A DNA stretch of 64,000 nucleotides from Basidiobolus meristosporus CBS 931.73. Taxonomy: Eukaryota > Fungi > Basidiobolomycota. The stretch covers positions 124,001 to 188,000 of the forward strand of contig MCFE01000039.1 in the NCBI GenBank assembly GCA_002104905.1, in the 5' to 3' direction. The position numbers and the translations under genes were made by a program. Below, piece after piece: positions 1 to 64,000 of this stretch. The first letter of the stretch is position 1. Each line of letters opens with the position of its first letter. The notes below the pieces were generated by a model. It worked only from the letters and a program-made list of their open reading frames with translations, was not told where the DNA came from and did not search any database.

Positions 1-1929
1 TTGTAATAGACCGCGCAGTAGAAAACATATCTATTAAGCGGGCGGTTGAAAGCATCTACAGCTCCTACCTGCCGAAGGGTGCTCATCCATATCTATATAT
101 CAGTATTAGTATGAAACCCTTGAATGTTGATGTCAACGTTCATCCCACGAAACGCGAGGTATCTATCACGGGGGTCAAATAGAAAGCACTTTGACTGATG
201 CGATGATATCGTAGGTACATTTCTTAAACGAAGAGGAAGTTGTGGAGGAAATTGCACAAGCATTACAAGCACGACTGGCAGATGCGAATTCATCTCGTAC
301 TTTCCTTGCTCAGGTACGGTTTCACACCATCCGGTTATACTCGCAATACTCTAACCTCCAATAACATCACCAGACCGTATTAACAAATGACAAGGATGTT
401 GGAATCCTAACAACCAAGCCCACCGACACCCAAGAACAGTCGACATCAAAAGGTTGGGGAGATGTAGTCATTTGTACTATCTTGAATGATTAGCTTACCA
501 CATTCTCTCAACTAGCTTCAACTCCTGCCAAAGTTCACGAATACAAATTGGTCAGAACTGATAGTCGCGCTAGAACTCTTGAACACTTCTATGATCTTTC
601 TCAATCTGGTTCAAAAAAGATACGAACCTCTGAAAATTCAGATGTATCAAACTCACCTGCAGCCACACCAAAACCTAGTCGTCTGATACCGACTGAGTCT
701 TCGTCAACAAGGTTTTTACTGTGGATGAACCTTTCTTTTACCTAGGACGCAATTAATATGATCCATTTCTTACCACCTGCACAGTAAAGAGAATTCTAAT
801 AGAATGGAGGTAGACAAGCCAGACGACGCACCAGTTCGTACTCACGTCGAAGAGCAGCCAGTCGAAGAAGAGGAAATAGCAAGTACAAAGCAAGTTAGAG
901 TGGAGGTTCGTTTAACAAGTGTATTAGAGCTAAGGGAGGAAATACAAGAGCAAGGCCATCATGGTAAGTATTGTTTCCTATGTAGCACCATTTCAGTCTC
1001 ACTAAAGCCAAAATGTGAAGGCCTCACACAGCTGTTTGGAAACCATACATTTGTTGGTGTGGTGGATGATTCTCTCGCTCTAATTCAGCACCAGACGAAA
1101 CTTTACCTAGTGAATTATCAAACAATCAGGTACTGAGATTGCGTATATTTCCAAGAAAACCGTACATACTGATCAACTGATTGATACAGTGAGGAGCTCT
1201 TCTACCAGCTTGTTCTCAAAGAATTCTGCAATTTTGGGAAGATTGTGCTTTCCTCGCCAGCACCGATCGCGAAGCTTTTAATGGTTGCGCTGGAGGAGGA
1301 GCGAAAGTATGGTTTGGAGCCAGACATCAAGCCCAACCAGGAAATCGTAGAAGTATGGAATCTGAATCTTTTTCTTTGCAACTGGTTATCCATTCGTTGA
1401 CCGCAGGTTGATTCAATTAGCCGATCGTGGATCTCTTGGTATCTAGACGGGACATGCTGCTGGAGTACTTTGCCATGGATATTAATGAAAAGGGCATGTT
1501 GACGAAACTCCCATTAATCATAAAGGGATACGCACCCAATTTAGACAAGCTTCCTATGTTTCTCCTGCGCCTGGGGACTGAGGTACGATATACATGTTCC
1601 AAAGCTTCTAGCCTATCGATATGCACCATACGAGATGAATCCTCATGGTTTAAATCAACATCCAGGTCGATTGGGAGTCAGAGAAGGGGTGCTTCTCTTC
1701 CTTGGCCAGAGAACTCGCCATCTTCTACTCAACGGAAGCACCGGCTCTAGTTGAGGGCGAGAAGCAGAAGAATAAAGCGGCAAAAGAGCGCTTCCGATGG
1801 GAGGTTGAACACCTCATCTTCCCCACCGTCAAAGGACATCTCGTCCCACCGAGCAGCCTGACGGAGGGGAATTGCGTAGTTCAGGTGGCAGATCTGCCTG
1901 AACTCTATCGAATCTTTGAAAGATGTTGA
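1..1929 (+). CDS. MLH1: DNA mismatch repair protein MLH1, 5'-truncated by the window edge, multi-exon
   Basis: Spliced translation gives [19 protein letters not shown]...[18 protein letters not shown] (MutL transducer), [19 protein letters not shown]...[12 protein letters not shown] and [17 protein letters not shown]. It ends in the diagnostic [12 protein letters not shown] at 1929. Confidence 0.97.
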
Positions 1930-2128
1930 AATAAAAGCAAATGTGAATACTGCATTGAATGGGATTTATTTTCACCACTTCAAGAGTGTCGCATGTGTGT
2001 GTAAGAGAAATGTATGGATAAGCTAGCATGGGTCGACAACCAGGGAACGGACTACAGGGTTGGGTGGATTAAAAACAATGACATGAATCTATGTTGGAAA
2101 GTTGCGCGATATTTATGTAAAGGTGGAA

Positions 2129-4364
2129 TCATCTATCGTCTCTGTCATCCCCCCGAGGATTCTTCTTGGGCGGCTGCGCGCCAGCATGCACATCTACCAC
2201 ATCCAAAGGACGCTTGGAGTTCTTGGCATAGCGGTATTGGTCCGGGTCCTCTGGAGGGTAATTCCCGTAGTTGTTGCCATACATCGGTGGTCGATATCCG
2301 TAATAACGATAGTAGTCCATTGGCGGCGGTGGTCTATTCATATTCATCATGTATGGTTGAGGGGGTCCGTTCCAGTAGGGTGCGGGCCGCATGTGAGGGT
2401 AGTACGGCATGGGATTTGGGTAGTTCCGAGGATAGTTGGGGTTCTGTGGTCTCATTCTGGGTGGCTGTGCGGGATCCTTTCCTGGTTGATGCTGCGAGTT
2501 GGATGGCTTGTGATCCTCTTGGGGGCTGGCTTTTTTGGCGCTGGGCTCAGACGCACCGACTGTGGAAATCGGGTTGGTTCCGGCATCTTGATTCGCGCCG
2601 GTTGCTTTGGACGCGGCATAGTTTCTCACATAGCTTTCGACCTCAGAGCGCAGTCCGTTGTTCGGTACCAGGTGGTCGGGGGTTTGATTAGCCGCGAAAC
2701 ATGATGGACAAGTGAACTGGTTCTCCATTAGCTCGTTTCGAATACCTGGAAATTCTGTTGGATTAAACAAAGTCGTTGACATGGAAGAAGATTCGAAAGG
2801 GGCCTACACTCGTCACAGAAGGTTTTACTACAACATGGGATGATCACTGCATCCTTTAGTAGGCCCGAGCAGATGGAGCAGCTTAACTCGGGTTTAACTG
2901 GGATTTGATCGTAAGTAATGGAGGAACGCGCAGTAGCCATGATCTTCTCCCAAGCTTGACTGGAGGGGTCTGGTTAGTATCGATTGGTTTGGCCGCGATT
3001 GCTTCAATACTTACGAATCAGGCTGAGCAACCACCAGACCGCCGTCGGGAGTAACCATCACGCCGCCTTGGGCGTTTTTGGGAGCATCAACAGCCTTCAA
3101 AAAGCTTTTCGGAATTCCAGTGGTACGCTTGATGCGGGGTTTGTCAAATTCTTTGTCGCCGTTAGTCGGACAATTGTTGATGTAATGCCCTGCACCCCGA
3201 AAATCGTTAGAAATTGTTGCCAATGTTGAGTTGCGAGTTGCGGGTTTACTGACCTTTCTGGCCGCAACGGAAGCACACATAGCTAGGCGGGGGAGCCCTA
3301 ACGGGCATGCTGTTGCTATTCTGCGGACGTTTCTTGAAAGGTGTCATGATCGGTGTTGCTCTAAGTTGGATGTCAGCTGCGTGAGTAGGCGTACCGTCAT
3401 AATGAAACAATAACATGCTTACTCGGCCATTCTCTCCTGTTGTTGCTCCCACTGCTCACTACTTTGTCTGAACATGGCTTGAATCCTGGCCTCCTCAGAA
3501 TCGTCATCAAGTGGAACCGTTGGTGGTGGGGGATTCATGGCCTATTTGATGTCTATTACTGATCAGTTCTCAAGTGAAACGCTATATATTCAAACCGTAC
3601 CGGAGCAGGCGTATTGTCCATATGGCTTCTGAGAGGTGATTAGCAGGTGGGGAGAAAATCCATATCGTAAAGGAAAACATACCCTCCGACATTGCCCCTT
3701 GGCCGAGGCTTCGGCACCAACCCCTGCGGATTCGAGGCGTGTCCACTGACATAGTGCTGAGCAGTACCTTTGCCGGGTTTCGAGGCGGGCAGGCGGCGCA
3801 CGATCACTGAAGTGGCCCTGGGAACGATAAAGGTATCATCGGAATATTCTATGCAAGTTCAAATAGGAATTAATGACCGAGACCGAAAAAAAGGCATCAA
3901 AGGGACAGGAAGTGCGTGTAAAGAAGGGCATTCCTCGAGTGGGTGGGCGGGTCAACTTGAAAAAATAAACACAGGTGCCGTTCCATACGGAACGAAACGC
4001 TTCCACCTCACATGAGAAGGCCATGAAAAACCACCTGGGTAGCAGCTCTTTTCTTTTTAATTGTTACGAGACAAAAGTTTATTTTTTTGGTTTGGGCTCG
4101 AAAACCAAGAAGTTTCAAAAGGAATGGTGACCAGGTACACGCTTCCAAACCGACAAGAGTTGCCCCAGCAAGAAGGAAAATTTTAGCGACCCTACCTTCA
4201 TCTGACTGCGCGTTATAGATGGCAAGGTCGAAATCCGTGCCCTTTCCTAGCTTCTTGGCTAATATGATTTCCCGCTTGAGATCGAAGACGGAGATGCCGG
4301 TTCCGTCGAACGTGCAGATATCATAATCTTTGGCGGATTTAAACTTATAATATACAACTGACAT
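2129..4364 (-). CDS. MPE1: MPE1/RBBP6 cleavage and polyadenylation factor (DWNN ubiquitin-like domain, CCHC zinc knuckle, RING/U-box)
   Basis: ATG at 4364 gives MSVVYYKFKSAKDYDICTFDGTGISVFDLKREII (DWNN). Also PPPSYVCFRCGQK..HYINNCPTN (zinc knuckle), RIKRTTGIPKSFL, and ELSCSICSGLLKDAVIIPCCSKTFCDEC..FTCPSC (RING). Intron 1 is 4195..3849. Confidence 0.95.
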
Positions 4365-4591
4365 GGTAACGTTCACACCAAAGAACAAGATCGGTTGGTT
4401 GGAACGAGAGAAAGAAGAGTATCTATGTGACCGGAAATGCACTGACAGATACTCAAGGAATTCAAATGAAAAAAAAAGTCCGCCATGCACCAATTAACAT
4501 GTATGCCATTCTGGTGATTTAAGCAATTCTTTGATTGGATGTTTATTCAAAAAGCAGAAAGCAAAAAGCAAAAAGCATAATAATAGAACAG

Positions 4592-5432
4592 CTATGAGGT
4601 CAGTCTATCGACAATCCAGTCAAGTCCGTCGAATAGGCTAAATGGGAGTTAGTGGGGCTTCGGTTTCCAGGAGCATGATGGCTAACTTACCCAAATCCAG
4701 TGAGAGCCGAGCAAGCTTGGATGTGCCATTGACGGTCGGTGAGTGAGGTCAACGAGAGTGCTTCTGAGATTTGAGCTGCGGAAAGTGCGCCCTGGAGGTC
4801 CTGCTTGTTGGCGAGAATCAAGAGGCTTGCGGTTTTCAAGGACTGCAGTTGGATCGTCCCGAAATTAGTGTCTGTATCTGGCGTGGTGTGATGATTCGAT
4901 TATCTCTTACGTCACTCTCCAGCATCTTATGCAACTCTGCCTTGGCTAAGTGTATTCTATCTTTGTCGTTACTATCAATAACCATGATTACCGCCTGCAA
5001 GGACTTGTTAGTGCTGTGCATAGGAGGCCAACTCGATAGATGCTGTACCTTGGCATTGGTGTAATAGGCGGACCATGAAGCTCGCAAGGCCTCTTGCCCG
5101 CCAACATCCCACATCAGGAACCGAACATTCTTGTATACAATTTCCTAGCCGCAAACAAAGGTCAATCACAGCCCAACAGTAGATGCATGTTTAAGGCAGC
5201 ATACCTCTACATTACTACCAATGGTAGGTGTGGTGGAAGCGACCTCGTTATACAAACTGCAACAGCATCATAAAGTCAGCGTATCTCTTCATAGTGTCGG
5301 TTAAATATCACCTCTTTCTTACAGTTTGTATAGCACAGTAGTTTTACCAGCGTTATCCAAGCCAACAATTACGATCTTATGCTCATCGTTACTCCAAAAT
5401 AATCTCCAGACTTTACTAAACAGAATCCCCAT
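4592..5432 (-). CDS. ARL5: ADP-ribosylation factor-like GTPase ARL5, multi-exon
   Basis: [65 protein letters not shown] and [11 protein letters not shown]. The N-terminus and switch II match ARL5 rather than ARF1/ARL1. Confidence 0.85.
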
Positions 5433-6022
5433 TGTCGGCCACTTCGGGGAACGAGAGAGATGTTGGTTAGAGCAGTGTATCGGGGGAGAAAAGCCGAGTG
5501 CTACCTTATGTAGGGAGTGAAAAGGGAGTACGGGAATTCCATTGTGAAATCGATACAAATTTGATGAGAAATTTACATGAAGTTGTAACCATAGTCAAGC
5601 TTCTGGGCCACCACCATATGATAGGGTCGGTGCAGTCCTTCATCACAACTTTCCATGCTACGACACACTCCTGAAATGGGCCCAAATCTCTGCCTCAGGC
5701 GACATCTTGGATGTAACCACCAACATGCATTCTCAAGCATCCAAATCCATCTCTTGTTGAATCCCAGATACTCGTTTTTCATTATCTATGCCATCAATCA
5801 CGTGAAATTCTTCAACTTGATTCGAAAATTTCCTCATCCTTAACCTGAGTCTGAAGCCACGTCTTTCCCACGTCTTTCTTTTGTGTACTAAGAATACCTA
5901 CTTCTGCCTGCTTGATTCCATACTCTGAAAGTTTTGTCTATCGCGTTTTAGCATATAGATTCTTCATTGTAGCGAATCATCTGTTGAAAACTTGTACATC
6001 TCTTAAATAGATAGCACTAATC

Positions 6023-7156
6023 ATGGTAGTTTACTGCTCATACTGGTGGAAGCTTTTCCCCCTTCCCTCTGATTAACTTTCTACCTTTATAGACCGACAC
6101 AGATGTCAAAGACACTTCTCGATTTTCCAACGGGGATGGAAGAAAAGATTCTCGGGAAGATCTTCCTCTTGATCAATTAGATAGCAACTCACATATGGAT
6201 CGTCGCCCCCAATCCCCTCGACGAGATGAGCCCAGCCGACGAGAATCTATCGATGAAGTCAACCCCGGCAACAACTTGTTCATCACTGGCCTTTCCAAGC
6301 TTACACGTGAACAGGACTTGGAGATTTTATTTGAGAAGTTCGGAAAAGTAAGCCCCACACACACGAGTGCTCCATCCCCACTCGACCGTTCACACTAACC
6401 GACCTCAACTGCAATAGGTATCAAAATGCGAAGTTGTACGTGAGCCACACTCCCGGGAATCAAGAAGATTCGCTTTCGTAGAGATGGAGAAGATGGAAGA
6501 AGCCGAGGCTGCTATTAAAGCCATCAGTGGCCAAGATGTTCACGGACGAATCATCACCGTCGAAAAGGTTAGCATTTATTGAGTGCACGCAACGCTGCAC
6601 TGGCTAAACAAGCGTATTTCAGGCTCGTCGCTCGCGGCCACGTGATCCCACACCCGGCATGTATGCAGGAAAACCAAGACCCAGACGTCCGGGTAGCTAT
6701 TTAAAGGCATTCACGCTTTATGTTAGATCACTGATTAATTGACGGTTTATAGAGCGTCGCTATGATCCCTATCCACCACCAAGCTATGAGCCACGCTACG
6801 ACCGACCACCACCACGTGAATATGAGCGCCGCTCATACTCTCGTGACTATGATCGCTACGAGCGTGAATACAGCGGGGGCGGAAGTGGGCGTTTCGATCG
6901 CCCAGACAGATACGACCGTTATGAGCGCTACCCACGCTCTTACGACTCGTATGATCGCTATGAACGCCCTTCGAGATATGATAGATACGATGATCGCGAG
7001 CGTAGACCCCGATATGATTACCCACCAGTAGGGATGCCACCAAGATCTCGAAGCCCCCCACCACGCTCCGACAGAGGTTATCCTGAAAGAAGATCTCGAA
7101 GCCCTCGCGGCGATAGAGGCACTTACACCGATCGCAGATCCAGAAGCCCTCGCTAA
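6023..7156 (+). CDS. Tra2/SR-like RRM protein with RS/RD/RY-rich tail
   Basis: The first coding exon appears to be only the ATG (6023-6025), followed by intron 6026..6092 and an in-frame continuation. RRM: NPGNNLFITGLS...LFEKFGKV..C.VVREPHSRESRRFAFVEM...GRIITVEKARRSRPRDPTPG. The C-terminus has YDRY and RSRSP repeats; stop at 7154-7156. Confidence 0.88.
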
Positions 7157-8656
7157 CTCTGACCAAGCCGAATCGTCACGACTTGAATTCACTTTTTTCT
7201 ATCACTAGTTTTTTTTATAACCAACGGTCAAGTAGAAACGCCCGCGACTCTTCCAGTCATTCAATTCTGAGGCGCACAATCAATCACTATTAAAATTGCC
7301 CATAAAAGCAAACAAAAAAATATAACAGACAGAAGCAATGCCAATTTCCAATCGTTTTTTTCAAACAATCTTGTTGCTTCGTAATCAGCATGGTACGGAC
7401 GCACGCAACTACACCAAACATAATAAAAGGATGATCGACCCCACGCACTCATTCGACTGCGAGTGGAGACTGAGCCACGTCTCCCCGAGCCATTTCTTCT
7501 TCACCACCACTCCATCTAGCTTCTTCGCTCGCTTGGTCAGAAACGAGGCTGCTGGATCTGACGCTTCCTTCGCGCTCGCCCTCGTACTCCCGCGCCTACC
7601 ATCGCTTTTTCACCACGACACCTGCGACGACACACACGCACCCCCATCACTTTACAATTGAACTAACCTTCATCATTCAAAATAGGCCCGTACTCCTGCC
7701 AATGGCCCCATTGGATGCTGCGAGAACACCGCGCGCCGAGCAAGGTAAGCACTTTTACGGTACGAATTCGTGAATGAGTTTGTTCCGGTTCGGTCATTCT
7801 ATATGGAATCCCCCGCACCAAAAGGTCGTGTATATCTAATAAAGCCAACTCGCTCGGCGTCAGCGCTGGCGAAATCCAACTCGAACGTGTATATTATCTC
7901 GTTATCGCCCCACATTTACCCAACAGCTGAGAGGTCCAACTCAAAATCATCTCCTACAATACTCGCTTCCCACCCGAGTCCATTCGACCAATTTCCCAAC
8001 GAAACCTCCCTATCTACCTCAACACCTACCACATTCCTTCTGAGAAAGTGTAATCAACACCACACCACGCCAAACAATTGCTAATTGGTCAGAGACAATC
8101 CTCGGGTTCATGAAAATAACACTTGACCACAGTCAACACAATAAATGGCCATTAAAGATTGCTGTCGGTACCTCAGCTCCTCGACCAATGTCGGGGATTA
8201 CTGAAGATGATTAATTGTTTCGGTTGGTGATGAGACATGTTTGTTGAACGTGATTAGCTTAGCCCGTTGGGCGTGATGAATAATACCCCCCCCTCCGGAA
8301 TCACGTGCTCAGATAGTCAACGAACGACGCTGATGATGACTATCCACCCATTGCGGAATCTGGACGAGATGGTCGGAAATTTTCGATAGGTCAATGTTTC
8401 TATTTCAAGCAGGTTTTACTATACAAGTGTTATGTATTCTTATTAAATATAGAGTTTAGGAGCTATGCATGGACTGAGTGAGAGAAGTGGAATCTATACA
8501 AGAATGACAGTGAAAGAGAGAGCAAACACTTTCGAGCCAAAGCAGAGGGTCTATTCAAAATGGGAAGGGCTGAGGATTAGATTACTGGTATACCACTACG
8601 GGCGGGAAGAGAGACATGGATGGGGAGCAGGTTTGTGGAACGCGGGGCTTTACAGC

Positions 8657-9343
8657 TCACGGATATATCGTGAGGAATGGTTCACCACTGGTTGCTTTGC
8701 ATGAATCAGCTTTGGTACCAGGTTTTTCGGGTGACTGCTTCCATAACTTTTGAAGCAGCAGCTTAGACTGGTTCTGAAGAATCCGTTTGAAGTTCCGTTG
8801 CTGTTGGAAGAGGAAGTCCGGGGTGCACACGAACTCCTGTGGGGTCAGCCATTGCCCATTGATACAGATCTTGGGCACGAACGAGATGAAAGCCTTCTTG
8901 GTGACGGTGTAGGTCAACCTCCAGGGGGACTTCCGCGGGACCCTAGGCCGCACCGAAAGGGACGTCTCCGAATTGAACAGCTCGTACTTTTTCGACTCCT
9001 TTAGTAGGTTGGGGGTTAGGAACTCCTGGTTTTCGGTCTTTACCGGGACAAAGGCGTCTTTGTTGGAGAGATGGAAGTAGCGAACCGACACCCTTTGGGA
9101 AGGGTAAAACTGAAGCTCCGCGGTTTTCGGGTCGCACGATTTGCACTCGAACTCGGCGGAGAACCGCCAAGAGTTGGCTTGGTGAAAGATAAGGGAGACC
9201 CGCAGCGGGGCGACAACCAGGCGCCGCTTGAGAACATGATGGGCCACCTCCCATAGACTGGGGGACACCTTGAAAAGGCTTAGCAAAGTGGGACGGTCTA
9301 AATTCTGAAGAATGACTATCTGAACATCAACAGGTAAAAGCAA
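8657..9343 (-). CDS. F-box-like protein, start codon unresolved
   Basis: The 228-codon ORF begins LLPVDVQIVILQNLDRPTLLSLFKVSPSLWEVA, an F-box consensus. It has no in-frame ATG; the nearby ATGs (MSVFKRTKAAAHMPPF) are one base out of frame across TTTT runs near 9335-9345. So either an upstream exon or a 1-nt indel is needed. Confidence 0.6.
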   Translation of the reverse strand: MLLPVDVQIVILQNLDRPTLLSLFKVSPSLWEVAHHVLKRRLVVAPLRVSLIFHQANSWRFSAEFECKSCDPKTAELQFYPSQRVSVRYFHLSNKDAFVPVKTENQEFLTPNLLKESKKYELFNSETSLSVRPRVPRKSPWRLTYTVTKKAFISFVPKICINGQWLTPQEFVCTPDFLFQQQRNFKRILQNQSKLLLQKLWKQSPEKPGTKADSCKATSGEPFLTIYP

Positions 9344-10700
9344 AAGGTGGCATGTGGGCGGCAGCTTTGGTCCGTTTAAAGACGCTCATGCTCGCGACGA
9401 ATTAGGAATACTGGTATGTGGGAATGCGAAGTGAGCGGACCGTTTGGTGGGTGGTGGTGAGATGGAAAGTGCGTTTTATTTCAGTGGAGCGAAGGGGTGA
9501 CATAAAAGTGTTCACCAGGCCAGTCACCATTGGTGGAAAACTCCTCCTACACTAAGAAATCCCTGAGAAATCGCCCATTTTCGAGATATTTTCATGGGAA
9601 CTCCTTCCATTTCAACTTGGTTAGTTTGCCTATCTATTTTGGGGGATTCAATCAAGTGATGTAGCATCTGAATCAGCCAATGATGTCCCCGCCGTCCAAA
9701 AACAGGATGGTGATGGGTTTGAATGGATGGTTAATGGAACGTTTATTCAATGTATGCACACCGCACCAATCTGACTACTGTTGAACAACCTCACTTTACC
9801 GGTATATACGCTGTGGTTTCAATAGGTGTATTTGTAGCTCTGCCTCTGGCCTTCCAAATTAGGCAATTTAATCATTGGCACTCATGCAGCAAATGAGAGA
9901 GAAACCAGACAACCTATGTGCGGGACAACCAGTGAGCCCGCTGAGCCAGATGACTCATATTTCCAACCAGCCCAACATTCTTTTGGTAATTGTGCCATTT
10001 GACCAAGAGCATGCGGCTATCTATCAGACGTCGAGACATGTGTAGATGCGAAGATAAGTCATCTCCATCCTCTAGCGCAGTTTTACCTGCGTATCACGAG
10101 GACTTTTTCCTCTTTAAGGATCTTCCTGATCAACACCATCATCATCATCATCGTTGTGAAGCACAAACATGATTCAGAGAGGTTAGGATGCACTTGGATA
10201 GGCTCTCCTGGGCACTGCTGCGTACGGACCCCTGACTCAATGTGTGGTTTTCAACAACCACATATGATAAAGTTACCAAAAGAGGCGGTGATAAGTTAGA
10301 GTCTAGTCGACAAATCGAAAAGCGCCTTGGTTGTGTTCTGGATGACCTCTCGCCGTTCCTCGTGCTTTAGACAATGTCCATTGCGAGGGCCGAAACGCAA
10401 CGACGAGGAGATTAAAAAAGCAATACAGACGTAGTATCCCGAAGATCCGTAAGGCATCGTCCATTAAGAGAGTAATTTAGACAAGATTGCCCGATCCTCC
10501 CAAGCCAATATCACATAATGTGCTATCCTGCAACATGCTCCGCGATAGCGGAAGTATTGTTGCGAGCGATGCGGCTAATTTGTCATTTCTGAGCGGGCTT
10601 GACAGGGAGTGCATGCGTACAGTAAATCCTCACGGTACTTTAGTTAAAACTTTGGTCAAATTAAGTGAAGCTACTAAACTTAATAAATGACCAGTGTCCC

Positions 10701-10770
10701 AACCAAATTTAATCAAGTAATGAGTGGTTCAACTAAATTTAATCAAGTAGTGGTTTAACTAAATTTACTC
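10701..10770. repeat. Imperfect AT-rich tandem repeat, about 2.5 copies of a 26-30 bp unit
   Basis: AACCAAATTTAATCAAGTAATGAGTGGTTC (10701), AACTAAATTTAATCAAGTAGTGGTTT (10731), AACTAAATTTACTC (10757). Confidence 0.75.
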
Positions 10771-10911
10771 AGAAAATAGGCATTCTCTCAGACGGTGGAG
10801 AAAGGTAAATCTATTCAACAAAGAGTGGGTAAATGATGAAAGGTGAAGGATGAAATGGGTGAATCAATGAGGCATAAATAATAGTGGAGTTGGTGGTTAT
10901 ATGATATGCAT

Positions 10912-11590
10912 CTATTCCAGTTTATTCACCTCCACTTCGGAGATCCTGAGAACAGTGTAGGGTTGTCTATGGGTGAGGCGACGTTGATATCCCTTTCTTC
11001 TCTTCTTCTTGATGATCTCGATTTGCTTTCCCTTGGGCTGTTCGATCACCGTTGCACGGATGCTGTAGAAGTCTGAATTCACGTAGGGCTTTCCCTGGAT
11101 GGTATAATCATGGGAACCAAGCTCTCGAACTCTATTGAGCTTCAATATATCGCCCAGTTGAACCTCCTTCATATGATCCACTACGACGACATCGTTCTTG
11201 GTTACAAGGAAAGGGCGTCCGGCAATCTCAGCAATAGCATAATAACGGAGTTGGTCTCTGAGAGTGTTGACAGCCTTCACGGTTTCGGGTTCATGCTTCG
11301 CGACGGCGCTTTGTTCACCTGCAGAAGGCATTCATTAGATTCATATACAAAAATCGCACAGAAGCATAAGCTGTCGGCAGCACCAATGGAGAGAAACTTA
11401 CTCAGGAGCTGGCTGTTTTGATGGAAATGGCGGACAAAGGCTGAAATTAAGAAGAGACAACCATTAGTTCCAGCTCAAACGGAAACTCGTACAAGCTAAG
11501 CATACATTGAGTTAATAGGGGACTTTGAGTCGACTTGGCGGCCGAAAAACAGGCCCTAGCGGCACTTTTGTATATGTTTAGAGAGAGCAT
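10912..11590 (-). CDS. MRPL21: Mitochondrial ribosomal protein bL21m (yeast Mrpl49 orthologue), 3 exons
   Basis: Presequence MLSLNIYKSAARACFSAAK. L21 core YAIAEIAGRPFLVTKNDVVVV...IKLNRVRELGSHDYTIQGKP...KGKQIEIIKKKRRKGYQRRLTHRQPYTVLRI. Confidence 0.93.
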
Positions 11591-11913
11591 ATCGTGTAAT
11601 ACCAGACCGCAGAGTGGAGAGGAATATGAACACGAGACAAAAACTTCACTCGCCGCTGGGAATTGGGAAATCTTCAAAATTTTTACTCGATGGGTGACTT
11701 TTTTCGACTGAATCAGATCCATTCTGCAATGAAGTCAGTTAGGTTCCATGTTGGGGAGGGGAATGGGCCTAATCGAATAAGCCTAATCGAAAATTTAATC
11801 TGGTTACTCATTTGATTGATCCTATCTTGAGGGGTTCAATAGAGTGAAAATTTCTTGGTGATTAGCAACTTTTGAACGATTTCGGTGGCTCCTACTTGTC
11901 TTCTTCATCCAAC
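11591..11913. promoter_or_regulatory. Bidirectional promoter shared by bL21m and uL24m
   Basis: 323 bp separate the two divergent ATGs. The region contains GCCTAATCGAA twice (11767 and 11781). Confidence 0.6.
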
Positions 11914-12691
11914 ATGCCTAGAAATTTAATGAGACTTTCCAGCAGAATCTTGCCCAAGGAACGCTGGGTAAACCCAAAGGATCTTCTCAAAACCTGGAAC
12001 CTGGTCAAGGGTGATGAGGTTATGATAGTAACCGGTAAAGATAAGGGTGAAATTGGCAGAATTGCTCAGGTTGTTCGTAAACACAACAGCGTTATTGTTG
12101 CCGAGAAAAACCTAGTAAGTCTAGATTTGCCCACTCTGCCCTATCCGAAGTACTCACTCTCCCCTCTTTTAGGTATGGAAACACGTTCCTATGACCGAAT
12201 CTACACCTTCTGGTAAGGTTCAGAAGGAAATGCCCATTCATGTGTCCAATGTTGCCCTCCTCGACCCAAACACTAGGTTAGTATGAAATGGTCCGGGAAC
12301 TGTTCGACAACATCTACTTATTTCATGTGTACCAGACGTCCCACCAAAATAGACATGAGAAAGATTGCCGATGCCGAGACAGGAAAGCTGGAGTGGCACC
12401 GTTTCGCTGCCGGCACCAATACCGAAATCCCCAAGCCAGTTTATCTGGAATACAAGGAGAACAGAAAAGGTGTGTTTTCTTAGCATTATCTCTATTCGAC
12501 ACCTGTTTCTTATTGATGGTTTTCGACCTAATGTAGATGGTCCATTCGACACTGAGCCTGATGCTGTCGCTGAAGTCACCTACACTCCTACTCTCGCCTC
12601 CCCACCATTCCCCGAGTCAGTCATTGGGGAATTGACTGACCTCAGAAGCAAGCGTAACCGCTACCGGAAGAAGGCAACCTTCAAATTCTAA
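11914..12691 (+). CDS. MRPL24: Mitochondrial ribosomal protein uL24m (yeast Mrpl40 orthologue), multi-exon
   Basis: WNLVKGDEVMIVTGKDKGEIGRI (KOW motif), KEMPIHVSNVALLDP, DGPFDT and PPFPESVIGEL. Confidence 0.93.
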
Positions 12692-12798
12692 GTTATCATG
12701 CATACTTTCATACATAAATAAATCCATTCAGAGCCCTTTCATTCTATGCAATCTTGCCTTTAATCACTTCGTGATTCCAAAATAAAAAGAGGTGATAT

Positions 12799-13904
12799 TT
12801 ACAGTGAGATACTAGGGAGCAAAACCTGGCTTGTGACTAGCTCAAATTTCTTCCAAAACTCTTGCTTTTGGATTCGCTCCGTGAGTGTTTTCGAGAATCC
12901 GGATTGAATTATTTCGACCAGCTCGAGGTTAGAGGGGACACTGAAGCTCATAAGGGGGTGTTCACATACACCTCTTAGCTCACTATTGCAATGTGGGTTA
13001 GTGTATGTTTTGGTGAAGAGATGTTGGTGTAGGTTACAACAGTATATCAGATGTAGGGGCCACCATCACTCTAAAGAGCCCGAGTGGTTCGTTTGAGAGA
13101 CAGTTTCTGTTGGTCTGAGTACCCTCCGGCTCGTAATATGCTATCGGATAGTTCAGCAACCAGCCAGTGAATGTAATTAAGGCAGGGGGAAAGATTTCAG
13201 TGTACAATACGGATTGCGAAGACGATAAAAATGGGGCTAGGGTTTGAACTATAAATTCCCTTAACGGCAACGTAACCTCCATTTGTCTATCGTTCTCAAG
13301 CTGAATGAAAAAGGATTACTTCAAACACCAGAATATTGAATAGTATAGGAAGGCTTACAAGCTGAGGCTGTCGTAACTTCTCATCGGCATCCACAATCAA
13401 ATACGAATCCAACCCTACTTTCACTTGCTCTTGAAGTAGCACGGAATGACATATAAATGTGTAGGTGTCCTCGAATTGCAAACCACGCAGCTGTGAAGTA
13501 AGTGAATATACTTCCTCTTCGCAATCCTACAAGGATGGTTAATCATAGGCTTCAAGGCTGAGTGTTCATGCACTTTACATTCAAGGTTTCAAGAAAGTCC
13601 GCCAGCTCTTCGTTATTTAAGAAAAATATATCGACCAAAAGGCTAGTCCTTTTGCAACAGTCATTAATATTTATACATGGCTAATGTTCAGGAGGGATCT
13701 ACCTCAAACCACACACAATTGCGAGAACATCTACGGATTAACAAATATTAAACTTCATGTGGTCAATCAATATTTCGGGTCGGAATACGTGCCCAGCACA
13801 AAAACATCTAGTTTTACGGTCTTCGCTCTTCTGGAAAAACATTTCTTCACAGTTTTACTGACATGTGAGAAGAGTCGTTGATTGAGGCTCAAGCTCTGCT
13901 TCAT
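12799..13904 (-). CDS. UPF0739/C1orf74 (DUF4504)-like protein, multi-exon
   Basis: Spliced translation contains DVLAIVCGLRTSLLVD, LITFTGWLLNYPIAY, NCLSNEPLGLFRV, PLMSFSVP and a terminal VLLPSISL*. These parallel the recalled C1orf74 motifs EVLAVARGLKPA, GILLGYPV, NCL..TPLRVF, LYSFSVP and LPAVAL. The start and first donor are uncertain. Confidence 0.7.
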
Positions 13905-14242
13905 TATGGATACAGGTGACTGGAAAACCCAGTTGGATGTAAAAACCAGCCGAAATCGCACGTGATGGAGAGGTTGTCGAGCATAGATAGTGTTAGTCAC
14001 TTTACTATATTTCCATATCAGTCCGTAACAAGCTGTTGGAAGCATGAGTGAATACAATATTCATTTTTACTACCAATTTGCCACCTCAAATCACAACTTT
14101 TGGTTGGAATTTTTGTGCAATGGAATGGAATTTCCCAATTTTTGACTTGTGTTCTGATACAAGTATATTTGCCCTGTACTGTGTCACATTTAGAGAGCAG
14201 AGAGTATAGTGTATCCGTGCCCTGAATCTCGCTTGTTATGAG

Positions 14243-15389
14243 ATGGACTCTACATTACTGAATCTACGTGTCAACGAGCAACCTACAAATCCTCGAACAA
14301 ACGTTGACGAGGGTAGTTTAAACGATTCATCCAGCGAGCCTTTTGGAGGGAGAGAATCAAGTATCGGTTCAAACTCAGCCCATCGACTATCTTCCATCGC
14401 GCAAGAAGTGGAGTTGGTCGAAAACGGACGTCGTAACAAAATAGAGACGCTGGTTTTATCACAGGACGGAGTTCGACAAGCAAATGCCAGCGCGATCTCA
14501 ACCTCATTGCCACGTGCAAGTAACTTCTCCCCTTTTTGGACAACAGAAAACATTGCTCGTCTGTTGAAGTATCTTGAGTCACATTTCGAAGACTATAATA
14601 ATCTCAAGAAAAACGAGTTCTACCGTCAAGCCGCTGCGTCACTTGGCTTCACTTGGCAACAAGTTAAAAACAAACTGGTGAATAATCAAAATTTTTACCA
14701 AGCTATCAATTGAAGTACTAATACGGGCGCATTGCCAGGAACGTTTAAAGAAAGAATACGTAAACAGCCGACTTGCCCAGATTGCTCAACAAAGCACCGG
14801 CTTGAGCGGCTCTCACTCAAGACCAAACCTACAATTTTACGATCGTTTAGACCTTCTGTTTGGTCATGAGGTGGGACTTAACGGAAGTCATGAGAACTTC
14901 GGGAATGGATTTTTTGGCGCGCCCCTAGTCGATGAGTTGGATAGCGATCCTGACAACTCCTCAATATCAGGCATGGATGGGGAGGGCTCCGTCGTTACAA
15001 ACATACAAAAAAGGCGACGAACCACCGAATCAGTAGATGTAGAACGCGCTCGGAGCCAAGAGAGATGCGAATCTATATCATCCGCAAATAATGCTACTCC
15101 AAATCCACTCAGTTGTCCAGGTAATCCCTGCCCATACCCATACACCAACGGCATGTCTGCTAAAAGTCGGCCAGACGAGGCTCGTTCTGCACTAGAGAAA
15201 CGTAAGATTGCGTTGGAAGAAGAGAGACTGAAGATTGCGAAGCGCAGACTTGACTGGGAGGAAGAGCGACTTAAGCTAGACAAACGTAGAATCGACTGGG
15301 AAGAGCAATGCCTTCAATTAGAAAGGCGCAAGGTTGAGTGGGAGTTTGAGTCTGTTAGAAGGCGATTCGAGTTGGACAAAGAGATGTAG
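14243..15389 (+). CDS. Myb/SANT-like (trihelix/MADF-type) DNA-binding protein with C-terminal coiled coil
   Basis: Intron 14678..14738 (GTGAAT donor, TACTAAT branch, CAG acceptor) joins FWTTENIARLLKYL...QVKNKL to ERLKKEY...STG...FYDRLDLLFG in frame. The tail LEEERLKIAKRRLDWEEERLKLDKRRIDWEEQ has a 14-aa period. Confidence 0.8.
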
Positions 15390-15543
15390 ATACGGTCAAT
15401 GAATGGAATGTGTACATTTCCTAGATATTTCCCCGCGATTTGAATATCTCTTGCTCTCTTCTGTGTAAATACCCCATATCCGAGCCATTTATTGCATTTT
15501 TGGGATTGGATGATATGTAAAAGTAATCTAATAAATAGCCAGA

Positions 15544-16224
15544 CTATGTCTTTTTGTATCGCCAGTATTTGGATCCCACTCTCCCTGCACGGCCTCTGCC
15601 TCGAGGACGACCTATCCCAAGGTTAGAGCCATGATATTTAGTGCAGTCGACATGGATTATTGGATATTGATCTTGGGCTCGAGGGGTGGCAAAGTCTTGG
15701 GTCCACACGTTCTTCGTGCTCACATAACCAGCACCAAAATGGGTGAACCCTGGGTTAAGAAGGTTTTTTCTGTGGGCTTGGTATCCGATGAGGATTACTA
15801 CGCTGACTTTTCTCTAGACAATTGAACCACTTACGCGGAGATTTCATCCATTGTCGCATCACCTGAACGGCGTTGGAATAGCCCTTGGCCACGTTTTCCC
15901 CGTACTTACGCCATTGGAAGCCTACTCGCGAAATACGCTCCCCTGGGTTGCTGCGGTCAGAGCCAGTATGGGAAAGGTACCCAAGGCGAAAGGCTTGGTC
16001 TTCCGAGTGTTTATGCGCAGCCGAGTTTAGTTTGCTAAGAATGAATGTGTTACGTATATGTATGTCACATTAGCATGGGGAGCATACCTGTTCAGGGAAA
16101 GAGGCTTTAGCCCGTACTTGGCTCGCTCCTGGTTTACTAGACAGTAGAGCTTCTCCACGGCGGGGCTAGCGGTAATACAAGTGATCAAAGCTGACCAACA
16201 TATGATCGATTGTAAGTTTACCAT
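15544..16224 (-). CDS. Secreted CAP/SCP-domain protein (YkwD-like type), 3 exons
   Basis: Signal peptide MVNLQSIICWSALITCITA. Then LVNQERAKYGLKPL, AAHKHSEDQ, SHTGSD, GENVAKGY, VMRQWMKSPPHRKNLLNPGFTHFGAGY and WTQDF. Confidence 0.88.
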
Positions 16225-16554
16225 CTAGTGGCGGCGGAAAGTAGAGTTAGAAAGATATATATGCATACATCCACACCATCACCTGAAACGTGGTCCGCTT
16301 TGGCTGTAGCTAAACTATATTATCCCGACCTGTGGAGCAAACTTAATCTAATATCAAGATCTACAGCGCTGTCTCCGGAAAATAGTGTCAAACGAACGTC
16401 ACGCATCGTAGAGATACTGTGATTGTGAGAATCATTCCGATGATTGTATCGGGAATCCCTGCCTCATAATCGTGTTTTTTCGGTCGAGTGATTAAAAAAA
16501 ATCCAGTATGCATTTAGTCAAGCACTGACTTGGTAGCAAACTAGAGTACTGAGA

Positions 16555-18847
16555 ATGCACGAAACCGTAACCTTACAATTCGGTGAATACGCGAATTTTG
16601 TTGGAACCCACTTCTGGAATACACAGGTCATTCATAGATTAAGATGAGGGTAGAGAACGAACTAGTTAACCTTTCTGCCATTTTCACTTAAAGGAGGCTT
16701 ACTTTAGTTATGAGCACTCCACAAATCCTGAATTCGAGCACGATGTTTTGTTTCGTGAGGGGAAAACACTATCAGTATGTTTAGATATACTCTACTTTAT
16801 CCGCGTGTAATTGTGTCTAATCTCATTTATTAGGGAGTTGATACGTACACTCCTAGACTCCTTATATATGACATGAAAGGTACAGCTGAGCCTTTGCACA
16901 GCCCTTATGGATAACTAGAAATATATGGAGGTGCTGAGGTGTAACAAATGTTAAACCCCCGTCGATAGGTGGCTTTGGCTCTATTCCAAAAGTTTCCGAA
17001 TTGTATGGTGCTAATGACGAAGACGATGAGGAAATTATGACTTGGTTAGCCTGTCTTCTATTAACAACGACTCTCCTTGGATCGTACATAACATGTTATC
17101 ATCCGTAAAGGGAGGGTAGAGTTGAATCCCACGATAACTCCAAAAACAGTCAACCTGGCAAAGTACTTGAAGAATAGTTGATATCACCAGAAAGCCCAAA
17201 CTCACCTACCCCTCTTCAGGTGATGAGTGATACAGACATTGAGAATTGGTCGGATTTCAATCGCATGTATTACCACCCTCGTACCGTCAATGAAATACCG
17301 CAAATCTCCTATCAGAGCGAACTCAACAAGTTCGACTGTTATAACAATGGAATCGACATATTCCAGGAATTTGAGAAAGTAGGATGTAATCAAGTAATAT
17401 ATATGGGTAGTTCCGCTCTAAATACGAAGTCGTCTAGGAGGCCGAATCTATCGATACGAGCTTCCGTCAGTTCGCTGAGGAGTGTGACTATTTACAGGCA
17501 TGTAGCACATTCTTGGCTAAACCTAAACCATACCTATTCCAATTTACTGACCATCAATTCCAGTGCATTAATGTTCTAACCAGTGTTTCGGATGGTTTTG
17601 GTGGATTTACTAGTAGCTACCTCGAGTATTTAAAGGACGACTATGCGAAAACACCCGTAGTGACATTTTCACTAGCAGACAAGGTATAGATAAGCACCCA
17701 CCCATCCACTTCAAAATCTAACCCCAGCTTTTCTCCAGAATACTACTGTGAAACATAAATTGAATAGTATTCTTAGTTTCGGCCATCTATCTGAACTTTC
17801 CAGTATAGTGGTCCCTATGGTTCCACCCCAGTTGGAGCAGAATAAGGTGTGTATTGTATTGGCCAAAAGTTCCCCAAAACCTAGTTCTAACTGACGACGA
17901 ATATAGCCTCTCAATCGTTTCCAGTCAAGCGCCATTCTAGGCATGGCTATTGAAACTGGCACCCTACCCCTGCGGTTTGCTATCTCCTGACCCTTTATGT
18001 TTGCAACTATACTGACAGAATACTTGAATAGATTGAAGGGAGCACGTATGCAGTTCCCTGATCTCCTCGGGCAGCTCCAGGCAGAATCGTCCTCGAATGT
18101 GGCTCTACTTACTTCATTCCTTCCCCTCTCTTCACCCAAGCAAATCAGTTTGGCTGGATTGGATATTCAACATGTATGAGCATTCATATTTTGAAGTTTA
18201 TTTCAGCTTCAGTATTCATTGATTAATCAATCCATTACACAGGATTCCTCCTTATTTGGTCAGATCTCGGTGCACCGCGGCCTTGACTTACTCACGATGT
18301 AACTTTTACCAATGATATACTTGAGCCCATGGTATGCCAACACTAACCATTTTACAAAGGGAGGAGCTGGCGGATTGGAGCTCACTGTTTCCCACTAATG
18401 AATTGGGATATTTCCCAGCTACTTCGGTCAAAACACCGGTTCCATTGCTCAACACCATGCCGCTTGCACTCCAGAATTCGATAAAACCTTTCTCTAAATG
18501 GTAACCGAGGCCAAATTCAAAATTACCCCTTGTCCAACAACTAAATTTCGCTCTTTTCATTCACTTCAGGAAATTTGGAGCTGGAGGTAACTGTTTCTCT
18601 ATAGCTACATGCATGTAATCCCTACTTACGCCACCTCCTAGAATTGGCGCCAACACCCCACATTGTTCAGTGGTGCAATACATTCCAAACACGTGCCATA
18701 ATGGAGGACTACGCTTCCTTCTTGGATAAGCTCAGTCTAAGAGCTATGCCAGAATATCAGAGTGGGCCATACGGATACACAGATGATGATTTTGCCGAGC
18801 TGAAAGAAATTATACACAATAAGCGAGATGCCTACTCTCAAGAATAA
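16555..18847 (+). CDS. DML1: Misato/DML1 tubulin-like mitochondrial distribution protein, multi-exon
   Basis: MHETVTLQFGEYANFVGTHFWNTQ, TYTPRLLIYDMKG, WSDFNRMYYHPRT and DGFGGF. Confidence 0.93.
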
Positions 18848-19082
18848 TTCATATTCGTCGGCCTATCAGTTGAAGCTTCATAGCCTATTTGTAATGAACG
18901 AACCATCGTCTCTCTATACAATGGCGAGAAATAAGAATTTGATGCAGCAGGGTGAAAAATAAACACGGCCACAGGAAAAGCTGTAAAAGCAACAAACATT
19001 CAAGTAATCACCAATTAGGAAGTCACAAATGTACATCACTTAAAGTTTTTTCAACACCAATGATATATTTGGTTGATGCAGA

Positions 19083-19202
19083 TTATCACCATATGGCATG
19101 CAAAACCCCTCAGCACATCTAATAACTGCCCCATGATAGTTAGACCCCAATTTTGGGTTATCAGGTGAGATCAGTGATAAGATAACATTATCAAAATTAT
19201 CA
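19083..19202. promoter_or_regulatory. Dense cluster of GATA (HGATAR) sites upstream of MTD1
   Basis: TTATCA 19083, TGATAG 19134, TTATCA 19158, TGATAA 19175, AGATAA 19180, TTATCA 19188 and TTATCA 19197. The cluster lies 140-260 bp before the MTD1 ATG. Confidence 0.55.
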
Positions 19203-19343
19203 AATCTCCACTGATCAAGAGTCTAACTGTAGCACATGCTTATTTTGTAGTTGACGGGTCGAAAAATTTTTTGTAGACGTTTAAGCATATGATTTAGGAC
19301 CGAGCTTTCCTCACGAACACTTCTCACTATTTCGCCTACAAGC

Positions 19344-20442
19344 ATGTCCTGCAAAAAAGTTCTGGCCTCCGAGGTTGCTGCTCCTTTCAGGTTAGTTTGG
19401 GAAGCGTATGGTGGCGTCCCGACCGCGTGCTAAATTGAATTTTCCCAACTTGCAGACAGGAATTGAAGCAAACCATTCAGGAAAAGGGCATCCGCCCCAA
19501 ATTGGTCGGTTTCTTGGCAAACGATGATCCCGCCGCCGTCATGTACGCCAACTGGACAGCAAAGACCTGCGCCGAAACTGGAGTCGAGTTCGAGCTCCGT
19601 AAGGTGGATAGAAACAATCTGGAAGAATGTGTGGTAGAGGCCAATGAAGACAAGAGTATCCACGGGATCATGGTGTACTACCCAGTTTTCGGAGGAAACC
19701 AGGTACGTCTAGACTGCGTGTCGCGTGAAATCCCCGGTACGCTAATGTTTCTTTTCAGGATCAATATATCCAGAATGTCGTCAGCCCTCGCAAGGATGTC
19801 GAGAGCTTGTGCCATCAGTACCGCTACAACATGTACCACAACATCCGTTACTTGGATCCCGAGGAATCCCAGAAATGTATCATTCCCTGCACCCCTCTCG
19901 CAGTGGTCAAAATCTTGGAATACGTGGGTGTGTACAACAAGATCCTCAACTACGGCGACCGTCTCCACGGGAAGACTATCACCGTGATCAACCGTAGTGA
20001 GGTGGTTGGTAGACCACTTGCCGCACTGTTGGCCAACGACGGAGCCAAGGTGTTCTCGGTCGATGTGACTGGCATCCAAGAGTTCCATCGTGGACAAGGG
20101 CTGAAGTTGAAGAAGCATGAGGTATGTTGCTGACCACTGAGAATCTCTGGGCATCCCAGTATAGTAACAAAGAACAAATAGGTTTTTGAATGCGATAAAA
20201 CCTTGGAAGAGGTGGTTGCCCTCTCCGACGTCGTGATCACCGGTGTCCCCACCAAGTCCTACAAGCTTCCCACCTCCTTGCTCAAGGACGGGGTCGTCGC
20301 CCTGAACTTCTCCACCTTCAAGAATTTCGAGGATGATGTCACCGACAAAGCCTCCATCTACATCCCTTCCGTGGGCAAAGTCACAGTCGCCATGTTGGAG
20401 AGAAATCTAATCAGATTATATGATTATCAAACACGTGCATAG
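19344..20442 (+). CDS. MTD1: NAD-dependent monofunctional methylenetetrahydrofolate dehydrogenase, multi-exon
   Basis: MSCKKVLASEVA, PKLVGFLANDDPAAVMYANWT, HGIMVYYPVFG, KDVESLCH, ILPCTP-like IIPCTPLAVVKILEY, VINRSEVVGRPLAALLANDGA and SVGKVTVAMLERNL. Confidence 0.96.
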
Positions 20443-20758
20443 ATAGCAGCCATAACTCCATAGAAGCACCACCTTAGATTCCAGCTACCCATCCATACTT
20501 AAACAACAATAAATTTCTGGCATTCCAACTTAAACACACTCGACCCCATCTCGTATGATGAGCGGACCAATTTCACCAGGAAAAAAAATGTGGAAAAAAA
20601 GGGGGCCCAAGGCGGATGATACGGGCGACGAGGGCATTTTTTTTCTAATGTAGTCGAGTCTAAATCGATCGGGGAATTCTTTTTTTTTTTGTGATTACAT
20701 ACCAGCCTTGGGTCCGCCTCATTCCCATTGAAACTCGTTTTCTTACCCACAGTAAAGA

Positions 20759-21971
20759 ATGCTCAGAGCCATGTAAGAACGCCCTTGAAGTTTGCTCGTT
20801 TGTAGAAGGATCCGAGGTTAACCAACGTTCTATTTCCCATAAAGCAAGCCCAAAAACGCCCGTTCCAAACGCGCTTTCGAGAAACGTGAACCCAAGGTGG
20901 TGGAGAATACCAAGACCGCCTTGTTCATTCGCGGTAGCCAGACCAGTCAGATAGTGAATGACGCATTGAACGATCTGGTATGTACACCCTTATCGTGGGA
21001 ACCGTTCGCCTGTCGGTTTCGACTGACCTTTTCTCTCCTTCGCCACCAAAGTACTCCCTCAAGAAGCCCGATGCCATCAACTTCACCAAGAAAAACCAAA
21101 TCCACCCCTTCGACGACGATACCAGCCTGGAGTTCTTCAGCAAGAAGAACGACACCTCCTTGTTCGTTGTCGGTACCCACTCCAAGAAGAGACCACACAA
21201 CTTGATCCTGGGTAGAACTTTCGACCACCAGATTCTTGATATGCTTGAGCTTGGCATCGAGCGTGCCACCCCGATCAAGGAATTCAAGGTTAGCTAAGCG
21301 GACTGACGCCATCGATGTGTATTGCTTGGCACACTAACCGGATTTTCATTTGTGCAGTCTTCCAAGTGCGCGGTTGGCATGAAGCCTTGTTTCGTCTTCA
21401 ACGGGGAGATCTGGGACCAGCGCGAGGATTACTCTAAGCTCAAGAACATGCTCTTGGACTTCTATCACGGACAGACTGTGGATTCGGTCAACTTGGCCGG
21501 TTTGGAGTACGTGATCTCGGTTACCGCCGGTCCTCTCAAGGCCGACGGTACCCCAGGGACCGTCTATTTCCGTGTGTACACTATTCAAATGAAGAAGTCC
21601 GGTCAACGCACACCTAGAGTTGAGCTCGAGGAGATGGGCCCATCATTGGACTTGACTTTCAGAAGATCCAAGTTCGCCCCCGAGGAGATCATGAAGCAGG
21701 CCACCAAGGCTCCTAGAGAGCTCAAGGTTAGTACATTTGTATATACATCGCGCACCGCCGGACAACCCATACTGACCAGCCCAATCCTTTCCAGCCCAAG
21801 AAGGTCAAGAACATCCAACACGATGAGATGGGCGACAAGTTCGGACGCATCCATCTTGGCAGACAGGACTTCGAGAAGATCCAAACCCGTAAGATGAAGG
21901 GTCTGAAGAAGGAGTCCGACAAAAACAAGAAGAGAAAGACCTCCGAAGAGGAGAGCGAAGGTGAAGAGTAA
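20759..21971 (+). CDS. RPF2: Ribosome biogenesis Brix protein RPF2, multi-exon
   Basis: KPKNARSKRAFEKREPKVVENTKTALF, IHPFDDDTSLEFFSKKNDTSLFVVGTHSKKRPHNL, PRVELEEMGPSLD and GDKFGRIHLGRQD. Confidence 0.96.
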
Positions 21972-22397
21972 TCAGGGCCGGGGCTAGCTCGCCCTGCTCT
22001 TGGTATTGCATTAATCATGTACTCACTCTCGAGACGGAACTTCTCTTTCTTCGCACAGTTATATATCACCTTTGACTTTCTTTCGTTCGAAACCAATTGA
22101 ATTATTGTACCCATTTTAAGATAGACAATGCTAGTAATAATAAAGAAAAGGCGCTGTACACGACCGTTCTAAATGGCCACACTTCCACACCTCCGCACTT
22201 CACTCGCAACGTTGGGTGATTCAGCTAGTATACATCATCTTTCATGTCAATTTATCATTAGTCCTGAAGGCCAAGGGTTGTGGGCGGTTTCGGGAGATTG
22301 GAGGATTCAGAAAATCAATGGATGGCTATCTATGTTTCCAAAAAAGATCAATGATGTGGTTGGGGGGGGGAGAAGAGAGACATCGCGTGAAAGAAGA

Positions 22398-23529
22398 TTA
22401 ATCCGAAGTGGGGGGATCCGAGGGCTCGGCAGGTTTGGTGGGTTTGTTCGCCTCTTCGTATTCTAGTAAGCGGTCGATGTCCGACACTTTCCACGCGAGT
22501 GTGCCATCGTTCCAAGCGACGGCAAGCTTGTTGGCTGGTTCATAGTACTCTGTCTCGAACGACATGATGATGCTACGACGGGCCTTGTTGTCTACGATGG
22601 TCGTCTCATTCTGTGACAGTTGGAAATGTATGTCGGCGTCCACCTCCACGTCGACTTTGAAGAAAATCCCCTTGTCGCTCTCCTTGGCGATGAATTCGAC
22701 GTACTTCGCGAAGGATTCGCTGTCCAAGCCCTTCTTGTGGTAGGCCAGCGTGTACGTGCAAGTCTGGCGTCTTACATAATTCTTCGTATCTGTCAACGCT
22801 TTTTGGGGGCCCTCGATGACCCATATGTCCTTCACCAAACCGTCGTAGAGACGAACGAAGTCGATGTTGACGCTGGCGTTTCGCTTGGATAAGTTTTCAA
22901 GTTCTGCGGCATAGCGTTCGTACAGCTGGTGGCTCATGTTGTCCTTGAGGTATGGTAGGTTGCTGCTGCTTATGTTGCGGCAGATTTCTTTCGTAGCAAG
23001 CGCGGCTAAGTCAGAGAGCAGTGAGTACTCGAAAGGTCAGCAAGTAATATAGACTCAACCACGCTAGTAAGTGTTCGTACCTCCGATAAGGAATTGGTCG
23101 GGGAAATAGTCTGGCGAGGTGTAGCTTTGGAGCTTAGAGCCACAATGCCAGCGAGCGATGGGCGGCACGATATATTCCGCAAGTGGGAAGTTCTTGACCC
23201 GCGGGTGCATGTTGTATTTTGGTGTGCCTATGCGTGGAGGTTGCTCGCCATACAACCACGCTGAAGAGAAAAAAGGGGGCCAGGTTAGAAAGCCTTGGCT
23301 AGGTGGAGCGCTTCTACCCAACAAACATACGGAATTTTACTGGCTCTTCGGTGCCGTCAAAGGTTGACGGCTCGGGATTCTCTGAACCCTTGGCTGAGAA
23401 ATACCTACTAGGTATTATCTGGGCTGAGGCATTCTTCACTACAGGTGCAAGGACAAGTCGTCTGGCAATGTTAGGGTGGATTCGGACGCCACGGCGCCAG
23501 ACGTTCGCACTACTCAACGAGCTCAACAT
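22398..23529 (-). CDS. Mitochondrial Tim44-like/MAIP1-like protein, 3 exons, 328 aa
   Basis: Exons 23529-23331, 23260-23081 and 23005-22398 total 987 nt in frame, with GTATGT and GTACGA donors. The N-terminus is an Arg/Ser-rich presequence (MLSSLSSANVWRRGVRIHPNIARRL). FPDQFLIGAALATKEICRNIS...L.DNMSHQLYERY resembles the Tim44/MAIP1 first helices. Confidence 0.6.
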
Positions 23530-23553
23530 TTTAGAAATGGAAATGATATGTAA

Positions 23554-23581
23554 AACGTACAACGTATAACGTATAACGTAT
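23554..23581. repeat. 7-bp tandem repeat (AACGTAY)x4 just upstream of the Tim44/MAIP1-like ATG
   Basis: AACGTAC AACGTAT AACGTAT AACGTAT. Confidence 0.8.
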
Positions 23582-23806
23582 CGCTGTCCTTAGTATCTGG
23601 AATATGTCGGAAATACTATGAAATGGTCGATTGAAAAATTGGCGTCATCACCTAACACCTAATGCTCCCCAACTTGTCCCCAAATAGAATAACCCAGTGA
23701 TTGTGGAATTGAAAAACCCATTTGCTATGTGATCTATTCAATTGTCTGTGCTGGAACAATTCTAATATTTATTCTTATTACAAGGCGATCATCATCAGCA
23801 TCAAAT

Positions 23807-26800
23807 TTAACGATAGTCGGTGAATCTCAAGTTGGAGTTGTTACCCTGCCCGAACGATGCCGAGTTGGTTCCGCCGAATGTGTTGGTTGTGGAGCCGCCA
23901 AACACATTTTCCACTGGTTGCATGTTGGCTTCTTGATCAAAAACGTTCCCTTGGTTGGCCAAAGAGCCAAAGCTGTTGTTGGCCTGAGTAAAGCCTTGCC
24001 CGAATGGTTTGGATGGGCTAGTTGTTTGAGCAAAACCGCCGCCGAAGGGTGCAGAGGTACCAAACGAGGAGGAGTTTGCCCCCATAGAGTTGGTGGATCC
24101 AAATGTACCGCCTGGTGTTATTGAAGTAGTGGAACCAAAGGCAGGTGCCGAGGATCCAAAAGCGGTGGTGGAGCCGAAAGCTGGCGCGCCAGAACCGAAA
24201 GAGGTAGTGCTTCCAAAGGCAGGGGTGTTTGATCCTAGAGAACTAGCTGAACCAAAGGCAGGTGCCGAAGATCCAAAGGTAGTCGACCCAAAGGCAGGTG
24301 CAGTTGTATTAGAACCAAAGGCAGACGGTTTATCATTTGATACTGTAGATCCAAATGCCGTGGTTGACCCGAAAGCAGGTGCAGCTGTACTAGAACCAAA
24401 GGCAGAGGGTTTATCATTTGATGCTGTAGATCCAAATGCCGTGGTTGACCCGAAAGCAGGCGCAGTTGTACTAGAGCCGAAGGCAGAGGGTTTATCGTTT
24501 GGTGTCGTGGATCCAAAAGCCGTGGTTGACCCGAAAGCAGGTGCAGTTGTACTAGAACCGAAGGCAGATGGCTTACCCATTGGTGAGGTAGATCCAAATG
24601 CGGTAGTTGAGCCAAAGGCAGGTGCACTGGTGGTACTAGAACCAAAACCTGATGGTTTATCTCCCAGAGTAGAGGATCCAAATGTAGTGGTAGAACCAAA
24701 AGTCGAAGGTTTGGATGCTGATGTAGCAGACCCAAATGCAGTGGTTGAGCCGAACGCAGGTGCGCTGGTAGTGCTGGAGCCAAAGGCTGTTGGTTTATCG
24801 GTTGAAGCAGAAGATCCAAACGCTGTAGTTGAACCAAAAGCGGGGGCGGTTGTACTAGCGCCGAAAGCAGATGTGGATGAGCCAAAGATTGCATTGCCGA
24901 TACCAAAGGGCGATGAGGAAGTGAATGATTTCCCGTTATCTGAGGATGACTTGTCTGGCTCATAAATATTGATACTGTCAAGATCCAAACCATCCTGGGA
25001 AGCGTTTTCATCGGACATCATACTATCGTCATTAACATCCTCATTTTCGGATTCTGGTTTACTCTCTAATACCTTTTCATCAACGGTATTGTCCGTTTTC
25101 TCCGATTGATCTTGAGCCTCTACAGTTTGGTCGTTCGCTAACTCCTCTGTATCCCTCGTGTCTTCTTCAGGTTGTTGCAATTCATTCTTTTTGACGTCAG
25201 CTTCTGGTATATCCTCCTTAGCTTCCGTTTCGGAAATTTTCAGTGACTCCAAGTTAGAGGTAGTGTTGAGGGCGGTCTTTTCTTCCTGAGCAGGTTCAGC
25301 TTCAGTCTTAGCTTTATCTTGGTCCTGATGGTCATTGCCATCAATTTCTCCGGTGCTAGGACTGATCGATTTGTTGGCAAATGAGAACCCAGTAGAAGCT
25401 GGGGATTCTGCAGGTTTACTAGCAAAAGAGAATCCGGTAGAGGCTGGAGAGGCAGCTGCAGAGTCACTTGGCTTACTGGCAAAGGAGAACCCGGTGGATG
25501 CTGGGGAGGCAGCTGTAGAGTCGGTTGGCTTGCTAGCAAAGGAGAATCCGGTAGAGGCTGGAGAGGCAGCTGCAGAGTCACTTGGCTTACTGACAAAGGA
25601 GAACCCAGTGGATGCTGGGGAGGCAGCTGCAGAGTCACTTGGCTTACTGGCAAAGGAGAACCCGGTGGATGCTGGGGAGGCAGCTGCAGAGTCGGTTGGC
25701 TTGCTAGCAAAGGAAAATCCGGTAGAGGCTGGTGATGCAACTGCAGAGTCAGTTGGCTTACTAACAAAGGAGAATCCGGTGGAGGCTGGTGAGGCAGCCG
25801 GGGATTCCGTGGGTTTTGGTTGGGTAGCAGAGGAATCGTCTGGCTTGCTGGCAAAGGAGAATCCGGTGGTGGCTGGCGAGGCAGCTGGGGATTCCACAGG
25901 TTTGCTAGCTAAGGAGAAGCCGGTTGATTTTGGCTGGGTAGGAGAGGAATCGTCTGGCTTACTGGCAAAGGAGAATCCGGTGGAGGCTGGCGAGGCAGCT
26001 GGGGATTCTGCGGGTTTTGGTTGGGTAGCAGAGGAATCGTCTGGCTTGCTGGCAAAGGAGAATCCGGTGGTGGCTGGCGAGGCAGCTGGGGATTCCACAG
26101 GTTTGCTAGCTAAGGAGAAGCCGGTTGATTTTGGCTGGGTGGGAGAGGAATCGTCTGGCTTACTGGCAAAGGAGAATCCGGTGGAGGCTGGGGATTCCGC
26201 GGGTTTTGGTTGGGTAGCAGAGGAATCTTCTGGCTTGCTAGCAAAGGAGAATCCGGCGGGTGCTGGCGAGGCAACGGGGGACTCCGCGGGTTTGCTAGCA
26301 AATGAGAAGCCGGTAGATTTTGGTTGGGTGGCTGGGGAGTCGGCTGGCTTGCTGGCAAAGGAGAACCCGGCAGACCCTGGTGGTGTAGCAGTGGATTCTA
26401 CTGGCTTACTGGCAAACGAGAAGCCGGTGGGTTTTGGCTGGGTAGTAGCAGAGTCAACCGGCTTGCTGGCGAAAGAGAGACCGGTGGTTGCTGACGAGGT
26501 AACCGGGGATTCGACAGGCTTAGCGGCAAACGAGAAGCCGGTGGACGCTGGCGTAGCAGCTGGGGATTTTTCTGGCTTACTGGCAAGGGGGGATTCGCTG
26601 GAGGCAGCTGGGGTAGAGGAGGAATCGGCTGGTTTGCTGGCAAACGAGAACCCAGTGGATGCTGGGGAGTCGGTCGATTTACCGGCAAGCGAAAATCCGG
26701 TCGTTGCAGAGTCGGCTGGCTTGCTGGCGAGTGAAAAGCCAGTAGGCTCCGGTTGGGTGGCTGGGGAGTCGGCAGGCTTGCTAGCAAATGAGAAACCGCC

Positions 26801-29800
26801 GGGTGCTGGAGAGGCCGCAGATGATTCTACGGGCTTGCTGGCGAACGAAAACCCGGTGGAAGCCGGTGAGACAGCAGGTGACTCAGCTGGTTTGCTCGCA
26901 AACGAGAATCCAGTGGATGCTGGAGAGTCGGACGATTTACCTGCAAACGAGAATCCGGCTTCGCTTGCCTTGGATTGATTGAAGGCTGATGGCAAGGGTT
27001 CACCGGTGGTGGTAGCTGCGTCGGTAGGAGATGAAATCGAGAATGAAAATCCAGGTGATGAAGGTCTGGCCAAGTCATCGGATTCCTCGTACTCTTCGTC
27101 CTCGTAATAGTCAACATCATCGTCAACATCATCGTCGTCCAACTCCCAGTCTTCACTGCCTTGTCCCAAAAACTCCTCGTCGTGGCTCAAATGGTCGTAG
27201 GACTCCTCCGTCAGTTGGCAGTGGGAGTAAGCGTCGGATTCAGCGTCGTCGTGGTGTTCCACGTCGTCAGAAGCCGAGCTTTTCGGGAGTTTGAAAGGTA
27301 AAATCGCCACCGAGGGCTTGTGGATTCCAGCAGATAACTTGGTGCCCAAATCAAGGTCGGCGTTCCTTGAAGCCTCTAACACTTTGTTGTTCAAAGAAAC
27401 TTGTCGCGAACTATTGGTGAGCGCTTTCTTGAGCGATCTATGGATCTCTTGACGACCGACTTGGGTTTCCTGAGAGATAGGAGACACCGTGGGGACGTAA
27501 TACTTTCTCGGAGAAGGAGTAACCATTGAGCTGGTTGATTTGAAGGGGTTGAATGGAGTAGAGGGGGTTCTGCTGGCTACTGTCGAGTTGGGTTTGAAGG
27601 GAGTTGAGGGGATGCGGGCCGAACTGCTCAATGATGAAGTGTTTAGATTCAGTCGGTTGATCCCAGCAGTTAGATTTTCCAAGTTGTTGGAGTGGTCTTT
27701 GACCGCACTGCTGATGTTTCGAATAGTACGGAAGATGGTATCCAACGAAGGCGCCTCCATTCCCCTTTTAGACCCCGAGTATTTCGAGGAGTTTTTCAGG
27801 AAAGCGAGGTGTCCCTCCAGCTCCTCTATCCTGTCATTCACCGTCTGCGAATATCTTCGAAGCTTTTGCTGATTATCACTATGCTCAGGGCCCAACTGGC
27901 GAACCTTGACTAGTTTGGCGTAGTCGGGATCCTCCTTGGCTCTCAAGAATCTAGCCGCTTCTTCCCTCTTCATTTCGATCTTCAAAATATCGCCTTGCAT
28001 TTCCAACACTTGCTTCTTGGTGATCAGGGACTTTTCTTTCAGCGTCTCGGCCTCTCTGCTTAGGTCGCAAGTCAGCTGCACCACTTCGCTTAAATCGCCC
28101 AGAGTCCAATGGTCGGCACCGGAGAACTCTGGATTGACCTTATCCGAGGGATTACGCAGGGAAGTCAAATTCACGGCTGATTCCTCGACACTTTTTTCAA
28201 TCAAAGATAACTCTTTGGAGAAGAGGTGATAGGTCTTTTCGAATTCTTCGGCGATAATGTCTGGATTTTCGCTGGGCAAAGTGCTCTTATTTTGTTCTGC
28301 GATATTTGTTGGTGCAGAGCTGAACGAGCTCGACCCGAAGGTAGCGGTGCTCTTTGGGGCCTCTGCAGCTGGAGCCGCCTGTGAGATAGGTGATGAGAAT
28401 CCTTTGAAGCCCGTAGAAGCTGCGCCAAAGCTGCTCATTGCCGGCTGTGCTTTAGGGGCTTCAGCAGCAACGGTGGGCTTAGAGATTGGTTCACCCAGTC
28501 CTTTAGGCTCTGGCTTCGCTACAGCAGTAGACTGAGATGGGCTCGAAAATCCACCGAAAGCAAGTTTGGAAGGCTCGCTGGTAGAGGGGGTTTTTGGAGC
28601 GGAATCCGGTTTATTCCCAAATAGAGGTGCACTAGACGCTGGCTTCAACCCGAAGCCCCCAAAGGCAGGCTTGACGGGTTCGGCTTTTTGCGATTTCGAA
28701 TCATCGGAAGCCGTTGCCCCGAAAGCAGGAGCAGCCTTGGATAGGGCTCCAAAGGAAGAAGTGGCTCCGAAACTGGATGCACCAAATACAGAGGCTGCGG
28801 GTTTGCTTTCAGGTTTATTGGCACCAAATATGCTGCCTCCCAGAGTGCTAGTATTCGGCGTAGCGGGAGCCTTGCTGGCAAATCCGAGATTTCCGCCGGT
28901 AGATGGTGTACCAAATCCTGTAGCACCAAAAGCGGGCTGTGCAGTTGATCCAAAACTCAAAGTGCTGGGAGCTGCCGCGGTAGCACCAGAAGTGGAGGGG
29001 GCAGCTCTGGCCGGATCGGGGGCTGGGATCTGCTTGGCACTTACCATTCCGCCGTATTTGATACCCTTGTTGATAGCATCGATATTTAAACAATGGAAGG
29101 CACTTATCATGCCATCACTGTTCATTAAAATCAGAATTGGAACCGGCTCAACTGGAGTTGTACTGACTTCGGGATTTAGCGGAGGAAGCGATTCTGATGC
29201 CGTGAAATCAATAGCCAATCCAATCGGTGATGTATCTTCATCAGTGATTTTGGAAAGCGGGACAGATGCTCGGACCGTTTCATCAAGAACCCAAGTGTTC
29301 CATTCTTTCTGCTGATCGCATCCAACTACGCCCACATCGGCAGAGGCGGTGCTGGCACAAAACATAATATATTTACATTCGTCGCCCCTAGAAAGTCGTC
29401 GTTAGCATTCGGCTCAAATCGAACCAAAAATCCATTCCCATCCGTTACCAATTCTTAATCAGTTCGATATAGTAGTGAGAGCCTCGGTCCTTCACACCCC
29501 AAGGTGCACACGGGTCTTCTAGTTTGGTGTAAATGGTCTGGGACTTGTCTTCGGTAGATACAATGTACACTGAATATTCGTGACTGTCCTCTGGGTCCTC
29601 TGATTGTATATTGTATACAACATTGAATACTTTGTTTTCCAACCAACATACGGTTTCGACTAGAGGAGTGGTAACAGATTAATATATGTACCGTCTCTTT
29701 CTACGCAAAAAATAGATACCGTGGTTTGGAGTTCCAGCAATCGAAGGTGGTGCTTGTATAGTTCCTTTGGTAGTCCCATCGCAGGCTATAAGAGAGATCT

Positions 29801-30698
29801 CACTCTGAGCATTACCGCATGCAATCTGTTTTCCTTTCTGCGACCAGCAAACTGGATTAAAGCGTCGATAGGCATTCTTGACACCACAAGATCAAGCCGA
29901 ATCTACTTACTTGCGGTGTAGGAGCTTCCTATTTGTTGGATGTCCCCAGTAAAATCGACGAATTTCAAATTTCTATCGCTCAACAACACAGCCACCTGGG
30001 TAGGCTTTTCCATCGGGTTTGGCCGGATATCTCGAATGGAGCTTCCTAAACTAATGGTTTTGTATGGCTGGATGTTCCCATTCTGGATACGTGGGTTTAG
30101 TGACGGTAGAAAACCCATTCTACTCTGTAAATTTACCTGTTGATTCAAAGTTGGTACGTCGTAGAGTAAAATATCCCCGGTGCTAGTACCAATCACTAGA
30201 GTGAGCTCATCAGCTGAAAGTCGAATATGGTGGACCGCGCCGTTGGAAACGGTAACCTCCGTCTTCGCCTTAAACTCGGCTGTGCTCTGTTTGGGCGCAT
30301 TTTTGATGCTGTTCTTTAGGGCATCAACCGTATCGAAGATAAAGCCTTAACAACACGTTAACAGCTATGTTAGGATAGAGGAATCCGCAAGGCCACTTAC
30401 CCTTATTGGTAGCAGCCACTATGTATCCAAACTGATTGGAAACTGCCAGCAAAGAAACATGACCTGGAGCTTCTTGAGGACTGAAAGGCTCGGGTGCGAC
30501 CTTCAGAAGGACCTCTTGATTCAAATCCTTCAATTGAAGAAACTACCAATACGGTGTTAGAGCGCTTGCCGAGATCTATGAGCCAGCAAGCTAGACTGGC
30601 TCTTCTCTACGAGCAGCTGTCTATCCTACCTCGATCTCTTTCTCTTCAGTGATCTGTTCTTGATTCGAACCACTACCTAGCGCGGAAAAACTACTCAT
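23807..30698 (-). CDS. NUP159: FG-nucleoporin Nup159/Nup214, multi-exon 5' part plus one very long terminal exon
   Basis: ATG at 30698 gives MSSFSALGSGSNQEQITEEKEIE|FLQLKDLNQEV..VSLLAVSNQFGYIVAA (beta-propeller start). Also DEDTSPIGLAIDF..PILILMNSDGMISAF, a central coiled coil (LGPEHSDNQQKLRR) and a 1852-codon open frame with GFSF and AFG repeats. Confidence 0.93.
24150..24900 (-). repeat. Coding tandem FG repeats of the Nup C-terminus, about 81-bp (27-aa) unit
   Basis: The unit is PAFGSTTAFGSTxSxDKPSAFGSSTTA. The nucleotide period is 81 (for example CAGTTGTA at 24301 and CAGCTGTA at 24382). Confidence 0.9.
25380..26960 (-). repeat. Coding tandem GFSF(ASKP) repeats of the Nup, about 27 units; 57-bp basic unit and 201-bp higher-order unit
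   Basis: SPASTGFSFASKPSDSAAA has a 57-bp period (25444 and 25501). A near-identical 201-bp block starts at 25811 and again at 26012. Confidence 0.92.
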
Positions 30699-31341
30699 GC
30701 TGAAGTAAAGAGGAATGTCATGAAAAATAGCCAATGATTTCCTTATATCAGATATGTATTTTATCAATATGTTTACAGCAGGAGGGGTCAGGAATAAAAT
30801 GTAAATGACGTATCTTTCGGGTGATGACCATCCTTACGTAAATAACGGGATAAGCCCCACCCTGACATCTACTGTTTAGCCAACATCATGAACAGACGAA
30901 CCGTTCATATGAACTACAGAATTTCAGGCACGCCAGTGAGAATGTGGCCTTCGTTCGATTGGAAATGACATGCTTCTGTTCTGTTTAGCGCGAGGTTGGC
31001 TACAGACTCCAAGAACCAATTATTCCACTGGATAATTATCTAATCTGGATTGTGGTATCCGAACCAGGCAAATGATCGCAATCTTTGATGTTGTCAACTC
31101 AGTAGTACATTGGTATATTTATATCCCCATATTTTGTACTGAAGCGACCTCTGCAAAGAACCAGGAAACTCTCAGATTTCGAATTATAAATCAAGATTGA
31201 TTGTTCATATATATCAGTACTCTTAAAGGTATTCCCTATATAATGGGTAGCTTTGGTCAACTGGGTGCTTTTTTTGCACCAGCTTTAGAATAGAGGTCCC
31301 CCAACAGTCGCAGTAGTAGCAGCAGCAGAATTGCTTCCTCT

Positions 31342-32355
31342 TTGAACATGGCGCAACGACAGGTTACTCTCCCCACCGGTAAATTGGCTGGTAGAAACGA
31401 ATATCAATATGACAACCCAGTCATCACTGCCTTGCGACCATACAAAACCACCATTGCGGCTGGAGCTTCCGGAATTCTTGGAACTTTTGTTGGGTACCCC
31501 TTCGATTGTTTGAAGACACGCATGCAGACCTCGGAATTTCCTTCCATGAATACTTGCGCCAAGGTCATGTATCAAGAAGAGGGGATGGGTGCTTTTTATA
31601 GAGGGATAATTAGCCCGTTGATAAGCACCACCTGCTTGAGAGCCTTCACCTTTACTGTGTATGACACGTTCAAGCGCAATTTAGTCAACAAACTACTTAT
31701 ACTACCAGAGGAGCACAGACTTCAGCAGAAAATCTCTTTCGAAGAATACTCGTCTAAGAATTTCCTATCGACCTTGCCTTTCGTTTTTGTCGCTGGTGTA
31801 TCGGGTGGTAGTGCCAGTAGTATCCCTTGCATTCCCTTGGAACTGGTCAAAGTTCAGATGCAACTTCAGCGAGTTATCGCTTTGTCTTCCGGTTCCACAG
31901 GCAACCTGGTTCATGAAACAACCCTCAGCTGCACTAGGAGGATTGTTAGAGAATATGGGTTCAGTGCACTATATCGTGGCGCCACCTTGCATCTGCTTCG
32001 AGACGGTATTGGGATGGGATTCTATTTCGGCTTCTACGAAAGTCTCAAACATCTCGTCACGATACAGTTGGGCATCTCTGGGTCGCCTTTGGTGTATATG
32101 CTTGCCGGTGGTTGCAGTGGAACCATGTCATGGTTTATCGGGTTTCCGGTGGACCTCATCAAATCCCGCATTCAAAAAGAAGCTTTCTTGAAGGAGAAAA
32201 CGTACGCCAGCGGCCTTGATTGCTTCCGCAAAGTCATCGCTCAGTCAGGCATTCGCGGATTATATTCCGGTATGGTACCAACCTTGGTCCGTGCCTTCCC
32301 TATACACTCGATCAACTTTTTGGTATACGAATCGGTGTTGAAGATTTTTAGTTAG
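31342..32355 (+). CDS. Mitochondrial carrier family protein (YMC/SLC25A45-like), intronless
   Basis: Three carrier signatures: PFDCLKTRMQ, PLELVKVQMQ and PVDLIKSRIQ. The 337-aa ORF ends with RAFPIHSINFLVYE. Confidence 0.93.
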   Translation: MNMAQRQVTLPTGKLAGRNEYQYDNPVITALRPYKTTIAAGASGILGTFVGYPFDCLKTRMQTSEFPSMNTCAKVMYQEEGMGAFYRGIISPLISTTCLRAFTFTVYDTFKRNLVNKLLILPEEHRLQQKISFEEYSSKNFLSTLPFVFVAGVSGGSASSIPCIPLELVKVQMQLQRVIALSSGSTGNLVHETTLSCTRRIVREYGFSALYRGATLHLLRDGIGMGFYFGFYESLKHLVTIQLGISGSPLVYMLAGGCSGTMSWFIGFPVDLIKSRIQKEAFLKEKTYASGLDCFRKVIAQSGIRGLYSGMVPTLVRAFPIHSINFLVYESVLKIFS

Positions 32356-32876
32356 ATTCCCCTCTTCAACTGTAACTTTCCAGACCAATTGTTCTTAATT
32401 ATGATGTAACGTATAAATATTAATCTTGTGGCAATACACCCAAATAGCCACTTCGTAAAGTTCATATGTACGTATTGTTATCCAGTGGGATATAGAGATA
32501 GAAGAGAATCCCACTTGAGTAATGAAGGAGCGCAGAGAGAGCGCTGTGCATACTAAACATCGATCAATAATAACAAGCCGTTTTCCAAGATTCGTACATT
32601 GGACACTTCAAATATAAAGCAAATCCACAACCTATGCTACTCTTTTTTACGCACCAAATGTAACCAATGAATTATCAAATGATGATTTCATGGTTATAGC
32701 ATGTGTGGGCCATATGATTCGGCAACAATTGCATAGGCTAAGCACATACCTGTACTGAAACTAGAAAATCTCTCGGTCATTTGTGACTATTAACCTTGTT
32801 CTATTGATAAATTTCAACTGATTGCTTCAACAATACCTTTCTCAGCAACAGACGTGTAGCTTTCTTTTCCTTCGGT

Positions 32877-34392
32877 ATGCACATAAAGAGACCATCTTTG
32901 TTTTCTTCCAGCAGTCAATCTCTGCCCCTGCTAGAGCATACAGAGGATCCTATACACGTGACAAACGAACCGCTACCCAGTGATGACAATTTAGATGCAC
33001 AACTAATGGATGCGAATCACGTTGGTTCACAATCTACAGATGACTTGAATAAAATTGACCAGCACCAAGATCTTGTGGACTACCCCATTGACGGACCGCA
33101 CCCCACACAAAGCAAAGTCCCACCGACCGCGGGAAATTCGAGATTCTTTGGTGGCTTGCATGGCTCGCGTTACAACTTCAACCGCCTTGTTAACCATTAC
33201 GGACCATTGTTCACCAAACTCGATTTCGTCATCTCGCTGTACCAGTGGAAGAACAAGCCCGTTTATTCTTGGCTCTTGCTGGTCGGGTTCTGGGTGTTCT
33301 GCCTGTTTCCAAAGCTGAGCGTTGTGGGTGGGCCGCATCTGCTAATTTTGAGCTGGATAGGCTACAAATACTACCTGAAATACCACGACCAAAACCACGT
33401 TTCTCCCTCAAAGCTCAAGAGGAAGGTTTACGATCTCCAGAATATCCTCCAGAAGCTCACCCTGATAGACCTATTCATCAGCGTACAGCTCGGCAGGCTA
33501 GACTGGTCCAACCCTACAGAAACCTCGCGCATCATCAAGTACGTTCTTTTCTCTTATCCACTCTGGGCGGTGACTTCATCCGTGGTGCCATTGAATCTGT
33601 TGTGCTTGATGGGAGGAACGACCGTTCTACTGTGGCACCATCCATATGTAGCCACCCTAAGGAAGCCGTTCACAGATGACTCCCCACTATTTCAGAGCGT
33701 CATACATGCCATACTTACACCCGTGGAGGACGAAGCCGTGCTTGCTGCCAAGAAACGAGGGCTACCTTTGCGAAAATTGACCGCAGAGTCCAAGCTGATC
33801 AACGAGAAAACCCTCGAATTGATGTCCCGACCAAGAAACGAGCCACCCACGTTGAAGGTGGTAGAATCGGATATATTTCAGGATACCGATGGGGCCACGG
33901 TATTTCAGCTGTTTGAGCATCAGCGAAAATGGCCAGCACTCGGCTGGACCACCCGCATGATGGGCAGTGATCCATATCCATGGTAAGTGGTATTCTATGG
34001 CTTTCTTGCGAGGAGCGATCGCTGATTATGTTCGATGCAGGACCGACGAGATGAACAAGTTCGTAGAGCATCCGAAAGATTTCGAGCCACCGGTGGTATC
34101 CAGCGTAGTCAACAAGCTCGGATCTGACGAGGGGAAGGCGGTCTTCCTGCAAACCAAGGTATGCTGGCGATGGATCGACGATGATTGGTCGCCTGCGATC
34201 ACTGCCGAGACAGACGCTGAAGGTTGGGAGTATGGCGGTAGAAAATTTGAGGCCTATTGCGCTCGCAGCGGAACAACCAGAATGACCAGGCGCAGACGCT
34301 GGTGCCGCAAGGCCATAAAGATAACTAGACGAGAGAAGTTGATGGATTATTTGCCTGAGGTGATAGAATTCGATCCATTAAACGCAGACTAA
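32877..34392 (+). CDS. Pex24/Pex28-32-type integral membrane peroxin with C-terminal dysferlin domain, 2 exons
   Basis: Hydrophobic reticulon-like helices, then FEHQRKWPALGW...DPYPW|TDE, WRWIDDDW, DAEGWEYG and TRRRRWCR (dysferlin). The intron near 33983-34040 has a GTAAGT donor. Confidence 0.88.
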
Positions 34393-34707
34393 TGACGTTT
34401 GTGCAGCGTGACACCGAGTGTTTTTGGTTAGACGTGATATTCGCTAGGAAGCCTAGAGCTCTCGTACGCTCCGTAACCTGTATAGTGTATATGCCAAATG
34501 GGCGCCGTATGAAGTAAACCAAAATTTATTTGCATCCATCCAAGCATAAATTATAGCCAGTGCAGACTGGGTTCCAAAACCAAAATGTCACAATGGTGCA
34601 CAGACCGATAAAATAAACCCGCTTGACGAGAGAATCTAATTACATAAACAAGTGTCAAAGAGTCGTCCTTCTAAATGGCGTCTTTTTCGTCTCCATAGCC
34701 GCCCTCA

Positions 34708-36820
<2,113 letters not shown>

Positions 36821-37438
36821 GGTTCTTGGCACTAAATACGAGTGGTTATCGATCTGCTTTATAGTACAGCTAGAGAAGGAGATATTTGAAGATACAGGAT
36901 AATAAACATTAAATCAGTATCTCCATAAAAGGAGTAGCACGCAGATATCCCAAAAGGAATGAGGAGGTTTGGAGAGGTGCTTTGTGGTTCAACAAGTATT
37001 TCGGTTGATAATGGAGCTAGAGAGTAGAAAGCCATGGAATAGGGCGCTAAAATAATGGGGACCTAATTTCCGCTTGTCCTTGACCAATCTTCCATGTATA
37101 TTGAAAACCATAAAACTCCGTCAATGGCCAATAGGAACAGATGTGTATTTTTGAGTCTTCAAACAATACCAGTTTCTCGCAGCAGATCAGGGCGATAGAT
37201 TCCAAATAGAAGCCCCATTTTCTGTTGCCCATCGCTGCCCAACGTGGTACCCAATTTGTATTTCCCTTAACGCACAACCAATTAAGCAGATGCCAGTCCC
37301 TTCTCACGGGGCTAGTTGAACTTCCATATTAGTGCTTGTTGATCAACTGATGCTAAGGCTGGGTAGGCAGTAGATTGTGTGTAGTAGGTTAACTTTGGTG
37401 ATTTATTGAGATATTTGCCAGTGAGATATGCTAATTAA

Positions 37439-39951
37439 CAAGTAGAGATTAGCCCAATCGGACCAAATGGTCCGATTGTATTTAAATTATTTTGACCTCA
37501 TAGCAAGGATATATGAAGTCTAAATGAAGTTTATGAAATCTCTCTGGTATGCACTTTGTGCTGGTATTTTGATTTTTTCAAAATGGTTGCAAATACTTTG
37601 TCTTATATTGCCTTTACTGAAGCAACTTTTGGCAAATTTTAATCGGACCAAATGGTCTAACACTTCATTGATGAATAATGGGTATGGCTTTAAGCAATTA
37701 TATTTCAAACATTTAATAGCCAATCCTACTAACTGCGAAGAATTATTGAGCATTATTTGTTTTTTCATATACCACCTTCAAGTGCCTGGTATAGCAGTCT
37801 TTACACATTGGGTGGCCAGGGTTGCAACTGCATGAAAACTCAACCTTAGTGCCTGTAACATGAGCGGCAGTACAAGTTTTGCAAGCTAATCTACGGCGCT
37901 TTGAGCCATAACCTTTACTCATCGACAGGTAAGTGTGATTTTCATCACTTCTGAGTTGCCTCTGACTACCCAAGGGCCCCTTGATGTCTGAACCGGCCAA
38001 ATTCTTACAATATTGCAAGAAATTGTATGCTAAAATATCCTTGAAAGAGAAATGAGATACGCCACGCTTTTGGTAAGAAAATGTACGATAAGAGCTATAG
38101 GCATTGGCTTCGCAGATACCCAGGATGAAGCCGTAGAAACGCATCTCCCATCTTTCTGTAGATATAACATCATGATAAGATGTCAAATTATCTCGAAGGT
38201 TATTGGCAGCATCAACCGAACCTACAAATATAGTAAATGGAGCACATGTTGTTTCTTCAAGACAGGATTCTACTTACTTTTATGGGTCTCATATTCTTCA
38301 ACCACTTCCGGTCGCTGAATGGTTATCACCTCACCATTGTCCCCTACAAAAGTTCTCCGTCCAGTAAGCCTTGTTGTGCTGCAAGAAGAAATAAATGCTT
38401 TGATCTTGTAATCACGGTAGGCGCAGACAAAGATTCTCCCGCTCCTTGTTGTCTTGTTCATAGTAAAGTGAGCACCATACAAGTTGCCAACACTGGCAAC
38501 AATATCGGTGGTGGGCATACCACATGGCCAGTAGCAGCGCTTAGTCACTTGCATAATGGAATACAGACCAAGTTCAGCCAGCATCATTGTCATATTTGGG
38601 GATCCGAGCCAAGAGTCAGCAATAACGGTACGGCCAGTACCAAACCAAGGCTTGACTAATCGCTTGACAGTGGAAGTCAACTTGGACATACCAGGATCAT
38701 TGTCATATTCCTTCTGTAACCAATCACTCACTGTATCTATTCTCAGGATACAAGCAGTGTGATGGTCTGCTAAAGTCTTGAACTCCTGTCCGATGGGATG
38801 CGGCTTCCTTGGAACTTTCTTAACATTGGGCAAACCAGCTCCTAACCATTGATTCATTGATTCGTCAATGACTAAATACTTGCAGGGCTCTAAACAAGTT
38901 TTCATGTGTTCATTAAAGGCGTCAATAGTTGATCTAATTTGATAAAGAGCATCGATTTCTTGATGTTCTCGGGAAGGGATTTCAAGAACGTGCATTTTCA
39001 GAATCTCTTTAAATCTTCTATACGACATATATTCCGTAAAGTCAATGTTCATTAAGAAATGAGAAGAGCCTTGCTTCCAGTAAGCTTTTTTGTCGGAATG
39101 ATTGATAACTGTCATTACAGTTATTAATGCAATCCACATCATGTACTCGGCAAATGTAACGTCAGTCCAGGGGCCAATGCTAGTTGCATAAGCATTAATC
39201 CTCCGAACGATAGTGCGAAAGTGATCTAAAGGAAGGAAGAACAAGAAATAATCCAGTGGTGAGGCATTTCTAGCATTTTTCATATTTAACCGAGCTTTCA
39301 AGGAGGTAAAACCATCAGCTGGCCCACTTGTACGGGAATCAATATATACTTCCCCAGTTATCCAGGTGTCTGCTGCAGTAAGGTCAATTTCATCTTCCTC
39401 CTGCTCCTCATCTTGGATTGCATCCTCCAATAGGTCTTCAGTAACAATACTCTCGGTAGTATTAGCAGTTGCAGGTTCAATGTTTCCCAAGGTATCATTA
39501 CTGTTAGTCTTGATATGCTTTAAACAGTTTTGTGAAAGAGTCAATGTAATCCCCGGTACCAGATCCAAAATGACATCATATTTCACATTGCCGTTGACTG
39601 TTGAGCGTGCAGTGGTAACTCCCTTGAAGCTCAAACCAGGTGTATTCCAGTCAAAACGCAGAGATAAAAGTCGTTTGACTTCCTTATGTTTGATAAATCG
39701 CTTGGATACTGATACACGCACATTAACATCAAGATGTTTACTGGCAGGAGGCATGGTTTAAGTCTTAAGAAAAGATAAAACGAATATGACGAATTATCAA
39801 AACAACTCCAAAAAATAAATATTCAGATTCTTGTTTATCAGAATATGATATGAAATAAACAAAGTAAGACACCCATCCAGAAAAAACAATTGTATTAAAT
39901 TAGACCATTTGGTCCAATTTGGACCAAATGGTCCGGCCGAATCTCTACTTG
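37439..39951 (-). mobile_element. Full-length piggyBac-family DNA transposon, 2513 bp
   Basis: TTAA TSD at 37435-37438 and 39952-39955. Perfect 12-bp TIR CAAGTAGAGATT / AATCTCTACTTG. Subterminal palindromic GGACCAAATGGTC(C) at 37460, 37645, 39901 (inverted) and 39921. Contains a single transposase gene. Confidence 0.95.
37743..39754 (-). CDS. piggyBac (DDE_Tnp_1_7-type) transposase, 651 aa, one 56-nt intron
   Basis: Exons 39754-38278 and 38221-37743 total 1956 nt. The intron is GTAAGT...TTTGTAG. Catalytic motifs are LVIDESM, VIADSW and (across the splice) HKSSVDAANNLRDN. Also KKVPRKPHPIGQEFKTLAD and a C-terminal Cys-rich domain CKTC...CSC...CKDCYTRH. Confidence 0.93.
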
Positions 39952-39996
39952 TTAATAATCAATGATATATTCAATATGGAGAATTGGTAGGCTTGC

Positions 39997-42900
39997 TTAT
40001 ACTCGAATTGCCCATGGTTTCTCGCCTTCCTGGGGCACAATTCTAGAGAGTGTAGCAATCTCATCGCTACTGGCCATACGGATTTGTTCAGCAGTGGCGG
40101 GATGAGCAAGAGTGAATGTCTCAGTGTTGCCGTTGTCTTTGCGGGCAGCAGAAACAGCATCACGAATGGCATAGTAGACGGAGGTACCAAGGAAGAATGG
40201 TGGCTCTCCGATACCCTTGCTACCATGGATGGTCTTGAGGTTCTTGTACTCAACGCCATCCAGCAGGTCCACTCTGAATCTCTGAGGAATGTCGCGGAAG
40301 CCAGGGATCTTGTAAGTGCCTGGTCCGCGAGTGAATAGCATTCCGTTGGGGAAGAAGAGAGTCTCCTCCATGGTTGACCATCCAGCACCTTGTAACCAAG
40401 CACCTTCAACCTGACCAAGGTCAATGGAGTAGTTGAGGGATTTGCCAACGTCCATGAGAATGTCGGTGCTAATGATGGTGTGGTCGCCAGTAAGGATATC
40501 GATTTCAACCTCAGACACGGCAATACCAAGGGTGAAGTAGAAGAACATCATGCCTTCGTTCTTGCCCCAAACATAACCGATATCTGGGGTTCTGTAATAT
40601 CCGTTGGCGGAGAGATTCACACGATCAAAGTAGGCGGCCTTGGCAAGCTCAGCGATGCTGGCGTCGGGCATCTTTTCACGGTAGGGTCTCAATCTATCAG
40701 CTACCTGCTCACATGCAGCCTTGACAGCTTGTCCATTAAGATCTGAACCAGCGGAAGCGGCTGTGGGACTGGTATTGGCTACAGTGTTGGTTGCTGTTTC
40801 ATTGATGTAAACCTTCTCAAGAGGAACGCCAAGGGTTTCAGCGGCAATCTGGGCCATCTTGGTATGGATGCCCTGTCCCATTTCAATTCCTCCGTGTGTC
40901 AAGAGAACTGAGCCATCGGTGTAAACATGGACTAATGCACCTGCTTGGTTGAGATGCTTGGCAGTGAATGAGATACCAAACTTGGTAGGAATAATGGCTA
41001 ATCCTCTCTTCTTGAAAGTGTGGGTCTTGTTGAACTCGTCAACGGCCTGGCGTCTGGCATCGTAGTTGGAGGACTCCTTGATCTGCTTCCACATCTTGGG
41101 GATGTGCCAGTCGGTAAGCTCTTGGTTGAAGTGGGTGATCTGACCCTCCTTGTACATGTTGATCTCACGGAATTGGTCAACAGGAATATTAAGACGATCG
41201 GCGACTTCATGGACCCAATTCTCACAAATGATCATTCCTTGGGGTCCACCGAATCCACGGTAAGCGGTGTTCGAGTGGATATTGGTGATACAAGCCTTAC
41301 CAATGGCACGAACATTAGGAATCCAGTAGCAGTTATCACTGTGGGACATGGCACGCTCAACGACAGCCATGGTTAGATCGGCAGACCAACCAGCGTTGGC
41401 ATACACCTTGACATCCAATGCTTGGAGTTTGCCATCCTTGTTGACACCAACCTTCCATCTTCCGAGGAATGGATGTCTCTGTCCGGAGATGAGCATATCT
41501 TCGTCTCTGTCGAGCATGACTCTGATGGGCTTGCGGAGATGGTGGGCAGCAACTGCCATGGGTGCAGTAAGCATGACGGTTCTACTCTCCTTACCACCGA
41601 AACCACCACCCAAACGCTTAGTACGGACAATCACTCTGCTGTCAGGGCAATCGAGGACCTTGGCTACGACGTGCTGAGTTTCAGTGGGGTTCTGAGTGCT
41701 GCTGAAGATTTCAATCTCATCGCCTTCCTTAGGAACGACGATACAGGCGTTGGTCTCAAGATAGAAATGCTCTTGGCCACCGATCTTGGTCTCGCCCTCA
41801 AATACGTGGTCGCAGTTTTTGAATGCCTCGTCAACATCTCCTCGGATGATTTCACGTGGTGCAGGGACAAATGATTCCTTCTCAATAGCTTCCTCGATGG
41901 TGAGAATGTGAGGCAGGTCTTCATACTCCACATTTACCATTCTTGCGGCAGCCTGGGCTTCGTTTTGACTCTTGGCTACCACGATACCAATGATCTGACC
42001 CAAGAAGTATACGTCAGTGCTGGCGAAGACTTCTTCGTCTTGGAAGACTGGACCCCAGGTATTGTTTCCGGGAACATCTTTAGCTGAGTAGAATCCTACC
42101 ACACCATCTGCCTGTAGAGCATTGGCGGCATCGACGTTCAAGATCTTGGCGCGGGCTTTCTTGGAAGTAACCAAGGCACCATAGAGCTCCCCGCTGTATG
42201 ATGGCATATCGTCAACGTAGATAGCCTCACCAGTAACCTGCTTGAGGGCACTCAAATGGGCTACACCCTTGCCGACAACGTTTTCAGGGCGGACGGGCAT
42301 TGATTGGGAAGCTTGGGAAACAGCTCTTTCAATGTCCTCCACCTCATCAGCAAACTTGGATTCTTGGATGTCAAGTCCCAGTTTGTTCGAGACGTTGCAC
42401 CAGAACTTGTAGAAGAAACTTGCTGAAAGAGCCTTACGGAATTCTCCCATACCACCTGGAGAAGAGTACTGGATCGGCAAATCGAAGCCGAGTCTGGTGA
42501 CGACCTCCAAGAAGTCCTCACGATAACCCCACTCCTTACCAATCAAATATTCCATGGCGGATTTGGCTTGGAGGGTAGTTGGACCCATACCTCCGAAGGC
42601 AAGGACTATATCCTTGACGATGAACTTCTCATCGCTCTTCTCAAACTTGACCCTAAGGCCACCATTAGCGATGGCAATATCATCGTCCTTTCTCTTGGCC
42701 TGTTTGAACGATTGCGCGAATTCGTATTCCTTGGTGAAGGGAACGAACAGAGATACCACCACTTCACCTGGACGAAGGGCAGTCTTGCGGTAACCCAGGA
42801 AGAATTCGGTCATCTTGATGGAGCGCAATCCACCCTCCTTGGAGCTTACAACCATTACCGCACGGGAAGAGACGAAGACCGGGTTGAGGTCAGAAATTGG

Positions 42901-44147
42901 TGAGGCAGTAACGATGTTACCAGCAATTGTACCGACGTTTCTGATTTGGCGACCAGCGAACCAGCGAAGGTTGCTAAGATAAGCTTTGAAGTTCTCAGTC
43001 TTTGAAGGTTCGTATTTCTCCACTGCCTTTTTGAGTTCACGCTCAAAGTTGGAGAGGGTGATGTTGGCACCGAAGGTGATACCTTCCTCGCTATACTCGA
43101 CCTTCTTAAGCTCTTCGATGTCACTAACATAGATCATCACAGGGTAGTAGATCTGCTTGAACTTGATCTCGATCCCGACTTCGGAGTTACCGGCGATGAT
43201 CTTTGCGTCAGGGTATTCGGCCTTGAGCTGCAAAAGCTCGTCGAGTTCAAGAGGACGGTACCACTTGTATCTGTTATTGGAGAATGCCAAGGGCTTGAGT
43301 CCGCTAGCTCCTTCCTTCTCCTTATCGCCTTGTGCATATTTGATAAGTCCGGGTGGGAAGATCAACTCCTGAGAGGGGTCGTACTTCTTGAGCTTAACCT
43401 TCTCGAACTTGTCGTTGTCAACGGCAAAGTTCAGTTTGTCATCGAATTCCTTCTTGTCCTGGCAACAACCGCCTTCTTTCCCGCAGCCCTTTGTTGCTTC
43501 TTCCTTGATGGCTTGTTGCTCCTGGTCTTGGCAGCAGCCTCCGGCCTTGTTGCTGCCACCACAGCAACCGCCAGCTGGAGTGGCAAAGGTTTTGGCGGCA
43601 TCCAAGATGGGTCTGTAACCAGTACAGCGGCAAAGGTTTCCGTCGAATGCTTCTTCGATATCATGCTCGCTGGGGTTAGGGTTGTTTCTCAAAAGGGCGT
43701 AGAGAGACATGGCAATTCCTGGAGTACAGAAACCACATTGTGACCCATGGGCAAGGGCAATTCTTTCCTGAACAGGATGGGGATTTTTGGCGTTTCCAAT
43801 TCCTTCAATGGTAATCACATGTTTACCGTCCATGGCACAAAGAGGAGCCAGGCAAGCGTTGGTCGAAGTGTGAGTGATCTTCTTGGTCTTTGGGTCGTAT
43901 GAGGAGACCAGGAGTGTACAGGCACCTTAAATTGAAGAGAGGTCATATTAGTATTGGCTCCGTGTGCCTTTGCTTCACTCTCCTTTAACTTACCACAACC
44001 ACCTTCACCACATCCAAGCTTCGTTCCAGTAAGCCCGGTGCCACGAAGGTATTGGAGAAGTGTCATCTCGGGATCAGGATTTTGCAAAACGATGCGAGTG
44101 CCATTGACGTAGAATGTAAGGATGTTGGAGTAACTTTGAATAGACAT
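39997..44147 (-). CDS. XDH: Xanthine dehydrogenase, 1360 aa, one intron (43993..43926)
   Basis: [16 protein letters not shown] and [11 protein letters not shown] (2Fe-2S), [14 protein letters not shown] domain ([15 protein letters not shown]), and Moco domain ([37 protein letters not shown]). Confidence 0.98.
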
Positions 44148-44488
44148 GATCCTTAATTGATGCTGAAGTCAAATACAAATGCAGTAGTGAAGTGCAATGG
44201 AGAATGAGATGCAATAGTTAAGTGTGATTTGGAGGAGACTTTGAAGCCGAGTATATATAGGATTTTACTCGGCAATCTCAGACGATTATCATCGACACAA
44301 AACTGATCGATATCTAACAACCGACTTCTCCACAACTCCACAGCATTCTTTTCCCGGCCGCTATCCGCATTATCTTCATTCCAAAATCGATATGGGGTAC
44401 TTGGGTGAGTATGCGATTTCCCAATCGAGAGCTTGGAAAAACCGGAATTTGTAGTTAGCAAATCTATAGCAACCTTCATTCTGGCAAT

Positions 44489-44515
44489 CCCCCGCTCCCC
44501 CGCTCCCTCGAACCC
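44489..44515 (-). promoter_or_regulatory. Canonical G-quadruplex motif upstream of XDH
   Basis: The minus strand reads GGG-TTCGA-GGG-AGC-GGGGG-AGC-GGGGG (plus-strand C tracts at 44489-93, 44497-501, 44505-07 and 44513-15). Function is not shown. Confidence 0.4.
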
Positions 44516-44959
44516 TCCTTCCTATGCTATGGGAATTGTCTCAGCTGGCTTTCACGTCACATGAAAATTTTTGTTCTACTCTTTCGGGTTGCTGCATCAG
44601 CTCATGTCACATGGCGGAAACTTGGAAATATTCATTGGTGACCGAGAGATACATCATTGGCTCAATTACAGGATACACTTGGAATGACGACCTGTGGTTA
44701 ACTGATTGACGTTCATTGAATTTTACTTGGCGCCACACGGGTATTTACTTGGATGAATGTTTACTAATTTGGTAGCATTGATGAACGCAAAGATAATCAA
44801 TCGTTTTTTCTCACACTGGAGGCTCCAAGCGTATTGGCTCGTATAAATGCTCGAGAGTTAGTTGTTATGCTATGCTTTTCTTCTACCTGGAAGGAGGCGC
44901 TCATGTTGAAATGTGGTATTGTGTTGTGTTTATTTGGGATGTGAATGCAAATCAAAATT

Positions 44960-47900
44960 TTACGAGTGCTCGACCTGATTGAGGAACGCTTCATCAACTC
45001 TTGCTTCAGTCGAAGCCATGAAGCGCCGCTTGGTCCATTTGTAAAGCTCTGATAGAGTGATGAAGATCAATGCGTCGGCGGCAACTAGTCCCCACTCCCA
45101 AGAGATTCCTTTGTGTCTGAAGACGGTGGTGTTCAGCCTATCAAAGAAGATTCAATTAGCCACAAAGCTGGGGAACTCTTCACTATTCGGTAACCTACCC
45201 TGGAATATAGATGCATGGGAATAAGAGTAAGAACCCGGAGATGACACTCCAAAACAAGAACCGGTTGGAGTAGATATCTTTAAGCTGTGCCCATGTCCAT
45301 TGAGGGCTACGAAGGGAACGGCAATTAAAGCAGTGGATCAAAATCAGCACGGTGATCGCAGCATATGCCGCAGCTCGACCTCGGTAGATTTCCGCGCATG
45401 AGTCACTGTACGTCTGGTTACAGTTTCTCCCAATCTCTCCGGAGCCGACCACGAAGACAACCAGGACGAAATTAAGAAGTGATAACAAGCCCATAACACA
45501 GCCATACAGGATGTTGTCTAAAATGACTTCGAATGTGAAGAGTCCACCAGAGTGGGGCTTTTGCCGCATGATTTCAGGAGTGGCTGGTTCCATTCCTAGG
45601 GCCATGGATGGAGGAGTGCTGATAAATTCGTCTAGGTATCACTTCAGAAGGCTAGCCTAATAATTGCGAGGACTTACCTTGTAGCTAATGTGTAGAACAA
45701 GATCTGGACTGGGGAGAGAGGGTACACTGAAGACCCTTGGTCATCCTTGATAGCAAGCGCTATCATCAACACCAGGACACATGCCAGATTTCCCGATAGC
45801 AGATTTTGAACAAACTTAATGAAGTTGGCGAAAACTCTACGTCCTTCAGCAATAGCACCAACAATCGTGGCAAAGTTGTCATCGGTCAAAATGATATCTG
45901 ATGCTTGTTTGGCCACATCTGATCCCGCCTTGCCCATAGCTATACCAACATCCGCAATTTTAAGACTAGGCGAATCATTCACACCATCTCCGGTCATCGC
46001 CACGATTTTCTGGCGTCTGTGGAAAGCACGTATCATCTTCACCTTTGTATTAGGACTGCATCGTGCGATAACTCGAGGAAGCTCCGGTAGAGCGTCAATC
46101 TCTTCTTCGGTCAAGGAATCAAACTCTCCTGCAGTCATGACTAGTCGCGAGTTACTTCTTTTCTCATTAGTCGCTCCTTCGGGTGGTAGGATGGCTACTT
46201 CACGAGCAATAGCTTCAGCTGTGGCTGGATGATCTCCAGTTAGCATGTGGACTTGAATTCCAGCTTGATAACACTTGAGGACTGCAGAGCGCGATTCCAA
46301 GCGTGGTGGGTCATAAATTCCCCCCAATCCAACGAAAGTAAAGCCTTGTTCAATGTTTTCACGAGTCCAAGCTGAAGGTCCGGATTTCACCATCTCTTCA
46401 TCAAGAATTCGATAGGCCAAGCCCAAAACACGCTAATTTGACAAATCTTATGAGATACTTATCACCTATCTACGCCTATCAAGGGTAACTTACCAATCCT
46501 TGGGATGCCATGAAGACTATTTGAGGCTCCAGCAAAGACTCCAACTGTTGCTGTTCTGTGGGTTGTTCGCTGTCCCCATACTTAACTTTAGTGCAACAGC
46601 CAATAATACGTTCAAATGCACCTTTGAGATACACAATATATTTCCCAGTACGCTCTTCCTTGTATATGACACTCATTCTCTTGATAGCTGATTCGAATGG
46701 GAACTCCATAGCCAGTGTATATGTATTGGAAGGATCGGCATCAGTGGTATATGTTGGTTTTCCGCTATTTAGTTTGTGCGCAAAGACTTGAAGAGCAGTC
46801 TGGAATAGATACATGTCACCATCAGTAAAAATAACGCAGTACTTGGCATTACAAAAGAACCCAACCTCAGTAGGGTCACCGATATTAATCCACTCCTTTG
46901 AGTTATCGTCTTGCTTAATCATGGCCATGTTACACAGAGCAGCCGTCTCTACTAGTCTTTGGATAGGGCTGGGCATATTCTCGGGAGTAATTATCATTTC
47001 TCTTGCACTGTCCACTACATTGACACCATCCTCTTTTATCATCTGAGGATCAAGTATCTTCTTGTCACCTAGCCGAATAATGCACCCGGTAGGATTGATA
47101 CCAGTTCCCGTAACGTGATAATAGCCGCTTTCAGGCAACCAAAAGCGGGTCAATACCATTTTTGCTTGAGTTAGTGTTCCTGTCTGATAGCACAATGTCA
47201 ATATCGTAGATCTCTACTGAACAAGGAAATCGGTGCTTACTTTGTCGGAACAGATATTCGAGATTGATCCCAAGGCTTCTAAAGATGGAAGTTGACGAAC
47301 AAGGGCGCGCTCCTTCGCCATTTTCCGAACACCAATTGCCATAGTGAATGTGACGACTGCTATCAGGCCACCTGGAATGACAGCAATCCCGATCGAGATG
47401 GCGTACACAGCAATACTTTGATTGATTTTGAAACGGTTAACCGCAAAGACAATAAGAATAAAAATGATCGCCAGGAGAAATAGAAGATAGGCCATTTTAT
47501 CCAAGCTGAAACGCAGTTCAGTTAATATAAGCTTAGAGTAAACAAGAGTATGACTAGTACCTTTTCTGCAATGGTGTTTTACCAGGTTTGTTGTCGTTGT
47601 TGGCAAGTTCCTGCGCAATCTTCCCAATTTCGGTAGTCATACCGGTACCAATAACTATTCCCCTGCCACGACCCCTCGTCACACTAGTCGAGGAATAAAC
47701 CAGATTTAAACGGTCGCCGATTGGCTCGTTTGGATCTAGGATAAGATCGATACTAAACGATTTCTTAGTCTTCATGCATTTCTTTATCCAAGACACGCTA
47801 GTGAATTTACCTCTTAGTAACAGGCACTGTTTCGCCGGTGAGCAGCGCTTCATCACATTCCAGATTAGAGATATCAAAAAGACGACAGTCTGCTCCAATC

Positions 47901-48429
47901 ACGTCCCCGTTCTCGAACGATAAAACGTCACCGGGAACAAGTTCGCGGGTTGGGATGGTTGTGAACTCGCCGCTCCGGAGGACTCTACAGTTAGGTGAAG
48001 CCATCTTCCGCAAAGATTCCAAGGTTTTCTCTGCCTTGTACTCCTGAAAGAAGCCGATGGTTGAATTGGTTATGATGACCAAACCTATGACGGCTAACGC
48101 AACAAAAAAATGTTAGATGTGCCAGTACGTTTGTGAATCCTTCCGCAAGACTTACCTCCTTCGCCGTAATTTCCTCCCGCTGAGAAGGCTATAGCCATGG
48201 CAATAATTAGCACTAGTGTCAGTGCGTTAGCAATCTGTCGGAACAGGACTCGAAAAGCACTGGGTCCTCCTTGGCCGGACATTTCGTTTGGGCCGTATTT
48301 CTCCAACCGCTGCTTTGCTTCATTAGTGGTAAGGCCTACTTGAATATCCGTTTCTAGTGTGGACGCAACATTTTCTTCGGTGTATGTATGATATGGTATG
48401 CTTTCCTGTGTTTGACCGGGCGGTTTCAT
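44960..48429 (-). CDS. ENA1: ENA-type (P-type IID) Na+/K+ efflux ATPase, multi-exon
   Basis: [11 protein letters not shown]-like [27 protein letters not shown]|[56 protein letters not shown] (the SPSL variant typical of type IID) and WEWGLV. An in-frame upstream ATG near 48612 makes the start uncertain. Confidence 0.93.
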
Positions 48430-49195
48430 ATCGGAATGAGGAAGGGTGGAAGAGATACTTTTGGGTGAGATCACAAGCCCATATCTTCTAGCTATATATT
48501 GTTTTACCAAGTGGTTGGATACTCTTTGGAGCGGGTTTGAATGATTAATAAAGACGAAGAGTCCTTTTGGATGCTGTTTGGATGCTCTTTGGATCCACTT
48601 CTGAGTGCCCATTCGGGAACTTCTCACTATATATGGGAATCACGACACAATTTTGAATTGATTTATAGATCTTCAACATAGCTGAAAGTTAATCAATTGG
48701 CTAAATTTCAACCATTTTCCGAGTTCCTTTTTCGGGATAAGAAGGTTTTTTGCCACAGGTGTTCCATTTCATTGCCAGTAGATGCCCTTATTTGACAATG
48801 GAACTTTACACAGAGCGATGATGTGTAACGCAACATGTAATATATCTTAGATGCTGGCAATTTATGCTGTAAGCTTGGTCGAGGGCCTTGTTTGCACCTT
48901 AAATTCACATGGATTGCTCTTACTTGATGAGCAGATGTGCGGAACAGTCCGAACGTACAGTAGTGTTGTGGAGGACAGCATGCATCAATATCTTTCATTC
49001 AAGCTCTCCTCAGTGAGTATCGAGTAATCTATCCATCTGCAATGGGGAATGTAATTCCCTTATATCCCCTTACAGCATTCTCGATTTGTTCGGTTGGAAC
49101 TTTGGCCTGTTTCATAAAGATATATAGCGGGTATTGCACTCATACACCTGGCTAATTATACTCCTCACCCCAAGTTTTGTTCGATAGAAGTTAGA

Positions 49196-50268
49196 ATGAC
49201 GAACTCCAAAGATAAATTTTACATGATTCGCGCATCCCTATTACGAAAATCCGATCAGGAGGTATGGCGCGCCGTTCTTGTCCCTAGCTCCTTCTCCTTG
49301 CTTCAGTTCCATGTCGTACTCCAAGATCTCTTTGGCTGGAAGGAAACAAGCGGGTCATTCCACTACTTTAGTCACGGGAAGATGGAACACAAGGTGTATC
49401 TTGAAGAAGAGATCTTTTACCAACATCGCAATTTCCACGACTGCCCAGAGATTGTTTATCAAACTATATATCCGGAAGAGTGCGATGGTTGGGTAAAGCG
49501 AATAGGACCAGGCCTTTACATCGGTATGACTGCTGGGCTGGTTTGTTGTCTTGATATGTTTAGTAAACATCTTTGCTTGTCTTGTAGAGCATACACATCC
49601 TCACGATCCAGCCCCTTTATTTACCGTAAACCACGAACTAGCCGTTACAAACGACGAACTGACTACACGAATTCTCCGCGACGAGAGACTGTACAAAATA
49701 CATCACGTCTTTGATCTGTTCCCGCATCTTTTTTACGAGTTTGATCATGGTTTGGACTCAGTTCCTAGCTTCCGCCTGTTGCTTTCTTTTGAAGAAACCA
49801 TTATCTCTGCCCCGGACGACTTCTCCACAGACTACTCTCTTTTCCCAGTCATCATAGATGGGCAAGGGGAGTGCGCTTTGCCTTTTGAAAAGCAAGAGGT
49901 TTTTCAACTGAATTCAATGCAAAAGCGTCTGAATTGCTCCCACACAGAGTATAAGCAGGGTGATGTCAACAAGTGCTATTTGTGCCACCGATTTTGAATT
50001 TGATTGCCCAAAATCCAATAGTAAGTGTGCTCAGCACTCTTCAGAAACCTGTTGCGCTTATTGTATCTGCAACCCTGATGTAAAAGATAGCGAGCCCTAC
50101 GAACATAATCTCAGTATGCTGGCTTGGGAGCAAGGCCTTATTGCATTGAACGCCGAAAGGGCGAAGTTCTTAGAGGCGATGACCAATGGAGATGCATTTC
50201 AATGTCACTGGATCGAAAACGATGGAGGTTCATGCGGCTTTTGCCATAATATTGGCATGAACTGTTAG
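49196..50268 (+). CDS. pRiA4b ORF-3 (MM3350-like) domain protein with Cys-rich C-terminus
   Basis: FYMIRASLLRKSDQEVWRAVLVPSSFSLLQFHVVLQDLFGW matches the pRiA4b ORF3 N-terminal motif. Intron 49524..49587 is in frame. FYEFDHG and PVIIDGQGECALP correspond to YEYDFGD and PRC..G...CPPE. The junction near 49949-50021 needs a second intron or an indel. Confidence 0.65.
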
Positions 50269-50601
50269 AAGCGAATTTTTTATTTATATTTCCTCAATAA
50301 ACATTACAGCAGATCTATTGCATTCCCTTATGCTATATTCTCTCGATGCTACGCTATATTTCCTCGATGCGTATTACAGGCTCTACTTAATATTGCTTCG
50401 TTAGGCATTGCATTATTACATCAACCAACGCACCTGGATTACGGGATGAGATTATGCATGCCTACTCTAATGCAGGGCAGTCCAGTGGAGATGTACTCTG
50501 CTGCAGCCGACCTTCTGAGATGGTGAGCAATTTGACCGTTAGCTCGGCTTGATCCCTTAACTATAAATTCAGCCTGAGCTAAGCCTGATCCCTCGTCCGC
50601 A

Positions 50602-51740
50602 ATGCTTCAATCCATCTTTCGAAAAAAGTCACCGCAATCCGCCAAAACGCCGATCCGGTCCGCGGTGCCATCTATCACCCAAGATACAGGAGTCCAACGT
50701 AAGTAACCCCTCGTTTCGGGCCGTTACCTAATGGAGTAAATACTGATTTCGATCAGCCGTACCCTTGGGCCAAAGTCAGGGCGAACATAAACGGGCAGAC
50801 GAGCTCCTGCGTAGAAACCAAGGTTGGGCTGATCAAGTGGTGGTCCAGCAGCCGACGATCTTTGAAGAATGTGCCAAGGGTCAACAGCCAAAGATTCTTT
50901 GGATCGGTACTTGATGCTATTTACATACGTATGGCCTGACAAACGCTAACATTTGGTTGAAGGATGCGCTGACTCACGTGTCCCTCCTGAGCAGATCGTC
51001 TCTTGTGGTGAGCAGTCCACAGTTGCACTAGAAATCGGTCGACAGCACTAAAGTATTTTGTTAGCACCTGGAGACATATTTGTTCATCGAAACATCGCCA
51101 ATGTGTGCATCTTCTCGGACTTGAATTCCCTTTCGGTGGTTCAATACGCGGTAGAGGTATTGAAGGTGGAAGAGATCATTGTTTGTGGTAAGATGCCCCT
51201 TTACTATGCTTGTTCAAGGCGTTGGATTCCTAAACGGCATATAGGGCATTACGGGTGTGGCGGAGTTAAAGCAGCCATGGGGAACCAGAGCTATGGCATG
51301 ATTGATAACTGGCTCAGCAACATCAAATCCGTTTATCATAGTAAGTGGCATTCAATTGATCATCCCAAGCATCGCCCACTCAATCAACTTTACTCATTCA
51401 GGTAAAAGAAGAACCCTAGACAGTAAGCTTTGTATTTTCCCTTTTCCTTAGGGCATATCTAATCAGTCATTCTCCAGAGCTGGAGCAATCGGAGCAAGAG
51501 AACCTGATGGTGGAGCTGAACGTGGCCAATAGTGTCAATGTACTCTGCCAAACTCCAATTTTGCAAAATGCTTGGGCCCAAGGCCAGCCCATCACGGTTC
51601 ATGGCTGGAGTTACAGCTTTGAGAATGGAAGAATCTACGATTTAAACATTCAAATCGCGTCACCTAACGATATAGAAAAAGTAAACCAAGAATCCCTCCT
51701 GAACAAAGCTCGCAGTGTAAAGTCAAAGAGCCGAGTATAA
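50602..51740 (+). CDS. NCE103: Beta-class carbonic anhydrase, multi-exon
   Basis: [69 protein letters not shown] and VHGWSY. Confidence 0.95.
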
Positions 51741-51815
51741 TTTCCAAGACAGACGGATGAATACCGATATGATCTTAATAAATTTGTTTATTAGAAATTA
51801 GTTCGTTTCTGTTGG

Positions 51816-52580
51816 TCACTTGCGTTTGGAGTAGATCATAGCAGTAAATGGTCTGTTTGGTTGGAGTTGTTAGTAATCGATCTCACATTGGGTGGTAACT
51901 ATGTAGCTCAACTTACTCTTCAAACTTGAGTGCAACGTTATAAGTTATATATACAACGGCAGTGAGCAGGATTCCTGCTGGGACTCCATACCTAAGTGGC
52001 ATACTTTGTTAATATACAATCAATGTAGTATATAGGGGTATCTAAGATCAACTAACCATAATGCTGAAGCTAGGAAGATCATGGTTGAGCCATGATACAT
52101 TGGGTTATTTGACACATTGAAGGGGAATCCAGTGACCCTTTGGCTCATCAAAATCCCAAAGTAATCCCCTGATAGATTGCAATGCATTAGAGAAGAGCTA
52201 AGAGCACATAACGAAGCGCAACAATACAAACCCAAGTAGGTGCCCGTAACACCAAGAGTGTACATGGAAGTGAGAACAAGAACATTTCCGCAAACAAACA
52301 AACCAGCTGCCAAGAGCTTGACCAAATCGGTCTGTAGGAGGGGATGGACTGGTTGCTCACTCAAGGCTTGAGAATAAAGGTAATCACGGAAGATCCCAAG
52401 AGAGAATATGGTCAACGCAAGACCATAGCAGCCTCTGTAGGGATTACCACCAGCAAGCTTCGTCAACAGCTTGGAATGGTATTCTTGACGGGCTACAACA
52501 TTCCAGAAGGTGGGGTTAAAAAAGATGGATGCCAACGCGTACCAGAAGCTTGCTTTCTCAAAATCGACCAACTTCAGCAT
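51816..52580 (-). CDS. OPI3: Phospholipid (PME) N-methyltransferase, multi-exon
   Basis: FNPTFWNVVARQEY, GCYGLALTIFSLGIFRD, LGVTGTYLGDYFGILM, VTGFPFNVSNNPMYHGST and EEPFTAMIY. Confidence 0.96.
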
Positions 52581-53069
52581 CCTAAATTCTATGTGATACC
52601 GGGGAAGAGGAATAGCGATGTTGTATTGATACTTGCGGTTCATTTATACATGTTTTGCTTCCGCTCTGAGAGCTGAAGATATTGATCAATATGGATGCCA
52701 ACAGCTCTCGTCAATTGAAGATCAGTTAGCACTCGTGTGACACTGAGGCCCAATCAGTCACGAACACTTCGATAGTATTACACCTTCGACAGATATGGAT
52801 AGTTTGTAATATTTCTTAGACACAGCCAACTAGTCACTCATCCATTGGCCACTCTTTCCCCGGCCCCTCATTTCTGACTACACCAACTGATATGGCCTAT
52901 GAGTAAAGTCCCGCCACGTGTACAAAGTAACTTTCACATTCACAAACTAGATGATAATGACGTCGCACCATCTCACATATGTGCTCGATAGTGCGGTATG
53001 TTTATAAACGTTGAAAGCCATCTATAGGGTCTAGCGGATGCAGATGGAGTAGGTGAAATGGTTGAATAC

Positions 53070-54899
53070 CTATGAATCAGTGCTGGTGCGGGAAATATAT
53101 TCCTCGAGGGTGCAAGTTTGCTGTTCGCGCAAGTCTGTATTCCGCACCGTAACCTGGTTGTTTTGGAATTCATGCTCCCCGATGAAGACCACTTGGCGAG
53201 CGTTGGATTTGAGTGCCTTTGTCAGGGCTTTGCTCACCGGTTGCAATATATCGGAGTTGGGGTGAATTAACAAAACCTTTTCCCCACGGCCCCTAAGTAA
53301 TCCTGCAACATGATGGGCATAGTAAGCAAGTTCTGAAACGGTAGCTTGAGGTGCAACTGAAGAATCTCCTGCTTCTGATCTCGCCAAGACAATAGCTATA
53401 GGTCGCTTTTCTTGCTCCAAGAGCGAATCTTCCAATAGGAGCGAGAGCCTCTCTATACCAGCAGCCCACCTAACCATGTGGACTGAATAAAGTTGATTTG
53501 ATAATGATTGGAAGTCTTACAAGTTACCCTATACCGGGAACGTTCTTTGGTCCCCCCATTTTCTCCACCAAGTTATCGTATCTTCCACCAGCCAGGATTG
53601 TGCCTTGCGAAGTGCCTAGCTTTTCGTTGGAGCACTTGAACTCCCATACAGTATGGTCGTAGTAATCCAACCCACGGACTAGCTGGGGATTGAGCTTGAA
53701 TGGAATGTTTAGTTGTTTCAGGCCGGAACAAATGAACTCGAAGCGCTTGTTGGACTCCTCGTTGAGATAGTTAAGGATCTGAGGAGAAGAATTGACCACT
53801 TCGATATCTCCAGGGTCTTTGGAATCAAGAACACGAAGAGGGTTGTTCTCGAGCCTAGTGAATGAAGAGATCAGCACTGGTCATTCTACTCGAATCTATC
53901 GACAATACACTTACCTGCGCACGCTATCGGAAGACAATTTCTCGACATTTTCTCGGAGATAAGAAGTGAGAACTTCGCGATATTTGATGCGTGAGGCCAC
54001 GTCGCCCAGGGAGTTGATGTGAATCTAAGCCAATACTTAAGGTGGTGCATTTTTGGCATAATTCTAGTGAGAAGGAAAGCTCACCTCGACATTTTTGTCT
54101 AGTCCAAGCTTCGACAAAAATCTCCAGCCCATCTCGATTACCTCGATATCAGAGGATGGGTGACCAAACCCGAAATACTCGGTACCAAATTGCTCGAACT
54201 ACATCTAGTGTGAATATGTGTTTCTCGTTGTTCAAACCCCGAGCTTACCTGTCTAAGTCGACCCTTCTGAGGCCTTTCGTGCCGAAACATTGGCCCGTAG
54301 TAGTAGAGTTTTTGGGAGGTAGAGTGTGCCAGGCCGTTACTTATCACAGCTCGACAGATACCTTGCCAAATGATCGGAATCGTGTTACGGGGAGTTCAGT
54401 GTATTGCGACCTGGAAGTCTTACCTGCAGTTCCTTCAGGACGCATGACAAGCATGGAATCATTTCTATCTTTGAAGCTGTACAATTCTTTGTTAACAATA
54501 TCCGATTCTTCTCCCAGTGTTCTGTCGAATACGTTCAAAAATTCCAGGATTGGGGTTGAAATCTGTCAATGCAAGCTTCAGTATACGGCTGCGCTGAGCT
54601 ACCAGGCCTACAATTCAAACCTCTTGACAGCCGTATAGCTCGGATACAGAGGAACCAATTTGGCAAATGTGCCTGAATTTTTGACTTTCCAGCCCATACC
54701 GATCATGCATGCCACGTACAGGTCGTAACACTTCTTTCTTGACTTTTCACAAGTTAAAACGTGATGCTTGGTAACGTATGGTATTAGAAGCGACTTGAGT
54801 ACCTTTGGAGGAGTAGCATCTTAGTAAGTGGGAGCGGGCAACAAAGTGCTGTCCCGTTCCACGCAATAGAAAACTCGAGGGAATACCAAGCGGAGTCAT
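53070..54899 (-). CDS. hisS: Histidine-tRNA ligase, bacterial (HisS) type with mitochondrial presequence, multi-exon
   Basis: Presequence [14 protein letters not shown]...LRCYSS. Motifs [81 protein letters not shown] and GIERL. Confidence 0.92.
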
Positions 54900-55140
54900 T
54901 TCTCAACTGCTTGCCGCTATTCTTGGACTATAGTCTAACAAAGACTGTTCATTTGCACTGCACTTTCGATTAAAAATTTCGCATTCACCAGACACCATGG
55001 TATCGATCATCCCAATCATGCAACTACATTGATTTACCATCCCATATATTTTGAGGATTCCTAGATGACTAGCATTTTCTGATTAATATTCGTGCAATAG
55101 CTTACCTTTATTTAAGACTGTTGGGCAACATAGCTTCATA

Positions 55141-58100
55141 ATGACTTCACCACTGACACGGGACGGATGTGAAGTTCTAAGACAACAAGCTCTCGAAAGG
55201 CTCGAGGATTTGACAGAGAATGGAGCTGGCCAACGCGCATCTAATGAACCTGCAACAAACATTCGGCTGCAAGTTATGAGGCTTTTGCGATGTAAGGATA
55301 GTCTGCGATCTTCGTAAAAGACATTTGGCCGGGCCTAAAAAGACAGATTGTTGACTTGTTGCACTTCGTAGATACAATCGATGTTCGCGCTAGATCGTTC
55401 TTCGAGAACGTTGCTCAAATAGAAGATTCAGTCGTAGATATTTTTGATATGGTAGTAAGCGACGCAGCGCACAAGGTGAATTTCGAGGCTGCCTTCTTGA
55501 GAGAGTAAAATATATTAATATGAAGACCATTCATAGCTCAAGGTAGTCCTGTCACCCGAGCTGAATTACTTGATTTACCAAGGCCTGATTTGCGAAAAGG
55601 CAGTTATTGAGGTACATCTCCCTTTCAGAACGCGTCCGTTCCATCGTAGTCGTTTACATATACTTCACTACAGATCCAGGACTGCACGTTAAGATTCCGG
55701 GAGACAGACCTGAGTGCAACTGAAATCATCATTTTGACGAAAGTTAACATATTGGACTACCAAGTATCAAAGTATTATAAGAAAAAGGGCCGCGAGGTTT
55801 GGTTCCTTTTCTAGTGTTGTAAATATCGGATCAATAATGAACGCACTTCAATTCCGCGATATGTAGGATATCAAGTATCTGGTGGAGGCCAGCAATGAGT
55901 TTCTACCGCTCACCAGTCGCCGTTGCTCGTATCTTACCCCTCTGGGTGACGATGATTTTTTGCGTGATGACCACCGTTGGGTTAAGCAAGATCTAAGCAT
56001 GAACAACGTACGCCTATCCTTTGCCATGTTCCAATTCGCCCGGCTCATTGCTATTTACAGGATTTTAGACTGGACCATGCCGGCGTATCTCTTGCTGACA
56101 TCTTGAAGGGTTTGGAAAAGAGCTACACATACCGACCCCCAATTGTTGGGAGGATCATGAAGAAGTCAACAGTGGCGTATTATGGCAAACCCGAGGATGT
56201 CAAGGCGAGTTACCCATTCCAGTTCACCATCAGCATAGGTAAGTTGGGCTGGATATCTTTTGGTCGCTTTTGAATCCTCACCTCTTGCTCTTCTGCTGCA
56301 GCTGATGATACGGCAAGTGTGTCAGTCGTGTTCTGGAATTCGTCATGTCTCAAGTATTACCAGTCGTTGGCAGTCAACCAGATTGTTCAGATCACCGGAT
56401 ACAAAGTGCGCCGTGCCTACGAAGGGAACGCATCAAAGATCGAATTGTCAATCAACCCGAAGAATCCCACTGGAGTAATCGAATCTCTTCAAGGTAACCA
56501 TTGGGCATCAACTTCAGTGGGTCAACAGGCTGTGCTGAACTTTTTGGATCTGTAGACAATAATTTTGAAGGATGGTCTCAGGAAGAGATCTTCTCTCGCT
56601 ACCCTCTGCAAATCCCAAACATCCTAAGCTTCAGCACTCTGCCACAGCTTCCTGACGAAGCGGAGGTAGATATCGTCGGGTGTGTTGTATATGTCGGTCG
56701 ACTAGAAGCCGAGAAGAGAACACCACATGGGTACTTGACGTGAATACATTGGGTATTGGTGCGTTTAAACTAATGCTTCGCGTTGACTCAGGTATTCGGA
56801 GTTTAGATGGATAAAGCTGCTCGATCGAACCGAAAATCAGGAGGTTATTTTAAAGATGTATGCCTGCTCACAATTAAAAGCACTCCAGAGGTTAGTTTCC
56901 GTACGCCCTTCATCGCTCGCTTCTTTTCTTAATCTATAGCTACTCGAATTAGGGTGGAAGTCGGCAGTGTGCTACTGTGTACCCATGCTCACATCAGCAG
57001 CATCACATTAAATTCGGTTACCCCTCGCACCACCTATGCTACGTCTTCATGGTATTCGGAATACAAACTTATCAAGCCTGGTAAACCCTTACCACCTCAC
57101 TTGGACCAGGTTGGCGTCGGCATTGATCAAATATCTGTTATTACTTTAATAATCTCCCCTCTTGTACTAGTATGCTCCCAGAATTTCTGCCAAACTTGTT
57201 CATAATTTTGCATCCAGTAGGTTCCATTTGCGCACGTATATATGGGAACTAGGAATTAATTTACATTGGCTAGGTGGTGGCTATTTCTCTCTACCGACGC
57301 CATTCTCTACCGTTAGGGATTTGCAGCTGTTCGATGCAGACTTCGAATTGACTCCTTTCAAGTAAATTTCCTGTCCCTACCATCAAGTGCTTCATGTTTT
57401 TACAACGGTTCTCGTTCATACTAGCGAAGTGGAAACTTTCTTTGATAGACTGGCTCAACGCGAGCGAATCCAAATCGTGTGCCAGGGCTTCGTACATGGA
57501 ATTCACCTAAGGCCAAACAAAAGAAGGCATGAAGGAGAGACTATGGATCCAAACATACCCGAATTCTCCGACAAATTACCAGTCTCATATGTAAGCTACA
57601 AGCAGCGATTCCTTGATTGTTACTCAATATATATAATATTTCTTTCTTTCCCGTCTCAGAGGCTACAAAATACTTCAATAGATACAGAGGACCCTATAGA
57701 AGGGGCGCTGACTATTAGCTTGGACTTGATCAGCATTAACCGAGATATTACGCTAACGCCATTAATTCTTCCAAACTGTGCAGAGTTTCAAACTGGCAAG
57801 AATCTCCATAGCGTAAATATTCTGGCTCTATTCTATAAAAGGAACGCCACCTTTCCACTGCTAATATACTGGTTTTCAGCAGGATTCCATGTCCTTGTGG
57901 ACCTGGCGTACTTTCTTGACTCTATTTCAGCCTTTTCTACCGAGGGGAGTTTTCAAAGCAGAGCCCCCAGTTGATCGAACTTCGCCTTCAGCAGGTAAAA
58001 TGGAATGTTTCGAAAGGGCGGGATATCGTTGCGTGATAGTAACCACCTTCCTCGTTTAGGAGCTCTTGAAAGTATTACATAACCAGCGTCTGGTTTTCGT

Positions 58101-58173
58101 GCTGGACCTGATACGGTACAGGCCGGAGGAAATTCACTTGATACTCTCCAAGGTCGTCCAAATCACTAGTTAA
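55141..58173 (+). CDS. RADX: RADX (RPA-related RAD51 antagonist)-like multi-OB-fold ssDNA-binding protein, multi-exon
   Basis: Ordered motifs: FDMVVSD, LPLTSRRCSYLTPLGDDD, PPIVGRIMKKSTVAYYGKP, ADDTASVSVVFWNSSCLKYYQSLAVNQIVQITGYKV, IELSINPKNP, VDIVGCVVYVGR, FRWIKLLDRT, KMYACSQ, LLCTH and terminal RLVFVLDL...IHLILSKV*. They are collinear with human RADX as recalled. Splicing near 57813-57994 is unresolved. Confidence 0.8.
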
Positions 58174-58661
58174 TCAGCAAAACCATTGCTTAGAAACTTG
58201 TTTAGAAAAGCATCAATGATCTTTTTAAGGAATTTTAAGCGCAATGCTCATGGCGTACTATAAGCCAATTAAGATAAACGCATTTCAATTGGATTCAGAG
58301 ACAAAGCACTTATGAAAATAAACTGGGCCAAACCTGATGAAATTGCATTAATGCACACGGAATCATGGTTAACGTTTCACAAGAGGCGGTGCCAATGTGC
58401 TTAACTTAAATTGAATTCATTTCTGCATGTTTGGGATGAACGATGAAACATGAAGTCATCTGTTAAGTGCCATTTGACATGTAAACGTAACTTTTCTATA
58501 CTTAGCGCTTTTGCCATGAAGGCGGACGCCATTGGCCAACTGGCTCATTGCATTCCTCCATACAAATGTCATGTGCGTATTATTTCATGATTAGCTTTCC
58601 CAGGAGAATAGGGAACTAAATATAGTGACTTGCTTTATGAATTGGATCTCTACATAAACCC

Positions 58662-58731
58662 AGTCACAATACTCTCAACATTGATGGAAATATATAAGTC
58701 ACAATATTCCCAACATTGATAGAGATATATA
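58662..58731. repeat. 35-bp tandem duplication containing a TATA-like element
   Basis: AGTCACAATACTCTCAACATTGATGGAAATATATA and AGTCACAATATTCCCAACATTGATAGAGATATATA are 31/35 identical, and all four differences are transitions. Confidence 0.85.
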
Positions 58732-59013
58732 AGCCGCCAATGGCACATCCTTCTTGCCCATTCAGACAGCTAAAAAACTCCCGATCGCCAATTGTTTCAA
58801 TAGGAAGCTTATCAATCGCCTGAGCACTCTTATCTCCCCCTCTATCTTTTCACCGTTCTTATCACTCGAACGTTTCTGTTCCGATTGTCGTGTGTTGGGC
58901 GTTAGAGTACGATACTTGGATTATAAATTCTCTGCCACTAGACTTGACAGCTCTTATTTTTTGAAGTCATTTTCCGCGAACTGGTTTCCTTGCATACTCT
59001 CCATCTATAGATC

Positions 59014-60609
59014 ATGTCCCGCATGCTTGCGTCGCATTTCCTCTCCTACTGCAAAAGTGCTGTAAAAAGATCCATTCCAGTAGCCTCCTTGCCAGTCAGA
59101 CCGCAGTTAAACCCTCGGGCACTCGGAAGTGTGTGGCCACTCGGTTCCATGATCAAAAGAGGTCATTACACAGAACACGACATCTCTACCCCGATAACGT
59201 CGAGTTCTGAAAACACTTGCAAAATCCTACCCAAGTAAGCCTATCACACTTTGTTGTGTGTTGCCAAAGAGTAATACTGATCCAGCCTCAACGGTTGTCA
59301 ATAGAACAGCACGGGAGACATTTGATGAGGCTTGGTCACATATAGAAGGAGAGTACGGAAAGCAGAACCTTAGGTACTGTACTATCGACCGAATCGGGAA
59401 TATTCCCCTCCATGTCGATACTGATCTTTCCTTATAGATATCCCACAGACATCATATGGCTAATGGGTAATGTAGATTTGTATTGCTGGCATACCCAAGT
59501 TACCCGAACCAATCGTGGGAATTTTGTATAGGTGCACCAGGGGCTGGCAAAGGCGCCAACACACCATGCATTCTAAAAGCCAGAAAGATCACCAATCCAT
59601 CCATTTGCATGAGCTCGCTTCTGACATCGCCTGAAATGAAGAAGCTGATGGATCAGGGAAAGATGATCGGTACTTGTGCTACTTCTTCCAATCCACCCAT
59701 CCACCGCTAAATCGTCTACTTCCCAGAGGATTCGCAAGTCTTGGAGCTGATGTTCCGCGCATTGCTAGATAGGGATTCTAACGTTGGGGTTTTGATCGAT
59801 GGGTTCCCTCGAACAGAAACACAAGTGTCGTGCTTGAAGTATTTTTATGACAAGCTGGTGGAACTTCACGAACAGTTCAAGTACACGCCGTTGGCGAATC
59901 GGTTCAGGTATGCAAAACTTGCTCGTATCAGGCATGGTGCCGCCGGGTTAATGAGTTGATGGAATGTAGAATGCCCAGTTTCAGTATAGCTGTCCTCTAT
60001 GTCGACGAAGAGATCAGTATAGCACGCCAGCTGAAGCGTGGTAAACAGATTCGAGAGCATAACGAAAAGGTAAGATACGTGGTATAGATCCCGTGTGACG
60101 GCTATCTTACCATCAGATTCCGTAGGTGAGAAAAACTGGAGTGGGCCAGCTGTTGGAGGAGCGTGCTACCGATTTCGATGAGGAGGTGAGTCCCGGTCTC
60201 TCGATATAATCGGTCAATACTAATCGCTTATGGACCACCAGATCGTCCGCAAGCGCTATCAAGTGTTCACCCAACATTACAGCGCTTTGATGGAGCTTGG
60301 TAAGTGACAGCACGCGGCCCAACCGCTTCTGATCATTAACTCGTCGGCATCCTAGGCAAATACTTTCCATTTCATTTGGTCAATGCCTCCTCCACGTTGG
60401 AAGATGTGACTCGTCAGTTTAATGCCCTGCTAGGTAATTCCCTCCAAGTGATATCAAACGTTGTAACAAGCAAACTCACAATGCATCAACCAGATCCAAC
60501 CAGTATATCAGATCAAAATGCTGACATCAACACATCCCCATTTAAACCAACAATGAAGGAGCATCCAGGCACCCAACATAAACCATACAACCTGGAATCC
60601 CATCAATAG
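59014..60609 (+). CDS. Atypical adenylate kinase family protein with mitochondrial presequence, many short exons
   Basis: YPTDIIWLMGAPGAGKGANT (P-loop), GVLIDGFPRTETQV, LYVDEEISIARQLKRG, EERATDFDEE, RKRYQVF and FPFHLVNA. The 3' end is uncertain. Confidence 0.85.
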
Positions 60610-60753
60610 CACCACTAATCTTAACCATATAGCTCATTGGTGTCAAACGATCATCCCTTCATATATCTACGAAACACCACTGGATCAGAATAAAAGAGTA
60701 AAAAACTGGTCTTTTCACAGCAAGTGGTCGTTTATTTGCAAATGGCTGGAATG

Positions 60754-61973
60754 TCACTCTAGCCCTGTTTGTTTACGACGAATGTGGTCCAGGGCCTGGG
60801 CTGCCTCACGTTGGCATTCCTTATAGCCGATTTTACGAGCGTGGTTCATGGACTGTGTATAGTACTTCATAGCTCCGTCGGTTTGACCACTCATCTAAAA
60901 AACGTTGCTGAGTTGAGGAAATGTTAACCGATGTTTCGAGAAATTCTTACCTCGTAGATCATTCCTATGTTGTAAAGTAGCACGCCACAGCTTTGGTCAC
61001 ATTCGTGTTTGTCGTCTCTCCCGAGACGTGCAACATCGAGACCCTTTCGCGCCCATGCTTGCGCCTCCTTGTATTGACCCATGTTGGCAAAGGCCTCGGA
61101 TATGTTGCACATTATGACTGAGGCGTGGCAGTGTGTCTCGTTCAAGGTGGAGAGTGCACGGATGTAGAGTGGAATAGCGTAGTTATATTTCCCATCCATT
61201 GCATAAAACATGGCCAACGATTCTAGCGAAGCACCAATCTCTGTTGGAGTGATCCATTCGGGGAGCTCAAAGTACCTCCCTGAAGGTAGCTTTTCTGAAT
61301 CACTCTTAACCACCCTATGTCGAAGCAAGCGCTCTACAGCCCAGACATAATATTTTTCCGCCATGCTTCTGGCATGAATCTTTTCATAAAGCTCGCCTAA
61401 CTTTTGGGCAATACCCACCGCGCGGATCAACTTTTCTCCAGCAAGTGGAGTCTCCGTGACGGTTGAATTCAGCCTCTCGTAAGTCACCTCATCAATGGAA
61501 GTTTCCTTGTTCTCAGAGACTAGGAGATCAAAGGCCTTTGTGTAGACTTCGATAGCCTTTTCCCAATTCTTCTGGTCTTCATAGAAAGTTCCAAACTGTA
61601 TAATGAGCCCAGTGACTTCAGAAGAAGTATCTTCTAGTTGCGGACTCTTCAGGGCTAAATCAACTGCTTGTTCATAGTAAGGTAAAGCTCGTACAGGGTC
61701 CTCCTTGTATTTGTGATATAGAAGAGCCTTTCTTAGAGGGCTACGAATATTCGAAGGATATCTGCGCACGCCATGATAATTGTATTCGTAATATGCACTA
61801 CCTAGTAGACCAACCGTGCACAGGGTGAGGAAAGAGGTTCTCAATAGGGAGGAATCGCTTTTCGCCTTCTCCTTCAGTAGATGAGGATATATATGAAGCT
61901 GGCGGGATTTTGTAACGGGATAGGTACGTGTTATAATGCCAGGCCTTCTGAAAGCCACTCTAACCAAATTCAT
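60754..61973 (-). CDS. Mitochondrial inner-membrane TPR protein (Mgr3-like), 2 exons
   Basis: Presequence, one TM segment (FLTLCTVGLLGSAYY), YPSNIRSPLRKALLY and TPR helices (ALPYYEQA, AIEVYTKA, AIPLYIRAL, LLYNIGMIYE). A final exon ends at 60754. Confidence 0.7.
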
Positions 61974-62197
61974 GATGATATTAAACCATCTCCTCCCCTA
62001 CCTCGACCTCAAGAGCACTAAAATTTTCCATTAGATGACGAATTGGGACTTGGCTGAATGGGTGCAGATGAATCAATGATTGATTTTAATCAACAAAATT
62101 CAAGTTATCTAACAAGTTGGGTTATAATGAATGAGTGCTCGCAGAAAAGGGAAGATTGATGAACGCAAAAATATCTGATCGACCGGGTTTTCGTCGA

Positions 62198-62680
62198 TCA
62201 TCTTCCCAGTACCTCGCTTCTGGTGGACTCGGCCGAAGACAGCACCAGCTTCATGATGGGGTCGCTTAGGTTGATATCCTTCATTGCTTTGGCCAAATTC
62301 TTTAGAATCGCATCAAAGTGCTTGTCATTGAAGTCAAGTAGACGCTTATGGGCGGCACGCATGCTCCGGCCATTATATGGCTTGCCACCAAGAATGTGCA
62401 ACAGATACTTGGACATCATCCACTTTAAATGCTCCATATTGACCCCTTTGAAATACTGTTTGATCCGGCGATCACGAAGGTTGTATTTATAAAACCGATC
62501 CACAAGTACTTCGATCATTCTTTCGCTAAATAAGTCCAGGAGCGTCGGCACACTGGAGTGGGTGTAGTTGGGGGTGACATCTTCCTTGTGCCAGTATTCG
62601 GTGACATTGGTAATGCCAAGATTTGCTGCGAATGGACATCCTGTGAATCCCGAAGACGCAAACTGGTTGTTTGGTGACAT
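62198..62680 (-). CDS. Group I truncated (2/2) haemoglobin, TrHb1/GlbN-like, intronless (the ORF is open back to 62830)
   Basis: VDRFY (PheB9-TyrB10), DRRIKQYF (CD1), LGG (EF loop), YNGRSMRAAH (proximal HisF8), HFDAI and AESTRSEVLGR. Confidence 0.9.
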   Translation of the reverse strand: MSPNNQFASSGFTGCPFAANLGITNVTEYWHKEDVTPNYTHSSVPTLLDLFSERMIEVLVDRFYKYNLRDRRIKQYFKGVNMEHLKWMMSKYLLHILGGKPYNGRSMRAAHKRLLDFNDKHFDAILKNLAKAMKDINLSDPIMKLVLSSAESTRSEVLGR

Positions 62681-64000
62681 GCTCACTTTTCTAACTGTGT
62701 CAGGGATTTGAAGTATCTTTATGTACTGGGTTGACCTAGCAAGCTCACAACCCCCTGGATAGGTCTTAGACTGCATCTCTGATCGTTTACATTGAATTGT
62801 CCGCTCAATAACCCGCCAGATCGTTCGCATCGAATTATCCGCTTAATTGCTTATCTACATGGCCGAGATAGAGCTTGTGCAATGGACATATTACGAAAAC
62901 CCATCATTCTCCCTAGTGAAGTGATTGAGACCACAGCAACAAGGTTCCATATCTGAGGAGCAGATGATGAGCGTTGCGAATCAGTGTTTGCATCTTTGTG
63001 CATGTAAGGTGACGATGCTCTTATTATCGATTATTCTAATCCACTATCTCGAATCTAGCGCTGATATTGATTATTCTACAATAAGGTTGTAACGTATTTG
63101 AATGCATGGAGAGAGAGGCTGATGTAGCGTCCATGGTTCGTCCCCAATTCTCATCCTAATTACCAGTGTCTCACGATCTGACTGGATACGTTTCTTTCCT
63201 CAAGGGGTGTGGTATCGATATCGATGGTGCCTACACCCGCCCACACTTGCCACACTTTTCTATCATCGGCAATCGCTATTCACCATCATCACCTGTCACT
63301 ATTCACCGTCACCTGTCATTATCCGCTCACCCCTTAAAATACCAACAATGATGATCGGCCCATTGCGGTCGGTAAATATCTTTATTGACAAACGAACACA
63401 AGCGGCATCCGTGTTAGGAGGTTCCTTCAAGTCTGAGACAAAAGTGTGCTGTTTGCTTTTCATAATCCAAGCTCAATTGGTCATAGCTGTTGACTTGGAC
63501 AGTTACTATGGTGGTGCCATCAACATTACGTTGTCTTCATGAGTCAGTGTGGAGAATAGGGATGCATTATGTAAGGAAATAATAGAATCCATACAAATGC
63601 CGGTTGTCAGCCTAATTGTCTTAGACTATATGTTTGATGCCAGTCCAGCTTTGAATTGTTCGCATTTGACTTGAATGAGAAACATTATTTGAATCAGCGT
63701 TAGGCTCTTTTATACTCGTAATGAGTACTGAAACTATCCACTAGCACGGATAATGTATTGTGTACCTCCGACTAGTTAAAAGAAACAACAGAATCCAAGT
63801 TGAATCCTCGTTCCAACCATCACTAGTGTATTATTCGTTACGATTTTTCTCCCGCCCTTTTGATCCATATTCTCACGTACACTTCGATCAATGCTCTCCC
63901 CACATCAAACACACGCTCATCATCTCAGAAATCTCTATACTCCCGCTATCCATCTGCAGAACGGGGCTGCTAACTCATCTACTCCTCCGCTGACTCCAGT

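Follow-up and report, generated by a model that had tools for sequence, protein, structure and literature searches.

To our knowledge, RADX has been treated in the literature as a mammalian protein without a yeast counterpart. In human RADX (CXorf57; PDB 8U5Y / 8U61; Pfam PF17659), the third of the four OB folds (OB3) carries the RAD51-binding loop. RADX is a relative of RPA70 (RPA1), with ~20% identity, and residues W279 and K304 of the human protein contact ssDNA (bioRxiv 10.1101/2023.09.19.558089). A 2025 review table gives the yeast counterpart of RADX as 'NA' (PMC12810152), and our literature search found no publication on a fungal RADX. The protist and early holozoan members of the family belong to different supergroups and are uncharacterised; in public records they are named either 'Replication protein A OB domain-containing' or 'hypothetical'.

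Here, we analyzed a 64-kb stretch of DNA (hereafter, the window) from Basidiobolus meristosporus CBS 931.73, in which positions 55141–58173 of the plus strand hold a RADX-like gene. Judging from its sequence, we consider it highly probable that this is an intact nuclear B. meristosporus gene that encodes a full-length RADX-family protein (PF17659), with four OB folds arranged in the same order as in the human protein.

Structure of the RADX-like gene

The gene comprises 16 exons and 15 introns, all of them GT–AG and, in our preferred splice model (model A), 53–80 nt long. The coding sequence of 2.08 kb predicts a product of ~694 aa, compared with 855 for human RADX. All 16 exons are free of internal stops, the phases agree across the first 14, and the GC content is 0.446 versus 0.459 in the window. 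The preliminary description had placed a gene of roughly a dozen exons here; the multi-exon gene and its motifs were indeed found at those positions, and only the exon number has to be raised. The features, with domains as predicted by homology, are as follows (window coordinates).

54900–55140, no strand: divergent intergenic region, 241 bp between the start codons (minus-strand ATG at 54899; plus-strand start at 55141)
55141–55291, plus strand: exon 1; the start codon is the first ATG past an in-frame stop, and the donor is GTAAGG; N-terminal 'PLT..G...L' motif and first strand of OB1, LQVMRLLR (alignment with homologues)
55372–55475, 55537–55611 and 55674–55796, plus strand: exons 2–4; remainder of OB1, an RPA70N-like domain
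55867–56007, plus strand: exon 5; OB1–OB2 linker with the family-wide motif PL.SRR.SYL....D....W (alignment)
56061–56238 and 56302–56493, plus strand: exons 6–7; OB2, the putative main ssDNA-binding fold by homology to human RADX
56556–56730, 56792–56890 and 56953–57109, plus strand: exons 8–10; OB3
57171–57216, plus strand: exon 11; OB3–OB4 connector, a phase-consistent GT–AG exon
57274–57361 and 57425–57590, plus strand: exons 12–13; start of OB4, then the beginning of a short internal loop that would split this fold
57660–57871, plus strand: exon 14; remainder of the loop plus OB4 strand LISINRDITLTPLILPNCAE, likened to a human RADX strand
57931–57994, plus strand: exon 15 of model A, between acceptor TTTCAG and donor GTAAAA
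58060–58173, plus strand: exon 16; last OB4 strands RLVFVLDL...IHLILSKV and stop codon

In the N-terminal part, the codon split by intron 1 (T|AT) encodes a Tyr that aligns with the conserved aromatic residue of the family (RRY / FRY / HRF / QRY). Exons 2–4 align with the homologue stretch 'FDVVLSDG..LKCLISPQLN..LRFDET' and have their best local matches at homologue residues 49–147. Against a profile HMM of length 773, built locally from 12 non-fungal RADX-family proteins, exon 3 corresponds to positions 65–90 (E 0.015), exon 4 to positions 85–117 and exon 5, weakly, to positions 142–171. In the central part, the motifs PPIVGRIMKK... and ADDTASVSVVFWN... begin at 56136 (exon 6) and 56302 (exon 7), respectively, followed by VDIVGCVVYVGR in exon 8 and FRWIKLLDRT in exon 9.

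Similarly, the C-terminal part can be followed down to the last strand. The connector AKLVHNF in exon 11 compares, by eye, with human AKVKNF, and GGYFSLPTP and LAQRERIQIVCQG in exons 12–13 with human GGYYPYPPVP and LQYREQKRIAIQG; the region of these two exons matches HMM positions 510–546. The best local matches of exon 12 lie in fish RADX (492–510), exon 13 matches Gefionella 488–547, Capsaspora 601–628 and Siganus 522–544, and exon 14 matches Gefionella 580–602 and Hydractinia 625–684. The internal OB4 loop is ~40 aa long, whereas that of human RADX has ~110 residues and is disordered. Exon 16 matches HMM positions 739–769 of 773 (E 0.013), and its best match is the extreme C-terminus in four homologues, namely Capsaspora (852–882 of 885), Hydractinia (672–695 of 699), Siganus (803–833 of 837) and Umbra (822–847 of 853). 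The earlier claims of a full-length gene with all OB folds, the C-terminal one included, are thus borne out at the sequence level, with colinear matches that start in the RPA70N-like N-terminus and reach the final OB4 strands. The human and Basidiobolus proteins likewise have the linker motif and the C-terminal strands in common.

Comparison with RADX, RPA70 and other OB-fold proteins

In an exon-by-exon scan, the Pfam RADX family (PF17659) was matched colinearly by four consecutive exons, 6–9, at profile positions 228–262, 268–307, 359–391 and 400–425. The scores were 16.8, 22.7, 11.2 and 10.8 bits, and their sum of roughly 61, for a gathering cut-off of 33.4 bits, is reached only by adding the separate exon scores. 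Pfam scans of exons 1, 3, 12, 14, 15 and 16 singly gave no match. Among structures, human RADX (PDB 8u5y) was the top PDB match for exon 6 (residues 223–263), exon 7 (269–310; E 8e-4) and exon 8 (362–392), and the sole match for exon 8. When exons 9, 10 and 16 served as single-sequence PDB queries, it was not retrieved, and single-sequence likeness to human RADX can be detected in OB2 and at the beginning of OB3 only. The human motifs given in the preliminary description all occur in chain 8u5y in the same order; the place of the C-terminal one was correct, with its first letters to be amended from VVGILDI to HIVGILDI...VEVYLHKIY.

The family HMM extended these matches along the gene. Ten exon matches, all colinear, span positions 65–769 of 773 and include the last strands of OB4; the E-values were 1.5e-9 for exon 6, 2e-28 for exon 7, and 1.6e-5, 4e-7 and 0.1 for exons 8–10. 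When 2532 six-frame peptides of the window were searched with the HMM, only the RADX-like locus was matched. The best matches of the individual exons are also colinear in 11 homologues. Because the HMM matches this locus alone, ten colinear times, the resemblance to RADX is far beyond chance.

Could this resemblance nevertheless be generic, the product being a divergent RPA1 paralogue or another multi-OB protein of the POT1, CTC1, MEIOB or SHLD2 type? RADX is itself related to RPA70, and the Basidiobolus protein shares with RPA70 a multi-OB ssDNA-binding architecture, an RPA70N-like first domain and an OB2 that resembles DBD-A/B. Exon 7 in particular scores higher with the generic OB family PF01336 (27.1 bits) than with PF17659, its PDB matches include archaeal RPA chains at E 0.3–0.6, below human RADX, and its look-alikes in the ESM Atlas are only generic OB clusters (SHLD2, RPA, POT1). 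On the other hand, no exon matched REPA_OB_2 or Rep_fac-A_C in exon-wise Pfam scans at E up to 1–10, where weak matches could escape, and the exon-wise Pfam and PDB searches returned no POT1 or CTC1 profile or chain. Nor was a zinc-ribbon signature seen. Across four colinear exons, RADX is the specific family that fits best; for three exons, the PDB search placed human RADX above every RPA, POT1 and CTC1 chain, and in every specific score comparison RADX exceeds RPA70. Furthermore, RADX-specific motifs are found beyond the OB cores (PL.SRR.SYL, GGYF.P.P, LP.C.E and the C-terminal strands), and the long relatives retrieved with exon 7 in the large search described below carry PF17659, with nine of the ten scanned above the Pfam cut-off at E-values from 4e-16 down to 4e-85 and the tenth matching weakly. 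We therefore regard a generic OB-fold relationship as very improbable. The preliminary description had set RADX against RPA1, POT1 and CTC1 as possible best matches, and RADX came out best in both Pfam and the PDB for exons 6 and 8 and in Pfam for exon 9; exon 7 also favors RADX through its top PDB match, even though PF01336 outscores PF17659 in Pfam.

Genomic context, relatives and origin

The RADX-like gene lies head-to-head with a gene for histidyl-tRNA synthetase (HisRS). Minus-strand exons at 54347–54538 and 54141–54347 match TIGR00442 (hisS) colinearly, which, together with the minus-strand ATG open reading frame from 54899, confirms the arrangement across 241 bp proposed earlier. By its position, the intergenic region is presumably a shared bidirectional promoter. 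Elsewhere in the window, a xanthine dehydrogenase ORF shares 100% identity with a B. meristosporus CBS 931.73 protein. This gene has ~68 nt of intron, and the NCBI contig that carries it stops at window position 50655, short of the RADX-like gene. Exact look-ups of two ORFs downstream of the RADX-like gene (60927–61973 and 62201–62830) returned no match.

A search with exon 7 against 1.84 billion proteins gave 34 matches. The named ones come from the malawimonad Gefionella, Diphylleia, Capsaspora, the cnidarian Hydractinia, the locust Schistocerca and fishes, with no fungal member among them. A word-based protein search with two alignments, each of full-length homologues and the separate exons of the window, returned only the Gefionella okellyi protein EP00698_P002180 (P0002), a result with little bearing on other fungi. 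This protein is similar in length, at 718 aa, to the Basidiobolus product. The proteins of Gefionella, Capsaspora (CAOG_07677, P0014) and Diphylleia rotans (P0005) rank among the best matches of the OB2 exons and have the linker and C-terminal motifs as in Basidiobolus; the Gefionella protein scores 86 bits over exons 6–7, with 42–43% identity in exon 7. Even in the best exon, identity is at most 49% to any known member.

The presence of members in this fungus, in Capsaspora, in Diphylleia and in a malawimonad supports, as far as sequences can tell, a RADX family older than the opisthokonts. This is stronger support than the preliminary description had claimed for an origin before the animal–fungal split. 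Most likely, the gene has descended vertically, and the yeast lineages have lost it.

Basidiobolus lives in the guts of amphibians and reptiles, and a gene acquired horizontally, or as contamination, from an animal host would carry no information about fungal ancestry. The lack of any other fungal member among the 34 matches of exon 7 and the patchy eukaryotic distribution would fit such an event. However, the locus shares its 64-kb stretch with the identical B. meristosporus xanthine dehydrogenase ORF and lies 241 bp from a housekeeping gene, and its 15 short introns, comparable to that of the xanthine dehydrogenase gene, and its window-like composition likewise argue against an animal source. 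Moreover, identity to animal RADX does not exceed 47% in the best exon, and for the OB2 exons the scores of the Gefionella and Capsaspora members equal or exceed those of the vertebrate ones. We consequently give transfer or contamination very little credence.

The preferred reading, a vertically inherited B. meristosporus gene, also has to accommodate the splicing of its 3' part. The 3' end of exon 14 is uncertain, falling at 57871 in model A, where a 59-nt intron follows, and at 57812 in the alternatives, in one of which exon 15 starts at 57950 after a single 137-nt intron. A further candidate model has a microexon at 57880–57890. Staying in frame across 57813–57994 requires an intron of either 40 or 137 nt, or else a weak GTTTTC donor. 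The segment 57813–57871, which model A retains, resembles human RADX SQIDTLLTSMNYSCAYP by eye, and only the frame starting at 55100 joins the last exon in phase 0. Splice models combining acceptor 57880 and donor 57995 reach a stop in the last exon and were rejected.

The public protein collection (1.84 billion representatives) yielded no Basidiobolus protein with exon 7, and the RADX-like gene seems to be absent from the public annotation of B. meristosporus. This absence and the demanding 57813–57994 junction could speak for a decaying or unexpressed relic, either a pseudogene with its reading frame still open or a gene no longer spliced in frame toward its 3' end, but such a relic is hardly to be expected with 16 open exons of consistent phase over 2.08 kb of coding sequence, intact conserved residues that include the DNA contacts, weak donors (e.g., GTTTGG and GTTGGC) used in other introns of the same gene, and a last exon still recognizable as a RADX-family C-terminus.

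Predicted activity and significance of a probable fungal RADX

At the positions of human R240, K252, K256, W279 and K304, exons 6–7 encode R, K, K, W and R, so that the two human ssDNA contacts, W279 and K304, align with W and R in exon 7; human R248 and R310, in contrast, are not kept. In OB3, the loop VTPR was aligned by eye with human QVPK (451–454), with the Pro and a basic residue preserved. The RAD51-binding loop is not conserved even between human and fish RADX, and the sequence is therefore no guide to RAD51 binding. By homology, it is plausible that the Basidiobolus protein binds ssDNA through OB2 and OB3 and forms oligomers. On the same grounds, it may limit the Rad51 filaments that form on ssDNA where forks have stalled, and it would thereby oppose a BRCA2-type mediator.

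The finding extends a known family to fungi rather than adding a new mechanism. Together with the members in Capsaspora, Diphylleia and a malawimonad, it shifts the origin of RADX to before the opisthokonts; in this light, yeasts lack RADX because they lost it. It also provides comparative leverage on the parts of RADX that may be essential, since the OB cores are retained along with the linker motif and the C-terminal strands, but the long OB4 loop is not. Furthermore, it points to a metazoan-type fork-protection toolkit that is more fully preserved in early-diverging fungi than in the model yeasts. Tentatively, and with rather more doubt than confidence, we propose that RADX is an ancient eukaryotic regulator of RAD51, found from malawimonads and CRuMs to Filasterea, animals and at least one fungus but lost in yeasts, that it works in Basidiobolus beside BRCA2-type and PALB2-like partners, and that the antagonism of RADX and BRCA2 over Rad51 is ancestral. 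If this is true, that ancestral antagonism would be open to study in a fungus.

Gene structure and genomic setting

We built the model of the RADX-like gene (RADX is the RAD51 antagonist, Pfam PF17659) from the three forward frames of 55100-58250 and a check of splice sites. The gene starts at 55141, the first ATG downstream of an in-frame stop; its introns, all of 53-80 nt, have GT-AG ends, and phase is consistent across the first 14 exons. The codon split across intron 1 encodes Tyr, which aligns with the conserved aromatic residue of the RADX family in the first strand of OB1, the RPA70N-like OB fold (RRY, FRY, HRF and QRY in alignment A1 of full-length homologues and window exons), and this match supports the splice.

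Exons of the RADX-like gene, from frames and splice sites, with matches to the family HMM (773 positions) and to PF17659 profile positions
Exon 1: 55141-55291, +
Exon 2: 55372-55475, +
Exon 3: 55537-55611, +; HMM 65-90, E 0.015
Exon 4: 55674-55796, +; HMM 85-117, E 0.7
Exon 5: 55867-56007, +; HMM 142-171, E 4
Exon 6: 56061-56238, +; HMM 193-249, E 1.5e-9; PF17659 228-262
Exon 7: 56302-56493, +; HMM 250-330, E 2e-28 (inflated, since the family set was chosen with this exon; the other exon scores are independent of that choice); PF17659 268-307
Exon 8: 56556-56730, +; HMM 325-362, E 1.6e-5; PF17659 359-391
Exon 9: 56792-56890, +; HMM 368-402, E 4e-7; PF17659 400-425
Exon 10: 56953-57109, +; HMM 401-437, E 0.1
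Exon 11: 57171-57216, +
Exon 12: 57274-57361, +
Exon 13: 57425-57590, +; HMM 510-546, E 0.35
Exon 14: 57660-57812 or 57660-57871, +; 3' end differs between splice models
Exon 16 (last): 58060-58173, +; HMM 739-769, E 0.013

The last exon has a phase-0 link solely to a penultimate exon ending at 57994, in the frame starting at 55100. In the splice model that we prefer, which would give 694 codons, exon 14 extends to 57871 and a weak GTTTTC donor opens a 59-nt intron. We favor it because this intron length is typical of the gene and because the retained segment SVNILALFYKRNATFP resembles human SQIDTLLTSMNYSCAYP at the same place, which is weak evidence. Alternatively, a 137-nt intron (57813-57949) would join exon 14 to the penultimate exon, or an 11-nt microexon would be followed by a 40-nt intron.

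The gene lies head-to-head with a histidyl-tRNA synthetase gene, two minus-strand exons of which are matched by TIGR00442. The start codons, at 54899 (minus strand) and 55141, are separated by 241 bp, exactly as the preliminary description had it. The GC content of the RADX-like gene is 0.446 versus 0.459 for the window, and its introns are richer in AT than its exons. A xanthine dehydrogenase ORF of 1278 aa (40000-43833, minus; gene 39997-43833) is 100% identical to a B. meristosporus CBS 931.73 protein and 83-84% identical to a same-species paralogue on another contig (P0053) and to a B. ranarum protein; the second gene copy, at 83% identity, fits with large-scale duplication within the genome. 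Because NCBI contig MCFE01001264.1 maps at 99.8% identity to 39952-50655 and 36406-37438, the window comes from an assembly or haplotype that is more contiguous and slightly different. The NCBI assembly has the RADX-like gene on a different contig.

The 2.5-kb segment between these blocks (37439-39951) carries a piggyBac-type transposase ORF (38270-39754, minus; Pfam DDE_Tnp_1_7, E 3.5e-41) and is missing from MCFE01001264.1, where 37438 joins 39952 directly (99.8% identity); the assemblies or haplotypes appear to be polymorphic for this insertion. Elsewhere, a single 1852-aa ORF (23807-29365, minus) in which nearly identical 'ASPASTGFSFASKP' and 'APAFGSTTAFGS' repeats form long arrays looks like an FG-nucleoporin, and the repeats probably also account for the long ORFs that overlap it antisense or out of frame. 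An intronless ORF at 62198-62830 (minus) encodes a truncated globin domain of the bacterial-like type (Pfam Bac_globin, E 1.8e-9). A Zap1-type C2H2 zinc-finger ORF (35409-36308, minus) and a Pex24p-like peroxin ORF (32877-33986, plus) seem to be ordinary genes.

Family assignment

Pfam, PDB and large protein searches were run with single exons. PF17659 was the best specific Pfam family for exons 6, 7, 8 and 9. Among 177,635 distinct PDB sequences, human RADX (8u5y) was the top match of exon 7 (269-310, E 8e-4) and the sole match of exons 6 (223-263) and 8 (362-392), which bears out the RADX identity proposed earlier. A better fit to RPA1, POT1 or CTC1 had been named as the contrary outcome; no exon matched the RPA, POT1 or CTC1 families in the exon-wise Pfam scans, and archaeal RPA chains ranked below human RADX in the exon 7 PDB search. 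Against 1.84 billion representatives, exon 7 gave 34 matches at E <= 1e-3, the best with 42-49% identity. Nine of the 10 long matches scanned exceeded the PF17659 threshold (E 4e-16 to 4e-85), and the remaining one matched it weakly.

The likeness extends over the whole length. When a family HMM of 12 proteins from the exon 7 search, none of them fungal, was searched against 2532 stop-to-stop peptides from six frames of the 64-kb window, matches with E < 5 fell only in the RADX-like gene, all of them plus-strand and colinear. In pairwise comparisons, exons 12, 13 and 14 matched best at colinear places in homologues, and exon 16 at the very C-terminal end of four of them (Capsaspora, Hydractinia, Siganus and Umbra).

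Functional residues

Human RADX text, obtained via fish-to-human PDB alignments, agrees with the Basidiobolus protein at the motif level throughout OB3 and OB4.

Matching motifs, Basidiobolus then human RADX
FRWIKLLDRT; segment of 10 residues
LLCTH; FVCTQ
AKLVHNF; AKVKNF
GGYFSLPTP; GGYYPYPPVP
LAQRERIQIVCQG; LQYREQKRIAIQG
LISINRDITLTPLILPNCAE; segment of 21 residues
RLVFVLDL..IHLILSKV; HIVGILDI..VEVYLHKI

Among the mutated OB2 residues of human RADX, W279 and K304 are reported in the structure paper to be those truly contacting ssDNA, Q451-K454 in OB3 to form the RAD51-binding patch, and OB4 to contain a disordered loop, 566-676 (bioRxiv 10.1101/2023.09.19.558089). The Basidiobolus gene has W at W279 and R at K304, and it retains R240, K252 and K256 but not R248 and R310. 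The patch position reads VTPR when aligned by eye, which is uninformative on RAD51 binding because fish RADX does not keep the loop either. The OB4 loop has ~40 residues, which explains most of the difference in total length (~694 aa versus 855 aa in human). By homology, the protein would bind ssDNA via OB2 (and OB3), oligomerize and restrain Rad51 filaments.

Distribution and origin

The named relatives are from Gefionella okellyi (a malawimonad), Diphylleia rotans (CRuMs), Capsaspora owczarzaki, Hydractinia, Schistocerca and several fishes, with no fungal protein among them; the remaining matches are metagenomic, without taxon. The annotated B. meristosporus proteome is present in the searched collection, as its xanthine dehydrogenase was found under NCBI, UniRef and EukProt, yet none of the exon 7 matches was close enough to be a Basidiobolus protein. 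Most simply, exon 7 would be absent from every gene model of the public annotation. The Gefionella, Diphylleia and Capsaspora proteins (P0002, P0005 and P0014) are named 'hypothetical' or 'Replication protein A OB domain-containing' in public records. On an ENA metagenome contig (NODE_885, ERZ4903303), two called ORFs 3.3 kb apart (4849-5904 and 9223-9765) match Pfam RADX and may together be a single RADX-like gene of a eukaryote, interrupted by a long intron or insertion.

Was the gene transferred recently from an animal? Protist members match the OB2 exons with scores at least equal to those of vertebrate RADX, and the gene has 15 short introns and housekeeping neighbors, all of which argue against such an origin.

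RADX has been termed a mammalian protein (bioRxiv 10.1101/2020.05.15.098996), without structurally characterized orthologues and with ~20% identity to RPA70 (bioRxiv 10.1101/2023.09.19.558089), and a 2025 review table gives its yeast counterpart as 'NA' (PMC12810152). Within a partial coverage of the literature (RADX with fungi, early-diverging fungi, Capsaspora and PF17659), we found no paper describing a fungal or protist RADX. Judged from sequence, the finding is real: Basidiobolus adds a new fungal member to a known family, not a system of a new kind. With members in Gefionella, Diphylleia and Capsaspora, the RADX family has a range much wider than the 'mammalian' label and is older than the literature implies.
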